This document shows, piece after piece, positions 1-64,000 of a DNA stretch of 64,000 nt; positions within the stretch are counted from its first letter, which is position 1; the number at the start of each line of letters is the position of its first letter. Below the pieces are notes generated by a model. That model ran no database searches, was not told the origin of the DNA, and saw nothing but the letters and a program-made list of their open reading frames with translations. The DNA comes from Bacteroidota bacterium. Lineage in GTDB: Bacteria > Bacteroidota > Bacteroidia > Bacteroidales > JAHJDW01. The position numbers were made by a program, and so were the translations under genes. The stretch lies in the NCBI GenBank assembly GCA_037139195.1, contig JBAXGW010000006.1:9232-73231 (forward strand), written 5' to 3'.

Positions 1-1
1 T

Positions 2-3000
2 CCTTCTTTTACTAATAGCTCTGCGGATGATTACACTATTAGTGCTTGTTCAAATTGTAAAGGAGCTGGTACTGCTGCTGGTGCTCCTGCAACCGACTTA
101 GCTGGAACGGCTCGTCCTAATCCTCCAAGTATCGGATGTTATGAGGCCTCAAATACTTCAACTTCATACGTATGGAATGGAGGAACATCAGGTGCATGGA
201 CAACTTCCAGCAATTGGACTCCTAATGGAGTTCCTGGCTCAAGTTGTTTAGATCAAGTAACATTTAATACTGGTCAGACTATTACAGTAACAGCTGTCCC
301 AACGTCAACTGTCGCCTCTTTAACAGTAAATACTAATACAAATGTTATGCTTAGAAATACTGTTAGTAGTACTACTCTTTCTGTTGGAGATGGTTCTGGA
401 GCTGATTTGTCTGTTACAAGCGGTTCAACTCTTATATTAGATTATAATACATCTAATTCTGCCAGCATGACATTAGTTTCTGGATCAACTGGTTCTATTG
501 CTGGAACCTTAGCAGTAAATGGAACGGGGACAAACACTGGTGCAACTTATACCTCAACTGGAACTACAACTATTTCAGGAACCTACAATCATGCTAGAGA
601 TGGTGGAACAATTCCAACCGCCACATGGAGTAGTGGTGCAACTTGTGATATACAAGGAATGACAAATAATGCTCCTTCTGATTTAACTCAAACATTTCAT
701 CATTTAAAATTCAGTACATCTACATTGGCAACTAAAGTACCACTAGGTGCAATTACAACCAATGGCGATTTAACAATTTCTTTGACTTTTTCTGGCTCCA
801 ACAATCTTTGTATCACTAATTCTGCAAGTGCTTACACATGGAATATTGGTGGTAATTTAAATTATACTTCATCTGCAGGAACTTTTAATTTTGCTTGTGC
901 ATCTGTTTCTGGAACAGGTTCTCCAAATAATACAGTGAATGTTACTGGTAATTTTGCAATGACAGGTGGTGCTTCTTTAGACTTTATAAATACAGGTGGC
1001 ACAGAAACAGGTACAACTCAAACATTAAATGTAGGAGGGAATTTTACTCATTCCGCTGGTACAATAACTACATCTAAAGTTCAAACATGTGTTATTAATT
1101 TTAATGGAACAAGTACCCAGATTATTGAGTCAACAGGACAAACTAATGCAATTACATTTAAAACAACACAAACTGGGGCAAGTGCAAAAGTATTGGTAAA
1201 CGACGCAAAAACCTTTACATTAGGTTCTTCAAGTACATTTACTGTTCAGAACAATGCAAGTAATAATACAGAATTAGAAATTGGAACGGGAACTACTGGT
1301 ATTTTTAATAATACAAATGCTACTGCTGGATCTTTAACTGTTAATGCAAGTGCGTTAGTAAAAGTATTTGCTGGAGCTCAGCTTAAAACCTATTCAACTA
1401 TTACTAATAATGGCTCATTTACTATTGATGGTACTTATGAACACTTAGTAAATGGAGGTACTATTCCAACAGCAACTTGGGCTGCTTCCTCTACTTGCTT
1501 AATAACAGGTGTTGCAGGGTCTAATGCTGTTTCTGGAATAGGCGGGCAAACATTTGGAAATTTCACATGGAATTGGACCTCATTAACATCTACTGCGAAT
1601 GTATCTTTAGCAGTAACAGGAAATGTTGTTGTTCAAGGAAATCTAACATGGACGGGTCATGCATCTGGCTATTATGTGGCATTTTGGGGAGCTGGAAATC
1701 ATACATTAGATATTTATGGCGACTTAATTGTTAACAGTGCAAACTCAAATTTAAGATTTCAAAATTCTGCGGGTGCAGGTGGCGAAACAAATATTATCAA
1801 TTTAAAAGGAAATTTTAATCATTCTGCTGGAATTATTAATTATGTAAACTCAAGTTCATTTTTAGCCTTTAATTTTAATGGAACATCTCAACAAACTTTC
1901 ACCTCTACTGGAACTCTAACAAATACACACACCAACTGGACTGTTAATAGTGGCGCAACACTTCTTTTAGCTAGCGATTTACCTGTTGCTGCAAGTAGAA
2001 CAGCAACTATAACAGGAACCTTGATTTGTGGTACTGGGGCAGCGCAGAAAAATGTTACTGGTGGTGGTTCTTTTGTTTTAAGTAATGCAAGCACAGCAAC
2101 ACTGAAAATCACAAATTCAACAGATGGAATAACATCAGCTGTTGGAACTGCTACTGGTAACATTAGAACAACAACAGCTCGAACATTTAATACAGGGGCA
2201 AATTACTATTACATGGGAAATGCCGCTCAAATTTCTGGAACAGGTTTGCCTGCAACAGTTAATAATTTAACTATTGATAATACCTCTGGAGTTACACTCA
2301 CATCTGCGGTAACTGTTGCAGGGATCTTAGCCTTAACAAATGGAATTTTAACTAGCGGAACAACTCCTTTAGTTTATGTGTCAAACACCTCAACAAGCGC
2401 CATTACAGGTGCTTCTTCTTCAAACTATGTTGATGGTCCTTTGAAGTGGCTAATGTCCAATACTTTTGGAGATACTTATATTTTCCCAATTGGAAAAGGT
2501 GGAAGTTATTATCCGTTCACAATTTCTAGTCATACTAGCACTTCACAAGCTCCTACAGTTGAAGTGTTCAATTCTGGGTCAGGTGGTTCTGGTATGTTGC
2601 TTAGTTCAACTGAATATTGGAAAGTAATATATTCTGCAGGTGCTATGTCTGCTGGAATTGTGAAACTAGAACGCCCAACTGCAATTACAGGTTATTCTGT
2701 TGTTGGTAGGTGTGCAACTGGTGCAACAGGATCTTACTCTACTTTAGGTGGTTCAATAAGTGGAAATTCTATAACATCTACTTCTTCTGTTGGAACTGTT
2801 ACTGGAAATACAGAATATTATGCTATGGCTGCGCCTTGTCCTAGTTATAGTGGAACAATTACAGTTGGTCCAACTGGAACGTTTACTGATTTAACTCAAG
2901 CTATAATAAATTTAACAAATTGTGGTTATACAGGAAATATTGTTCTTGAACTTCAGTCGAACTATTCATGTGCTTCAGAAACATTTCCAATTACATTTGC

Positions 3001-6000
3001 TTCCACTATAGGTTCAAGTGCGGCTAAAACTATAACGGTTAGACCTGCTACTGGTGCAAATGGACTTTCAATTACTTCATCAAACACAACAGGAACTTTA
3101 TTGTTTAATGGTGCCGATTATATTTATTTTGATGGAAGTCCGGGTGCTTTAAGAACTATGTCGAATGCTAATAATTTAAGTATAATTAATACATACAACA
3201 CTAGTTCTGCTGCTTATGCAGTAAAATATGTTGGTGATGCAACTTATAACAAATTAGAATATTGTAATGTTAGAAGTAATGCTTCTACAGCTACTAGCGG
3301 AACAATATGGTTTAGTACTGGATCTTCAACCGGAAATGAATTTAATGAGGTTAATTACTGTGAAATATATAAAGAAACAGCAACTCCAACTAATGCTATT
3401 TATGCACTAGGAGATGCTACTGTTAATAATAATATTACAATTGATCATAATTATATTTACGACTTTTTTAGTGCTAGTTTTGCTTCAAATGGCATGTTGT
3501 TAAGTGACTACAACACTGATTGGAGCATTACAAATAATAAATTTTATCAAACAGCAACAAGAACCCAAACTTCTTCAGTTCAACATAGTGCTGTTTTTAT
3601 TACTTATACACTAAGTGCAGGAAGTTCGTTTTTAGTTAATGGAAATACAATTGGCTACAGCGCTTCCAATTCTACAGGAACATATACTTTTGTTGGAAAC
3701 AGCTCTGCTGGCTCTCGTTTTATCCCAATTTATTTAAAAGTTGGCACAACTGCTTCTACTGTGAAATCTAATACAATTACTAATATAACAATAAGTGTAG
3801 CAACTAATAGTGTAAATCAGGCTTTGCCTGGAACTTTTGCTGGAATTGCTGTTTTGGCGGGAGCTGTTAACATTGGCGCAACTGGCGAACCTAATACAAT
3901 TGGCTCAACTTCTGGTACAGGAGCTATAACTTATTATTCTGGAACTTCAGGAAATTATTGGTATGGTATTTATTCTAACTCTACTTCAACTGTTGATATT
4001 AGTTATAATAATATTGGAGGAATAGCCACTCATGCTTCAACTGGCGCTACTATAAATTATTTGTTTTATGGCATTTACACTCATTCTACAAATTCTGGGG
4101 CAACAACAATTTCATACAATAATATAGGAAGCTCTACTCAGTCAAATTCAATATCAATTGGTGTTAATGGAACTACTACTTCTGGTGTTTGTAGTTTGTA
4201 CGGAATTTACAATAGATCAACTGGAACCGCTACAATTACATATAATGCTATTGAAAATTTAACAGTTTATGGAACAGGGGCTTCGAAAATATATGGAATT
4301 TCAAACGAAGCCAGTGCTGCTACTTCTAGTATAAGCAATAATACACTTTCAACTTTTGCAACTCAATCAACTGGTACGTCTGTATCTGCTACAATAACCG
4401 CTATCTTAAATATAGCAGCTGCTACAATAGGCATTTCTAATAACTCAATCACTTCAATGACATTGCATAATGGTTATTTCACAGGGATAATTGATAATGC
4501 AGCTGCATCTGGAACTCATACCATTTCATCGAATACTATAGGATCTGCCTCTGCTGATAATATTAGTATTTCTACAGCAGCTGCTGGAACTCATTATGGT
4601 ATTTATATTCAAAGTACTGGAACCTATTCAATCACAAATAATACAATACAAAATATTACATCATCAGGAAATCCTGGTGCTGCACTCAGTATGTATGGAA
4701 TAAATTGTCTTAGTACAGGTGCATATACAGTTACAAGTAATACAATTAAAAATATAAAAATCACAAGCACTGCTGATTGGAGCAATATAGTGTGCGGAAT
4801 TTATTTTGCATACAGTGGTGGTTATGCTAATTCTAGTACTACTTGTAATAAAAACAGAATTGTAAATTTGGTTAATGCTGCTACGAGAGGGTCTAACTTT
4901 CCAAGTATTTATGGCATTTCTTATAATGGATATGGATCAGGAACGCATCCATTAACAAATAATTTTGTGCTTATTGATAATGAAAGCAATACAAATTCAG
5001 TAACTATTGTTGGTATTAATCCAGGCGTTCATGGTACAGGTCCCACAGTTTACATGTACTATAATACGGTTGTTATTGGTGGAAGTGATGTTGGAGCTGG
5101 AAACACTGCAATTTGGGCTTATTGTACTGATGTATCTGGTACTTATGCTGCTTTGTATGTGAAAAATAATATTTTCAAAAATACCAGAACTTCAACAAAT
5201 AATTCAGCAAGAACAACAATTGTAAAATACAATTCTACTTCAAATTATTATAATTCACCTTCTTATGCTGCTCCATTTGTTTCTAATTATGGTTGGGCTA
5301 CAAATGCTTCCTATTATACAACTACAAATGGAGGAACAAATACAACAGCAAATGCATGGCGTGGACTATCAATTTGTTCAGGAGAAACTAATAATGATAA
5401 CTCTTCTACAATAACAATTAATACTGATGCATCCTTAAGCACTGCTGATTTAGTAACGGTATATACTGCTGCTGATGTTCATACAGTTGTAACTGATGAT
5501 ATTAATGGAACTATTGCTTTAAGAAATACAACCCCATATACAAATACGCATAGAGGATGTTACGAAGGTCCAATTCAATATTATTGGGTTGGTGGCTCTG
5601 GAAATTGGAGTAATTATACTACGCACTGGTCTAATTCATCTGGAGGTGCTCCAAATGCAAGCACTGTTCCAACCTCGGCAGACGATGTTCATTTTGATGC
5701 AAGTTCAGGAGGCGGCACTGCTACTATTGATGCTACTGCATATTGTAATAATTTTATTGGCACGGGATACGCAGGCATTCTTGCAATAGGAGCTAATACA
5801 ATAAACGTAAGTGGATATGCAACAATGCCTCATACATGTACAATTTCTACTGGAATTTTAAATGTTGATGGAAACTTTGATGCTACTGGTGGAACAATCA
5901 CTGCTAGTGGCGCAGCTGCTATAAACCTTGCAGGTTCAACTATTACTAGCCTTGGCACATTCAACTATTCTACAAGCACAGTAACATTAGATGGTTCTGC

Positions 6001-7252
6001 TCAATCATTTCCAGCTTCTACTGTTTATAATTTAACTAGTGCAGGTTCTGGAACAAAAACATTGGCAGGGGCTGTTAATGTAAGAAATATACTTAATTTT
6101 TCAGCGGATACTAAAATTGCAACAGGAGCAAATACTTTAACAATTGGAGTTTCGGGCAGTGCTAATGGAAGTATAACTGGACAAAGTTCTGTGCGCTATA
6201 TTATAGCTTATGACAACGCAGGAACAATAGGTAGTTTAAAAAGATATATTACCTCAAATTCAACATATATATATCCAATTGGCGACGCAACACATTATAC
6301 TCCTTTAACGTTTAAGTTAAATAGCAATGCAGGTTTGTCAAGTGCCGATTTAACCGTTTACACTAAGGCAGAGAAAGTAACTGGGCTTAATGGTTCTATT
6401 ACAAATTATATAGATAGATTCTGGCGTTATACGCAAACTGGAATGACTACCCCTAATTACGATTTGACATTGATTTATGATGCTTCTGATATTCATGCCG
6501 GAACTGATGCAAGCAAATTGCTTCCAATAAAGAGAAGTGGCAGCACATGGTACGTGCCAACTTCCTCTACTTTATTAACTGGTGTTACAGTTGAAGGAAC
6601 TTCTACTGGAACCGATTTTACTACAAATACTTTAAAATGGAACGGACTTTCTACTTTTAGCGATGCTGGTGGGGCAGGCGACCAAAGTGCATCGTTACCT
6701 GTAAGTTTGTTATCATTTAATGCAGAATGTAATGAATATACTGCTGAGTTAGAATGGAAAACAGCATCAGAGTTGAATAATAATTTCTTTTCAGTTGAGC
6801 GAAGTTATGATATGCAACAATGGGTTACTATTGGAAATGTAAACTCAAAAGGTAACTCAAATTCAATTCAATCATATCAGCTTTCTGATAATACGGTTGA
6901 TTTTAATTATCAAACAATTTTTTATCGTTTATCTCAAACAGATTTTGATGGTCAATTTGAAGTTTTCAATCCAATAGCTTTAAGTTGTAAAGACAAAGAA
7001 TTATTTGAAATAATATCAGTGGATAAAGATGGCTCTAGTTTATCTATAATATATAATGGAGTGATTGATGAAAGTATTAGTATAATGCTTTATACAGTTG
7101 CAGGTCAACAGATTTTTAATAAAAATATTATATCCAAAAAAGGAACAAATAAATATTATATCAGAGATATTGATTTTAAACCTGGTGTATATATGTTGAT
7201 GTTAGAAACCTCCGACAAAGTATTGTCCAAGAAGCTTCTTATAAAAGAGTAA
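2..7252 (+). CDS. Giant T9SS-secreted surface protein (beta-helix modules, C-terminal sorting domain); 5' end lies outside the window
   Basis: The frame of the 347..7252 ORF is open back to position 2 (PSFTNSSADDYT...PSIGCYE...VWNGGTSGAW), so the ATG at 347 is internal. Thr/Ser/Gly/Asn-rich with parallel beta-helix-like repeats. Ends in LPVSLLSF..LEWKTASE..YRLSQTDFDG and a CTD (GVYMLML...KKLLIKE). Confidence 0.85.
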   Translation, partial: PSFTNSSADDYTISACSNCKGAGTAAGAPATDLAGTARPNPPSIGCYEASNTSTSYVWNGGTSGAWTTSSNWTPNGVPGSSCLDQVTFNTGQTITVTAVPTSTVASLTVNTNTNVMLRNTVSSTTLSVGDGSGADLSVTSGSTLILDYNTSNSASMTLVSGSTGSIAGTLAVNGTGTNTGATYTSTGTTTISGTYNHARDGGTIPTATWSSGATCDIQGMTNNAPSDLTQTFHHLKFSTSTLATKVPLGAITTNGDLTISLTFSGSNNLCITNSASAYTWNIGGNLNYTSSAGTFNFACASVSGTGSPNNTVNVTGNFAMTGGASLDFINTGGTETGTTQTLNVGGNFTHSAGTITTSKVQTCVINFNGTSTQIIESTGQTNAITFKTTQTGASAKVLVNDAKTFTLGSSSTFTVQNNASNNTELEIGTGTTGIFNNTNATAGSLTVNASALVKVFAGAQLKTYSTITNNGSFTIDGTYEHLVNGGTIPTATWAASSTCLITGVAGSNAVSGIGGQTFGNFTWNWTSLTSTANVSLAVTGNVVVQGNLTWTGHASGYYVAFWGAGNHTLDIYGDLIVNSANSNLRFQNSAGAGGETNIINLKGNFNHSAGIINYVNSSSFLAFNFNGTSQQTFTSTGTLTNTHTNWTVNSGATLLLASDLPVAASRTATITGTLICGTGAAQKNVTGGGSFVLSNASTATLKITNSTDGITSAVGTATGNIRTTTARTFNTGANYYYMGNAAQISGTGLPATVNNLTIDNTSGVTLTSAVTVAGILALTNGILTSGTTPLVYVSNTSTSAITGASSSNYVDGPLKWLMSNTFGDTYIFPIGKGGSYYPFTISSHTSTSQAPTVEVFNSGSGGSGMLLSSTEYWKVIYSAGAMSAGIVKLERPTAITGYSVVGRCATGATGSYSTLGGSISGNSITSTSSVGTVTGNTEYYAMAAPCPSYSGTITVGPTGTFTDLTQAIINLTNCGYTGNIVLELQSNYSCASETFPITFASTIGSSAAKTITVRPATGANGLSITSSNTTGTLLFNGADYIYFDGSPGALRTMSNANNLSIINTYNTSSAAYAVKYVGDATYNKLEYCNVRSNASTATSGTIWFSTGSSTGNEFNEVNYCEIYKETATPTNAIYALGDATVNNNITIDHNYIYDFFSASFASNGMLLSDYNTDWSITNNKFYQTATRTQTSSVQHSAVFITYTLSAGSSFLVNGNTIGYSASNSTGTYTFVGNSSAGSRFIPIYLKVGTTASTVKSNTITNITISVATNSVNQALPGTFAGIAVLAGAVNIGATGEPNTIGSTSGTGAITYYSGTSGNYWYGIYSNSTSTVDISYNNIGGIATHASTGATINYLFYGIYTHSTNSGATTISYNNIGSSTQSNSISIGVNGTTTSGVCSLYGIYNRSTGTATITYNAIENLTVYGTGASKIYGISNEASAATSSISNNTLSTFATQSTGTSVSATITAILNIAAATIGISNNSITSMTLHNGYFTGIIDNAAASGTHTISSNTIGSASADNISISTAAAGTHYGIYIQSTGTYSITNNTIQNITSSGNPGAALSMYGINCLSTGAYTVTSNTIKNIKITSTADWSNIVCGIYFAYSGGYANSSTTCNKNRIVNLVNAATRGSNFPSIYGISYNGYGSGTHPLTNNFVLIDNESNTNSVTIVGINPGVHGTGPTVYMYYNTVVIGGSDVGAGNTAIWAYCTDVSGTYAALYVKNNIFKNTRTSTNNSARTTIVKYNSTSNYYNSPSYAAPFVSNYGWATNASYYTTTNGGTNTTANAWRGLSICSGETNNDNSSTITINTDASLSTADLVTVYTAADVHTVVTDDINGTIALRNTTPYTNTHRGCYEGPIQYYWVGGSGNWSNYTTHWSNSSGGAPNASTVPTSADDVHFDASSGGGTATIDATAYCNNFIGTGYAGILAIGANTINVSGYATMPHTCTISTGILNVDGNFDATGGTITASGAAAINLAGSTITSLGTFNYSTSTVTLDGSAQSFPASTVYNLTSAGSGTKTLAGAVNVRNILNFSADTKIATGANTLTIGVSGSANGSITGQSSVRYIIAYDNAGTIGSLKRYITSNSTYIYPIGDATHYTPLTFKLNSNAGLSSADLTVYTKAEKVTGLNGSITNYIDRFWRYTQTGMTTPNYDLTLIYDASDIHAGTDASKLLPIKRSGSTWYVPTSSTLLTGVTVEGTSTGTDFTTNTLKWNGLSTFSDAGGAGDQSASLPVSLLSFNAECNEYTAELEWKTASELNNNFFSVERSYDMQQWVTIGNVNSKGNSNSIQSYQLSDNTVDFNYQTIFYRLSQTDFDGQFEVFNPIALSCKDKELFEIISVDKDGSSLSIIYNGVIDESISIMLYTVAGQQIFNKNIISKKGTNKYYIRDIDFKPGVYMLMLETSDKVLSKKLLIKE

Positions 7253-7459
7253 AATCTTATAGTCGAAATATGCTAATGCAGTATTTGCTTAGTGTTTTAT
7301 CTTAATTTATCTCCTAATCTTGTTTCTTTATTTTAGTCCTTTTGATTCAAATTAAAAATATTTTTGATGTATTGTGATTTCATAGAAATAAATTATGAAT
7401 TTGAATTATTTTAACTTATATTAAGTAAATTATACGATAAAATGCGTTAGATAATATAT

Positions 7460-7467
7460 TATCTTTG
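7460..7467 (+). promoter_or_regulatory. Bacteroidota sigma-A -7 element
   Basis: TATCTTTG matches TAnnTTTG, ~80 bp upstream of ATG 7547. Confidence 0.5.
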
Positions 7468-7546
7468 TATTATGGTATAATAGTTTTTCAGCACACCACA
7501 TTTTTTGATTAAATATACCTGTTTCATTTTTTTTGAGATTTTTTTT

Positions 7547-10500
7547 ATGAAAAAACATATACTATATTCTATATTGTTGATAGTATTGCTATTATTTTAT
7601 TCTAAAATTAATGCAGCTAACTATTATATTACCACTACTGGTAGTGATGCCGCAACTGGTTTAGTTGGCTTTCCTAAAGCTACACTTGCTTCTGTTTTTT
7701 CTACCTATAATTTGGCAGCTGGCGATATTATTAATATTGCTGCAGGTACTTATACCGAAAAAGATATTACCATTGGAACTGACGACGAAGGTTTTACTAT
7801 TTTAGGTGCTGGTATCGGAAGCACTATTTTTGATAGCGACCAAACAGGACGTTGGCTTATTTTTAATAATGCAAATAACGACAATATTACAGTTCAGGGA
7901 ATTACAGTTAAAGATTATAAAAGTTCTGGAGCTGGCGGAGGGGCTGTTTATATGCTAAGTGGCACTAATGGAAATGCTTTTACAAGTATTAGATTTGAAA
8001 ACTGTGATACACCTGCTGGTTATGATGGTGGGGCTGTTTATTTAGATGGTAATACCATTGCATTTACTGGATGCACATTTACAGGTTGTGATGCCCCAAA
8101 TAGTGGAGTTTCTGGTGGTTATGGTGGCGCAATATACATGAGTAACACTGCTGCTGTTACTATTACTATATCTAAATGTATATTTAGTAGTAATTCATCG
8201 AGATATGGTTCTGCAATTGGAGCATATACTGGTTCTATGGTGCTTACTATGACAATAACGAATTCTTTGTTTTATAAAAACAATTCCACTTCTAATGGAA
8301 CAATATATGTTGAAAGTCCTCGTTGGTCTGCAGTTGATATTATTAATACAACAATAGCTTACAATACTTCTACTGGAAATGCTGGATATATTTCGTATGC
8401 AACATATGCTCAAGCGATGAGCACTTTGACAAACGTACTGGGCTATCAAAATACCGGTTATGATTATTATAACATGGGAATTGAGCCAACAATTCCATTA
8501 AATAATTGTTATTATGAAACTGTATCGTCTTTTTTTACATCCACTAGTTGTGTTGTCGGCGGCACTCCTTCTTTTACAGATAATTCAACGGATAATTATA
8601 CTTTACTCACAGGTTCATCATGTAAAAATACGGGAACAGCATCTGGAGCTCCTTCCGATGATCTTTTAAGTGCAACTCGCGATGCAACTCCAGATATTGG
8701 ATGTTATGAATATATTCCAACTACATATTACTCAAAAAATGGAGTTGCTCCAAATTTAATAACTAGTTGGAATTCCAACAGAGATGGAACTTCTGGAAGT
8801 GCACCTACCAATTTTACAACTGGAGAAATATTTGTTGTTCAGGGTACTGCTTCTGGTTATGGTGGCGCACATACTATGACAACCAGTGCCACTTGGACAG
8901 TTTCTGGGACAGGTTCTAAGGTTGTAATTGAAGGAGGTGGTACTTTACAAGCAGATCACCTAATTACATTAGCTGCTGCTACTACTTTTCAAATGGATGC
9001 ATCAGCAACATATATTCATAATCATACTACTGCTGCTGCTCCAACTTTTGCAGGAACAGAATCTTTCAATTCTGCTGCAGTAATCGAGGTGAAAAATTGC
9101 CAAACTACTGCTGGTGAAGTGTTAACATGGAGTGCTGCTTGTACTGGAGGATTCCCTAGTATCAACTGGAACATTACTGCTGGAAACAACACCGCTTACT
9201 TATGGTCAGCTACAAGTACCAGCACTATTACAATTAATGGATATTTAACTATTACAAAAACTGGAACAAGCGGATCTGTTGCATTGGCTTCTAATAAGGA
9301 TCTTCAGGTGTTGAATGTATCTGGTAATTTTTCTGTTTTAGCTGGCACATTTTATTTGCAATCAACAGCCACTTCAGTAACTGGAACAATGTCTGTAACA
9401 GGGAATATTTCAGTTTCATCAGGAGCCACTTTTGATATATCTCCTGCTGGTACGGGCACAATGAACTTAAATGTTGGAGGAAATTTTACGGCTGCTGCAA
9501 GTTCATTTAAAAGTACTTCTATTGCTGCTACTTTAGTATTTAATAAATCTGGAACTCAAACTTGGAGCGCTCCTGATAATTATAATATTGCAACTGCCAC
9601 GATAAATTCAGGTTCTACAGTTCAATTACTTTCGGATTTCAGACTAAGTAAAACTGGGGCTGATTTTGTTGTTAGCAATGGCGCTACTTTAGTTTTTGGA
9701 ACAGGAAGTATAGATCAAACAAATAGTTTTAGAGTTAAAGTTAATCCAGGAGGAGCTGGAACTGAAACCTTTACTGTAGCTGCTGGTGGCACACTTAAAA
9801 TTACTAGCCCTGACGGTATTGTTGAGTCGCAAACAACTGGAAATGTTTTATCTGGAAGTGGATCTGCATCTTATTATTCATGGAATCAAGGTGCTTACTA
9901 TCATTATATTGGAGATGCCGCACAAACTACTGGAACTGCTTTGCCTACAACATTAACTGCTACTGGAGGGTTAGTTATTAATAATACTCAAGCAATAAAT
10001 TCTACTAATACAGGAGTAACACTATCGCAAGCAACTACAGTTTCAACTGGAACTGTTATATTAACCGCAGGAATTCTAACTACAGGCTCAACTCCATTGC
10101 TAACTATTACAAATACATCAACGAGTGCAATTTCTAACGGTTCTGCATCTGCTTATGTTAATGGCCCTATAAAATGGACAATGGCTTCAGCTGCTGGAGG
10201 CACTGGAGGCACATATATTTTTCCAACGGGTAAAGGAGGGAACTATTACCCATTAACAATTGCTGCAACTACCAATACATCTCAAGCACCTACTGTTGAA
10301 GCATTTTCTTCTGATTGCTATGGAACACCTCCATCAACTCATCATTTAAGTATGACAGAGTATTGGAAAGTTATATATTCTGCAGGCGCTATGACTGCTG
10401 GAACAGTTAAAATTCAAAGACCATCTGCATTAGGTGGTTTAAATGAAGTTTTAACATGTGCTACATCTAATGGATCATATGCCACATTAAACGGCTCTAC

Positions 10501-13500
10501 TTCTGGCACTTCAATAACTAGTACAACAGTTGGAACAGTTACTGGTCTAACTAAATATTACGTTATGGGCTCTACTTCTTGCCCAAGCTACAGTGGAACT
10601 ATTACAGTTGGTCCAACTGGAACTTTTCCTGATTTAACTCAGGCTATTATTAATTTAACAAGTTGTGGATATACAGGAAATATAATTCTTTCGCTTCAAT
10701 CTAATTATACATCTGCAAGCGAAACTTTTCCAATAACTTTTGGTAGTGGATTGGGATCAGGAGCGGCAAAAACTATTACTGTTCAGCCAGGAGCGGCTCA
10801 AGCAACAAGTATAAGTGGCAGCAATTCTGGAGGTTCAATTATTGTTATTGATAATGCCAATTATATAACCATAGAAGGTAGGCAGCTAAGTGGTGATGGT
10901 GTTACAAGTTATTTAACAGTTTCTAATACTGCAGCAGCCGCAGCTTCAAATAGAGCTATATTAATTCAAAATAATGCATCAAATAATACTATTAAATATT
11001 CAACAGTTAAGGCAGATAATAGTTCTACAACTGCTCCTACTGCAGGTGTTTTATTTATGGGAGTTGGTGCTTCGGGTAATAATACCATATCAATCAATAA
11101 TTGCACATTAACATACGCTACTGCTTCAACAGCTTGTTTAATAGTTAGTAATAATACAACAGGAACTAATACTTCTTGTACAATTTCAACCAATACGATT
11201 AAAGATTTTACAAATTATGGTATTTGGGGAAATACAGGAGTTAGTGCTTTTACAATTTCCACAAATCAAATATATCAATCAGCTGCTGCATATTCTACAA
11301 GTACTGTTGGTACTTATCTTGTTTATTTGAATTCAGGTACAAGTCATGATATTAATGGTAACTATTTAGGAGGTGCTGGTTCTAATTGCAGTTCTGCTGA
11401 TTATTTTACTGTAAATGCAAACGGAAATATTTATGGGGTTTATTTTGGCTCAATTACGGGTGCTGGAACTAATTATATCAGAAATAACACTATTAAATAT
11501 TTAAAGTCGGCTTCAACCTCAGCAGCATGTGCAGCCGCTGGTATTTATGTCAACAACCCTACTTCAGCAACTTTATACATTACAAAAAACACGATAGCAT
11601 ATATTAATACCAGTTCTTCTAGTACTTCAAGTGTTCATTATTCGGTTGGTATTGTTAGTGTTGGAACATGTTCTTCTTTGTCACTATACGTTAACAAGAA
11701 TACCGTTAGAGATATTGAAAATGGAATGGGGGGGTCGAGTTCTGCATATTTGTATGGAATTGACTTTGGAACTGCAACTTCTACTACTGTGTCTTATTTT
11801 TATAACAATTATATTAACTTAGATTACGGGGCTAATAGTTGTAGATTATATGGTATTAAAGCCAGTGCTGCATCATCAGTTTTTAATAACACCATTTATG
11901 TTAGGTCTACAGGGGCAAGTAATTATGATAACTATTGCCTTCAAATAGGAGGTACAGTTAATAATACCATTAAAAACAATATTTTCATTAATCCATCATC
12001 TACAGCTGGAACTACAACATTTGCTGCTACTATATATGTAAATGGTACAGGAGGAACACTAACTTCTACCAATAATTATTTCCAATATACTGGAACTAGT
12101 TCAACATGTGTTAATAAAAATGGAACAGCTAAAGATTATGCAACATGGGATTCAGAAACAGAGGCTAATGGTCAGAATAATACAGATGTAACGCTTAATT
12201 CTATTGGAAAATCTAGTCCTGTTTCAGGTCGAACTCAAAATTTAGGTGCCGATTTAAGAGCTGCTACTCCTGCTGTATCAGAGGATATAATTGATTTTTC
12301 AAGAAGTGATGCAACACCTTCTATAGGTTGTTATGAACACAATTGTACTACATCTTATTCAGATGCAATTAATGGAGGTCCTTATTATATTGGTACTACT
12401 GGTACATGGACATCATTAACTGCTGCTCTTTTCGATTTAAAACTTTGTATGACTGGTGCAACAACACTGGAGCTTCAATCTTCATATACAGATGCTAGTG
12501 AAACATTTCCCATTGATTTTAGTAATTTGCCAACAGATGCTGTGATTACCTTAACAATAAGACCTAAATCAGATGCTACAGGTTTGGTGATTTCTGAAAC
12601 TAATGCAACTGCAATTATTGATTATAATAATGTTGACTATGTTACAATTGATGGTCGTCCTGGTGGAGCTGGCATTACCTCTCAATTAACAATTGAAAAC
12701 TCAAATACAGGCGCTCCTGTTGTAAGATTTATAAATGATGCAACAAATAATAAATTAAAATATTGCACTGTTAGTGGAAGTTATTCAACAGGCTCTACAA
12801 TTTTATTTTCTACTACAACTCAAACATCTGGAAATGATGCAAATACAATCAGCAATAATACTATTCAAAAGTATTCGGGTCAAAATCATAAATATGCAAT
12901 TTATTCTGCAGGAACTGCCGCTAAAACAAACGATGGCAATATTATAACTGATAATAAAATAGTTGATTTTAAAACTAGTGGAGTAGCAGTTTCAAGTGAA
13001 TCAGACGCTTGGACTATTTCTGGAAACAGCTTTTATCAAACGGGAAGTCAAACTCCTAGTGAAGATTTCTATGTTATTAATATTAATGCTGGAAGTGGAT
13101 ATTCTGTAACAAATAATTTTATTGGCGGTCAAGCTATAACTTGTGGAGGTAGTGCTATGACAATTGCTACTTCTGTATATGAGTTCTATGGTATTACTTT
13201 TGGAGCTAGCTGTTCGGGCGGTAGCACAAATGTTGTTAGTGCTAATACTATTTCTAATATTGCCTTTACAACAACTACTACAGCTGCTACTTCTTTTATA
13301 GCTTTAAATTTAAACGGCTCAAGTAATTTCACTGTTGGTTCTAACAGCAATGCTAATATTATTGGAGCAAACTCAGGAACAGGAAGTATTTCTATAACAG
13401 ACAATGGCTCAGGTGCTAATGGAATGTATATGATATATATGAATTCTAGTGGTTCAAACAATATTAGTTATAATACTATTGGGTCAATATCCCTAGCCGG

Positions 13501-16500
13501 GTCTAATATTGCAAGCTTAGCTTGTTTAGTATTAATAAACGCAGGAACGAATACTATAACATACAATAATATTGGCAATTCTACAACAGACAATATTACT
13601 TTGTTAGATGATAATCGATTAACAGGGATTTATGTTTTAGATTGTGCATCAGCAACTCAAACAATCACTAATAATACTATTCAGGGGCTTACCCAAACAG
13701 CAGGTGCTGGAACTGATAAAGAACTTGTAGGTATTGAATATAATGACTATAACACTGATTTTAATATTAACAATAATACAATTACAAACTTTAATTCAAC
13801 TTCAACTGATGTGTATGGCACTCAAGGCATTGTAGTTTCTACTAGCACATCCCCAACTACTGCAACTGTTAATTCTAATGTTATATCAAATTTAAATAAC
13901 ACATCTTCTGCTGGTATTCCACATGTAGAAGGAATTAAGATAGGTGCTGTTGGTGTTACAGTTAGCAAAAATAAAATTTCAGGGTTAACAAGCACAAGGC
14001 TAACATGTTATTTAATAGGTATTGAAGCTTCACATGTAGTTGGAACAGCTTCTAATTATATAAATAACTATATTGCTATAAGTAATGGAGCAAATACTTG
14101 TGATGTATATATATATGGAATAAAATTTAGTGGTGGAGATTTTAAAGCGTATTATAATACTATCAACATTTCTGGCACAGAAACAGGAGGTATTTATAGC
14201 GAAGCTGCTCTAATTTATTCTTCTGCAGGAGGCTCAGTTGATGCAAGAAATAATATTTTTCTAAATACTCGTTCAGGTGGAACAGGTTCTCATTTTGCTG
14301 TTGAGGTGCCAAGTCTCTCTGGTGGAGCTGCAATTACAGCTGATTATAATTTTATTTCAGCAACTACAGTTGCTCAAACTGGAAAATGGGGTGCGACAGT
14401 TAAAACCTATGCTGAAACTAATACACTTTTGAGCGCAACACATACAACTACAGGATCAATTACCGTTAATTCTGATGCTTCTTTAAGTAGTACTGATTTA
14501 TCTACTGTTGGAACTGGCGCAAATTTAAGTGCTATTTCAGGTTGTACTGATGATATTAATGGAACAGTTGGTAATCGTTCTGTTGCTAATGGTGGTGTAG
14601 GTGTTAAAGGCTGTTACGAATCTGCTCAAACTTTTATTTGGGATGGTAGTTCAAGTAGCGATTGGAAAACGGCTGCAAACTGGACGTCTAATTCTGTTCC
14701 TACTAGTTCCAATGGTGCTATAATACCCACAAGTGCTAGTTATACAAATGCCCCAATTATTGATGAAGCAGATGCTGTTTGTGCTAATCTAGAGTTACAA
14801 GGTACTGCTATTCTTACAATGCAATCGGGCAAATTAACGGTAAGTGGAACTCTTATTATTGCTAGTACTAGCGAACTGCAATTTGATGGTGGTGAATTAG
14901 AGGGTTCTGGAAAATTTGATTGGGATGGTCTTGTAGATTTAAATTCAGGAACATTAGATATAAATGCTGAAATAGAACTTTCTGCTACTATGACTGAAGA
15001 AGTTTCAGGCGGTACTATTGAATGTGCTGGAGAATGGGATGGGGCAAGCGATGATGGTGGCTTTACACCTTCTGGCGGAACTATTACTATGGATGGTGCT
15101 GCATCTTCAAATATAGGCTTGCATTCGAGTGCAAATTTTTATAATTTAACTATCGATCGCTCAGGGCAAACACTTACTCAAACTACAGGACTCAATGTTC
15201 TAGGTAACCTAACTATTACAAATGGAACATTAGATGCTTCAGCTTCAAACTATGGTTTAAACGTTGCAGGTAATTGGTCGAATGCAGGAACATATACATC
15301 TCAAAGCGGCACAGTTACTTTTAATGGAGCAGTCGCACAAACTGTTACTACTGGTGGCTCGGGTGTAGGAAAACGTTTTTACAATCTTACAATTAATAAT
15401 TCCTATGGCACTCCTGATAACACAAATGATGTAGATGCAGATGCTATTTATGTTAGTAATACGCTGACTGTTACTGATGGTCAATTTCAACCTGCAACAG
15501 CATCCTATTTTAAAGATATTACTATTGATGCCGCAGGTATTTTAAAGCCAGACGCAAGTGCTACGATGTACGTTTCAGGTAACTGGACGAACTCAGCTGG
15601 TGGAACTTTTACTGCAAATTCTGGAACTGTTGAGTTTAATGGCACATCAACTATAATAACTGGTGGAAGTGGTACTTCCGAACTTTTTTATAATTTTATT
15701 TTAAATGGTACTAGTGCTACCTTATCTACAAATGCATTGAATGTTAATTATGATTTAACTTTAACTGCTGGTGAATTTAATAGTGCCAATAGAACTGTTT
15801 ATGTAGGTCATAATTGGGTTAATAATGCAACTTATACATCAGGCACAAGCACAGTGCAGTTCTTTAGAAGTTTGAATAGTGTTGTAAGTGGAAGTAGTAC
15901 AACCAGCTTTTATGAATTGCAAGTTGATAAAGGTTCCGATTTAACCTATTCTGTGGATATTAGTGTTCCATGTAATATCACTTATAATGCAGTGTATACC
16001 AATGGGAAAATTGTTTATAATAACGCTTCAATTTCGGTTATTGACAAAATTAATCCTACATCTGATGTTGCTGCAACAGCAGGATTCCATCTTATAAATG
16101 GAGTATACGATGCCAGACATGCTACTTGGCTTTTTAATAACGAAGGTTATGTTCGGATTTCGGGTGGTACTGCCTATTTCGCAACATCGGCTGATAAAGG
16201 GTTTAAAAATGATGTTGCAACGTCAGTTTATATACAAGATGGCGGAACGGTATATATAGCAGGGAAATTTGATGGAATTGCTGGAAGTGCAACTATGTCA
16301 GCGGGAACAATGGTTGTTAATCAATCAGGAGTTAACGAAGCTAGTTATGGAACTTTCGATGCAAGTACTAATTTAAATCTTAATATTTCAGGTGGAACAA
16401 TAATATTAGAATCGCCAAATGCTAACGCTGGTGGTTACGATATTAATATTGTTGCTGGTGGCACAAAAACTATTACTGGCGGAACCTTCCAAATCGGAAA

Positions 16501-18112
16501 TGCCTCCACTGGTTCTAGTAAAACATTTAAAATCAACAGCGATATTTCTTTGTATAATTTAACCGTTAATTCAACAAATACACCTGCTACACAGTTGTCA
16601 AAGAATCTATCATTAGGAAATAATTTAACTAATGCAGGAGCGGTTACGGTTTCAACTTATACGCTAAATGTTGCAAATAATTATTCTGGAGCAGGAACGC
16701 TTACTGTCTCAACTGGAATTATAAATGTAGATGGCGGATTTGATGCTACTGGAGGAGCTATTACTGCTACTGATGCAGCTGCAATCAACTTAGCAGGAAC
16801 AACTATTACAAGTTTGGGTACTTATGCATATTCAACTAGTACAGTAACTTTGGATGGTGCCAGTCAGTCATTTCCAGCTGCAACAGTATATAATTTAACC
16901 AGTTCAGGTTCAGGAACTAAAACACTTGGTGGAGCTGTTAATGTTAGAAATACACTTAATTTTGCTGCAGATAGTAAAGTTGCAACTGGTGCAAACACTT
17001 TAACTATTGGTGTTTCGGGTAGCTCAAATGGCAGTATCACTGGACAGAGTTCAGCTCGATACATTATAGCCTATGATAATTCGGGTACTATTGGTTATTT
17101 GAAAAGGTTTGTTACATCTAATTCTACTTATTTATATCCTATTGGAGATGCTTCACACTATACTCCACTTACTTTTACTCTTAACAGTAGTGCTGGTTTA
17201 TCTAGTGCAGATTTAACTGTATACACTAAAGCAGAGAAAGTTACAGGAATGAATGTATCAATTACAAATTATATTGATAGGTTTTGGCGCTATACTCAAT
17301 CAGGTATGACAACCCCAAACTATGATTTAACATTAGTTTATGATGATGCCGATATTCATTCTGGAACTACTGAGACAACTTTGCTCCCTATAAAAAAGAG
17401 CGGAAGTGTATGGTATGTTCCAACTTCTTCTACACTTTTAACTGGAGTTACTAAAGAGGGAAATACCACAGGCACGGATTATAATACAAATACCTTAAAA
17501 TGGAATGGACTTTCAACTTTCAGCGATGCTGGTGGTGCAGGCGATCAAAGTGTTATATTGCCTATTACACTATTGTCTTTTAATGCTAATTGCAATGAAT
17601 ACACTGCTGAATTAGATTGGAAAACGGCATCTGAAACGAACAATAATTTTTTCACAGTTGAACGTAGTTACGATATGCAGTTATGGGATATAGTTGGTAC
17701 GGTTAATTCTCAAGGAAATTCAAGCACTGTTCAATCGTATCAACTTTCGGATAATACAGTAGATTTTAATAATCCTACCATATTTTATCGTTTAAAACAA
17801 ACTGATTTCGATGGACAGTTTGAATTTTTCAATCCAATAGCTTTAAATTGCAATGATAAAGAATCATTTGAAATAATCTCAGTTGAAAAAGAGGGCTCAA
17901 ATATTACAATTAACTACAAAGGAATTATTGATGAAAGTATCAGTATAATGCTTTACACTGTTGCAGGTCAGAAAATATTTGATAAAAATATTATCTCGAA
18001 AAAAGGCACAAATAAATATTATATAAGAGATATTGATTTAAAACCTGGCGTTTACATGTTGATGTTGGAAACTACAGATAAGGTTTTATCAAAAAAGATT
18101 GTCTTAAAATAA
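7547..18112 (+). CDS. Giant (~3520 aa) T9SS-secreted surface protein, paralog of the upstream gene
   Basis: ATG at 7547 gives a signal peptide (MKKHILYSILLIVLLLFYSKINA), preferred over the TTG at 7505. Contains GGAV/GGAI beta-helix repeats, choice-of-anchor-Q-like D..R...DIGCYE motifs, LPITLLSF and a CTD. Confidence 0.85.
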   Translation: MKKHILYSILLIVLLLFYSKINAANYYITTTGSDAATGLVGFPKATLASVFSTYNLAAGDIINIAAGTYTEKDITIGTDDEGFTILGAGIGSTIFDSDQTGRWLIFNNANNDNITVQGITVKDYKSSGAGGGAVYMLSGTNGNAFTSIRFENCDTPAGYDGGAVYLDGNTIAFTGCTFTGCDAPNSGVSGGYGGAIYMSNTAAVTITISKCIFSSNSSRYGSAIGAYTGSMVLTMTITNSLFYKNNSTSNGTIYVESPRWSAVDIINTTIAYNTSTGNAGYISYATYAQAMSTLTNVLGYQNTGYDYYNMGIEPTIPLNNCYYETVSSFFTSTSCVVGGTPSFTDNSTDNYTLLTGSSCKNTGTASGAPSDDLLSATRDATPDIGCYEYIPTTYYSKNGVAPNLITSWNSNRDGTSGSAPTNFTTGEIFVVQGTASGYGGAHTMTTSATWTVSGTGSKVVIEGGGTLQADHLITLAAATTFQMDASATYIHNHTTAAAPTFAGTESFNSAAVIEVKNCQTTAGEVLTWSAACTGGFPSINWNITAGNNTAYLWSATSTSTITINGYLTITKTGTSGSVALASNKDLQVLNVSGNFSVLAGTFYLQSTATSVTGTMSVTGNISVSSGATFDISPAGTGTMNLNVGGNFTAAASSFKSTSIAATLVFNKSGTQTWSAPDNYNIATATINSGSTVQLLSDFRLSKTGADFVVSNGATLVFGTGSIDQTNSFRVKVNPGGAGTETFTVAAGGTLKITSPDGIVESQTTGNVLSGSGSASYYSWNQGAYYHYIGDAAQTTGTALPTTLTATGGLVINNTQAINSTNTGVTLSQATTVSTGTVILTAGILTTGSTPLLTITNTSTSAISNGSASAYVNGPIKWTMASAAGGTGGTYIFPTGKGGNYYPLTIAATTNTSQAPTVEAFSSDCYGTPPSTHHLSMTEYWKVIYSAGAMTAGTVKIQRPSALGGLNEVLTCATSNGSYATLNGSTSGTSITSTTVGTVTGLTKYYVMGSTSCPSYSGTITVGPTGTFPDLTQAIINLTSCGYTGNIILSLQSNYTSASETFPITFGSGLGSGAAKTITVQPGAAQATSISGSNSGGSIIVIDNANYITIEGRQLSGDGVTSYLTVSNTAAAAASNRAILIQNNASNNTIKYSTVKADNSSTTAPTAGVLFMGVGASGNNTISINNCTLTYATASTACLIVSNNTTGTNTSCTISTNTIKDFTNYGIWGNTGVSAFTISTNQIYQSAAAYSTSTVGTYLVYLNSGTSHDINGNYLGGAGSNCSSADYFTVNANGNIYGVYFGSITGAGTNYIRNNTIKYLKSASTSAACAAAGIYVNNPTSATLYITKNTIAYINTSSSSTSSVHYSVGIVSVGTCSSLSLYVNKNTVRDIENGMGGSSSAYLYGIDFGTATSTTVSYFYNNYINLDYGANSCRLYGIKASAASSVFNNTIYVRSTGASNYDNYCLQIGGTVNNTIKNNIFINPSSTAGTTTFAATIYVNGTGGTLTSTNNYFQYTGTSSTCVNKNGTAKDYATWDSETEANGQNNTDVTLNSIGKSSPVSGRTQNLGADLRAATPAVSEDIIDFSRSDATPSIGCYEHNCTTSYSDAINGGPYYIGTTGTWTSLTAALFDLKLCMTGATTLELQSSYTDASETFPIDFSNLPTDAVITLTIRPKSDATGLVISETNATAIIDYNNVDYVTIDGRPGGAGITSQLTIENSNTGAPVVRFINDATNNKLKYCTVSGSYSTGSTILFSTTTQTSGNDANTISNNTIQKYSGQNHKYAIYSAGTAAKTNDGNIITDNKIVDFKTSGVAVSSESDAWTISGNSFYQTGSQTPSEDFYVININAGSGYSVTNNFIGGQAITCGGSAMTIATSVYEFYGITFGASCSGGSTNVVSANTISNIAFTTTTTAATSFIALNLNGSSNFTVGSNSNANIIGANSGTGSISITDNGSGANGMYMIYMNSSGSNNISYNTIGSISLAGSNIASLACLVLINAGTNTITYNNIGNSTTDNITLLDDNRLTGIYVLDCASATQTITNNTIQGLTQTAGAGTDKELVGIEYNDYNTDFNINNNTITNFNSTSTDVYGTQGIVVSTSTSPTTATVNSNVISNLNNTSSAGIPHVEGIKIGAVGVTVSKNKISGLTSTRLTCYLIGIEASHVVGTASNYINNYIAISNGANTCDVYIYGIKFSGGDFKAYYNTINISGTETGGIYSEAALIYSSAGGSVDARNNIFLNTRSGGTGSHFAVEVPSLSGGAAITADYNFISATTVAQTGKWGATVKTYAETNTLLSATHTTTGSITVNSDASLSSTDLSTVGTGANLSAISGCTDDINGTVGNRSVANGGVGVKGCYESAQTFIWDGSSSSDWKTAANWTSNSVPTSSNGAIIPTSASYTNAPIIDEADAVCANLELQGTAILTMQSGKLTVSGTLIIASTSELQFDGGELEGSGKFDWDGLVDLNSGTLDINAEIELSATMTEEVSGGTIECAGEWDGASDDGGFTPSGGTITMDGAASSNIGLHSSANFYNLTIDRSGQTLTQTTGLNVLGNLTITNGTLDASASNYGLNVAGNWSNAGTYTSQSGTVTFNGAVAQTVTTGGSGVGKRFYNLTINNSYGTPDNTNDVDADAIYVSNTLTVTDGQFQPATASYFKDITIDAAGILKPDASATMYVSGNWTNSAGGTFTANSGTVEFNGTSTIITGGSGTSELFYNFILNGTSATLSTNALNVNYDLTLTAGEFNSANRTVYVGHNWVNNATYTSGTSTVQFFRSLNSVVSGSSTTSFYELQVDKGSDLTYSVDISVPCNITYNAVYTNGKIVYNNASISVIDKINPTSDVAATAGFHLINGVYDARHATWLFNNEGYVRISGGTAYFATSADKGFKNDVATSVYIQDGGTVYIAGKFDGIAGSATMSAGTMVVNQSGVNEASYGTFDASTNLNLNISGGTIILESPNANAGGYDINIVAGGTKTITGGTFQIGNASTGSSKTFKINSDISLYNLTVNSTNTPATQLSKNLSLGNNLTNAGAVTVSTYTLNVANNYSGAGTLTVSTGIINVDGGFDATGGAITATDAAAINLAGTTITSLGTYAYSTSTVTLDGASQSFPAATVYNLTSSGSGTKTLGGAVNVRNTLNFAADSKVATGANTLTIGVSGSSNGSITGQSSARYIIAYDNSGTIGYLKRFVTSNSTYLYPIGDASHYTPLTFTLNSSAGLSSADLTVYTKAEKVTGMNVSITNYIDRFWRYTQSGMTTPNYDLTLVYDDADIHSGTTETTLLPIKKSGSVWYVPTSSTLLTGVTKEGNTTGTDYNTNTLKWNGLSTFSDAGGAGDQSVILPITLLSFNANCNEYTAELDWKTASETNNNFFTVERSYDMQLWDIVGTVNSQGNSSTVQSYQLSDNTVDFNNPTIFYRLKQTDFDGQFEFFNPIALNCNDKESFEIISVEKEGSNITINYKGIIDESISIMLYTVAGQKIFDKNIISKKGTNKYYIRDIDLKPGVYMLMLETTDKVLSKKIVLK

Positions 18113-18250
18113 TAATTAAACTAATTTTTGATGCTTTTTTATTGGCACTCAAAACCAAATTGATGTAGAATGTATTTTTTGTTGATATTAGATATAAAGA
18201 CATTTAAAATATCTTTATATTTAGACTAATATATTTTAATCAATAAATTA

Positions 18251-18790
18251 ATGCACGAGCAACATCACAGAAGCTTAATAAAGGGAGCTACATGGCGTAT
18301 TATAGGCACGCTTGATACAATATTCCTTTCTTGGTTGTTTACTGGAGAAATTGGTACAGCTCTTAAAATTGGCGGAATTGAAGTTTTTACAAAGATCATT
18401 TTATTCTATATTCATGAGCGGGTTTGGTTAAGGACAAATTTTGGTCGCGAAAAAATTGTATTAGCAAATAAACATATTGTTAAAAAAGACAAACACCATA
18501 GAAGTCTTATCAAAGGGGTAAGTTGGCGAATATTTGGTACTTTAGACACAATAACTATTGCATTTTTTGTTACAGGAAATTTCACAAAAGCTTTTAGTAT
18601 AGGATTTACTGAGGTGTTTACCAAAGTATTTCTTTATTATCTTCATGAAAGAATTTGGCAAAGGCTTAAAATAGGGACTAAAGCTGATATTAAACAAGCG
18701 AAAGTTTTTACTTTGAAATATTCACAGAAAAAACGATGGATTATTTTTCAGCGAGATGCAAAATCTAGAATGCGGCTCAAAAGATCATAA
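18251..18790 (+). CDS. DUF2061 membrane protein with two tandem domains
   Basis: Two copies of HHRSLIKG..WRI.GTLDT...TG....A..IG..EVFTK..L.Y.HER.W. Confidence 0.8.
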   Translation: MHEQHHRSLIKGATWRIIGTLDTIFLSWLFTGEIGTALKIGGIEVFTKIILFYIHERVWLRTNFGREKIVLANKHIVKKDKHHRSLIKGVSWRIFGTLDTITIAFFVTGNFTKAFSIGFTEVFTKVFLYYLHERIWQRLKIGTKADIKQAKVFTLKYSQKKRWIIFQRDAKSRMRLKRS

Positions 18791-18791
18791 A

Positions 18792-18821
18792 AAAAGAGCG
18801 AAATTTCAATTTCGCTCTTTT
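18792..18821. terminator. Bidirectional intrinsic terminator between convergent genes
   Basis: Perfect inverted repeat AAAAGAGCGAAATT-TC-AATTTCGCTCTTTT. Confidence 0.8.
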
Positions 18822-18840
18822 AAAATATAATTTAAAAATG

Positions 18841-19353
18841 TTAAACCAACTTTTTAATCTCAATCAATGCTTGGTCATAATTAGCATGATTAGTAACTTC
18901 GTTTACATATTCAACATAAGTAACATTGTCATTTTTATCAATAACTACTACGCCTCTTGATAATAATCTTAATTCTTCAATTAAAAAACCATATTTAATG
19001 CCGAATTCAGTAGCAATATGGTCAGATACAGTTACAACTTTATCTATTCCGTGAGCTCCACAAAAGCGACCAAGTGCAAATGGCAAGTCACATGAAATTG
19101 TTAAAATAGCTACATTTTCTAATTCTGCTGCTTCTTTATTAAACCAACGTGTTTGTGCTTCGCAAATGCCAGTGTCTACAGATGGTACTACTGATATTAC
19201 TTTTATTTTTCCTGCAAAATCTGATAATTTAACAGGTTGAAGTTGATTGTTTAATGCTGTAAAATCTTGTGCTTTACTGCCAACTTTTGTTAATGTTCCT
19301 ACTAATGTTAAAGGATTTCCTGCAAATGTTATTACTCTTGAATGTTTTTCCAT
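18841..19353 (-). CDS. tpx: Thiol peroxidase (atypical 2-Cys peroxiredoxin)
   Basis: VVPSVDTGIC...QTR, ISCDLPFALGRFC, LLSRGVVVID motifs. Confidence 0.93.
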   Translation of the reverse strand: MEKHSRVITFAGNPLTLVGTLTKVGSKAQDFTALNNQLQPVKLSDFAGKIKVISVVPSVDTGICEAQTRWFNKEAAELENVAILTISCDLPFALGRFCGAHGIDKVVTVSDHIATEFGIKYGFLIEELRLLSRGVVVIDKNDNVTYVEYVNEVTNHANYDQALIEIKKLV

Positions 19354-19480
19354 AAAAAAATATGTTTTAAAGTTTTACTGATACAATTTACAAATAAATT
19401 TTAAGTCTTCATAATTTTTTTATGCTAAATATTGATAACTTGTACTAAATTTATAGTTTATTATAAATAAAATATTTAAT

Positions 19481-21346
19481 ATGAAATTCAGAGGTTTAGC
19501 TTCGTTTGTTGATTTTTTGGAAAATAAAAATGAGTTGAAAAGGATTAAATTATATGTAAATCCTGATTTAGAGATTACAGAAATTTATGAGAGAATAATT
19601 AAAAATGAAGGTCCTGCGCTGCTTTTTGATAATAACGGAACAAAATTTCCTCTTTTAATAAATATGTTTGGTTCAAATAAACGAATCTGCTATGCTTTAA
19701 ATGTTTCTGATTTGGATGATATTGGAAATAAAATTGAAAATATATTTAAAGAATTTGTGTCTCCCAAGGAAACTTTATTTGACAAATTAAAAATGCTTCC
19801 TAAGTTAGCTCAGGTATCATCATTTATGCCAAGTAAAATCAAAGGAAAGGGAGAATGCCACGATAATATAATAATGAATCCCAGCTTAGATATTTTGCCA
19901 GTTCTTAAATGTTGGCCTTTTGATGGAGGGAAATTTATTACTTTACCACTTGTTCATACAATTGACCCTGAAACGAATAATCAAAATGTAGGTATGTATC
20001 GCATGCAAATTATTGATGATAAAACCACAGGGATGCATTGGCACATTCATAAAACTGGAGCAAAGCATTTTGATATATATAAAAAGTTAGGTATTAAAAT
20101 GCCTGTAAGTGTTGTTTTAGGGGGCGACCCTGTTTATACTTATTCAGCTACTGCACCATTGCCAGATAATGTTGATGAGTATATTTTAGCTGGATTTTTA
20201 AGAGAAAAAAGTGTTGAATTGGTTAAATGCATCACTAACGATTTAATGGTTCCAGCCGATTCAGATTTTGTAATTGAGGGCTATGTCGACCCATCTGAAG
20301 AATTGTTTTTCGAAGGTCCTTTTGGAGATCATACTGGATATTATTCATTACCCGATTTTTACCCTAAATTTCATGTTACATGTATAACTCACAAAAACAA
20401 TGCGGTGTTCCCAGCTACAATTGTTGGGGTGCCTCCTCAGGAAGATGCCTATCTGGGATTAGCAACCGAACGGTTATTTATTAAACCTATTCAGCTTTCT
20501 ATGCTTCCCGAGTTGCTTGATATGTATTTGCCTAATGAGGGTGGTTTTCATAATATTGCAGTTGTTAAAATTAATAAAATGTATCCTGGTCATGCACAAA
20601 AAATAATGAATTCATTGTGGGGTGCAGGTCAAATGATGTTTAATAAAATAATGATTATTGTTGATGAAGATTTTGATATTAAAAACCCAGAATTGTTGAT
20701 GAAAGTAATTGTAAACAATGTCAATATAGAATCAGATATTCTTATAAACAAAGGTCCGAGTGATGTTTTAGACCATGCATCGTATCAATTTGCCTATGGG
20801 GGTAAGATTGGAATTGATGCAACCAAAAAGTTTTCTACCCGATTAGTTGATGATAATGAAATTTCAATATCTAATATAACTTATGGTCTGATAATTGATG
20901 AGCGTTACCTAAAATATGGGGTATTAATTGTTATTTCAGAATCTAATTCAAGTATCGAAATTAAAGATCTTAAAAAACGTCTTGAAAATTCAGATTTATC
21001 AAATATCAATTCAGTTTTATTAGTTAACTCAGACATGCTTTTAGGGAATGATAATTTATTTATATGGCGTTTATCAAATAATTTTGATCCTGCAATTGAT
21101 GTTCAAATTGTCGTATCAACAAACAATGAAAAAATTCTATTGATAAATGCTTGTGCTAAGAATATTGACAATAATTTCAGAAGAGATTGGCCAAATATTG
21201 TAGTATCAAATGCAGAAACAATAAATAGAATTGATAAAATTTGGTCTGATTTGAAGATAGGCGATTTTATTGAATCTCCTTCATTGCAATTTGTTGAAAA
21301 ATCAAATATTGATTCAGCATTTCAAAACATTTTTAATCATGAGTAA
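19481..21346 (+). CDS. UbiD-family decarboxylase, menaquinone-biosynthesis (futalosine pathway) type
   Basis: CWPFDGGKFITLP, NVGMYR, EGPFGDHTGYY, GVPPQED, LDHA...GGKIGIDAT motifs. Confidence 0.85.
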   Translation: MKFRGLASFVDFLENKNELKRIKLYVNPDLEITEIYERIIKNEGPALLFDNNGTKFPLLINMFGSNKRICYALNVSDLDDIGNKIENIFKEFVSPKETLFDKLKMLPKLAQVSSFMPSKIKGKGECHDNIIMNPSLDILPVLKCWPFDGGKFITLPLVHTIDPETNNQNVGMYRMQIIDDKTTGMHWHIHKTGAKHFDIYKKLGIKMPVSVVLGGDPVYTYSATAPLPDNVDEYILAGFLREKSVELVKCITNDLMVPADSDFVIEGYVDPSEELFFEGPFGDHTGYYSLPDFYPKFHVTCITHKNNAVFPATIVGVPPQEDAYLGLATERLFIKPIQLSMLPELLDMYLPNEGGFHNIAVVKINKMYPGHAQKIMNSLWGAGQMMFNKIMIIVDEDFDIKNPELLMKVIVNNVNIESDILINKGPSDVLDHASYQFAYGGKIGIDATKKFSTRLVDDNEISISNITYGLIIDERYLKYGVLIVISESNSSIEIKDLKKRLENSDLSNINSVLLVNSDMLLGNDNLFIWRLSNNFDPAIDVQIVVSTNNEKILLINACAKNIDNNFRRDWPNIVVSNAETINRIDKIWSDLKIGDFIESPSLQFVEKSNIDSAFQNIFNHE

Positions 21347-21698
21347 TATTTTTTTGATAGCTGCAATTTTAATAGCTTCATTTTTCTTTATTTCTGTTTT
21401 ATTATTTAGCTCATGGTGGCAAATTTATACCAAAGCAAACAAAAAAGGGTGGGCTATATTATTACCTATTTATAATGTTCTAATAATGTGTTCAATTGCT
21501 AAAAAGCCTTGGTGGTGGATTTTTCTCTTGATGATTCCAGGTGTAAACATAGTTTTATATATTATTATTTTGTATAATATTTCTAAAAATTTTTCTAAAA
21601 ACCACTTTTTTACAGCAGGAATGGTGCTTTTGCCTTTTGTTTTTATTCCTATTTTAGCTTTTGGAAATGCTATATATATCGATAATGCTATTGTTTAG
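21339..21698 (+). CDS. DUF5684-like small membrane protein
   Basis: W.IY.KA.KKGWA.L.PIYN...KPWWWI.L..IP.VN motif. ATG 21339 overlaps the end of the ubiD-like gene. Confidence 0.7.
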   Translation: MSNIFLIAAILIASFFFISVLLFSSWWQIYTKANKKGWAILLPIYNVLIMCSIAKKPWWWIFLLMIPGVNIVLYIIILYNISKNFSKNHFFTAGMVLLPFVFIPILAFGNAIYIDNAIV

Positions 21699-21755
21699 TA
21701 AAAATTTTAAACGCTTGTACTTGAAGTAAATAATACAAACTTAATACAACATATT

Positions 21756-22100
21756 ATGAATAAATATTTTTTTATTTTATCAATAATTTTAAGCTTTGCT
21801 TTTTCAAAAAACACTTTAGCCCAGAAAGTATTTATTACTGATGCTGACTATAAAGCAGATGTTAAAGTTTATGTGGTTGATGCCGACTACAAAGCAGATT
21901 TGCTTGTTTATAAAGTGGACGCTGATTACAAAGCAACTGATAACAAGGGTTTATGGTTCTTTGTTGATGCCGATTATAAGGCGAAAAAGAAAGTTTATTT
22001 TGTAGATGCCGATTATAAAGCAGATTTGAAAATATTTTTTGTTGAAAGTGATTATAAAGCCAAATGGAATAAACAAGAAAAAATGCACTTACTGTTTTAA
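21756..22100 (+). CDS. Secreted DUF6150-like protein with DADYKA repeats
   Basis: Signal peptide, five DADYKA repeats and one ESDYKA. Confidence 0.7.
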   Translation: MNKYFFILSIILSFAFSKNTLAQKVFITDADYKADVKVYVVDADYKADLLVYKVDADYKATDNKGLWFFVDADYKAKKKVYFVDADYKADLKIFFVESDYKAKWNKQEKMHLLF

Positions 22101-22164
22101 TTAATAATAAATAATGCAGAAAATCAGTTTGTTGCGATTTATTTTAAAATTTTCTTTTTTTTCA

Positions 22165-22190
22165 TGTACCTAAATGATAATTTTGACGTT
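22165..22190 (+). promoter_or_regulatory. Possible ECF-sigma promoter
   Basis: TGTACC-N16-CGTT, 40 bp upstream of the outer-membrane barrel gene; resembles the ECF AAC/ACC...CGT layout. Confidence 0.3.
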
Positions 22191-22230
22191 ATTATCTGTA
22201 ACGTTTTAGTTTGTAGTAATTTTTTGATAT

Positions 22231-24672
22231 ATGAAAAAAACATTTTTAGTTGTTGCCATTTTGATTTTAGGATTTTCATCAATATATGCTAGTCCTATTA
22301 ATATTAAAGGTGTTGTAAAAGATTCAACAAGTAAAGAATTCCTTCCTTACTGCGAAGTTTTATTAAAAAATCAAAAAGATTCTTTAATTACTGGTTGTAT
22401 AACTAATGAAAAAGGCGAATTCTCTCTGAATACGTCGGTTAAAGACTCTATTTATATTCAAACTCGTTTGTTTGGATACTCCTCGAAAAAAATTAATATA
22501 TCAATTATTGATACTACCGTAATTTATACGATAGCAGATATATTAATGAATACTGTTTCTAAAGAATTAGAAGGTATAGAAATATCGGCACTTCGTCCGT
22601 TTGTAGAAAAGAAATTCGACAGAGATGTTTTCAATATGAGCGAAGGTGCAGTTGCATCTGCTAGAAATATTTTTGATTTGCTTAAAAAAATTCCTGGAAT
22701 TGTAGTAGATGAAGAAAATAGCATAGTTAAATTCAAAGGAAATACCGCCACCGTTCGCATAAACAATACACCGGCCGAGAGGATGTATCCAAAGTTAGAA
22801 ATGATTCCAATAGCTGATGTTGATAAGATTGAAGTAATTGATCCAACAATGCGAGGGAAGGGAAATGGCTCAGCTGGAGCTATCGTAAATATTAAAATGA
22901 AAAAAGTAGTTTTAGAAGGTTTAAGCGGATCTTTTGGTAGTAATATTACAGTTGGTGATTCTGCTTTAATTCAAAATGGGCATGTTTATTCAAATGTCAA
23001 TTATAAAGTTAAGAAATTTCTCATTTATAATAATCTTGGAACATGGGGAAACAACTGGGTCTCAAATTCAAAATCTTGGGGCACGCGAAGCGATGAAAAT
23101 GGAAGTTTTATTGATTCTTCAACATCAAAATTTAATGGCAAATGGGCAGGTTTATGGGAATATGCAGGAATGCAATACACAATTAATGAAAAATCAAAAA
23201 TAGACTTTCAAATTGGGACAAATACAAATTATATAAATAAAAACAGCTCATTTAGTTCTTCTAACATAATAAATGCGAATACTAACACAATTGTTGATAG
23301 CTATACTGATAATAGCAATACCGAGGGAACTAAAGGAAACAAAAGCTTGAGTTTAGGCTTAACCTATACGGCAGAAATTGATACGCTGGGGAAAGAATTA
23401 ACAATAGATTTTTGGGGGAGTACTTATAATAGTAGTTCTCTCAGTAAAAGTGCAATAGATTATTTGTATTCACCAGATATCATTGAATCTCAAAATAGAA
23501 AATATGCTTCAGACTATATGTGGTTTAGCGTTTTTTATAATAATCCAATATCAGATAAAACACAATGGAATATTGAGTATTCATGCAATAATTCATTCGA
23601 TAATAGTTCCTCTAATTTTATTAGAAATGATATTTACGAATATGGGTTTTTCAAAAATAACAAAACAAAAGATTATGAGAACTCCTTGTCAGCACATTTT
23701 GGTACAACACTAAAAAAAATAAAAATTGACGCAGGTGTGTCATTGCAAAATAAAATATCTAAAGGCGACAGAACTATTTATTATTCAAGCATATCTGATA
23801 CTTTAGTATCCACTAATAAAATGTTTAATAAATTATTGCCAGTTGCCACTATCAAATATAATATAAGTGATAAAAAAGAATTAAAATTATCGTATGATTG
23901 TAATTCACAAATGCCTTATAGCGTTGATATGTTTGAAACATTTCTTGATTCTTCAAACCAAAGAAACTGGTCAACTGGAAACCCTGATTTAAAACCTGCT
24001 TTAAATCAGTCCGTCTATTTTGGATACACATTTACAGATGAAAAGTGGAATACATCGCTTCAGGCATTTGTAAAATCAACAAATAATAATTATACTAACG
24101 TAGATATTCCAATAGATTCAGTAACTACATTAAGTAAACCGATGAATTTAGAGAAAAATCAGTCGCTTGGATTGTTCTATTCTTTCTATAAAACATTTGG
24201 CAAGGCATTTACTTTTAGTTTTAATACCAATTGGTTCTATAGCAAAGTTGATATTACTAAAGTTAAGCCATATTTAATTGCAAGTGGTGTTCCTGCTGAA
24301 AATTTAATTAGAAATAGCTGGAATTGCGATTTGTCTAGTGATATTGAGTATCGTAAAGGAAAAAACTTTGCATCGGCAAATATATATTATAACAGCAAAC
24401 AAATTTCGACCATGGGATATGAAATGCCGAAGTTTAATATGGATTTATCATACAGTAGAACCTTTTTTAAAAATAATTTGCGTTTATCACTGAGTTTTAA
24501 TAATCTATTGTATGGATTGTACAAAGAAGGTTCTGTAAATAATGTGATGGGAAGAGATATGCACTCCGAATCATTCAATAACCGAAATAGACGCTCTGTA
24601 GGATTTTCTATACGATATAATTTCCGCGATGGCGACAGAAATACTTCGTCTAAAGGAAAAGGAGGGAAGTAA
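22231..24672 (+). CDS. TonB-dependent-receptor-like outer membrane beta-barrel protein
   Basis: Signal peptide, carboxypeptidase-regulatory-like N-terminus (IKGVVKDS..G.ITNEKGEF), plug (DLLKKIPGI..KIEVI), GNPDLKP, and terminal SIRYNF. Confidence 0.8.
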   Translation: MKKTFLVVAILILGFSSIYASPINIKGVVKDSTSKEFLPYCEVLLKNQKDSLITGCITNEKGEFSLNTSVKDSIYIQTRLFGYSSKKINISIIDTTVIYTIADILMNTVSKELEGIEISALRPFVEKKFDRDVFNMSEGAVASARNIFDLLKKIPGIVVDEENSIVKFKGNTATVRINNTPAERMYPKLEMIPIADVDKIEVIDPTMRGKGNGSAGAIVNIKMKKVVLEGLSGSFGSNITVGDSALIQNGHVYSNVNYKVKKFLIYNNLGTWGNNWVSNSKSWGTRSDENGSFIDSSTSKFNGKWAGLWEYAGMQYTINEKSKIDFQIGTNTNYINKNSSFSSSNIINANTNTIVDSYTDNSNTEGTKGNKSLSLGLTYTAEIDTLGKELTIDFWGSTYNSSSLSKSAIDYLYSPDIIESQNRKYASDYMWFSVFYNNPISDKTQWNIEYSCNNSFDNSSSNFIRNDIYEYGFFKNNKTKDYENSLSAHFGTTLKKIKIDAGVSLQNKISKGDRTIYYSSISDTLVSTNKMFNKLLPVATIKYNISDKKELKLSYDCNSQMPYSVDMFETFLDSSNQRNWSTGNPDLKPALNQSVYFGYTFTDEKWNTSLQAFVKSTNNNYTNVDIPIDSVTTLSKPMNLEKNQSLGLFYSFYKTFGKAFTFSFNTNWFYSKVDITKVKPYLIASGVPAENLIRNSWNCDLSSDIEYRKGKNFASANIYYNSKQISTMGYEMPKFNMDLSYSRTFFKNNLRLSLSFNNLLYGLYKEGSVNNVMGRDMHSESFNNRNRRSVGFSIRYNFRDGDRNTSSKGKGGK

Positions 24673-24693
24673 GTTTTTCAGGAGGAAAGGTGT

Positions 24694-25596
24694 TTATTTA
24701 TAAAACTTCAATGTGTTTTTAAGTTCTTCTTTTATTTCCAATATAAGTGCTGTGGGTTCTACTACTTGCATACTAGTTCCATAACTAAGTAATTCTTTTA
24801 TAAAATCAAAAGTGATACAAATTTTTAATTTTATTCTGAGTTCTTTTTCATTGTCAATTAGTATTTCCTGACTTTCATGTAGTGGCATTGTCTTTATATA
24901 TTTTCCTTGGTATGGCTGAAATGAAAGAACTATATCCAGTGGTTTTTCATCATTTGGACTTATAATTCCAAAGCAGTTTTTAAAATGATTTTCTACGCTA
25001 AAGCCTTCAGGATAAATAAAATGTTCACGAGTTGCGTGGAATTCGCTGAATCTTCGGTCTAATGCAAATGTTTTTATTGCATTGTCTTTTGTGTCTTGTA
25101 CCACAACATACCAGCGATTTCTAAATTCTTTTAGTGCAAGTGGATTTGCCTTGCGCTGTTCGGGTTTGCTGCCCCAAAATTTGTGATAAACAAAATCGAT
25201 TTGAAAATTATTTTGAATAGCATGGATTATTCCATTTAAATTGTTGGTTGCTTGCGGACTGCGTTTTTCGAAATGCAAATATTTTGAAATTCCATCGGTG
25301 ATATTTAGCGCATTAAAAATTTCAAATGATTCTAACATTCTGCTTTTCACTTCATCGTGTAATTCTTCAACAATTTTGTACACTTGCTGTGATGAATCAT
25401 AATCGATAACTATATGATAATGTGTTGCAATTTCTAGCTTGTCGCGCTGAAATGTTCGCAACGAAATACGCAAATTTCTTTCTTGCAATTCTGATTCACG
25501 ATCAAGGAAATCGCATATTTCTCCAAAAGTTGATGGTTTTCGTCTTAATTTATTGATAATTAAGTTTTGACGGATGTTTGATTCTAGCTTTGACAT
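24694..25596 (-). CDS. WYL-domain transcriptional regulator (HTH-WYL-WCX)
   Basis: N-terminal HTH (ISLRTFQRD), WYL core (PLALKEFRNRWYVV..IKTFALDR), WCX-like C-terminus (LLSYGTSMQVVEP). Confidence 0.92.
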   Translation of the reverse strand: MSKLESNIRQNLIINKLRRKPSTFGEICDFLDRESELQERNLRISLRTFQRDKLEIATHYHIVIDYDSSQQVYKIVEELHDEVKSRMLESFEIFNALNITDGISKYLHFEKRSPQATNNLNGIIHAIQNNFQIDFVYHKFWGSKPEQRKANPLALKEFRNRWYVVVQDTKDNAIKTFALDRRFSEFHATREHFIYPEGFSVENHFKNCFGIISPNDEKPLDIVLSFQPYQGKYIKTMPLHESQEILIDNEKELRIKLKICITFDFIKELLSYGTSMQVVEPTALILEIKEELKNTLKFYK

Positions 25597-25617
25597 AATT
25601 ATTTGTATTTGCTAAAG

Positions 25618-25652
25618 CAAAGATAGATATTATTAACGCCAATATATGACGT
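25618..25652 (-). promoter_or_regulatory. Putative WYL box plus -7 element (copy 1, WYL gene)
   Basis: Minus strand: ACGTCA TATAT TGGCGT -N10- TATCTTTG. Confidence 0.7.
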
Positions 25653-25696
25653 TGATAAAATGTTTTATTCAAATATTTATTTTTCAAAATATATCG

Positions 25697-25704
25697 TATA
25701 TTTG
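25697..25704 (+). promoter_or_regulatory. -7 element of the MNT-HEPN operon
   Basis: TATATTTG 25 bp upstream of ATG 25730. Confidence 0.55.
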
Positions 25705-25729
25705 GGATAATTATTAATGTAAAGTTTTA

Positions 25730-26053
25730 ATGTCAAAACCTATGATAACCAAGGAGATAATTAAAAGCTTGTTGCTAAAGGAATTTCCTAAATTGGAAGC
25801 TGATTTTAAAGTTAAAAGAATCGGGTTATTTGGTTCGTATTCAACAAATCAGGCTAATGAAGAAAGTGACATTGATTTGATAATTGAATTTAACGAACCA
25901 ATAGGACTTAAATTCATTAACCTTTGTGATTATTTAGAGCAATTATTCGATAAAAAAGTAGATGTATTAACTCCAGAGGGTTTAAAAAGTATTCGAGTTA
26001 AGTCGGTGATTGATAATATTATAAATACAGTTGAGTATGTTGAAGCAGCGTGA
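25730..26053 (+). CDS. Minimal nucleotidyltransferase antitoxin (MntA-like)
   Basis: GS-x10-DxD motif (FGSYSTNQANEESDID) and KKVDV. Confidence 0.9.
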   Translation: MSKPMITKEIIKSLLLKEFPKLEADFKVKRIGLFGSYSTNQANEESDIDLIIEFNEPIGLKFINLCDYLEQLFDKKVDVLTPEGLKSIRVKSVIDNIINTVEYVEAA

Positions 26054-26366
26054 TGATATAAGGATACTCGATATTGAAGAATGTATACGAAGAATTGAAT
26101 TATTTGTTCTTGACCTGGATTATGATAACTTTATGTATGACATTAAAACCCAAGATGCTGTTGTTCGGAATTTAGAAATTATAGGCGAGGCTGTAAAAAG
26201 TTTAACACCCGAATTTACTGAAAAACATAAACACATTTCTTGGTCAGAAATTGGAAGACTAAGAGATAAATTAATTCATCATTATTCGGGTATAAACTAT
26301 GATATCGTTTGGGCTATAATTCAAAAAGACATACCCCAATTAAAGAGTGATATTTCTTTGATTTGA
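26037..26366 (+). CDS. HEPN/DUF86 RNase toxin (HepT-like)
   Basis: DAVVRNLEIIGEA and Rx4HxY (RDKLIHHY). ATG 26037 overlaps the MNT gene. Confidence 0.9.
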   Translation: MLKQRDDIRILDIEECIRRIELFVLDLDYDNFMYDIKTQDAVVRNLEIIGEAVKSLTPEFTEKHKHISWSEIGRLRDKLIHHYSGINYDIVWAIIQKDIPQLKSDISLI

Positions 26367-26374
26367 TGTTTAAA

Positions 26375-26851
26375 TTATTTCTGTTTTTCTAAATGCATCA
26401 AATAAAGTTTAGCACATGCCATTGCATCGCTTAAAGCATCGTGATGATTTAATTGAATTTTATGTTTTCGGCATAATGTTGCCAAATCCGCTCCAAATAT
26501 TTTATAAGTACAAGCTTGCACATATTCAGGATGTTCCAATCTGTAAAAATCTATAGTTTGCTTCAAGCAATTAAAATCAAAAGCTCCATTGTGTGCAACA
26601 ACTGTTCTGCCTTGAATTAAGTGTTTTATTTCTTCCCAAACCTTTGGAAATGTAGGCGAATTATATGTATGGCTTGAATCAATACCATGAATTTCGGTAT
26701 TTTTATAAAAGTAGAAATTATTGGGTGGACAAACTAATTTGTTTACTGTTTCAACTATAACGCCATTTTCTACTCGTACAATACCAACCTGACAAATACT
26801 CCAACGTTTGCCTTGTACCGTTTCAAAATCTAGTGCTGTGAATGTGTTCAT
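26375..26851 (-). CDS. DEDDh 3'-5' exonuclease (DnaQ-like)
   Basis: ALDFET, AHNGAFD and HHDALSDA Exo I/II/III motifs. Confidence 0.9.
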   Translation of the reverse strand: MNTFTALDFETVQGKRWSICQVGIVRVENGVIVETVNKLVCPPNNFYFYKNTEIHGIDSSHTYNSPTFPKVWEEIKHLIQGRTVVAHNGAFDFNCLKQTIDFYRLEHPEYVQACTYKIFGADLATLCRKHKIQLNHHDALSDAMACAKLYLMHLEKQK

Positions 26852-26883
26852 GGGTAAAGTTTAGTTCTGTAAAAGTAAAGAAT

Positions 26884-27384
26884 TTATGATTTAAACTCCA
26901 CTATTCTTTGAAAATCAATTTTAAAATCCCACCAAATTTCATCTATGTCAATAATCTGTTGCCATGTTAAATCGGTGTGTTCGCATAAACAATGCATAGT
27001 GTAAGTCATTTTAATGTATTTTAACTCAGGATGATTATGCAATAAATTCCAATCATCATAAGGAATGTCGGTCTTATCATCAAAATATTCTTCCACACCC
27101 AGCATTTCAAAAGAACAAATAGAATCGCCTTCTTCAACGTTCGTGTCTATGCTTGAAAAACACGAAATAATTACTTCGTACATCAAATCATCATGACTAT
27201 CAATAAAATCTTTATTTCGTTCTTTAAATGCTTCCCAAAAGCTTACTATTTCGGCATCTTTTTCAATAAATAGTTTGCTTATTTTCTCAATTTTAGCAAC
27301 AGCTTCAGGCGTAAATACAAACGATTTATCGGTTTTATATTTAGCAATTCTCTTATCAAAATATTTTTGTTGTCTTTCATTCAT
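26884..27384 (-). CDS. Hypothetical acidic protein
   Basis: 166-aa ORF co-oriented with its neighbours; no recognised motif. Confidence 0.65.
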   Translation of the reverse strand: MNERQQKYFDKRIAKYKTDKSFVFTPEAVAKIEKISKLFIEKDAEIVSFWEAFKERNKDFIDSHDDLMYEVIISCFSSIDTNVEEGDSICSFEMLGVEEYFDDKTDIPYDDWNLLHNHPELKYIKMTYTMHCLCEHTDLTWQQIIDIDEIWWDFKIDFQRIVEFKS

Positions 27385-27398
27385 AATATGAAATTTGA

Positions 27399-27425
27399 AT
27401 AGGCAGAAATTGAATCTCTGCCTAT
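27399..27425 (-). terminator. Hairpin downstream of the small Zn-finger gene
   Basis: 9-bp stem ATAGGCAGA-N9-TCTGCCTAT with a weak U-tract, so termination may be partial. Confidence 0.55.
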
Positions 27426-27431
27426 GTTAAT

Positions 27432-27683
27432 TTAAAGTGCTGGTGAATGTTTTCCTTTTCCTGCTCCATCTGGGTGACGAGGACAAGAGCCTGCTGTAAG
27501 TAAACTTATAGATGTAGATTGTTGCCCACAATATTTACAGCTGTATTTGTCTTTTTCGCTTCCTTCGTAAAGTTTGTGTTTACCTTTACCAGCGCCATTT
27601 GGATGACGAGGACAACTGCCAGCAGTTAGCAATGAAACACTTGATGATTTTTGTCCGCAATACTCACAATAATAATTTGCCAT
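27432..27683 (-). CDS. Small tandem Cys/His (Zn-finger-like) protein
   Basis: Two near-identical units Y.C.YCGQ.S.S.SLLTAGSCPRHP.GAGKGKH. Confidence 0.8.
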   Translation of the reverse strand: MANYYCEYCGQKSSSVSLLTAGSCPRHPNGAGKGKHKLYEGSEKDKYSCKYCGQQSTSISLLTAGSCPRHPDGAGKGKHSPAL

Positions 27684-27723
27684 AATTTGAATTGTTTTTT
27701 AATGATAAATAATTTTAACAATG

Positions 27724-27758
27724 CAAATCTATGAACCTGATACGCCAAAGAATGACGT
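27724..27758 (-). promoter_or_regulatory. Putative WYL box plus -7 element (copy 2)
   Basis: Minus strand: ACGTCA TTCTT TGGCGT -N10- TAGATTTG. Confidence 0.7.
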
Positions 27759-27765
27759 TTGAATT

Positions 27766-28137
27766 TTAATTTCTACTTTTAATAAAAGATTTTAATAATC
27801 CTTTGATATTTTCTGCCCCAATTGGATTTGCCGAATGAACTGCAAATTCAGGTAGTACTTTATTATTATCCAAGCAATATTCTACTAGCCATTTAGCACA
27901 ATCATACCCTGTTTTTTCTGATGTGCAATCTGTTGAATCGTAATCTCCCAAATCGTGGTCGAAGGAAATTAAATCTGGCAAGCCATTTTGAGTAATCCAA
28001 ATTGTGAAATCATTGTATGAACGGACTATATGCCAGTGTTCTTGATAATTTACAATGCTTATTTTAAGCAAACAACTACAAGTGTGGTTAAATACATCAA
28101 TTGGATTGCGAATATCATCAAGGAATAGTCGATTCAT
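27766..28137 (-). CDS. Cyclic-phosphate-processing receiver domain protein
   Basis: LFLDDIR.P, ISFDHDLG, TGYDCAKWL and VHSANPIG motifs. Confidence 0.8.
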   Translation of the reverse strand: MNRLFLDDIRNPIDVFNHTCSCLLKISIVNYQEHWHIVRSYNDFTIWITQNGLPDLISFDHDLGDYDSTDCTSEKTGYDCAKWLVEYCLDNNKVLPEFAVHSANPIGAENIKGLLKSFIKSRN

Positions 28138-28142
28138 AATGT

Positions 28143-29027
28143 TTAGTTAAGTAATATTTCAGAAATTCTCCTGTTTTCACGTTCATTAATAAAATGATAT
28201 GCAAATCTAAAAACTTCAGTATAGCAATTATACGCATTTATTTTGGGAATAATCACATCTTCAAAACCTTCTTCATTTCGTAAAAGTCCAACAGGATTAT
28301 TTAAAGCATTAATTTGGAATTCATTAAGTGTTAAATCTAATTTATCGCTTTCGCTACTTAATAGATTAACTCCAAACTTTTTTATGGATTGAAACAAGGT
28401 TTTGCGTTCATCTGTATTTGGTTTTAGCATAAGATTATCAATGCATTTTTTATAGGAAACCTGTTCATTTTCCATTTTATTAATAAATTCAAGTTGTTTG
28501 AAAATAGTTTCTTCAACTAAATCCATTCTTTCAGTTAATAATCTGGAATTTAATTCAATTGTATTATTGAAATGTTTTGTTATAATCTTGAAATCATTGT
28601 TGCCAACGCCAGCCATCAATCCATTTGAACAAACTTGTCGGAATAATCCAATATTCATTAATAAGGGCGAAGCTCCATTTGAACTACTAGATAGAACTAG
28701 CATTTTTTGATAAACAGAATTGTTAATTTCGAATTTGTCGGCAAAAAGCTTTAATTCTTGAACTCCACTCTGAATGCGAAGACTGAAATCAATTGGATTG
28801 ATATGATTTTCCACTTTTGGTAATATTTCTCTAACAATATTACCAAAGTCGAAAACGCCATATTTGTGAGAACATCTGGCTTGTGAAATTAATTCATCAG
28901 CATAAAAAGTATTTACTTTTCCGTCCCTTTTAAAAATTTCAAGCGGTTTTACTAATGTGTCAATTTCTGTTTGATTATAATTTTCTTTTTGTAAACAAAT
29001 TCCAATATGTTTCCTTTTAGTTTTCAT
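28143..29027 (-). CDS. DUF932-family protein
   Basis: SSNG...IGLFRQVCSNGL (G..R.VC.NG) followed by the conserved KH. Confidence 0.7.
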   Translation of the reverse strand: MKTKRKHIGICLQKENYNQTEIDTLVKPLEIFKRDGKVNTFYADELISQARCSHKYGVFDFGNIVREILPKVENHINPIDFSLRIQSGVQELKLFADKFEINNSVYQKMLVLSSSSNGASPLLMNIGLFRQVCSNGLMAGVGNNDFKIITKHFNNTIELNSRLLTERMDLVEETIFKQLEFINKMENEQVSYKKCIDNLMLKPNTDERKTLFQSIKKFGVNLLSSESDKLDLTLNEFQINALNNPVGLLRNEEGFEDVIIPKINAYNCYTEVFRFAYHFINERENRRISEILLN

Positions 29028-29051
29028 AGTTTTATGTTTTATATCTTTCTA

Positions 29052-29086
29052 CAAAGGAAATGGAGAGGATAGTCAAAATATGTCGT
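29052..29086 (-). promoter_or_regulatory. Putative WYL box plus degenerate -7 element (copy 3)
   Basis: Minus strand: ACGACA TATTT TGACTA -N10- TTCCTTTG. Confidence 0.55.
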
Positions 29087-29089
29087 TTG

Positions 29090-29120
29090 AAAAAAAAATC
29101 CGATTGAGGTGAATCAATCG
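29090..29120 (-). terminator. Intrinsic terminator of the Mrr-like gene
   Basis: CGATTGA-N6-TCAATCG stem followed on the minus strand by GA and a long T run. Confidence 0.7.
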
Positions 29121-29167
29121 CTTTTTATAAGTTTCACTATTTGTATAAAATAAATAGATTTTGGCAT

Positions 29168-30142
29168 CTATTTCATTCCAATAAAACATTTTCCTATCTC
29201 TTTAAACAATTGTTTTAATTCATTTGCAAAAATAAATTTAACATTTTCGTCATGTTCAAGAAGTCTAATATTGTCATCTTTTTTCGCTTTTGTAATTATA
29301 ACTATTTTTTCTATTAGCCTAAGATTTTCGCTTTCCCAATAGTTATCGGCTTTGTTTATTTGAGTAATTACTTCTTGATTTACAAAACCTTCATAGTCTT
29401 TAACTTGAATGGCTATAGCATAGCTATAATTACTCAATATACTAGGTAGTTTAATCAAAATATCTGTTCCATGATTTTTTTCCTCTTTTCCACCAACTCT
29501 TTCAATTTGATAAAAGGGGAACATTTGTTTTAGTCCATAAACAAGAGCAAACTCCCATTCTTCTCGAGTAAACTGTTCCGTTAATTTATTGTAGAGTTTA
29601 TTTGCAAATTCTGCTTCATCAAAAACCTCATTAAATACGGTTCCAATAGAACTTTCTAACCTGCTGTTATAATCTTGTCTTTTTGACAGTTCTGATACTT
29701 GAGATTTAAGTATTTTTTCTACATCATCTGCATAATGGTTTATATTCCAAAATCTAGAAGGGTTTTTCAGTGTGGAACGCAAGTTTCCGGTGACATTTTC
29801 ATTATTACGCGTAAACTTTTTCAAGTATTTAGCTGGGAAAATATGCCCATAATCACCCAGTGAAGGCTCAATTTCAAAAAGATAGCCTTTGTTCCAATCA
29901 TCAGTTGCTTCAACCATTGCAACTTCTCCCCAACTCGGAAGCTGTGGAATTAATAAAATATCACCTTTTTTAACTTTGTTGAACATCGGTCTATTTCGCC
30001 CAGCTCCTTCATCTAGCTTAAAATCTCTTAAATCTTGAGCTTTATCCCAACCCCAACCTTGTCTTAACCGACCTTCAATTAATTCTGTAGTAAAAAAATT
30101 AATTTGACTTGTATCAACTCTAAAACACCAATAATTTTTCAT
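29168..30142 (-). CDS. Mrr-like PD-(D/E)XK restriction endonuclease with a putative N-terminal PUA/EVE-like domain
   Basis: C-terminal E...GG....HGTDILI...IAIQVK (D..QxK) motif; N-terminal LRQGWGW...KGDILLIP. Confidence 0.65.
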   Translation of the reverse strand: MKNYWCFRVDTSQINFFTTELIEGRLRQGWGWDKAQDLRDFKLDEGAGRNRPMFNKVKKGDILLIPQLPSWGEVAMVEATDDWNKGYLFEIEPSLGDYGHIFPAKYLKKFTRNNENVTGNLRSTLKNPSRFWNINHYADDVEKILKSQVSELSKRQDYNSRLESSIGTVFNEVFDEAEFANKLYNKLTEQFTREEWEFALVYGLKQMFPFYQIERVGGKEEKNHGTDILIKLPSILSNYSYAIAIQVKDYEGFVNQEVITQINKADNYWESENLRLIEKIVIITKAKKDDNIRLLEHDENVKFIFANELKQLFKEIGKCFIGMK

Positions 30143-30311
30143 GTTTTAATTTATTTTTTTATTTGAATTTAAAATAGAATACTCCATGTTAAAAATAATC
30201 AACCGAAAGAATTAGACCAGGTTTTCTACTAGTATTTACTTTAAACATGGTTATTCCAAGCTTGACTTTATTATCCTTTAATGTTGATGAAATTACTACT
30301 CTGAAAAGCCC

Positions 30312-30319
30312 CAAACGTA
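30312..30319 (-). promoter_or_regulatory. -7 element upstream of the Mrr-like gene
   Basis: Minus strand TACGTTTG, which implies a ~160-nt leader. Confidence 0.4.
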
Positions 30320-30354
30320 TCGTAGTAATATATAAATAATGCTATTGATTGTCT

Positions 30355-31050
30355 TTATAATTCATTATTTTTAGAATATAGAATTTTTATTTCTTCTAAA
30401 TTTAGAGCTTTTACATTAAAATGAGGATTTGAACATTTGGAACTCAACTCCCATTTCTTGTTTTCTGAAAAATTAAACCACCAATTAAGTATTTTTAAAT
30501 CTTCTTTACTGAATAAGTTTAATTCAAATAAGGTTTTAATATCATCAAATGTATAATTATAATGATGTACTCCCTTTAAATTTTCATAGAATATTTTTTC
30601 ATGGGTTCTCCATGGTAACAACTTCCACCAATTCAAGTAAATTTCATATTCGGCAAGTAAAATAATATTATTAAGAAATTGATCAAAAATAAACTCTCGG
30701 TAGACTAAACTAATAATATTTTCAGGAACTGGTTCGTTGTTTTTTAATAAATAAGGGCTGTAATTTCCTGTTAAATTTCGTCTTTCAGTCTTAGTTAAAA
30801 GCTCCCACCATATAATGGGCTCATATAACTTATCATTAATATCTAAAATCGGCAAATTATAATAGAAAAACTTTATTTCATCAAAACTAATATTTCTATA
30901 ATTACCCCAAGCTGTATATGTTTCATCTTCAGGACGTGTAAGGAACAATTTCTCGCCACTATATAATTCCACATCCCGACCACCCGAAATTATAAAATAT
31001 ATCGTATAGTAGTCTGAAGACTTATTAGTTATTTTTGCATTTAATCTCAT
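30355..31050 (-). CDS. Hypothetical protein with internal WW..L repeats
   Basis: 231-aa ORF containing IIWWELL, LNWWKLL and LNWWFNF units. Confidence 0.6.
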   Translation of the reverse strand: MRLNAKITNKSSDYYTIYFIISGGRDVELYSGEKLFLTRPEDETYTAWGNYRNISFDEIKFFYYNLPILDINDKLYEPIIWWELLTKTERRNLTGNYSPYLLKNNEPVPENIISLVYREFIFDQFLNNIILLAEYEIYLNWWKLLPWRTHEKIFYENLKGVHHYNYTFDDIKTLFELNLFSKEDLKILNWWFNFSENKKWELSSKCSNPHFNVKALNLEEIKILYSKNNEL

Positions 31051-31127
31051 ACATTAATTTTTTTCAAATATACTCAATTATTTCTAATTCAATCTTTTCC
31101 ATTCTACATGATACAATAAGTTCAAAC

Positions 31128-32312
31128 CTATATCATCAAAGCTCTTTTTGCAAATTCTTCAATTAACTTGAATCTGGAAATAAATTCATTTGCTAATTTG
31201 TTATGAATAATTTTCACAAACACATTATTGTCCCATGTTTTAGGAAGAAAGTCATACCAGTGAACTGGATAATAAGGGGTTGACTTAAAATTATTGCTGC
31301 CAAATTCAATTCTGGCAAACTCGATTAATTTAGCTCGGACATCATCTGATTGCATTGTTAAATCTAACCATCTAATTCCATTGCAAATATCATTTAGGTT
31401 GTTTGATTGTGGTGCGTAGGAAAAACATAAATTATTTTCTTTTAAAAAGTGTGAAGTCAAAGTCAAATTAGAATGAGCTGTAAAATTTAAACTATCATCA
31501 ATTAAATCAATACTTTGATTAGATGCTTGAATTTGCAATTGGTTTTTGAAATTACTAATTAATAGCAATTTAGCAGCGTAGATATTATTTGAAATCAATT
31601 CTGCTGATTTGAAATTTATTTCGCTATTCACAATGTTTTCTGCAATTTCATTTTTTAATTCTTCACTCATGGTTTGTCCTGTTAAATATTTAATCAAGTT
31701 TATATATTGTGTTATTGACTCCCTCAAAATTGGGTGCATTGCGGCTTCTTTCCTGCAAAGTTCTAGCCATTCTATAATATCTGTTTTATATGAAATGCAT
31801 TTTAATAATTCATCTGGAATACTTTGGTCTTTTGTAGCTTTAGTATAGTCATTTGCTTCGTTTCCATATAAAGTCAGATACAAAATAGGTGCATTTTGGT
31901 CGAAATTATGATAACGAATCAATTGATTCTCTTGGTCGCCAGCATAAATTTTATTTTCAATAATAATATGCTTCCCATTTTTGTCTTTTAGTAATATATC
32001 AATTCTTCCGCCTTCATCTTCGGTTTTATAAGCGATGTGATGCTCTACCTTTATATTAGCATTTTCGGCAATAAAATCAGTGATTTTAAGATGGTTGATA
32101 AAGATTTTTAGAAATTCATCTTTCTGTCCGTGGCTTCCTTGTGGATTTAATAATTCTGCAAGGAAAGCGGAATGTGTTCTTACTTCATCAGAAGTCAATT
32201 TAAGAATTTTGAAAATATTAAAGTTTTCTCCTGATAATTCCGCAACTTTCTCATATTGCTTTCGAATAGCCGAAACTTGATTTAAGAGGTTGGTTATATT
32301 GTTTATTTCCAT
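31128..32312 (-). CDS. PD-(D/E)XK nuclease family protein (PDDEXK_4-like)
   Basis: NFNIF..L....DE..HSAFLAELLNP.GSHG, GRIDILL, IIIENKIYAGDQENQL.RY. ATG 32312 preferred. Confidence 0.85.
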   Translation of the reverse strand: MEINNITNLLNQVSAIRKQYEKVAELSGENFNIFKILKLTSDEVRTHSAFLAELLNPQGSHGQKDEFLKIFINHLKITDFIAENANIKVEHHIAYKTEDEGGRIDILLKDKNGKHIIIENKIYAGDQENQLIRYHNFDQNAPILYLTLYGNEANDYTKATKDQSIPDELLKCISYKTDIIEWLELCRKEAAMHPILRESITQYINLIKYLTGQTMSEELKNEIAENIVNSEINFKSAELISNNIYAAKLLLISNFKNQLQIQASNQSIDLIDDSLNFTAHSNLTLTSHFLKENNLCFSYAPQSNNLNDICNGIRWLDLTMQSDDVRAKLIEFARIEFGSNNFKSTPYYPVHWYDFLPKTWDNNVFVKIIHNKLANEFISRFKLIEEFAKRALMI

Positions 32313-32353
32313 GATTTTTATTTCAAATATATACAAAATTTAGCTCAACTATA

Positions 32354-32938
32354 TTATTTTTTAATTTTTATCAAATCAGCATATAAATTTTCAAATTCAT
32401 ATTCTTCTGAAAGTTTGTATTTGTAATAAATTTCTTTTATTTTTTCAGAGCTTAATTGAAATTCCTTTTGTTTAATGAGTATCTCTATATTTATCATTGT
32501 TTTCTCTAATATTTTACTGAATATTTCTTCTTTGTAATACAATGATAATATTAATTGTTTCCATGCTACGTCTTTGTAATATTTGAAAATATTTGTAGCA
32601 ACAACTGATTTTTTGTGGCATATTATTTCTTTTGCAAATGCTGCAAATTCAGCAAAGTTGCTGTAAAACATTAAAATCCATAATGCTTTATCATTGGATG
32701 CGTTTAATTTTTCATTTATTGAATCAATTGTTCCACTTATATTGAAAAACAGTACGCAAAATTGATTGAACAAATTTGTGCTTGATATATGTTCTTCAAT
32801 ATACGTTAAATCGATATCTACCTGAAGTATTGATCTTTGAAGTTTTGTTAGTTCTTCAAGGAATTGGATGCTTAAATTACTCCTTAAGTGAAATTCTAAT
32901 AAGAGGAAAGATTTTATTTCGGCAAAATGGTCTGTCAT
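32354..32938 (-). CDS. Hypothetical helical protein
   Basis: ATG 32938 lies just downstream of promoter/box copy 4; no recognised motif. Confidence 0.6.
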   Translation of the reverse strand: MTDHFAEIKSFLLLEFHLRSNLSIQFLEELTKLQRSILQVDIDLTYIEEHISSTNLFNQFCVLFFNISGTIDSINEKLNASNDKALWILMFYSNFAEFAAFAKEIICHKKSVVATNIFKYYKDVAWKQLILSLYYKEEIFSKILEKTMINIEILIKQKEFQLSSEKIKEIYYKYKLSEEYEFENLYADLIKIKK

Positions 32939-32954
32939 ATTTATCAAGTTTTAG

Positions 32955-32989
32955 CAAAATAAATAAGTGCCAAAGCCAAAATATGACGT
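32955..32989 (-). promoter_or_regulatory. Putative WYL box plus degenerate -7 element (copy 4)
   Basis: Minus strand: ACGTCA TATTT TGGCTT -N10- TTATTTTG. Confidence 0.65.
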
Positions 32990-33031
32990 TAGTAAAATTT
33001 ATTCTGCAAACTAAAAAAAATCAGTACAAAA

Positions 33032-34129
33032 TTACCAATCCACTAATTTAAAAGGTTTGCAAACCTCATAAACTTCTTCAAAAATTTTTTCACTTACTTT
33101 CTTCGATAAACTAACTTCTTTGGCTACTGCAAAAATATCTTTTAAAGTGGGATTTCCTTGTCCCAAAATGGTTGATGAATGATTTGCATAAAAACCTTCA
33201 CTCGGAACTAAGTCATAAGCAGGTGACAATTTCCAAGAATTTTCTTTTAATATAAACGAAAAATTCTTTGCGTGGTCGTCTTTATTTCCCATCAACACAT
33301 TAAATATCATCTGCCTATACAATTTTTCAACTTCTTTTATATCTCTTGTTAATCCTAAAGTTGCTTTCAACATTTCAGAATAATCTAACGAAGGAAAACG
33401 ATGGCTGGCATATAAAAGTCCACTCATAGAATGCGTATGAATTCTCTTCGAACCATTTCTATCAAAACGCTTAACACCAAAATATTTTCCTTCAAACAAA
33501 CGTGTTTCTGGCATTTCAATGCCACACTTTTTGGCAATTTGTGAATATTCATATTCAATATTTCCTATATCAGCAGGGTCTTGAGACGATGCAAACTTAA
33601 TTATCCAAGGATTCCCATCTATTTCAATCATTACTTTTGGTCTGGCGCCGCCCGAAGAGCCATTTTTATTGAGTAATAATTCTAAAGAGCCCGAATAGTC
33701 ATCGTTTAAAATTAGTTTAACCTCCTTAGCTAGAAAATTTACATCAGTAATATCTGTAAAACTTGTTAATTTATTAATTGGCTTATACCACAATACTCCC
33801 ATGCCATTATCGCCAACAATACTAAGTCTATCTAATAATGTCAATGATGAAGGATTGAATTTTTGGCTCATTAAAAATCGGTCTAATAAAAGATTTCCCC
33901 AGCCATCGGGCAAACTGTCATTAAAAACACCAAACATGCCATCGAAAGGATCTCTTTTTGCAACAAAAGTTCCTGCTTTTAAAGGCAAATGAAAAGGTGA
34001 TAATGAAATGCCTTTTGCAAGATAATCAGCATTATATTCGAATAAACAGAGATTGTTGGAGCCTAGCGCCAAGCGTCCAACCTTTTGTTCGTCCCAATAA
34101 ACTTCAACTAAATCAGTGTGTTTAATCAT
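33032..34129 (-). CDS. hipA: HipA-family Ser/Thr kinase toxin
   Basis: N-terminal couple domain (DSLPDGWG), SSGGARPK, GNKDDHAKNFSF and LSPAYD. Confidence 0.92.
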   Translation of the reverse strand: MIKHTDLVEVYWDEQKVGRLALGSNNLCLFEYNADYLAKGISLSPFHLPLKAGTFVAKRDPFDGMFGVFNDSLPDGWGNLLLDRFLMSQKFNPSSLTLLDRLSIVGDNGMGVLWYKPINKLTSFTDITDVNFLAKEVKLILNDDYSGSLELLLNKNGSSGGARPKVMIEIDGNPWIIKFASSQDPADIGNIEYEYSQIAKKCGIEMPETRLFEGKYFGVKRFDRNGSKRIHTHSMSGLLYASHRFPSLDYSEMLKATLGLTRDIKEVEKLYRQMIFNVLMGNKDDHAKNFSFILKENSWKLSPAYDLVPSEGFYANHSSTILGQGNPTLKDIFAVAKEVSLSKKVSEKIFEEVYEVCKPFKLVDW

Positions 34130-34451
34130 TTTTCCGACCTCGCTTTCTTATTTTTTTACTCTTTAGAACCTTATCTATGCTTGAATTTATATTGTTTTGA
34201 AAAAGCAATTTGAATTCTTCAACTGCATTTAAAACGATAGCTAGCATAAGCAAATGTTTTAACGATATTTCTGCTTTGTCTTCAAAACGTTTTAAAGTTC
34301 CTAAGCTAACACCTGATTTTGAGGCTAAATCCTCACGGGTAAAATTAAGAAACAAACGCTTTTGTTTAAGATTTGCAGCAATTTTTCGCATTAAATCTAG
34401 TGGATTAAAATCGTCTAATTCAAAATTATTATTGGCTAATATATTATCCAT
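34122..34451 (-). CDS. XRE-family HTH antitoxin (HipB-like)
   Basis: TREDLASKSGVSLGTLKRFE..ISL; overlaps the hipA start. Confidence 0.85.
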   Translation of the reverse strand: MDNILANNNFELDDFNPLDLMRKIAANLKQKRLFLNFTREDLASKSGVSLGTLKRFEDKAEISLKHLLMLAIVLNAVEEFKLLFQNNINSSIDKVLKSKKIRKRGRKND

Positions 34452-34506
34452 TGTATGTAAATATTAGTTTAAAGGTTAATATAATAACCATTATAAAACA
34501 AATATA
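34434..34506 (-). promoter_or_regulatory. hipB-like promoter with two palindromic operators
   Basis: GGCTAATATATTATCC (34434-49) and GGTTAATATAATAACC (34474-89); -7 TATATTTG on the minus strand at 34499-34506. Confidence 0.6.
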
Positions 34507-34525
34507 CGAAAATATTTTGAGAAAT

Positions 34526-34620
34526 ATCAACTTCAAATAATTTTGACAGTGATTTTACTGTTAAAAATATTTGACAATAAATTTACTGTCAATTAACTTA
34601 TTTAATAATCAACTTCAAAT
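34526..34620. repeat. Two 22-bp palindromes inside a 13-bp direct repeat
   Basis: ATCAACTTCAAAT at 34526 and 34608; TTGACAGTGATTTTACTGTTAA at 34543 and TTGACAATAAATTTACTGTCAA at 34571. Confidence 0.8.
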
Positions 34621-34661
34621 TTTCCCTAAAAATCATTAAATTTGCATCTTATTCATTGCAA

Positions 34662-36698
34662 ATGGAATTTGTTTATCCTTGGTTTCTTTCTGGTTTAGCT
34701 GCTGTCAGCATCCCTATTATTATACATCTCTTCAATCTCAGAAGGTATAAGGTGGTGTATTTTTCTGATATTCGGTTTTTAAAGCAGGTAAATCTCGAAA
34801 GTAAAGCAAAATCGAAAATTAAACATTTACTTATCCTTATTTCACGTATACTTGCAATTGTATGCTTAGTGCTTGCTTTTGCTCAGCCCTACATTCCAAA
34901 ATCGGGTTCTAGTAAAGTATTGGGGCAGAAGGCTGCTAGCATTTATATTGATAATACAAGCAGTATGAATCTATTGTCTCAACAAGGCACATTGCTCGAT
35001 GAGGCTAAAATTAAATCAGCTCAAATTATTAAATCATATAATAATTCGGATGTTTTTCAAATTACAACAAACGATTTTGAGCCTCAGCATAACTTTTTTG
35101 TCAACAAAGATCAATTTGTCGAACTAACAAATAAAATAGATTTTAGTCCTGTTTATCGTAATCTTTCTGATATTGTTGCACGTCAAAAAGATGCACTTTT
35201 AAATACAGAGGCTAAAAATAAATCAATATTTATAATCAGCGATTTTCAAAAAAATAGTAGCGATTTAACAAAATTTAAAAATGATTCAAATTTAAATGTG
35301 TATCTAATTCCAGTAAAATCAGCTCAAGTAAATAATATCTATATTGATTCTTGCTGGATGCAATCGCCTGTTCATCAAATTAATAAAAAAGAAAAAGTTT
35401 TTGCTCGCATTAAAAACAGTTCTGCTAATCAAATTGAAAATATTCCGATAAAACTTTTTATAAACGGCAAACAGAAAACACTTACAAGCATTACGCTTCC
35501 ATCCAGTGGTACTGCTATTGCCGAACTTTCTTTTTTGTCGGATAATCCTGGAATTAATCAGTGTTATATTGAGTTAACCGACTATCCAATTGTTTCAGAT
35601 GATAAATTTTATTTCACATTTATGGTGAAAGAAAAAATAAATATTTTATCAATTAGCGAAAGCGCCGACAATTCTGCTTTTTTTAAATTATTTGGAAACG
35701 ATTCTGCTTTTGTGTTTACCGAATCTACATCAAAACAAATTGATTATAATAAATTCAATGTTAATGATTTAATAATTTTAAATCAATTAAATGAGCTAAC
35801 TTCTGGTTTAATTCAAGAACTCGACCGTTTTTCTAAAAATGGTGGTGCTATTGCTTTTATTCCATCTGAAAAAGGAAATATCGAAAGTTATAATAATTTT
35901 TTAGGCGGCATAAAAAGTAAAACATTTAAACAAGCTGACACGGCAAAAACGAATGTGGCATTATTAAATTTGTATCATCCAATTTTTAAATCAATATTTT
36001 CAAGCATTCCCGAAAATATGGATTTGCCAAGTGTTTCTATGCATTATGTACTTGATAAATCGAAATTAAGCGATGAAGATGTATTAATAAACTTAAAAAA
36101 TGGTGACCCATTATTGGTTTCAAAAATAAGAGAAAAAAGTAAATATTATATTTTTACTTGTCCACTTGAACAGGAATCTACCAATTTTAGTCGTCATCCA
36201 TTATTTGTACCTTTGTTTTGGGAGATTGCAATATCAAGTATTCCAACCAATAATTTGTTTTATACAATTGGTAATAACGATAAAGTTGAATTAAGCAATA
36301 TTCAAATTAAAAATGATCAGGTATTATCGGTTCAAAAGGAAAACTATTCTTTTATACCAGAGCAATCAAACAATGAAAGTACTTACGATATTAAAATAAA
36401 CGACCAAATAAAAGAACCAGGGTTTTATTCAATTTCTCAAGAAAATAAAGCCATAGCTGTTTTAGCATATAATTTAAATAGAAAAGAATCAGATTTAAGT
36501 TATTTTTCCAACGAAGAAATTGAAAAAATAATTGACAAAAACCAATTAAACAACTTCAAATTAATAAATGCAAAAGACAAAAACTTGAGTCAATATATTT
36601 CCGACTTGAATGTTGGTAAAAGATTTTGGAAAATTTTCGTGCTTCTTGCTTTGTTGTTTCTTACAATTGAAGTACTTTTACTAAAGTATTTAAAATAA
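34662..36698 (+). CDS. BatA (N-terminal double-TM) / vWA-domain membrane protein
   Basis: F.YP.FL.GL....IPIIIHL...F.DIRFL...LAFAQP; MIDAS-like IDNTSSM and ISDFQ; C-terminal TM. -7 TAAATTTG at 34637. Confidence 0.85.
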   Translation: MEFVYPWFLSGLAAVSIPIIIHLFNLRRYKVVYFSDIRFLKQVNLESKAKSKIKHLLILISRILAIVCLVLAFAQPYIPKSGSSKVLGQKAASIYIDNTSSMNLLSQQGTLLDEAKIKSAQIIKSYNNSDVFQITTNDFEPQHNFFVNKDQFVELTNKIDFSPVYRNLSDIVARQKDALLNTEAKNKSIFIISDFQKNSSDLTKFKNDSNLNVYLIPVKSAQVNNIYIDSCWMQSPVHQINKKEKVFARIKNSSANQIENIPIKLFINGKQKTLTSITLPSSGTAIAELSFLSDNPGINQCYIELTDYPIVSDDKFYFTFMVKEKINILSISESADNSAFFKLFGNDSAFVFTESTSKQIDYNKFNVNDLIILNQLNELTSGLIQELDRFSKNGGAIAFIPSEKGNIESYNNFLGGIKSKTFKQADTAKTNVALLNLYHPIFKSIFSSIPENMDLPSVSMHYVLDKSKLSDEDVLINLKNGDPLLVSKIREKSKYYIFTCPLEQESTNFSRHPLFVPLFWEIAISSIPTNNLFYTIGNNDKVELSNIQIKNDQVLSVQKENYSFIPEQSNNESTYDIKINDQIKEPGFYSISQENKAIAVLAYNLNRKESDLSYFSNEEIEKIIDKNQLNNFKLINAKDKNLSQYISDLNVGKRFWKIFVLLALLFLTIEVLLLKYLK

Positions 36699-36720
36699 AA
36701 TTATTATTACTAGATTTTTG

Positions 36721-39336
36721 ATGGAAAATCAAGAAAATATACCAGAAGAATTAGCATCTGAAAATATTGAACAAAGCGGCGAAGAAAACAAAGGGACAAT
36801 AGCCTATATTGGCGGAATGTACCAAGATTGGTTTTTGGATTATGCCTCTTATGTTATTCTTGAAAGAGCTGTTCCGTATGCAGAAGATGGTTTAAAGCCA
36901 GTTCAGCGTCGCTTGCTTCATGCAATGTACGAAATGGATGATGGTAGATATAATAAAGTTGCAAATATCATTGGTACCACTATGAAATATCATCCACATG
37001 GTGATGCTTCTATTGGTGATGCTTTAGTTCAAATGGGTCAAAAAGACCTTTTGATTGATATGCAAGGAAACTGGGGAAATATTTTCACTGGCGATAGTGC
37101 TGCAGCTCCTCGTTATATCGAAGCTCGTTTATCAAAATTTGCGTTGGATGTTGCTTTTAATCCAAAAACTACACCTTGGAAGCAATCGTATGATGGAAGA
37201 AATAGAGAACCAATAACGCTGCCAATGAAATTTCCACTTCTTTTAGCACAGGGAGTTGAAGGAATTGCTGTTGGTTTAGCTTCTAAAATATTGCCACATA
37301 ACTTTAATGAACTGATTGATGCTTCTATAGAAATATTGAAAGGTGGAAATTGCAATATAATGCCCGATTTTCCAACCGGAGGATTAGCTGATTTTTCAAG
37401 ATACAATGGAGGTTTACGAGGTGGAAAAGTTCGTATTAGAGCTAAAATAAATCAAGTTGACAAGAAAACGCTTTCTATAACTGAAATACCCTTTGGAACA
37501 ACAACAACATCGCTCATAGAATCTATTGTTGCTGCAAACGATAAAGGGAAAATTAAAATCAAGAAAATTGAGGACAATACGGCTGAAAAAGTTGAAATCC
37601 TAATTTACCTGCATAATGATATTTCTGCCGATATTACTATTGATGCATTGTATGCGTTTACTAACTGCGAAATGTCAATATCTCCAAATAGCTGTATTAT
37701 TCAAAATGATACACCTCGCTTTGCCGATGTAAACGACATTTTGAAAGATAATACTAAGCAAACATTAGAATTGTTAAGAACAGAGCTTCAGATACAAAAG
37801 GCAGAACTCACTGAATCGTTAAATTTTGCTTCGCTTGAAAAAATATTCATCAATCACGAAATGTATATCGACTTCAAGCTGTATTCTAACAAAGAAACAC
37901 TTTACGAATATTTGTATAAACAGTTTGAGCCTTTTAAAGCAGAGCTATTTAGAGAAATTACTGATCAAGATTTGCATAAATTAACGCAAATTCCTATGAT
38001 TCGTATTACTCGCTTCGATTCTACCAAAGCTGATGAAGCAATAGCCAGACTGCAGGATGCAATTGCTGAAGTACAAAATCATTTAGATAATATTGTTGAT
38101 TTTGCTATCAACTTCTTCAAACAAATAAAGAAAAAATACGGCAAAGGTAAAGAACGCAAAACTGAAATTCGTCAGTTTGATACCATTCAAGCAACAGAGG
38201 TTGCAGTAAATAATGCGAAATTATATTTTAATCGCGAAGAAGGTTTTGCCGGAACATCAATGAATAAGTTCGAATATATCTGCGATTGTTCTGATATTGA
38301 TGATATTATTATTTTCAGAGAAGATGGAACTTTTTTTGTTACTAAGGTAAGCGACAAGTTTTATACTGGAAACAACGTTATTCATATTGCTGTGTTTAAA
38401 AAGAACGACGAACGCACTGTTTATAATATGATTTATCGTGATGGAATGACTGGTCCAATAATGGTTAAGCGTTTTTCAGTAACAGGTATTACTCGCGACA
38501 AAGAATATGATTTAACTAAAGGCGAAAAAAATTCAAAAACATTATATTTTACTGCTAATCCCAATGGCGAAGCTGAAATTATTAAGATATTTTTGAAACC
38601 ACGTCCGAAACTTAAAAAGACAATTTTTGATTTCGATTTTTCCGAAATAGCAATAAAAGGTCGTTCGGCTCAAGGTAATATTTTAAGCCGATTCTCAATA
38701 CATAAAATTGTATTAAAAGAAGAAGGCGTTTCTACTTTAGGTGCTAGATATATTTGGTTTGATGAAACTACAAAACGACTAAATACCGAGCAATATGGTA
38801 AATATTTAGGTGAGTTTGAAGCAAACGATAAAATTTTAGGCGTTTATAAATCGGGTGTTTATAAGATTTATCCGCACGATTTATCTTGCCATTTTGATGA
38901 TGATTTATTACTTATAGAAAAATTTAATCCAAAGAAAACGTTTACAGCAATTTATATCGATGGTGATTTGAAAATTCATTATATCAAACGTTTTGAGTTT
39001 GAAACTACCGATAAAAAAACATGCTTTATTAGTGAATCAAATGGTTCTGAGTTGGTTGAAATTTGTGGCGACAAATATCCTCGTCTTGAAATTTCTTTCA
39101 AAAAAGATAAAGAAAAAGCTCCAGATAACGAAATTATTGAAGTAGCTGAATTTATTGGTGCTAAAAGTGTGAAAGCAAAAGGGAAGCGCCTTACTAACGG
39201 CAAACCAAATAAAATTGTATTTATTGAGCCTATTATTGTTGAAGAAGAAATTGTTGAGGTGAAAAATATTGAGGATGAAGAACCTAAAGATTCCGGCGAT
39301 GATGCAGATATTCAACAAATTGCATTAGAATTTTAA
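36721..39336 (+). CDS. parC: DNA topoisomerase IV subunit A (Bacteroidota type)
   Basis: DYASYVILERA, DGLKPVQRR, YHPHGD and the AAAPRY catalytic Tyr. Confidence 0.9.
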   Translation: MENQENIPEELASENIEQSGEENKGTIAYIGGMYQDWFLDYASYVILERAVPYAEDGLKPVQRRLLHAMYEMDDGRYNKVANIIGTTMKYHPHGDASIGDALVQMGQKDLLIDMQGNWGNIFTGDSAAAPRYIEARLSKFALDVAFNPKTTPWKQSYDGRNREPITLPMKFPLLLAQGVEGIAVGLASKILPHNFNELIDASIEILKGGNCNIMPDFPTGGLADFSRYNGGLRGGKVRIRAKINQVDKKTLSITEIPFGTTTTSLIESIVAANDKGKIKIKKIEDNTAEKVEILIYLHNDISADITIDALYAFTNCEMSISPNSCIIQNDTPRFADVNDILKDNTKQTLELLRTELQIQKAELTESLNFASLEKIFINHEMYIDFKLYSNKETLYEYLYKQFEPFKAELFREITDQDLHKLTQIPMIRITRFDSTKADEAIARLQDAIAEVQNHLDNIVDFAINFFKQIKKKYGKGKERKTEIRQFDTIQATEVAVNNAKLYFNREEGFAGTSMNKFEYICDCSDIDDIIIFREDGTFFVTKVSDKFYTGNNVIHIAVFKKNDERTVYNMIYRDGMTGPIMVKRFSVTGITRDKEYDLTKGEKNSKTLYFTANPNGEAEIIKIFLKPRPKLKKTIFDFDFSEIAIKGRSAQGNILSRFSIHKIVLKEEGVSTLGARYIWFDETTKRLNTEQYGKYLGEFEANDKILGVYKSGVYKIYPHDLSCHFDDDLLLIEKFNPKKTFTAIYIDGDLKIHYIKRFEFETTDKKTCFISESNGSELVEICGDKYPRLEISFKKDKEKAPDNEIIEVAEFIGAKSVKAKGKRLTNGKPNKIVFIEPIIVEEEIVEVKNIEDEEPKDSGDDADIQQIALEF

Positions 39337-39365
39337 AAAAAAATAACGATTCAAAGAATTTAAAG

Positions 39366-40601
39366 ATGAACAAAAAGCGTATTATTGATGTTACAGATGA
39401 CGTAAAATGGATTGGTATTTACGATCCAGATATTGTTACATTTGATATAGTAATGGAAACAAAATTCGGCACAACCTATAATTCATATTTTATTAATGCC
39501 GAGAAAAAAGCAATTATTGAAACAGCAAAAGAAAAGTATAAAGTTGATTATCTTGAAAAAGTTACTGCTGTTTGCAATCCCGAAGAAATTGAATATATAA
39601 TTCTCGACCATACCGAACCCGATCACTCTGGCTCATTAAAACATTTGTTGAAAATTGCACCTCAGGCTACTGTTGTTGGAAGCGGGAATGCAATACGTTA
39701 TTTAAATGATATAATGGGTGTTGAATTTAAGCATTTGGCTGTTAAGGATGGTGAAACCTTAAGTTTAGGAAATAAAACTTTAAAATTTATTAGCGCACCA
39801 AATTTGCATTGGCCCGATACTATGTATACATATCTTGTAGAAGACAAGTTGTTGTTTACTTGCGATTCATTTGGTGCTCATTATTGTCATGAAGAACTGT
39901 TTGACGATAAAGTAGGCAATTTTGATGAAGCTTTTAAGTATTATTTTGATGTAATTTTAGGTCCTTTCAGCAAATTTATGATTAAAGCAGTTGAAAAAGT
40001 TCGTGCTTTAGATATAAATATGATTTGTACGGGTCATGGTCCAATATTGCGTTCTAACTGGAAAAAATATGTTGATATTTCAGACGAATATGCTCATCAA
40101 AACTTAAAGCTTTCAACTCCGTTAAAAAACAGAATATTAATTGTTTATGTTTCTGCTTATGGTTATACTGGGGCTTTGGCCGAATTTATTGCTGATGGAA
40201 TAAGAGCCGTAAACCAAAATATAGTTGTTGATATTATTGATATTGAAAAAGCAGACCCCGCAGTTATTTCTCAAAAAATTTGTGAAGCAGGTGCTATTAT
40301 CGTAGGTTCGCCCACAATTAATCAGAATATTTTACCACAGATATTTCAGTTTTTCTCTATGATAAATCCTATTAGAGACCGTGGTAAGATGGCAGCATCT
40401 TTTGGTTCGTATGGTTGGAGTGGCGAAGGAGTGAAGATTATAGACGCAAATCTTAAAGCATTAAAGCTTACAGTAGATGTTGATGGACTTGCCGTTAAAT
40501 TCAATCCACACGATAATTCCATTGGTCAATTTAAAGAATTTGGAAAAGTTTTTGCCGAAAAATATTTGGAATGTCAGGGTATTGAACTGGCTTCTCGTTA
40601 G
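39366..40601 (+). CDS. fprA: FprA-family flavodiiron protein
   Basis: GTTYNSY, HTEPDH, LHWPD, CDSFG; flavodoxin domain with GSPTIN and FGSYGWSGE. Confidence 0.9.
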   Translation: MNKKRIIDVTDDVKWIGIYDPDIVTFDIVMETKFGTTYNSYFINAEKKAIIETAKEKYKVDYLEKVTAVCNPEEIEYIILDHTEPDHSGSLKHLLKIAPQATVVGSGNAIRYLNDIMGVEFKHLAVKDGETLSLGNKTLKFISAPNLHWPDTMYTYLVEDKLLFTCDSFGAHYCHEELFDDKVGNFDEAFKYYFDVILGPFSKFMIKAVEKVRALDINMICTGHGPILRSNWKKYVDISDEYAHQNLKLSTPLKNRILIVYVSAYGYTGALAEFIADGIRAVNQNIVVDIIDIEKADPAVISQKICEAGAIIVGSPTINQNILPQIFQFFSMINPIRDRGKMAASFGSYGWSGEGVKIIDANLKALKLTVDVDGLAVKFNPHDNSIGQFKEFGKVFAEKYLECQGIELASR

Positions 40602-40672
40602 TTAGCGGTAAATGATGAGATTAGAGAATAAATATTACATTGCTACGAACTTAAACACTTTAACTTTTTAAT

Positions 40673-41503
40673 ATGGCCGAAATAGGAAAATACAATAAAC
40701 TTAAAGTGCTTCGTATTGTTGACCACGGTGCATATTTAAATGGAGAAGAGCTTGGAGATATATTAATCCCAAAAAGATATATTTCTGCTAATTTGCAAGT
40801 GGACAATGAAATTGATGTTTTTATTTATCTTGATTCAGAAGATAGATTGATAGCTACAACCGAAACTCCATTGGCTATTATAGGCGACTTTGCCTTGTTG
40901 AAAGTGGTTTCGGTGAATAGCGTGGGTGCTTTTGTTGATTGGGGCTTAATGAAGGATTTATTGGTTCCATTTCGTGAACAAAAACAAACCATGGAAGAAG
41001 GAAAATATTATTTTGTATATATTTATCTAGATGATGAAAGTAAACGAATAGTTGCATCGGCTAAGTTAGATAAGTTTCTTGATAATTTACCTCCTGAATA
41101 TGAAGAAGGTGCTGAGGTTGATGCATTAATATGTAACCAAACTGATTTAGGATATAATGCAATAATAAATAACTTACATTGGGGAATGCTTTATAAAAAT
41201 GAAGTGTTTCAGGATTTAAGACGAGGCGAGCATATAAAAGCATATATAAAAAAAGTAAGAGAAGACGAAAAAATAGATTTGAGTTTTTATAAAATTGGCT
41301 ACGAGAAAGTAGATGAAATTTCGCAGGCAATACTCGATAAGCTAAATCAAAAGAAAGGGTTTATTCCAGTATCTGATAAAAGTCCATCGGAGATAATATC
41401 GAAAATATTTGGTATTAGCAAGAAAACCTATAAAAAAGCCGTTGGTTCGTTATATAAACAAAAACTAATTTCTATTGATGAAGATGGAATAAGGTTATTG
41501 TAA
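40673..41503 (+). CDS. cvfB: CvfB-family S1 RNA-binding protein
   Basis: FIYLDSEDRL.ATT.TP, GAFVDWGL.KDLLVP..EQ, DKSP...FG.SKK.YKKA.G.LYK. Confidence 0.88.
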   Translation: MAEIGKYNKLKVLRIVDHGAYLNGEELGDILIPKRYISANLQVDNEIDVFIYLDSEDRLIATTETPLAIIGDFALLKVVSVNSVGAFVDWGLMKDLLVPFREQKQTMEEGKYYFVYIYLDDESKRIVASAKLDKFLDNLPPEYEEGAEVDALICNQTDLGYNAIINNLHWGMLYKNEVFQDLRRGEHIKAYIKKVREDEKIDLSFYKIGYEKVDEISQAILDKLNQKKGFIPVSDKSPSEIISKIFGISKKTYKKAVGSLYKQKLISIDEDGIRLL

Positions 41504-41512
41504 AGAATTCTC

Positions 41513-42544
41513 TTAATAATTTAATGATTCTTTTTTCTTTGGTATTTTCAATATTCCCCAAGTAATTAATACCGAAGCTAAAATAATAGCAATAGTCCAA
41601 ATCAGCCACTGTATTGCATTTTGTGAAAGGAAAAGTATGGTGGCCAAATTGCCTATGATAATCCATTGTACAATATAAATAATTGTTACATTTTCCCCAA
41701 TCCATTGAATGCCTTTTATTGTTTTAAAATATCTTATAATGATATAATTCAGATAGTATATATATATAGCAGCGAAAAGTAGTTCCCAAACAAAAAATAA
41801 TATTCCATGATGATAATAACCGCCTTTACCATATAAATTATGAGCAATAGAAGAGGCGTAAGGCATAGTAATTATTAGCCCAATTATAATTGGAATGGAA
41901 AATAAAAAAAACGTTTTCGAATAAATTTCTTTTGGCAAATTGTTTTTTTCAATTAAAAGTCGGAAACAGTAACCGAGTAATATATATGAAAACCAAGGCA
42001 GAATTGGGAAATACGACCATTCGTAAGTTCCGCCAATTATTGCAAAAAGGTAAGCGGAAGATTCGTTAATAGGAGCAAAGCTTGAAATAATAGGTTCAAT
42101 GATAACCAAAATGATAGCCAAAGTAAAATATAAAAGTACCTTTGATTTAAATGCCTTTTGTAATAACCCGAAAATAAACAAACTCAAACCTGCCAGCTGT
42201 AATATGTCAATGCCAAAAATATAAAACAAATGATTAATATCTATAAGATGATTATACGAGCTTGCAAATAAATTTAAGGATCTGATGATGTTTAGTCCAA
42301 TGCCTATTCCAAAAAGAGAAGTTCCTCTTTTAATAAAATACCAATAATTATGTTTTGGTGAAACCATAAAATATCCCATTACTCCCATAAATATTGGAGC
42401 GCACAACGGACCTCCAATAAATAGGGATAATTGCCCTATCCAACTGTTGTACAATTCAGCAGTTGCAAATTGCTCCATAATATGAACTTGAATCATAAAG
42501 ACGACAGCAAGCCCTTTCAAAATATCAGCGGTGGGGTTTCTCAT
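41513..42544 (-). CDS. Heparan-alpha-glucosaminide N-acetyltransferase-like (DUF1624) membrane protein
   Basis: D.LKGLAV.FMI.VH, AP.F...MG, DILQLAG, FP.LPW; multiple TM segments. Confidence 0.7.
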   Translation of the reverse strand: MRNPTADILKGLAVVFMIQVHIMEQFATAELYNSWIGQLSLFIGGPLCAPIFMGVMGYFMVSPKHNYWYFIKRGTSLFGIGIGLNIIRSLNLFASSYNHLIDINHLFYIFGIDILQLAGLSLFIFGLLQKAFKSKVLLYFTLAIILVIIEPIISSFAPINESSAYLFAIIGGTYEWSYFPILPWFSYILLGYCFRLLIEKNNLPKEIYSKTFFLFSIPIIIGLIITMPYASSIAHNLYGKGGYYHHGILFFVWELLFAAIYIYYLNYIIIRYFKTIKGIQWIGENVTIIYIVQWIIIGNLATILFLSQNAIQWLIWTIAIILASVLITWGILKIPKKKESLNY

Positions 42545-42806
42545 TTTTTTGAAAGTATACTAATTATTCAGTAAAAGTATTTTATGTTTTTAAATAATCA
42601 ATTATAAAATATTATTAAACTTGTATAATATTTTCTGATTTTAATGTGATTTATTTTTGAAAATAAAAATCGTTTTGCCAATAAAAGCTTGTTAATTGAA
42701 GTTAATATTTGTTAAAATGTCTTTCGTATATTAAAGATTGTTTTTTGTTATTTTTACATTTACCTTTATAATTAATAAAATCAGAAAAAACTAAACTGCC
42801 TAAATT

Positions 42807-44636
42807 ATGAAAAAAATTACATTTTTATTTTCTGCTTTACTTTTTGGAGGAGGAGTTTTTGCACAAGATGTGTTAGAATCTTCAGGTATTCCTATTGAAG
42901 GTAAAACAGAAGTGCTTACAGCAACAAGGTTTAAAATCACCACCCCAGTTGCAATTGTTGTTGACGAAAACAGCAAAGAAATCAAAAAAGAATCAAAAGA
43001 TAGAGAAAAAAGAGTACCTCAAAAATTTGTTTTTTCAAGTGAAGATGGTATTCAATATGGAGAAGATCCTGCTGTTCGCCAAACTACAATGGGAACAAGA
43101 CAAGCAGCCGCAACAATAACCAATTGGGCTGGTTTGCCAGGTAATTCCGATCCTTTGGATCCTACAGGTGCACCAGGATTAACAAAATACGTACAGGCAG
43201 TTAATGCAACGCCATTTAGAGTTTATGATAAAGCCACAGGAACAGCTTCTTTCTCTGGAAATGTTGGTACTATTACAGGTTCTGCTGCAGATGGCGATCC
43301 AATTGTTCTATACGATAAATATGCTGATAGATGGTTCATTGCCCAATTAGGTGGCAATAATGATATAGCAATTGCGGTTTCAAAAACAAATGATCCAGCT
43401 GGTCAATATTATTCATGGCAATTTACTGCATCTACTTTTCCTGATTATATTAAATTTTCAATTTGGGAAAATGGATATTATATGACTTCAAATGGAACAG
43501 CTTTTATTTATTGTTTTGAAAGAGATGCTATGCTAGCTGGAAATTCTGCTGCAAGAGCAATAGTTAAAACATTTACGGAGCCAACAGGTGCTGGTGCTGG
43601 ATTTTGGTTGCCATTACCTGCTGATGCAGATGGTGTATTGCCTCCTTCTGGTTCAAGATGTCCAATGTTTGGATATACTGACAATGGTTGGGGTGGATCA
43701 AATGTTGATGCGGTTAAAGTATGGTCGATGGGTGTAACTTGGGGAACAACTCCAGCTGCAACTATAACATTAGATGCGACATTGCCTACAGCTGCATTTG
43801 ATGCATCGTACAATAGTCAGTGGAATGACATTACTCAACCGGGTTCTCAGAAACTTGATGGTCTTGGTGGTGTGTGTATGTATCGTTCTCAATGGAGAAA
43901 ATGGACTACTTATAATTCTGTAGTTCTTAATTGGGCTGTTAAAATCAGTTCTACTCAGCGCAGTATTAGATGGTGCGAATTGCGTCAAAATCAATCTACT
44001 GGTGTTTGGTCATTGTATCAAGAAGGAACTTATGCTCCTGATGCAACAAATCGTTGGTGTGGCAGTATTGCAATGGATGATAATGGAAGTATAGCTTTGT
44101 GTTATGCAAAAGCATCAAGCACTCTTTCTGCGTCGTTAGCTTACACAGGAAGAATTGCTTCTGATCCTTTGGGAACTATGTCTTTAACAGAAACCGTAGT
44201 TACAACTGGTAGTGGCTCAATAACATCTAGTAATCGCTTTGGTGATTATTCGCATACTGCTATTGACCCAGTTGATCAGCTTACTTTTTGGCATACTGGG
44301 ATGTATGCAACTAACAATACTAGCGGAACGCGTATTTATTCGTTTAAAATTCCTGCACCATCTGTTGGAATTGAAAAGGCAGAAAATCAACCGGATTTAA
44401 AAGCTTATCAATCAGAAAATGTGATAAACGTAAAAGCAAAAAATCTTCCATATAACGAAGAATATGTAGTAGATTTATTTGATATTAACGGAAAGCAAAT
44501 AAGTGGGAAAAAAATGAATGCCGCCTTAAATTCTATCGATACAACTATTGATGTAACAGGCTTATCAAAAGGAACTTATCTTGTTAGAATTGGTAATGTT
44601 AAATTTCAAAGAGTTGTAAAAGTTATTGTTAATTAA
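42807..44636 (+). CDS. T9SS-secreted protein of unknown function
   Basis: Signal peptide; YVQAVN, GDPIVLYD..ADRWF, RFGDYS..DP.D..TFW; CTD GTYLVRI...KVIVN. Confidence 0.75.
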   Translation: MKKITFLFSALLFGGGVFAQDVLESSGIPIEGKTEVLTATRFKITTPVAIVVDENSKEIKKESKDREKRVPQKFVFSSEDGIQYGEDPAVRQTTMGTRQAAATITNWAGLPGNSDPLDPTGAPGLTKYVQAVNATPFRVYDKATGTASFSGNVGTITGSAADGDPIVLYDKYADRWFIAQLGGNNDIAIAVSKTNDPAGQYYSWQFTASTFPDYIKFSIWENGYYMTSNGTAFIYCFERDAMLAGNSAARAIVKTFTEPTGAGAGFWLPLPADADGVLPPSGSRCPMFGYTDNGWGGSNVDAVKVWSMGVTWGTTPAATITLDATLPTAAFDASYNSQWNDITQPGSQKLDGLGGVCMYRSQWRKWTTYNSVVLNWAVKISSTQRSIRWCELRQNQSTGVWSLYQEGTYAPDATNRWCGSIAMDDNGSIALCYAKASSTLSASLAYTGRIASDPLGTMSLTETVVTTGSGSITSSNRFGDYSHTAIDPVDQLTFWHTGMYATNNTSGTRIYSFKIPAPSVGIEKAENQPDLKAYQSENVINVKAKNLPYNEEYVVDLFDINGKQISGKKMNAALNSIDTTIDVTGLSKGTYLVRIGNVKFQRVVKVIVN

Positions 44637-44656
44637 ATAATAAACGTAATAATACT

Positions 44657-44702
44657 AAAGAGCAGTTCATTATTTCTTAATTTTGAACTGTTTTTTTTTT
44701 TT
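44657..44702 (+). terminator. Intrinsic terminator
   Basis: CAGTTCA...TGAACTG stem followed by 12 T. Confidence 0.7.
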
Positions 44703-44722
44703 ATTTAAAATTCAAACTAATT

Positions 44723-45070
44723 ATGAAAAATATTTTTCTTTTATTTATTCTTATTTTTTCGTTAAATATTTCATGCAAAACAAAGAAAGAGGCAGAAGTA
44801 CCTCCTGTTGAGAATAACCAAGCTATTGGAAAAACAGTTGGGACTGTTTCTCATCAATACCGTAAATCAGGATGCGAAACAGTTATAGTTGTTACGCTAT
44901 CAAAGGACGAATCTCCTTTAATTTTAATTCCAATTACAAAGTTGCAAGAGAGTCTTGATGTAGATGGTTTATTAATATCATTTGATTATACAAAATCAAA
45001 AGTAAAGCAACCTGCTGGTTGTGCAACTGGTATTCCTGTAGTCATTACAAATGCCGCTAAGAAGAAATAA
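44723..45070 (+). CDS. Lipoprotein of unknown function
   Basis: Lipobox NISC followed by a Lys-rich stretch; Cys pair (GC...GC..G). Confidence 0.7.
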   Translation: MKNIFLLFILIFSLNISCKTKKEAEVPPVENNQAIGKTVGTVSHQYRKSGCETVIVVTLSKDESPLILIPITKLQESLDVDGLLISFDYTKSKVKQPAGCATGIPVVITNAAKKK

Positions 45071-45173
45071 TATTACTTGGCAGATTAGTAGGGTTTTACG
45101 ATTGTTTAAGTAGTTAATATTTTGAATGTTAAATATTTTCACTATTTTTGCCTCCTATTTTTCAGAAAATCAG

Positions 45174-46286
45174 ATGAAAATAAAATTTATTCAGAATAAA
45201 ATAGCAAGAAGAATTTTCTTTGCTTTATTGATTATTTATGCTGTTACAGGCTTTGTTCTTACAAGTGCATATATTGCGTTAAAGTTGAAAATAACTAACG
45301 ATGTAGGCACAGTTGATCAAAATAGCAGGTATTTTCAAAATCTTGATGCAGAGCATAAAGCAGAAAATGATAGTATTAATTTTACGTTAAACAATCAAGC
45401 GTTTATTCAATACAAATTAAAAATTTTGGAAGAATATTTCCCCAAAAATGCAGCAGTAATATCTAATGTATTAAAAACAACAGGCGACTTTAATTGTGCT
45501 GAAAAAATGTTTGATGCCGTAGTATTGCATTTGAAGGACAACCAAGAGTTTATGAATAAAATTTTGGAGTCAGAAAAACTATTTCAACCTAGAACATTGA
45601 AAACACAAACAGATACAAGCTTATTTGTTTGGATGAATTTAGAGGATTGGAAAACGCTGAAGTCTGCAATAGTAAAGGACAAAAGATTAATTGACAGTGC
45701 AGCATTATTAGCTGGTGTTGAGCCACGTTTAATTGTATCTGTATTGGTTGGCGAACAAATAAGGTTGTTTAATTCTAAAAGAGAAACTTATAAAAAAGTA
45801 CTTGCACCATTAACAATTCTTTCAGTAGAGTCTATTTATTCGTTGGGTGTTACTGGGATAAAAGAATTTACGGCTATAAATGTTGAAAAGGGCATAAAGG
45901 ACAGCGCTTCTGTTTATTATCTTGGAAAACAATATGAAAATTTATTAGATTTTAAAACAGAAGACTCTGCAACAGAAAGAATTAGTAGGTTGGTAGATTA
46001 CCGAAATCATTATTATTCTTATATTTATGCAGCTATTATAATAAAACAAGTAAATACGCAATGGCAAAAAGCGGGCTTTGATATATCAGAACGTCCTGAA
46101 ATTTTAGCAACTTTATTTAATGTTGGATTTGAACAATCTAAACCCAAAGCAGACCCATTAGTTGGGGGTTCGCATATAAAAGTTGGAGAACAAGATTATA
46201 CATTTGGTTCTTTGGCGTATGATTTTTATTATTCAGGAGAATTGTATAATGATTTTCCTTATAAAAAGGAAAAATGGAGAAATTAA
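45174..46286 (+). CDS. Membrane-anchored protein with a putative lysozyme-like C-terminal domain
   Basis: N-terminal TM; AA..AGVEPRLIVSVLVGEQ, SLGVTGIK and LATLFNVG resemble lytic transglycosylase motifs I-III. Confidence 0.5.
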   Translation: MKIKFIQNKIARRIFFALLIIYAVTGFVLTSAYIALKLKITNDVGTVDQNSRYFQNLDAEHKAENDSINFTLNNQAFIQYKLKILEEYFPKNAAVISNVLKTTGDFNCAEKMFDAVVLHLKDNQEFMNKILESEKLFQPRTLKTQTDTSLFVWMNLEDWKTLKSAIVKDKRLIDSAALLAGVEPRLIVSVLVGEQIRLFNSKRETYKKVLAPLTILSVESIYSLGVTGIKEFTAINVEKGIKDSASVYYLGKQYENLLDFKTEDSATERISRLVDYRNHYYSYIYAAIIIKQVNTQWQKAGFDISERPEILATLFNVGFEQSKPKADPLVGGSHIKVGEQDYTFGSLAYDFYYSGELYNDFPYKKEKWRN

Positions 46287-47209
46287 AAAAACTTTTTATT
46301 ATATTATTACTTTCGCTGCTAAGCAATTCTTTTTTACTTGCCCAGAAAAATGTTGTGGCTATTGATACAATTGACTTAAATACGAACAAAGTAATATTAT
46401 ATTCCGATAATACTTGGTCGTATTTAATGAGTTCAGACAATTCCCTTACACGACAAGATTCATTAAATTTTATAAATTCAAATTGGGAAATGGTTCAAAT
46501 CTTTGCATACCTTAATGAACGAGGGAAAGATGGGACTTATGAGTTTGACAAATCTTCAATGTCTAAAGAACTTCTCACTGTGCCTATTCACGGAACAATT
46601 TACGGTGGATTTCATAAAGGACATGATGGAGTTGATATTGCATTAAACAAAGGGGATAAAATATATGCAGCCATGGACGGAAAAGTTCGATATGCGCAGT
46701 TCCAACCTCATGGATATGGAAATTTAATTATTATTAGGCATTATAATGGCTTGGAAACTTGGTATAGCCATTTAGAAAAAATTCATGTTAAACCCAATCA
46801 ATTTGTTAAATCAGGTGATGTAATTGGAACAGGAGGCAGAACTGGTAGAGCAAGTGCAAATCATTTGCATTTTGAGACCAGATACCATGATAAACCAATG
46901 AATCCTGAAATGTTTTTTGATTTTAATAAATCAAATTTAGTATCTAATGAAAGAATTAAATCTTTGCCTGATACCTTAAGTAAATCAATTGCAAAAAATA
47001 TTGAAGCTAAAAAAGAGGTAGCTTCGAAAAAAGAATCTCAAAAAAAGACAAATACTAAGAAAAAAACTCACACTATAAAATCGGGAGACACCCTTTCGAA
47101 ATTGGCCAGGGATTATCATACTTCAGTTGATGATATATGCAAAGCTAATAAAATTAGTAAAGATGGTGTTCTGAGTTTAGGACAAAAGGTTGTTATCCCA
47201 ACGAAATAA
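46274..47209 (+). CDS. M23 metallopeptidase with C-terminal LysM
   Basis: HDGVD (HxxxD), HLHFE (HxH), HTIKSGDTLSKLA...ICKANKI. Confidence 0.9.
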   Translation: MEKLKKLFIILLLSLLSNSFLLAQKNVVAIDTIDLNTNKVILYSDNTWSYLMSSDNSLTRQDSLNFINSNWEMVQIFAYLNERGKDGTYEFDKSSMSKELLTVPIHGTIYGGFHKGHDGVDIALNKGDKIYAAMDGKVRYAQFQPHGYGNLIIIRHYNGLETWYSHLEKIHVKPNQFVKSGDVIGTGGRTGRASANHLHFETRYHDKPMNPEMFFDFNKSNLVSNERIKSLPDTLSKSIAKNIEAKKEVASKKESQKKTNTKKKTHTIKSGDTLSKLARDYHTSVDDICKANKISKDGVLSLGQKVVIPTK

Positions 47210-47316
47210 GAAAGTAAGTGTATTTCGTATTATTCAAACAAATCTTGTCTACTATCAACTAAATTGATTTTGCTTTATTGAAAAATTCAGTATTTTTGTG
47301 CTGAAATAAAGATTTT

Positions 47317-47835
47317 ATGAGAATAAGCAGAATTAAAGCAAAAACAAATTCAGAATCTAGCTCGTTTGTCGACTTGTCATTGCTCGACAATTTGATTATT
47401 AAATATAAAAACGCGAAAGGCAATATGATTCCATTGCTCCAAGGTGCTCAGAATATTTATGGCTATTTGCCAAAAGAAGTTTTTGTGAAAATTTCTGATG
47501 AAACTGGTTTGAAACTAAGCGATATGTACGGAGTTGCAAGTTTTTATGCCCAATTTCGATTAAAACCAGTTGGAAAAAATGTTATAAAAGTTTGTCACGG
47601 AACGGCCTGTCATGTCCAAAATGCCACAGCAATAACAACTGCACTTATAGAAGAATTAGGTGTTAATGATGGTGAAACAACTGAGGATGGGATGTTCACT
47701 CTAGAATCTGTAGCTTGTTTGGGTTGTTGTTCGTTAGCTCCAGTAATGATGATTTGTGAGGAAACGTACGGCAAACTAGACGCAAAGTCAACAAAAGAAG
47801 TAATTAAAGGGTTAAGGGAGACTAGTAACAGGTAA
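47317..47835 (+). CDS. NuoE/HydC-like [2Fe-2S] subunit (StnA-like)
   Basis: VCHGTACHV...CLGCC. Promoter TTTG(47269)-N18-TATTTTTG(47291). Confidence 0.88.
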   Translation: MRISRIKAKTNSESSSFVDLSLLDNLIIKYKNAKGNMIPLLQGAQNIYGYLPKEVFVKISDETGLKLSDMYGVASFYAQFRLKPVGKNVIKVCHGTACHVQNATAITTALIEELGVNDGETTEDGMFTLESVACLGCCSLAPVMMICEETYGKLDAKSTKEVIKGLRETSNR

Positions 47836-47915
47836 CTGGTAACAGGTGCATGGTGCAGGAGATATATTATAGTTGCGTAGCCTTCTGTATTCTTGATTCT
47901 GTCTTCTGCATTCTT
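47824..47915. repeat. Two degenerate 7-bp tandem arrays
   Basis: AGTAACA GGTAACT GGTAACA GGTGCAT GGTGCAG (47824-58) and CCTTCTG TATTCTT GATTCTG TCTTCTG CATTCTT (47881-915). Confidence 0.7.
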
Positions 47916-47956
47916 TAAAAAAAACTCTTCCAAATTTTCGAAAAAACAATATCAAT

Positions 47957-49735
47957 ATGAATAATATCCAAGTAATCGTAGGGATGGGCAGTTGTGGACT
48001 TGCAGCTGGTGCATACAAGGTTTACGACAAATTAAAAGAAATTGAAAAAACATCAAATACTAAATTTGACTTAAAGAAAACAAGTTGCATTGGTATGTGC
48101 TTTCGTGAGCCTTTGGTTGAGGTAGTTGATAAAAATGGTTCGGTGATTTATGGAGATGTTTCTGAAAAAAACATAACTGAAATATTTGAAAGTCATGTTT
48201 TAAAAGGAATTCCAGTCGAACAATTTGCAGTAAAAACTGATTTGTTTGACACAAAAGATAAAAACTTTTTCGAAGGTCAGGTGAAGATTGCGCTTCGTAA
48301 TTGTGGGTATATCGACCCTGAATCAATTGAAGAATATGAAACTCGTGGCGGATATGAAGCAATTAAAAAGCTGATTTCTGAAAAAGCCCAGTCAATGGAT
48401 ATTATACAATCTATTATAGATTCAGGACTTCGCGGTCGAGGTGGCGGTGGATTTTCAACTGGCATGAAATGGAAGTTTGCATTTAATAATAAATCAGATG
48501 AAAAATATCTAATATGCAATGCTGACGAGGGTGATCCTGGGGCATTTATGGACAGGTCGATTCTTGAAGGCGACCCACATGCTGTTCTTGAAGGAATGAT
48601 AATAGCTGCAAAAGCTATAGAAGCTACAGATGGTTGGATTTATTGTCGTGCCGAATATCCACTTGCTATAAAACGTTTAAATATTGCAATTGAACAAGCT
48701 CGCACTAAAGGATATTTAGGGAAAAATATCTTAGGCGTTGATGGATTTAATTTTGATATTCATATTAAAGAAGGAGCAGGAGCATTTGTTTGTGGAGAAG
48801 AAACTGCATTAATTGCTTCAATAGAAGGACAAAGAGGAATGCCTCGTCGTCGTCCGCCATTTCCGGCAGAAAAAGGATTATGGCAAAAACCTACCAATAT
48901 CAATAATGTTGAGACTTTCTCTAATATTCCTTGGATAATTTCTAATGGTGCGAAAGCATATGCACAATATGGAACTGAAAAAAGCAAGGGAACTAAGGTT
49001 TTTGCTTTAACAGGAAAGATAAAAAATGGCGGTTTGGTTGAGGTTCCAATGGGAGTTTCAATTAGAAAAATCGTTTTTGAAATGGGCGGCGGAATTTTAA
49101 AAGATAAAAAATTCAAAGCCGTCCAAATGGGCGGTCCTTCAGGAGGCTGTATTCCTGAACATTTGGCTGATACTATTGTTGATTATGATTCAGTAAATGC
49201 TACCGGAGCAATCATGGGCTCTGGCGGTATGGTTGTTATGGACGAAACTACCTGTATGGTGGATATGGCTCGTTTCTTTTTAGATTTTACTAAGAAAGAA
49301 TCGTGTGGCAAATGTACTTTCTGTAGAATTGGCACTCAAAGAATGTTGGAAATCCTAGAACGAATAACAAAAGGCGAAGGAAAAGAGGGAGACATAGAAA
49401 TGCTTGAAGAACTTTCTTATCAGATTAAAGATGCTTCACTTTGTGGATTAGGTCAAACTGCTCCAAATCCTGTTCTTACCACTTTGAAATATTTCAGAGA
49501 AGAATACGAAGCTCATATTAAAGAAAAAAGATGTCCTGCTAAGAGTTGTAAGGCATTGATTACATATTCGATTCTTGAAGACAAATGTACAGGCTGTACA
49601 GCTTGTAAAAAAGTTTGCGGTGTTTCCGCTATTTCTGGCGAACGCAAAGAAATTCATCGAATAGACCAAGATTTGTGTGTGAAATGTGGAGCTTGTCTGG
49701 AAAAATGTAAATTCGGAGCGATTAGTTTGGAATAA
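47957..49735 (+). CDS. NuoF/HydB-like FMN/NADH-binding bifurcating subunit (StnB-like)
   Basis: N-terminal thioredoxin-like FeS domain (SCG..CIGMC), GLRGRGGGGF, CNADEGDPGAFMDR, CGEETALI, ESCGKCTFCR and a C-terminal 2x[4Fe-4S] domain. Confidence 0.9.
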   Translation: MNNIQVIVGMGSCGLAAGAYKVYDKLKEIEKTSNTKFDLKKTSCIGMCFREPLVEVVDKNGSVIYGDVSEKNITEIFESHVLKGIPVEQFAVKTDLFDTKDKNFFEGQVKIALRNCGYIDPESIEEYETRGGYEAIKKLISEKAQSMDIIQSIIDSGLRGRGGGGFSTGMKWKFAFNNKSDEKYLICNADEGDPGAFMDRSILEGDPHAVLEGMIIAAKAIEATDGWIYCRAEYPLAIKRLNIAIEQARTKGYLGKNILGVDGFNFDIHIKEGAGAFVCGEETALIASIEGQRGMPRRRPPFPAEKGLWQKPTNINNVETFSNIPWIISNGAKAYAQYGTEKSKGTKVFALTGKIKNGGLVEVPMGVSIRKIVFEMGGGILKDKKFKAVQMGGPSGGCIPEHLADTIVDYDSVNATGAIMGSGGMVVMDETTCMVDMARFFLDFTKKESCGKCTFCRIGTQRMLEILERITKGEGKEGDIEMLEELSYQIKDASLCGLGQTAPNPVLTTLKYFREEYEAHIKEKRCPAKSCKALITYSILEDKCTGCTACKKVCGVSAISGERKEIHRIDQDLCVKCGACLEKCKFGAISLE

Positions 49736-49791
49736 AGAAGCAAGAATCAAGTAGTAAGAATCAAGAATTCTGAAGTCAGAAGACTGAATTT
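49736..49791 (+). repeat. Degenerate 7-bp tandem array (8 units)
   Basis: AGAAGCA AGAATCA AGTAGTA AGAATCA AGAATTC TGAAGTC AGAAGAC TGAATTT, starting immediately after the stop codon. Confidence 0.75.
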
Positions 49792-49820
49792 ATGTGAGTT
49801 TTTTAATGCAATGTTGTTTT

Positions 49821-50138
49821 ATGATTAAATGGAAAGTTGCTTTTTTTGTAGTTATTTTTATCTGGCTTATAACTATTATGTTATTTGGCTTTATTTATTT
49901 TAAACAAGAAATTATTATATGTTTCTCTAAAGCAGAAGTTGAATCATTTGAACAGGATCTGGGAAATGTTTCAATTATTTTTAATAGAAATCTTAAAACA
50001 AAAAAACAAATTGAGGATAAATTGTCTAAAAATGAGTTTTCACCTTTTCTTGAGAAGAAAGTTGATACATTAATTATGAATAAAACAAAATTAGTTTTTG
50101 AAAATGATACATTAGTAGAAATAATTAAAAAGTATTAA
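49821..50138 (+). CDS. Small hypothetical protein with N-terminal TM
   Basis: MIKWKVAFF... hydrophobic anchor; ATG 49821 preferred over GTG 49794. Confidence 0.55.
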   Translation: MIKWKVAFFVVIFIWLITIMLFGFIYFKQEIIICFSKAEVESFEQDLGNVSIIFNRNLKTKKQIEDKLSKNEFSPFLEKKVDTLIMNKTKLVFENDTLVEIIKKY

Positions 50139-50181
50139 TGAAATACAATTATAGTAGAATATAGCTTACAATTTCAAATAA

Positions 50182-51624
50182 ATGTTATTTAGTTCAATTA
50201 TATTTTTGTTTTCTTTTTTGCCAATTACGTTGTTGGGGTATTATCTCATTAATCCTCAATATCGTAACTATTGGCTTTTATTGACTAGTTTATTTTTCTT
50301 TGCTTGGGGAGGAGTTAGTTTTACAATTATTCTGATTGTTTCAATTGTACTTAATTTTCTTTTTGGTCTACTAATTCAAAAGAATTTAGAAAATAAATCT
50401 GCATTTGTTTGGTTGTTTATTGGTGTTTCTATTAACATTGCTTTGCTTGGTGTTTTTAAATATACCAATTTTATTGTTGCTAATCTGAATAATCTTTTTG
50501 GAGTAATTAATATTAAACAATTACCTGCAACTCATATTATTCTACCTGTTGGTATTTCATTCTATACTTTTCATTCTTTGTCGTATTTGGTTGATATTTA
50601 TCGTAGAAAGGTAACTGCACAAAAGAATATATTTGATTTGTCACTTTATATTAGCATGTTTTCGCAACTAATTGCAGGTCCTATTATTAGATATAGCGAT
50701 GTTTGGACTCAATTGCGAAATAGAACTCATACACTTAGTAAATTTTCCTCAGGGGTAGAACGATTTTTAATTGGTTTAGGAAAGAAAGTTTTGTTGGCAA
50801 ATGTTTTTGCTAAAGTAGCAGATGATATTTTTGCAGTAAACGCAATTGATTTAAATGCTCCAACTGCTTGGCTCGGAATCGTTTGTTATTCTTTACAAAT
50901 TTATTGCGATTTTGCTGGTTATTCAGATATGGCAATTGGTTTAGGTAGAATGTTTGGTTTCGAGTTTTTAGAGAATTTTAATTATCCATATATTGCTAAA
51001 TCTGTTAAAGAATTTTGGCGAAGATGGCATATTTCATTGTCGTCTTTTTTTCGTGATTATGTATATATTCCGCTAGGTGGAAATAGAGTTAAAATTGGCA
51101 GAACCTATTTAAATTTGTTGCTTGTTTTTCTGCTGACTGGCTTCTGGCATGGAGCAAGCTGGAGTTTTGTAGTTTGGGGATTATTTCATGGCTTTTTTAT
51201 GGTAATTGAAAAACTTGGTTTTGATAAAGTATTAGATAGAACATGGAAACCTATTTCTAATCTTTATACAATTCTTGTGGTTATGTTTGCTTGGGTCTTG
51301 TTCAGAGCAGATACTTTAACTTATGCCGTTCATTTCTGGAAAGCAATGTTTAACTTTTCTCAAAATACAAATCAAATTGCATTGTTTTATAGTTTTATGA
51401 ATAAGGAATTTTATTATGCTTTAGTGGTTGTAATTCTTGGGTCATTTGGGTTTTATAGAATTGTTGGTGAAAAAGTTAATCTAATTTTAAGTAATACCAA
51501 GTTTGTGTTTTTTAATCATGTATATCATTTTATATCATTGTCATTTTATTTATTTATAATGATATTTAGCACAACATATTTAATTGCAGGTACTTATAAC
51601 CCTTTTATTTATTATAGATTTTAA
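50182..51624 (+). CDS. MBOAT O-acyltransferase (AlgI/PatA-like)
   Basis: MLFSS..FL, LPVGISFYTF, LIAGPI.RY, DFAGYSDMAIG, EFWRRWHISLS, GFWHGA, NPFIYYRF. Confidence 0.92.
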   Translation: MLFSSIIFLFSFLPITLLGYYLINPQYRNYWLLLTSLFFFAWGGVSFTIILIVSIVLNFLFGLLIQKNLENKSAFVWLFIGVSINIALLGVFKYTNFIVANLNNLFGVINIKQLPATHIILPVGISFYTFHSLSYLVDIYRRKVTAQKNIFDLSLYISMFSQLIAGPIIRYSDVWTQLRNRTHTLSKFSSGVERFLIGLGKKVLLANVFAKVADDIFAVNAIDLNAPTAWLGIVCYSLQIYCDFAGYSDMAIGLGRMFGFEFLENFNYPYIAKSVKEFWRRWHISLSSFFRDYVYIPLGGNRVKIGRTYLNLLLVFLLTGFWHGASWSFVVWGLFHGFFMVIEKLGFDKVLDRTWKPISNLYTILVVMFAWVLFRADTLTYAVHFWKAMFNFSQNTNQIALFYSFMNKEFYYALVVVILGSFGFYRIVGEKVNLILSNTKFVFFNHVYHFISLSFYLFIMIFSTTYLIAGTYNPFIYYRF

Positions 51625-51630
51625 TTTATT

Positions 51631-52785
51631 ATGCATTTGAATTATAGAAATATATTAATAACTGTAGTTTTTTTGCTTTTTATTTCTTTTCCTTTTGTTA
51701 ATGGTAGGATTAATATAGTTAAGGATATTAAAAGCTCAGAGAACAGAGGTATGAAAAAAGAACCATTGTTTGATACTACGAATATTAATGTATATCCATT
51801 GGCTTATGAGGAATTCTATAATGATAATTTCCCTTTAAGAAGTAGATATATAAAGTTGTTTAATTCTTTTAACTTAAACATCTTAGATAAATCTCCAGTG
51901 CCAGATCAAGTAATAATTGGAAAAGAGGGATGGTTATATTTTGCAAATGAGGAATTAGATATTTATAAAGGGAAAAATAGATTTTCAGAAAAAGAGCTAG
52001 AGGAGTTTAGATTGGAATTAGACTATAGAACAAACTATTTAGAGAAACTAGGAATCAAATATTATTTTATGGTTGCTCCCTCTAAATCTACGATATATCC
52101 TGAATACATGCCAGTTAGTGTTGTTCAGGAAAACAAAGAGTCATGGGGAGAACAACTTATTAATTATTTGAACAAGAAGTCGGTTGTGAAAACAATAAAT
52201 GTCTACACTACACTAAGAGCTAACTCTAAAAAGGAGAATTTGTATTATAAAATTGATAATCATTGGAATATGCTTGGTGGGTTTTATGGTGCTAATGAAA
52301 TTATTAGGGTGATGAAAAAAGATTTTCCTCAGCTTAGTACGCATAAACTTTCGGAATATTCAATAAAAAAAGAACAAATTAAAGAAGGAAATCTATCAAA
52401 AATGTTTTCTGGATCTGGTAATTTCAGAGATGTACGTTGTTTTTTTACTCCTAAAAAAGGAAGAAAAGCGGTAGAAGTTGCAAAAAAATATCCTGTAATA
52501 AAGAATTTTTCAATGATTAATGATTACGAAAAAACCATGGAAATTAAAGATTCGCATAAACCTAAAATATTAATTATTACCGATTCATTTGGTGCACATG
52601 CTTACGAATTTCTTTCAGAGGAATTTAGCCGTAGTGTAAAAATTTTTGATGCATGGAATTATATGTTGAATGAGGACATTGTGCTTAAAGAAAAGCCCGA
52701 TATTGTATTACTAATTTCATTTGAACCTAGATTGAGATATTTGCTTAAAAATCAATCTCGTTTAAAAAATATAGAAAAGAAATAA
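51631..52785 (+). CDS. AlgJ/AlgX-like periplasmic O-acetyltransferase
   Basis: N-terminal TM, ENR, GKEGWLY, PSKSTIYPE, DNHWN (DxHW) and DSF motifs. Confidence 0.82.
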   Translation: MHLNYRNILITVVFLLFISFPFVNGRINIVKDIKSSENRGMKKEPLFDTTNINVYPLAYEEFYNDNFPLRSRYIKLFNSFNLNILDKSPVPDQVIIGKEGWLYFANEELDIYKGKNRFSEKELEEFRLELDYRTNYLEKLGIKYYFMVAPSKSTIYPEYMPVSVVQENKESWGEQLINYLNKKSVVKTINVYTTLRANSKKENLYYKIDNHWNMLGGFYGANEIIRVMKKDFPQLSTHKLSEYSIKKEQIKEGNLSKMFSGSGNFRDVRCFFTPKKGRKAVEVAKKYPVIKNFSMINDYEKTMEIKDSHKPKILIITDSFGAHAYEFLSEEFSRSVKIFDAWNYMLNEDIVLKEKPDIVLLISFEPRLRYLLKNQSRLKNIEKK

Positions 52786-52815
52786 ATATTACTGAAATAT
52801 ATAAAAAATCATAAA

Positions 52816-55800
52816 ATGGCAGAATTAAACATTACCCTAAACGGAAATGCGGTTAAAGGATTCAACGGTGAAACTATTTTAGAATTAGCAAGGAGAAATG
52901 GAATCAAAATTCCTACGCTTTGTAATGATGGTAGATTAGAGCCTTTTTCTTCTTGTTTTGTTTGTGTAGTTGAGATTGCTGGAATGAGAGGCTTGCAACC
53001 TTCTTGTTCTACAAAGATTACCGAAGGAATGGTAATAAAAACTGATAGTGAGAAAGTATATAAGTCAAGAAAAACTGCTTTAGAGCTTCTATTGAGTAAT
53101 CATTATGCCGATTGTATTGGTCCTTGCAAACAAACTTGTCCTGCTGGTGTAGATGTTCAAGGATATATTTCAATGATTGAAAAAGGGATGTACAGCGAAG
53201 CCATAGAAATAATTAAAGAAACTAATCCTCTTCCAGCTATTTGCGGTAGAGTTTGCGTTCGCCCATGTGAAGTGGCTTGTAGAAGAAACTTAATGGATGA
53301 AGGTGCACCTGTTGGCGTTGACTATTTAAAGCGTTTTGTTGCCGATTATGATTTAAATTCAGCTAATAAATATATTCCCAAAGTAAAACCATCAACAAAT
53401 AAAAAAGTCGCTGTAATTGGAGCAGGACCTGGTGGTTTGGCTTCAGCATTTTTCTTGCAAAAAGAAGGTCATCAAGTAGATATTTTTGAAGCTAGCCCTC
53501 ACGGTGGTGGAATGTTGCGTTATGGAATTCCTGAATATAGATTGCCAAATAATATTTTAGATGCTGAAATTGATAATATCAAAGAGATTGGTGTTAATGT
53601 GTTTTACAACAAAAAACTTGGTGAAAGTATTAAATATATTGAGATTAAGAAAAAATATGATGCAACAATTCTAGCTATTGGCTCACAAGCTGGTACAAGT
53701 GTTGGTTGTGAAGGCGATGACGCCAGGAATGTATTGTCAGGAATTGATTTCTTGCGCACCATGGAGATGACTGGAAAGCGCTACGATTTCAAAGGTAAGA
53801 AAGTAGCTATAATTGGTGGTGGAAACACTGCTATGGATTGCTGTCGTTCGGCATTGCGATGTGGCGCAGAGAAAGTATATATTATATATCGTCGTACGGA
53901 AAAGGAAATGCCCGCTAACCCGATTGAAATTCACGAATCAAAATTGGAAGGTGTTGAATATCTATTTTTAACAGCTCCTTCAAAAATAAATAAAGATGCT
54001 CATGGGATTTTAAAATCCATGACTTGCATTAAAATGACACTTGGCGAACCAGATGCTTCAGGCAGAAGAAGACCAGTTGCAGAAGTGGGTTCTGATTTTG
54101 ATGTGGAATTAGATTATGTAATAGCTGCAATTGGTCAAAAAACTGTGTTTGATTTTGCAGAAGATATAAATTCTGTTGAAAAAGAAGGAGAATTAAAAGC
54201 TAATAAATGGGGCGATTTGGATGTAATCCATGAAACATTGCAGACGGGGGTGAAATCTATTTTTGCTGCTGGCGATGGCGTTACTGGCCCAGCTACTTTG
54301 ATTGAAGCAGTCGCGCAAGGCAGATTGGCGGCTCATAGTTGTAATCAATATTTGAGTGGAATGCCGATTATTCCGCCTCAAAAAGAGTTTTTAAGTAAAA
54401 AGGATAATTTTAAAAAACAAATTGCAAGCGATTATATCAATAAATTTGAAATACAAGCTCGAATTGAAATGCCCACTTTGTCTAAAGAACAACGAATGAA
54501 CTTTAATGAAGTTGAGCTAGGTTATGTAAATGAAGAAGTTGCGCGCGAAGAAACGTGCAGATGCCTTGAATGTGGTTGCGTTGAATATCATACTTGCGAT
54601 TTGAAGCGAATTGCAACTGAATATGGAGCTGAACAAAAAACGTTTTCTGGCGAATTTAAACAAGCTGAAGTTGATTTTAGTCATCCTTTTATCGAAATAG
54701 ACAATAATAAATGTGTGTTGTGTTCTCGTTGTATCCGCATTTGTAGCGATGTGGTTGGGGCAAATGCTTTAGGATTGGTTGATAGAGGTTTTAATACATA
54801 CGTTGCACCAAGTATGGGAGATTCATTGAATGATACCGATTGTGAATCTTGTGGGTTATGTATTTCGGCTTGTCCAACGGCTGCAATAAATGAGAACTTC
54901 AAATTCAAACCGGGTCCTGTAAAAACTGCGGAAATTAGTACTATTTGTAATTTCTGCTCAATAGGTTGCGAAATAACTTTAAATCATAAGAATGGTTTTG
55001 TGATGAAAGTTACGGGCAAAGAAGGAATGGTTAATATTGATGGTAACTTATGTAAGTATCCGAAGTTTGGATATAATTATATCAATAGTTCTAGTCGTAT
55101 AACGAAGCCACTTTATAAGATAAATGGGAAGTTTGAAGAAATAAGTTTTGAGAAAGCTTATGAAATAATTGGCACGAAAGTTAAAGCTTCAAAAGCTGAT
55201 GAAAATGCATTCTTTGCTGGAGCAAGATTAACAAATGAAGAAATTTATTTGATTAAGAAGTTTGCAAAAGAAGCTGTTAATACAGATAATATTAGTTCAT
55301 TCCATTATATTGGTAGGGGAGATTATTCCAAAAACTCATTTAAAAATGCTGAATTTTCTGAACTTTATGCAGCATCTAAGGTTTATTTGTTAGGTTCAGA
55401 AATTAATAAGGATAATGCAGTTTTAGGTTTCGAAATAAATAATGCTCGAGTTACTAATGGCGTTCAAGTTGAGTTAATTACAAACAAAGCTGATAGCGCT
55501 ATGAAGAAAAAAGTAGATGCTATTACTAAAGTAGATTCTTACTATTATTTTGTTAAAGCTGTTAACCATTTTTTGTTGAGTAAAGGCTTGCAAAATAGTT
55601 TATTTATTGGAAAAACTAAGAAGTTTGAAGAATATAAGGCTACTTTATTAAAAGAAAACTTTGCTGATTTGTGCAAAAAATCTGGTGTTTCTGCATGCAT
55701 TATTGAAAAATTTGCTGAAAATTATTATAATTTTATGAATGCGATTATCGTGTTTTCTGAAAAAGAATTATCGGCAAATACTTGCGCTGAATTACATAAT

Positions 55801-56385
55801 TTGGCAATGATAACAGGAAAGCTTGGAAAAATAGCTAATGGCTTGATTTCATTGAAGGAAAAGAACAATTCGCAAGGTTTGATTGATTTAGGAATTACTG
55901 ATAATCATAAAGTATTTGATTTGTTGAAAGGAAATAAATTCAAGAATATATTTATATTTGATGAAGACCCAATTGGAACTTCTACAGAGAATAATAGGAG
56001 TGAAGTTATTGCTTGGTTTAAAGATTCATTTGTTGTAGTTCAGGATTATTTCAAAACTGAAACTGCCGAAGTTGCCGATTTGATTTTGCCAGCATCAATG
56101 CCATTTGAAATTGGGGGAACATTCACCAATACACAGAAAATGATTCAATCTTTTGAAAATTCATCCAGTAAATTAAAACAAACTTCATTGCTTCAGCTCT
56201 CAAACATTATAAGTTTAATAGGCGTGAAAGTGAAAAATTCGATTGAAGTAGCTGATTTGCTTAAAGATGCAATTAAGGACGAAAATTTCGAATTTATTCC
56301 CACTTCAAAAGATAAATCAAATCGTTTGTTTAATCATGGTTGTGATGTGGTTGTGAAAATGGCGGATAAAGGTTTCCTTTTTTAA
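52816..56385 (+). CDS. Multi-FeS FAD oxidoreductase: [2Fe-2S] + GltD-like NADP(H) module + NuoG-like C-terminus (StnC-like)
   Basis: LC..CFVC..SC; PCKQTCP, CGRVC.RPCE..C; IGAGPGG; GGGNTAMD..YRRT; CRCLECGC; two CxxCxxC...C motifs; CNFCSIGC. No H-cluster motifs seen. Confidence 0.82.
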   Translation: MAELNITLNGNAVKGFNGETILELARRNGIKIPTLCNDGRLEPFSSCFVCVVEIAGMRGLQPSCSTKITEGMVIKTDSEKVYKSRKTALELLLSNHYADCIGPCKQTCPAGVDVQGYISMIEKGMYSEAIEIIKETNPLPAICGRVCVRPCEVACRRNLMDEGAPVGVDYLKRFVADYDLNSANKYIPKVKPSTNKKVAVIGAGPGGLASAFFLQKEGHQVDIFEASPHGGGMLRYGIPEYRLPNNILDAEIDNIKEIGVNVFYNKKLGESIKYIEIKKKYDATILAIGSQAGTSVGCEGDDARNVLSGIDFLRTMEMTGKRYDFKGKKVAIIGGGNTAMDCCRSALRCGAEKVYIIYRRTEKEMPANPIEIHESKLEGVEYLFLTAPSKINKDAHGILKSMTCIKMTLGEPDASGRRRPVAEVGSDFDVELDYVIAAIGQKTVFDFAEDINSVEKEGELKANKWGDLDVIHETLQTGVKSIFAAGDGVTGPATLIEAVAQGRLAAHSCNQYLSGMPIIPPQKEFLSKKDNFKKQIASDYINKFEIQARIEMPTLSKEQRMNFNEVELGYVNEEVAREETCRCLECGCVEYHTCDLKRIATEYGAEQKTFSGEFKQAEVDFSHPFIEIDNNKCVLCSRCIRICSDVVGANALGLVDRGFNTYVAPSMGDSLNDTDCESCGLCISACPTAAINENFKFKPGPVKTAEISTICNFCSIGCEITLNHKNGFVMKVTGKEGMVNIDGNLCKYPKFGYNYINSSSRITKPLYKINGKFEEISFEKAYEIIGTKVKASKADENAFFAGARLTNEEIYLIKKFAKEAVNTDNISSFHYIGRGDYSKNSFKNAEFSELYAASKVYLLGSEINKDNAVLGFEINNARVTNGVQVELITNKADSAMKKKVDAITKVDSYYYFVKAVNHFLLSKGLQNSLFIGKTKKFEEYKATLLKENFADLCKKSGVSACIIEKFAENYYNFMNAIIVFSEKELSANTCAELHNLAMITGKLGKIANGLISLKEKNNSQGLIDLGITDNHKVFDLLKGNKFKNIFIFDEDPIGTSTENNRSEVIAWFKDSFVVVQDYFKTETAEVADLILPASMPFEIGGTFTNTQKMIQSFENSSSKLKQTSLLQLSNIISLIGVKVKNSIEVADLLKDAIKDENFEFIPTSKDKSNRLFNHGCDVVVKMADKGFLF

Positions 56386-56421
56386 ATGGATGAAAATGAG
56401 ATTAAATATTTATTGGTAATT

Positions 56422-58125
56422 TTAAAAACTAGTATTAATTCCAAAATGAATTTTTGCGTTTTTAAATTCTATTGGATTGCTAAATTGTTTGCCTAAGGCA
56501 TAAGTAAGAATAAAATTCCCTGCTTTGGTTTCGAACGATATACCTGCACCAAATCCATAAGGGGTATCGCTAATAGTTGTATTGTTCATCATTCTTTTTT
56601 GATACCATGCAAGGTCGGTAAATACAAATAAATAAGAGCGCTCTTCTAATAAAAAACGCAATTCATTAGTTAATATTGAATAATCTGAAGCATAAATAGA
56701 AACTTCGTCAAATCCTCTAAGTGTTTTTAAGCCCCCAATGCGAAAAAATTCATTTGTTAAAAGTTGGTCATCTGTAATAGTTTGACCTTGAACTAGAAGT
56801 TTGTAAACAAATCTTTTATTTAAAGAGAAGTATGACCCTAATTTAGCTCCTATTATAATTTGCATCGACTTCCTATTTATTATCGAATCGGAAATATTTG
56901 TATAAGTACTTGTGCTTTTGTTTCCAATCATTGTTTCTATATCAAGATATTTGCCTTTTCTAGGATTGAAAATATTATCGGTTTTATTAATCAACAGATT
57001 TGCTCCAAACAAAGTGGCCTTATAATCGCCAAAACCTGAAGTGCTAGCGTATAGTGAGCTGCTTGATAAAACCGATGATGTTCTATTATTCACAAAAAGC
57101 TTTAAAAAATTATTTGAATTAAAACTATAAAAAACACCCAGTTTTTGTTCTACTGATAGGAAGCTTGTGTCTTGCTTCAACATGTATAATACGCCATCAA
57201 CCCCAAAAACTGTATTAAACAAGTAGGGGTATTGAATATTTGTTTTAAGCTCTTGTCCATTCTCATTAAGTTTTTTCCAATTGAAATCTAATATTTCTGC
57301 ATGATTAAATGAATTTGCCAAGTGTAATTGAACATCTCCAGAAAGTTGAATTTTATTGGTCTTTGGGTTTGGTAAGAAGCCAATCATCCCATCAAATTTA
57401 TTGCTTTTTACTTTTTCTAAATCTAAAATTAATTTGCAAGTATTTTCAGTGAAAATAATTTTAACTGGGGTTTTTGAATGAACAAATAAATTGTTTTTCA
57501 ATTTGTTGTCAATTTCTTGTATTAGAGATTCATTATAGGTGTCGCCTTCAGATATTTCAATTAAATTTGATAAATATTTTTTGTTAATTTTCGAATTGCC
57601 TTTAATAACAATACTATCGATTTTATACAAATAATTTTTTTCAATTTTTAAAATAGCATTTATCTTTTTGTCAATTATAGTTAATGAATCAAAATATAAA
57701 GAAACAAATGGATAACCATTATTTTCATAAGAAGAAAGAATTGCCATCAATTGTCTTTCTGTCCCTTTTAAGCTAAATGGGGTATTATTTAAAAAATATT
57801 TATCTTGTTTTGTGCCTGTATTTTCTTTAATTTTTAATTCGCCCCAAATATATTTTTGTCCTTTGTTATATGTAATATTTAGGGTGTCGCTTTTTGCAAA
57901 TAAAGAGTCAAATGAAAAAGCAATATAACCTTTTTCCCATTGTTTAACTTGATATTGGGCAATTATACGATCTGTTTTTTCGTTCGATTTTAATACATAA
58001 TTGAAGGGTTTTTCAGTTTTTGTTGTTGAAGAAAAGTGCAAAATACGAACTGAATCCTGAGCATAAATAGATGCGCAAGACAAAAAAAATAAGAAGCTAT
58101 AGATAACTATTTTGTAATATCCCAT
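56422..58125 (-). CDS. Omp85/BamA-TamA family outer membrane protein with POTRA domain
   Basis: YENNGYPF, FRIGG..TLRGFDE, C-terminal KIHFGINTSF. Confidence 0.8.
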   Translation of the reverse strand: MGYYKIVIYSFLFFLSCASIYAQDSVRILHFSSTTKTEKPFNYVLKSNEKTDRIIAQYQVKQWEKGYIAFSFDSLFAKSDTLNITYNKGQKYIWGELKIKENTGTKQDKYFLNNTPFSLKGTERQLMAILSSYENNGYPFVSLYFDSLTIIDKKINAILKIEKNYLYKIDSIVIKGNSKINKKYLSNLIEISEGDTYNESLIQEIDNKLKNNLFVHSKTPVKIIFTENTCKLILDLEKVKSNKFDGMIGFLPNPKTNKIQLSGDVQLHLANSFNHAEILDFNWKKLNENGQELKTNIQYPYLFNTVFGVDGVLYMLKQDTSFLSVEQKLGVFYSFNSNNFLKLFVNNRTSSVLSSSSLYASTSGFGDYKATLFGANLLINKTDNIFNPRKGKYLDIETMIGNKSTSTYTNISDSIINRKSMQIIIGAKLGSYFSLNKRFVYKLLVQGQTITDDQLLTNEFFRIGGLKTLRGFDEVSIYASDYSILTNELRFLLEERSYLFVFTDLAWYQKRMMNNTTISDTPYGFGAGISFETKAGNFILTYALGKQFSNPIEFKNAKIHFGINTSF

Positions 58126-58793
58126 TCAATTGGTTCTTTGCCTTGTTTTATCAATAATTCATTAGCTTTCGAAAAATGTTTACAACCAAGAAAGCCATTA
58201 TATGCCGAAAAAGGGGATGGGTGAGCAGCTGTTAGAATAAAATGTTTGCTTTCATCAATTAATTTTTGTTTTTCCTTTGCAAAATTACCCCATAAAATAA
58301 AAACAACCCCTTGTTTCTTTTCCGATATATTAGAAATTGCAGCATCGGTAAATTGTTCCCATCCTTTTTTTTGATGCGATCCCGCCTGATTTGCACGCAC
58401 CGAAAGAGTTGCATTTAAAAGCAAAACGCCTTGTTTTGCCCATTTATCTAGGCATCCATTTTTCTGAATAGGAATGTTTAAATCGGTGTTTAATTCTTTG
58501 AAAATATTTGCCAATGATGGAGGAGGTTTAATTCCTTCAGGCACAGAAAACGATAAACCATGGGCTTGTCCATCACCGTGGTATGGATCTTGACCAATAA
58601 TAACTACTTTAACATTTTCAAAAGGAGTTAAATTAAAAGCAGAAAACATGAGATTTCCAGGAGGATAAACAGAAAATTTTGATTTTTCCTCAATAAGAAA
58701 TCTTTTTAAATCTATAAAATATGCTTTTTTAAATTCATTTTCTAAAATGGCTCGCCAACTATCTTCAATTTTTGGGTTTACTTCGATGCTCAT
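58107..58793 (-). CDS. ung: Uracil-DNA glycosylase (family 1)
   Basis: GQDPYH, HGLSFSV, PPSL.NI, LLLN and HPSP motifs. Confidence 0.96.
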   Translation of the reverse strand: MSIEVNPKIEDSWRAILENEFKKAYFIDLKRFLIEEKSKFSVYPPGNLMFSAFNLTPFENVKVVIIGQDPYHGDGQAHGLSFSVPEGIKPPPSLANIFKELNTDLNIPIQKNGCLDKWAKQGVLLLNATLSVRANQAGSHQKKGWEQFTDAAISNISEKKQGVVFILWGNFAKEKQKLIDESKHFILTAAHPSPFSAYNGFLGCKHFSKANELLIKQGKEPIEWDITK

Positions 58794-58952
58794 AGGGAAA
58801 CAATAAAAAAATATATATAATACAAAATAAAATAAAATAAACTATTAATCCCGAATTGTTAATAATTATTTTTATTATTTGGTTTTATATTTGCTATCAA
58901 ATTCTTATATTTGTAATTCTATAAATTATGAAACATTAATAAAGCTGTAAAT

Positions 58953-59081
58953 ATGAAAAAAGTTGTTCTTACATTATTAGCATTTGCATTTGTTGCTGCA
59001 CTAGTATCTTCATGTAAAACTCACGAAAGATGCCCAGCATATAGCAAGGCAAACAACGTTAAAACAGAAAAATTATCTTAA
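58953..59081 (+). CDS. Small 42-aa lipoprotein (absent from the ORF track)
   Basis: MKKVVLTLLAFAFVAALVSSCKTHERCPAYSKANNVKTEKLS*; lipobox VSSC; TATATTTG at 58906; downstream hairpin. Confidence 0.8.
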   Translation: MKKVVLTLLAFAFVAALVSSCKTHERCPAYSKANNVKTEKLS

Positions 59082-59087
59082 TTAATT

Positions 59088-59140
59088 TGTTTGTTGTTAT
59101 TAAAAATCCCCAATATGCGTAACAACAAACATTTTTTCTT
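59088..59140 (+). terminator. Terminator-like hairpin of the small lipoprotein gene
   Basis: TGTTTGTTGTTA (59088-99) pairs with TAACAACAAACA (59120-31), followed by a T run. Confidence 0.6.
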
Positions 59141-59166
59141 TCAGAGTAATTCAATTAAGTTTCCCG

Positions 59167-59200
59167 CCTTTAACTGATTAAAACATACCTTTAACTGATT
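59167..59200. repeat. 13-bp direct repeat with 21-bp period
   Basis: CCTTTAACTGATT at 59167 and 59188. Confidence 0.75.
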
Positions 59201-59334
59201 GCTTGTTGTTACTAGTAACTTTTATGGTTACATTTACCAGCGAAAATATCTTGTTTTGAAAAATATTTCAAATTTCGTTTATTTTCAAGCGTTCTTTGAT
59301 ATGTTTTTGTAAATTTGCACTATAATTTTCAGAT

Positions 59335-60096
59335 ATGTTTAAGTCAATTAATCTTCTGTTTGTATTAATTATTTCTTCCATCTCAGTGTTTTCGCAATCT
59401 ACTGAAAGTAATTATTTAGAAAGGGGAATCCTTTATAGATATGAAAAATCAGGAGGCTTGCAAATTCACACTCAAGGTTTTGGTATGCATTATAGAACAG
59501 GTAAACATTTAACTGGCTATAGTAAAACAACGCTAGAATTTGATTTAGTAGGAATGAAACATCCTAAGGAAGTAAAATCTGTAAGTTCGCTTTATGTTGA
59601 TGCAAAAAGTTTTGTTTATGGCAAATTAAATACGCTTACTATACTTCGTACTGGATTAGGTGTTCAAAAAATTATTAATAGCAAGGGTCGAGGAATAAAA
59701 AGTGCAGTTGAAGTTCGATATTTTTATTTTCTAGGTGGATCATTAGGGTTTGCAAAACCTGTTTATCTATACATCGTTAAAGGGTTTACTAGCAATTATA
59801 AAATCATTACTGCAACAGAAAAATATAATCCTCAAATTCATTACCCTGAAAATATTTTTGGAAGAGCATCTTTTGTTAACGGGATTGATGAAATTAAAAT
59901 TCACCCAGGCGGATATGCAAAATTTGGATTGTCTTTTGATTATGCAGCTTACGAGGAAGAAGTAAAATCTATTGAAATAGGAGCTATTTTGGATGCTTAT
60001 CCCAAAAGTATTCCAATAATGGCAACCAAGACAAACAATAATCTATTTCTCACTTTTTATATGAGTTTTAATATTGGCAAGCGATTTAATAAATAA
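59335..60096 (+). CDS. Hypothetical exported protein, probably an outer-membrane beta-barrel
   Basis: Signal peptide and alternating beta-strands (SFVYGKLN, GGSLGFAKPVYL, terminal FNIGKRF). -7 TAAATTTG at 59310. Confidence 0.65.
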   Translation: MFKSINLLFVLIISSISVFSQSTESNYLERGILYRYEKSGGLQIHTQGFGMHYRTGKHLTGYSKTTLEFDLVGMKHPKEVKSVSSLYVDAKSFVYGKLNTLTILRTGLGVQKIINSKGRGIKSAVEVRYFYFLGGSLGFAKPVYLYIVKGFTSNYKIITATEKYNPQIHYPENIFGRASFVNGIDEIKIHPGGYAKFGLSFDYAAYEEEVKSIEIGAILDAYPKSIPIMATKTNNNLFLTFYMSFNIGKRFNK

Positions 60097-60950
60097 TGGA
60101 AAATACACGAAGAAAACCCGAATGGCTAAGAATTAAACTCCCCAATGCAAATGATTATGCAAATATAAAGCAATATCTAAAAAAAAATGATTTGCATACC
60201 ATTTGTGAAAGCGGCAATTGTCCTAATCAAGGAGAATGCTGGGGAAATGGAACAGCAACTTTTATGATTTTAGGTGATATTTGCACTCGAAGCTGTAGGT
60301 TTTGTGCTGTTAAAACAGGAAAACCTTTGCCCCCCGACTATAACGAACCCATTAAAATTGCGGAAGCAATTAAAAAGTTAAATTTAAAGCATTGTGTTTT
60401 AACTTCTGTAGATAGAGATGATTTGCCTGATGGAGGTGCATCAATATGGGCTTCAACTGTAAATTCAATTAAAGCTGCTTGTCCAAGTACAACTATTGAA
60501 ACCTTAATACCTGATTTTAAATTTAATAGAGAAAGCTTGGATAAAATTATTGAAGCACATCCAGAAGTTGTTTCTCACAATCTTGAAACAGTTAAAAGAC
60601 TTACACCTGAGATTAGAAATCAAGCTATTTACAACAGAAGTTTAAATGTTTTAGAATATTTAGCAAAAGCTGGAATAACTACAAAATCTGGCATAATGCT
60701 GGGAATTGGTGAAACAGAAAAAGAAATTTTTGAAACAATGGACGATTTGCTTAAAGTAGGATGCAAAATAATGACAATTGGACAATATCTTCAACCAACA
60801 AAAGATAATTTAGTAGTTGAAGAATATATTCATCCATCCGTTTTTTTTAAATATGAGCAAATTGGAAAAGAAAAAGGATTCGATTTTATAGAAAGTGGAG
60901 CACTTGTTCGTTCATCATATCATGCTGAAAAACATGTTTGTACACATTAG
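60096..60950 (+). CDS. lipA: Lipoyl synthase
   Basis: RKPEWL, C-x4-C-x5-C (CESGNCPNQGEC), CTRSCRFC, HNLETV, VRSSYHA. Confidence 0.97.
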   Translation: MENTRRKPEWLRIKLPNANDYANIKQYLKKNDLHTICESGNCPNQGECWGNGTATFMILGDICTRSCRFCAVKTGKPLPPDYNEPIKIAEAIKKLNLKHCVLTSVDRDDLPDGGASIWASTVNSIKAACPSTTIETLIPDFKFNRESLDKIIEAHPEVVSHNLETVKRLTPEIRNQAIYNRSLNVLEYLAKAGITTKSGIMLGIGETEKEIFETMDDLLKVGCKIMTIGQYLQPTKDNLVVEEYIHPSVFFKYEQIGKEKGFDFIESGALVRSSYHAEKHVCTH

Positions 60951-61103
60951 GTAATATTTATTAACAATTTGAACTTACATAAACATATTTTTTTCGAAAA
61001 TTTATTTGCTCTATATTAATAATTTGTTGTAAATTGCCGACCTTTTAGTGCTATTTAATTATAATGTATAATATAAATAATTTCAAATATAAAATCTAAC
61101 AAC

Positions 61104-64000
61104 ATGAAGAAGAGAAATTTACTATTAAGTGTTACTACACTACTAGTTTTTGGATGCGTAGTTTTATTCGCTTCATCTCATTTTAACCAATCAGGACGCT
61201 ATATTCCTAGAAAATCTTTTGAAAAACAAAATGCTCAGGGTATAACTGATGCGTTGAATTACCTTCAAAACCTTAGAGTGAATAAAGCTACCGGAGTAGT
61301 TGATCCTAATGATATTTTAAAAGCTCAGCAGCAACTTATTGCCATGCGTCAACAAAAAAGTGGTAATACATTGGGTTTAACTTTCATTGAAAGAGGGCCA
61401 GATAATGTTGGTGGAAGAACTAGAGCGATTTTAGTTAGAAAAAGCAATTCTAATATTGTATTTGCTGGAGCAGTAGGTGGTGGATTATGGAAATCTACAA
61501 CAGGTGGTTCTTCTTGGACTAAAGTATCCTATACAAGTGGCTCATCGGTTCACCTAAATAATGATAACTTAGCAGTGTCGTGTATAACTGAAAGTGCTAA
61601 TGGCGACATCTATTTTGGTACTGGCGAAGGTTTAGCTCAAAATGGTGGTAGTGGCGGAGATGCTAATGGTAGCAGTTCTATTATTGGTCAAGGAATGTGG
61701 AAATCTACAGATGGTGGTGCTACTTTTACACAATTACCTTCAACTGTTCCTACTGCTGCAAACTCAACATCAACTCCTTGGGTATTCATTAATAGAGTTG
61801 CAGCAGACCCATCAAATAATAATAGAATTTATGCAGCAACCAACAAGGGATTAAGAATGAGTGATGATGGTGGTTTAACTTGGGTAAATCCGATTAAACT
61901 TACTGCTACTGCTTACTTACAATTGCCTTCATCTGATGTGAAAGTTGGTTCTGATGGTTCTGTTGTTGCAGTTGTTGGAGCTGCTATTTACCTTTCAAAT
62001 AATGGGAATGCAGATTCTTATACAAAGGCAACGAATGGTCTTCCTGCTAGTGCAAAAAGAATTGAAGTTGCTATTGCACCTAGTGATCCAGGATACATTT
62101 ATGCTTCGATAGCTAAATCTGATGGCTCTTTAGATGGAGTATATCGCTCAATTAATAAAGGATTAAATTGGGTTGTTATTGGTCCTGGTGGAAGTAGTAG
62201 CTTTGAGCTTTTTGGCTCAAATAATCAAGGATGGTATGATAATGTAATTGCTGTTTATCCTAATAATAAAAACAAAATTATTGCGGGCGGTGTTGATATG
62301 TTTGGTTGGGAAGAAAATGAATCTTGGATAGCAAAAACATTATGGAATGCTAATTCTCCTGGTTCAAATGCTGTTGTTCCTTACTATATTCATGCAGATC
62401 AACATGCTTATGTTTTTGATCCAAATAATCCAAATATTATATATGTTGGTTCTGATGGAGGTTTAAATAAATCAATTGATGGCGGACAAACTTGGAGAAC
62501 AATTAATAAAAATTACAATGTTACTCAATTCTACACTACAGCTAGCGGAGCTTATAGTGAAGTAATTGGTGGAACTCAAGATAATGGAACTCTATTGATT
62601 GATGGAACAGGCAATACAATGCTTAATGCACGCCATGTATATGGTGGTGATGGTAGCTGGGCTTGTATGTCAATTATCAACCCAAAAGCCGTATTCGCAT
62701 CTACATATAATGCATCTTTTGGTCGCTCTGTTGATAAAGGAAATACGTTTGCTGCTTTTGACAAATGGACAACAGCTACTCCACCTGTGGCTAATCCTGC
62801 TGCAGGATTTATTGCTCCAATGGTATTATGGGAAAGTTTTAATAATCCATATTCTAAAGATTCTGTAACTTTTACAAATACAGATTCTACAAATGTTATT
62901 GCTGCTGGATCTACTATTACCGTTAGAAGTCGTAATGGAGGATACCCATTTCCTTACCAAACACCAGTTCAAATTGGTACAGTTACAAGCCCTAATAAAT
63001 CAATTAGAGTAAAGGATATTGTAGCCACAAAGTTCTTTGTTGGATATACCGGTGCAATTTATATGACAAAAGGAGCTCTCGATTTTACGACTACGGTCCC
63101 TGATTGGTATAAAATTGCTACTATCAGTGGAACTCCTCAATATATGGCATATACAAAAGACGGAGATAATTTGTTTGTTGGTACAGATGAAGGAAGTTTA
63201 TATAGGATTTCAAATCTTCTTCAAGCTGAAGACAGTGCTACAGCTGATGTTGGAAACACTTCAACATGCGTTCTGACAACTAAATTAATTGGAACATATA
63301 ATCAAGCAGTAACTTCAATATCTGTTGATCCGTTAGATGGCAATAAAGTTTTAGTTACATTAGGAAATTATGGTAGCACTTCGTATGTTTATTATTCAAC
63401 TAATGCACTAGCTGCAACTCCAATAATAACTTCTAAACAAGGGAACTTGCCTCAAATGCCAGTTTATTCCTCTTGTATAGTTTTAAATCATGGAAATCAA
63501 GTTATATTAGGCACTGAAATGGGAGTGTTTGCTACTGATAATATTACAGCTAATCCTGTTGTTTGGTCTGAAGAATCTGATGGTATAGGAAATGTACCTG
63601 TATTTATGATTTTCCAACAAACAATGAACAGAGATGCTATGGAAGTTGGTGGCACAATTTACCCTGCTGTTAATAACTACGGATCAATCTATTTTGGAAC
63701 TCATGGTCGTGGATTCTTCGAGTGCAGAAAATTTGTGGGCATTAAAGATATTGATTCAAAAGAATCGGTTAGCAAGCCACAACTTAAGATTTATCCAAAT
63801 CCAGTTAAGGATAATGCTACTATTGAGTATAATCTATATAGTAATTCAGATGTAATTGTTAAAGTTTATAGTTTAAATGGAACCGAAGTTGATGAATTTA
63901 ATTTAGGAAATAAAACTTCAGGTAACTATACTTTTAATATCAATACAAGTTCATACCGAACAGGTACGTATATTGTGTCTATCAATGCGAACAATTTATC
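61104..64000 (+). CDS. T9SS-secreted BNR/Asp-box beta-propeller protein; 3' end outside the window (absent from the ORF track)
   Basis: ATG 61104 gives MKKRNLLLSV...; GPDNVGGRTRAI, GGLWKSTTGGSSW, SDDGGLTW, HADQH, GTHGRG. CTD LKIYPNPV is in the same frame at 63783. Confidence 0.85.
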   Translation, partial: MKKRNLLLSVTTLLVFGCVVLFASSHFNQSGRYIPRKSFEKQNAQGITDALNYLQNLRVNKATGVVDPNDILKAQQQLIAMRQQKSGNTLGLTFIERGPDNVGGRTRAILVRKSNSNIVFAGAVGGGLWKSTTGGSSWTKVSYTSGSSVHLNNDNLAVSCITESANGDIYFGTGEGLAQNGGSGGDANGSSSIIGQGMWKSTDGGATFTQLPSTVPTAANSTSTPWVFINRVAADPSNNNRIYAATNKGLRMSDDGGLTWVNPIKLTATAYLQLPSSDVKVGSDGSVVAVVGAAIYLSNNGNADSYTKATNGLPASAKRIEVAIAPSDPGYIYASIAKSDGSLDGVYRSINKGLNWVVIGPGGSSSFELFGSNNQGWYDNVIAVYPNNKNKIIAGGVDMFGWEENESWIAKTLWNANSPGSNAVVPYYIHADQHAYVFDPNNPNIIYVGSDGGLNKSIDGGQTWRTINKNYNVTQFYTTASGAYSEVIGGTQDNGTLLIDGTGNTMLNARHVYGGDGSWACMSIINPKAVFASTYNASFGRSVDKGNTFAAFDKWTTATPPVANPAAGFIAPMVLWESFNNPYSKDSVTFTNTDSTNVIAAGSTITVRSRNGGYPFPYQTPVQIGTVTSPNKSIRVKDIVATKFFVGYTGAIYMTKGALDFTTTVPDWYKIATISGTPQYMAYTKDGDNLFVGTDEGSLYRISNLLQAEDSATADVGNTSTCVLTTKLIGTYNQAVTSISVDPLDGNKVLVTLGNYGSTSYVYYSTNALAATPIITSKQGNLPQMPVYSSCIVLNHGNQVILGTEMGVFATDNITANPVVWSEESDGIGNVPVFMIFQQTMNRDAMEVGGTIYPAVNNYGSIYFGTHGRGFFECRKFVGIKDIDSKESVSKPQLKIYPNPVKDNATIEYNLYSNSDVIVKVYSLNGTEVDEFNLGNKTSGNYTFNINTSSYRTGTYIVSINANNL

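Follow-up and report, generated by a model that had tools for sequence, protein, structure and literature searches.

The window analyzed here, a stretch of 64,000 nucleotides from a Bacteroidota bacterium, contains an island in which a WYL-WCX regulator of 300 amino acids (24694–25596, minus strand) is encoded next to three transcription units on the same strand. Its WYL domain (PF13280, 2.9e-12, residues 119–181) is followed by a WCX domain (PF25583, 3.6e-8, residues 219–295), which is the domain order of class A wHTH-WYL-WCX transcription factors. No HTH family was matched by Pfam, and a search of the PDB with the N-terminal domain profile of the regulator family yielded no significant sequence hit to a wHTH of solved structure. 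An N-terminal wHTH is probable, as indicated by the RTFQRD recognition-helix motif, in which R47, R51, and D52 were invariant in all 40 orthologues; this motif was aligned with that of PafB only inside a non-significant HMMER stretch. The HTH-WYL-WCX protein of the preliminary description was thus recovered by Pfam as regards WYL and WCX, while its HTH is predicted from RTFQRD. The first arginine of the R-L-D-R motif in the WYL domain was replaced by A, G, or C in 40/40 orthologues.

Reading of the minus strand and a pattern search confirmed four units at which a 17-bp box beginning with ACGnCA-N5-TGnC is followed, after exactly 10 bp (N10), by a -7 element of the form T[A/T]nnTTTG. Site 1 (25618–25652) consists of the box ACGTCATATATTGGCGT (25636–25652) and the -7 element TATCTTTG and lies at the promoter of the WYL gene itself, as had been proposed. 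The others, all on the same strand, are site 2 (27724–27758; box ACGTCATTCTTTGGCGT, 27742–27758; -7 element TAGATTTG), site 3 (29052–29086; box ACGACATATTTTGACTA, 29070–29086; -7 element TTCCTTTG), and site 4 (32955–32989; box ACGTCATATTTTGGCTT, 32973–32989; -7 element TTATTTTG). Site 3 has a weak right arm and a TT-type -7 element, being one of the two among the four that start with TT rather than TA, as originally noted. From the -7 element to the first ATG opening an ORF of at least 40 amino acids there are 21, 40, 24, and 16 nt at sites 1 to 4, respectively. The term palindrome used in the preliminary description was generous: a dyad is present, and its arms pair at 5/6, 5/6, 3/6, and 4/6 positions in sites 1 to 4. 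The spacers of the four sites were indeed unrelated in sequence.

The unit behind site 2 (26375–27683, minus strand) comprises genes for a Zn-ribbon protein of 83 amino acids (27432–27683), an unknown protein of 166 amino acids (26884–27384), and a DEDDh/RNase_T exonuclease of 158 amino acids (26375–26851); judging from strand and spacing, they probably form one operon. Homologues of the Zn-ribbon protein are also encoded downstream of boxes in three other loci (L008, L042, and L043). Two genes lie behind site 3 (27766–29027, minus strand; phrog_1479), encoding a DUF932 protein of 294 amino acids (28143–29027, Pfam 4.5e-6) and a cREC_REC protein of 123 amino acids (27766–28137, Pfam 4.3e-25). 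Just upstream of this site, a terminator-like hairpin with a T run (29101–29120, minus strand) would terminate transcription from site 4. The unit behind site 4 (29168–32938, minus strand) includes four genes: an orphan ORF of 194 amino acids when counted from the first ATG downstream of the -7 element, or 197 amino acids in its TTG form (32354–32947), a PDDEXK_4 nuclease of 402 amino acids corresponding to the PADLOC candidate PDC-S26 (31128–32336), and unknown proteins of 231 (30355–31050) and 324 (29168–30142) amino acids. Since the PDDEXK_4 and 231-aa genes are each closely preceded by a box-less TATATTTG element (32324–32331 and 31065–31072, respectively), box control of the distal genes of this unit is only presumptive. 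A toxin-antitoxin pair of an MNT nucleotidyltransferase and HepT (25730–26366) is encoded inside the island on the plus strand; it has no box and is therefore outside the predicted regulon.

With exactly 10 bp between the proximal half-site and the TA of the -7 element, the box lies where a -33 element would be. This earlier suggestion was verified using 1,203 TAnnTTTG elements preceding long ORFs in the source genome. Upstream of them, TTG was enriched only at spacers 19 and 20 (7.3% and 7.4% versus about 2%–3% elsewhere), which coincide with box positions 5–8. The box's own TTG corresponds to spacer 14, where the genome-wide frequency of TTG was 2.2%, with no enrichment.

The source genome (4,478,958 bases, or 4.48 Mb, with 32% G+C) was scanned as a whole. 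The pattern ACGTCA-N5-TGGC has three genomic matches, all of them in the island, within 7.4 kb and on one strand; the relaxed pattern ACG[TA]CA-N5-TG[GA]C has five, of which four are in the island. A weight-matrix scan of the genome, as proposed in the preliminary description, was performed with a matrix of 35 columns built from 63 sites of other genomes, the window being excluded, which makes the test non-circular. The island sites took ranks 1–4, with site 2 scoring 31.8, site 1 30.4, site 4 27.8, and site 3 26.9 bits. Rank 5 was a site on another contig (26.3 bits), and rank 6 dropped to 14.6 bits; the maximum scores in three mononucleotide shuffles of the genome were 13.5, 21.1, and 18.1 bits. 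It is therefore extremely improbable that the four sites arose by chance or remain from a local duplication and lack a regulatory role. The DNA is AT-rich, and TAnnTTTG by itself occurs in the window at chance frequency (118 matches versus 117.9 expected), but such an origin is contradicted by the box counts, the matrix ranks, the unrelated spacers, the N10 spacing, and the conservation of the unit across Bacteroidota orders.

Co-occurrence of the box with WYL orthologues, another check suggested in the preliminary description, was assessed in 80 orthologue loci from several Bacteroidota orders (37%–56% identity to the regulator), a box being called with no fewer than 8 matches to the 10 specified positions and a -7 element at N10. 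The unit preceded the WYL orthologue or its upstream AAA ATPase gene in 44/80 loci. In 22 of the 80 it was found within 150 bp upstream of the WYL gene, and in another 22 at 150–3,500 bp on the same strand, where an AAA ATPase cluster (PF00004) is located. No box scoring at least 8 was found in 28/80 loci; some of these box-less loci are cut contigs, and some contain variant half-sites seen by eye. GmrSD is, together with AAA ATPase, a recurring neighbor of the WYL orthologues, and the cargo of related loci also includes DUF2779, NERD, and AbiEii. When a -7-like element was present 8–12 bp from a box, the spacing was N10 in 80 of 98 cases, the window and near-duplicate loci included; among 18 distinct perfect boxes, it was N10 in 15 and N9 in 2 (17/18 together). 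The 10 spacer columns hold only 0.08–0.25 bits each, so the distance is conserved and the spacer sequence is not. The consensus of 62 sites is [A/G]CG[A]CA-N5-TG[T/G]CGT.

The unit accompanies WYL orthologues through loci of otherwise differing gene content and across orders, which supports the proposed tie between the boxes and the local WYL-WCX protein. That they are read by some other factor, for example the HipB-like HTH protein encoded at 34122–34451, or by a broader range of factors, with the WYL gene only incidentally nearby, is improbable. This idea draws on a motif-first scan, in which a WYL-family gene was present within the locus in only 15 of the 80 loci listed, while 40 of these 80 belonged to Chryseobacterium or Epilithonimonas, have a distinct box centre, and, except for one locus (L126), were among the 65 without a WYL-family gene. 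Moreover, two genomes (G047 and G073) have an exact box-promoter match, and no WYL domain was found in them. However, all three Chryseobacterium or Epilithonimonas genomes tested contain a WYL orthologue elsewhere, 17 of the 31 exact matches listed for a sample of 151 genomes have a WYL-family gene on their contig at a distance of no more than 10 kb, and the motif is bound experimentally by the WYL proteins DriD and DdaA. In view of the 15/80 and 40/80 counts, the box may not be restricted to the local WYL family.

Among published relatives, the homodimeric activators DriD and DdaA, not mentioned in the preliminary description, come closest, and the site published for them is the motif of the island boxes. 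According to its published description, DriD of Caulobacter crescentus is a homodimeric wHTH-3HB-WYL-WCX activator triggered by ssDNA, with the experimentally proven site ATACGAC-N7-GTCGTAT and core CGAC-N7-GTCG (PMC13004042). This site includes ACGAC-N7-GTCGT, the same dyad as the island box. The described DriD sites overlap a missing -35 element at a constant distance from -10 (PMC13004042), as the island boxes do over -33 with the fixed N10. The 40-orthologue profile matched DriD in the PDB at about 1e-12 (individual chains, 2.6e-12 to 1e-11). The differences include the host sigma factor and promoter type, with a TAnnTTTG -7 element here, the absence of the first WYL arginine in the island regulator family, and the distribution of targets: the described DriD targets are dispersed DNA-damage promoters (didA, bapE, dnaG, and recJ), whereas nearly all sites of the source genome are in one island. 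DdaA of Moraxellaceae is reported to activate DNA-damage and anti-phage genes via the proven motif CGWCA-N5-TGWCG, with the first Arg of R-L-D-R changed to Ala and with self-regulation in basal lineages; its homologues outside Moraxellaceae were considered putative regulators of adjacent genes of unknown function (PMC12392091). The 62-site consensus agrees with the published motifs of both proteins, and the island family also shares with DdaA, as described, the replaced arginine and, as predicted from the box at the WYL promoter, self-regulation. The DdaA motif, by contrast, is reported to precede the start site by about 50 bp, and a mechanism of the PafBC type was considered unlikely for it (PMC12392091), while the island box directly abuts the -7 element.

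The spacing equivalent to that of PafBC, proposed from the island alone, was borne out: TGnCGT-N10-TA corresponds to the consensus tGTCgg(N10)tA(N3)T, in which R46 and R50 of PafB are described as reading the GTC triplet (PMC8635444). The proximal half-site and the core TA stand in the identical register in this actinobacterial sigma-adaptation system, as published; its two recognition-helix arginines have counterparts in the predicted recognition helix of the island protein, and both lack an upstream -35/-33 element. However, PafBC is a heterodimer or two-unit fusion acting at a non-palindromic site of a large repair regulon including recA. The island has a single 300-aa gene and a dyad site, the sole paralogue, encoded on another contig, is 34% identical and has no box in its upstream region, and only five genomic sites were found. 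SiwR of Mycobacterium smegmatis is described as a homodimeric WYL activator of adjacent genes with an imperfect palindrome between -35 and -10 (PMC10693628); by this description, it resembles the island regulator in its adjacent targets and in the palindrome between promoter elements and differs in its DinB-like cargo.

Taken together, our preferred reading, with a probability of about 0.6, is that of a self-regulating protein of the DriD/DdaA type, which activates a small group of conflict genes that are rich in nucleases and for the most part located nearby. The protein would bind as a dimer to the 17-bp dyad ACGnCA-N5-TGnCGT, each wHTH reading one CGnC/GnCG half-site via the invariant R47 and R51. 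In this arrangement, 10 bp separate the proximal half-site from the TA of the -7 element recognized by Bacteroidota sigma-A, and the box takes the place of -33. The WYL domain would sense a nucleic-acid cue, probably single-stranded DNA, upon which RNA polymerase would most likely be recruited from the box, much as with DriD, PafBC, and SiwR. As a result, the regulator gene, the three neighboring transcription units (about 10 genes), and one distal operon would be switched on.

The same protein and boxes could also act in the opposite sense, and we consider this possible, though clearly less likely than activation. A dimer over the -33 region would block RNA polymerase, as in CapW and BrxR, the WYL repressors of defense systems, until a nucleic-acid cue released it and de-repressed the island and its own gene. 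Both of these have a wHTH-WYL-WCX architecture next to variable defense cargo, and negative self-regulation combined with nuclease-rich, defense-like and possibly toxic cargo is their published habit; PDDEXK_4/PDC-S26 and the DEDDh exonuclease in the window, as well as the cargo of the related loci, fit it. Full TAnnTTTG -7 elements, present at 53/62 sites, would also suit strong promoters under a repressor. The missing -33 is weak evidence of the need for an activator, because TTG at ordinary promoters reaches only about 7% per spacer (19 and 20). Against repression, the published operators lie over -10 in CapW and downstream of -10 in BrxR, while at each of the four island sites 10 bp separate the end of the box from the -7 element downstream of it. 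The family profile matched PafBC at 2e-17 and PafB at 1.2e-11 but CapW at only 1.3e-4, 0.055, and 0.14 and BrxR at 2.6e-4 and 1.9e-3, which places it 7–11 orders of magnitude nearer DriD and PafB. DdaA and DriD, whose DNA motif the boxes share, are activators, and simple occlusion does not need spacing exact to 1 bp across unrelated genes.

The suggestion of a regulon responding to nucleic-acid damage or phage stood in part. Nucleases and defense-like genes abound in the cargo, while the regulon is small, mostly local, and not PafBC-like in DNA repair. In 77 of 78 Bacteroidota recA upstream regions no box was found, and the remaining one had a weak match; this is not a global DNA-repair regulon. 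In line with the preliminary description, our literature search found no account of such a system in Bacteroidota; the supplement of the DdaA paper may already include members of this phylum. Through the promoters of the island, with predicted sites for its own WYL regulator, a switch known to sense DNA damage and phage would be extended to Bacteroidota, whose promoters are unusual. One-mismatch matches were found in five other genomes, with two to three in each.

A more speculative and rather doubtful idea is that WYL regulators share one ancient geometry of RNA polymerase docking, with the GnC proximal half-site 10–11 bp from the core TA in both Actinobacteria (PafBC) and Bacteroidota despite the very different sigma-A and -33/-7 promoter of the latter. 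The orientation-specific box centre may in addition represent a relocated -33-like TTTG, 5 bp closer than normal, which sigma region 4 would read only with the WYL dimer bound. If true, such docking and reading would be a Bacteroidota form of sigma adaptation. In the 62-site set, position 7 of the box carries T at 41 sites, C at 16, and A at 2, and T at position 11 (52 sites) results in TTTG at positions 10–13.

The four units proposed in the preliminary description were located exactly at the positions claimed there, all on the minus strand, by minus-strand reading and pattern search: site 1, ACGTCATATATTGGCGT-N10-TATCTTTG, at 25652-25618; site 2, ACGTCATTCTTTGGCGT-N10-TAGATTTG, at 27758-27724; site 3, ACGACATATTTTGACTA-N10-TTCCTTTG, at 29086-29052; and site 4, ACGTCATATTTTGGCTT-N10-TTATTTTG, at 32989-32955. 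Each unit comprises a 17-bp box, a 10-bp spacer and a -7 element, followed by the first ORF-opening ATG after 21, 40, 24 and 16 nt (sites 1-4). The spacers have nothing in common, as had been stated, and a dyad is present, but the palindrome is imperfect, with an arm complementarity of 5/6, 5/6, 3/6 and 3-4/6 (sites 1-4). Since the pattern searched for in the window had been taken from the sites themselves, this search was circular and two independent tests were used. The motif ACGTCA-N5-TGGC had three matches in the whole assembly (4.48 Mb, 32% G+C), all within this 7.4-kb stretch and on one strand. For the genome scan suggested earlier, 63 sites of other genomes, with the window left out, were compiled into a 35-column weight matrix, under which sites 1-4 took genome ranks 1-4; the four window scores were 31.8, 30.4, 27.8 and 26.9 bits. 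The fifth rank, with 26.3 bits, was a box-N10-TATTTTTG unit outside the window (contig C53 of the source genome G000, 16680-16714, plus strand; locus L285:4681-4715), while the next score was 14.6 bits and the maxima for shuffled genomes under the same matrix were 13.5-21.1 bits. The source genome, a MAG of an uncultured freshwater bacterium, thus contains five sites. The C53 site probably belongs to the regulon as a distal member; the three ORFs downstream of it (276, 392 and 146 aa) had no Pfam match.

The four window sites lie within an island of about 10 kb (24694-34451), with an outer-membrane beta-barrel gene at one border and the genes of BatA and topoisomerase IV at the opposite one. 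In minus-strand order, it begins with a HipB-like HTH gene and HipA (33032-34451, minus strand), followed by the site 4 unit, in which an orphan ORF precedes the genes of a PDDEXK_4 nuclease (PADLOC candidate PDC-S26, 2.5e-102) and of two unknown proteins, 231 and 324 aa long. The terminator scan placed a terminator-like hairpin (29120-29101, minus strand) between this unit and site 3, which precedes DUF932 and cREC_REC genes; the sigma-70 promoter scan is not applicable to Bacteroidota, and only the terminator output was used. The site 2 unit encodes a Zn-ribbon protein, an unknown 166-aa protein and a DEDDh exonuclease, all on the minus strand, and site 1 precedes the gene of the 300-aa WYL-WCX regulator (24694-25596, minus strand). 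The HipB-like HTH/HipA module and the MNT/HepT pair (25730-26366, plus strand) are two toxin-antitoxin modules that flank or interrupt the island, and neither has a box. Because the PDDEXK_4 and 231-aa genes are closely preceded by TATATTTG elements lacking a box, we can only infer that box control extends beyond the first gene of each unit. Synteny with the sole genome of the same family (G026) was limited to the topoisomerase IV flank, so the island is presumed to be an insertion on the basis of its gene content alone. A 7-bp hairpin (AGGCAGA..TCTGCCT, 27401-27423, minus strand), found by eye and not called by the terminator scan, is located just past the stop codon of the Zn-ribbon gene, ahead of the 166-aa ORF.

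Scanning one genome per species for orthologues of the window WYL protein yielded 80 loci (37-56% identity), assigned by record title to Bacteroidales, Flavobacteriales, Sphingobacteriia, Cytophagales and other groups. Cultured carriers of an orthologue include Psychroflexus tropicus (L030), Kaistella jeonii (L076) and Plebeiibacterium sediminum (L039). The arrangement ACGnCA-N5-TGnCGT, 10 bp and TAnnTTTG is visible ahead of many of these orthologues. The co-occurrence of motif and regulator, which had been named as a check, was found: with a box call requiring a match at 8 or more of the 10 specified positions and a -7-like element at N10, a unit was present upstream on the same strand in 44 of the 80 loci, a lower bound since several box-less loci are cut contigs and others carry variant half-sites. 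The unit was no more than 150 bp away from the WYL start in 22 loci and 150-3500 bp upstream in 22 further ones; this more distant zone holds a cluster of 285-561-aa proteins, most sampled members of which are classic AAA ATPases. Boxes were found only elsewhere in the locus in 8/80 cases, and no box passed the 8/10 threshold in the remaining 28, some of which show by eye variant half-sites such as GGACA..TGTCC and TGTCA..TGACA.

The geometry of the unit is conserved. When box hits were tallied by the distance to a -7-like element lying 8-12 bp away, with the window and redundant loci counted in, the spacer was 10 bp in 80, 9 in 11, 11 in 3, 8 in 2 and 12 in 2. There were 18 distinct perfect boxes: 15 had the -7 element at N10, two at N9 and one had none; the remaining perfect hits lacking a -7 element represent the reverse strands of the same boxes. 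Across 62 non-redundant sites, each spacer column carries 0.08-0.25 bits and the box and -7 columns are near-invariant, meaning that the distance is conserved and the spacer sequence is not. The sites also show A-rich columns about 5-7 nt beyond the TTTG of the -7 element, where transcription would be expected to start. In the source genome, the native -33 TTG is most frequent at a distance of 19-20 bp ahead of TAnnTTTG; this location coincides with box positions 5-8, in agreement with the proposal that the box covers the -33 location. The box has its own TTG at spacer 14, where no genomic enrichment was seen in the source genome. The 5-bp centre of the box is asymmetric: T or C occupies position 7 in 57/62 sites (A in 2), and T occupies position 11 in 52/62, producing an oriented TTTG at box positions 10-13, 14 bp from the -7 element and 5 bp nearer than the normal -33. 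All four window sites share the asymmetry of this set, which was drawn from loci L003-L082. An ECF-type alternative-sigma reading of ACGTCA was dropped by reasoning, because a -7 element follows at fixed spacing. In three loci (L015:1425-1441, L039:9891-9907, L020:1664-1680), one box has outward-facing -7 elements at N10 on both sides; one dimer site would serve two divergent promoters.

The regulator itself resembles known WYL activators. Residues R47, R51 and D52 of its putative recognition-helix motif RTFQRD are kept in 40/40 aligned orthologues, and the position of the first WYL arginine is A, G or C in all 40. The orthologue profile matched PafBC (2e-17), DriD chains (about 1e-12) and PafB (1.2e-11) in PDB, and the matches to the repressors CapW (1.3e-4 to 0.14) and BrxR (2.6e-4 to 1.9e-3) were much weaker; the profile of the N-terminal part (residues 1-115) gave only chance-level rows in PDB (E >= 0.24). 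The window protein has an extra arginine at residue 181 (LDRR) in the conserved LDR loop, present in 1/40 aligned orthologues. A second WYL paralogue (contig C12 of the source genome) has no box upstream.

The window box equals the motif of DdaA and DriD. DdaA, a homodimeric WYL activator of Moraxellaceae, is reported to recognize CGWCA-N5-TGWCG and, in the WYL pair of ssDNA-binding arginines, to have alanine instead of the first one, the position substituted here by A, G or C; its basal lineages are described as self-regulated, and its homologues in other groups seem to control genes of unknown function in their vicinity (PMC12392091). The DriD site is given as CGAC-N7-GTCG in the same paper (PMC12392091) and as ATACGAC(X)7GTCGTAT in another (PMC13004042). 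The claimed equivalence of geometry with PafBC is supported: the proximal half-site lies in the register of its consensus tGTCgg(N10)tA(N3)T, which functions without a -35 element and whose GTC triplet is read by R46 and R50 of PafB (PMC8635444). SiwR is a homodimeric activator of adjacent genes, with a palindrome between -35 and -10 (PMC10693628).

From these sequence comparisons, the local WYL protein is very likely (probability of about 0.9) to read the boxes and control its own gene and the neighbouring units. The best-supported sign is activation, which we hold with moderate confidence: ssDNA or a related cue would cause the WYL protein to recruit polymerase at box promoters. It is favoured because of the motif identity with activators, the profile proximity, the position upstream of the core element and the base-pair-exact spacing. 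In the case of DriD, DNA binding is stimulated by ssDNA; in that of CapW, ssDNA abolishes it. That the protein represses these promoters seems rather unlikely. Self-regulated control of defence cargo is the habit of CapW and BrxR, the -7 elements of box promoters are mostly consensus in the 62-site set, and ordinary promoters of the source genome show only weak conservation of the -33 element, all consistent with repression; however, the sites of CapW overlap -10 (PMC9122588) and the repeats of BrxR are downstream of it (PMC9122601), whereas the window box is located upstream of the core element.

Several scans addressed the reach of the regulon. Five other orthologue-bearing genomes had 2-3 one-mismatch matches each, mostly within the WYL locus itself. 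Since the background of the one-mismatch pattern is about 0.5-1 per genome (control columns), exact matches alone were used in a sample of 151 genomes of the order, 36 of which encode an orthologue at E <= 1e-30. Among the 31 exact box-promoter matches listed (47 more exist), 17 have a WYL-family gene no more than 10 kb away on the same contig, and many others are on small contigs; two genomes of the sample (G047, G073) had an exact match and no WYL domain found. In a motif-first scan of a species collection, 72 of the 80 loci listed belonged to Bacteroidota by title, and a WYL-family ORF was within the locus (<= 8 kb) in 15. Half of these listed loci (40/80; L085-L164) were from Chryseobacterium or Epilithonimonas, most with the centre ACGTCAAGTT[T/C]TG. 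Such sites, N10 from TAnnTTTG, precede genes for M15 peptidase (166 aa), T9SS-sorted, beta-helix and DUF6266 proteins and Dcm methylase, and a WYL orthologue was present, far from them, in all three Chryseobacterium/Epilithonimonas genomes checked; they may represent a dispersed regulon or another factor. Among the matches listed for the DriD consensus, a WYL-like ORF was found in 1/79 loci, no record was from Caulobacter, and most were chance matches.

A global DNA-damage regulon is ruled out by the recA upstream regions of 78 Bacteroidota, in which one weak box hit was found and the pattern was absent from 77, together with the mere five sites in the source genome. A perfect box with TAACTTTG located 81 nt upstream of recA in a Flavobacteriales MAG (L135:6095-6129, plus strand) stands alone. 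The suggested damage or anti-phage regulon is thus upheld in part: recA is not a general target, but the predicted cargo is variable, nuclease-rich and defence-island-like. The first genes behind boxes in other loci encode Zn-ribbon, PcfJ-like, NT5C, GmrSD, PDDEXK_4, DnaB_C-like and SpoU proteins. Among 102 non-WYL proteins of predicted box-driven operons of other genomes, obtained by crude operon extension with some read-through, the Pfam families found most often were AAA (20), GmrSD_N (7), DUF2779 (6), PDDEXK_4 (4), ClpS (4), NT5C (4) and RNase_T (3), and NERD, REase-ARP and AbiEii occurred once each. We class the system as a putative DriD/DdaA-type WYL regulator that would use the PafBC register on a Bacteroidota -7 promoter and whose predicted regulon of conflict genes is small and mostly local. 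A 2026 survey reports DriD-like WYL proteins beside Bacteroidota retron loci, without giving sites (PMC13712802). The preliminary description knew of no such case in Bacteroidota, and our full-text literature search on this phylum found no account of the DNA motif or promoter arrangement of a WYL regulator; the supplement of the DdaA paper may include Bacteroidota homologues.

The finding gives a defined, widely conserved Bacteroidota promoter module (17-bp box, 10 bp, TAnnTTTG) together with a candidate regulator for whose relatives the structures of polymerase complexes have been solved. To our knowledge, little is known about how transcription factors contact the divergent sigma-A polymerase of Bacteroidota. 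The module tags variable nuclease-rich cassettes (AAA ATPase, GmrSD, DUF2779, PDDEXK_4, DEDDh exonuclease, DUF932, cREC) as co-regulated, with phage or DNA damage as the probable inducers; searching Bacteroidota genomes for the box could reveal new defence or conflict genes.

NT5C-like 5'-nucleotidase genes occur in box-driven units of L024, L039, L056 and L063 (Saccharicrinis, Plebeiibacterium). Four ClpS-like adaptor genes were present among the operon proteins, and 90-aa ORFs beside NT5C in three such loci may be ClpS-like; the pairing of NT5C and ClpS is unusual for a defence-like island. The first 18 kb of the window (2-18112, plus strand) is filled by two giant ORFs of 2416 aa (5' end open) and 3535 aa.
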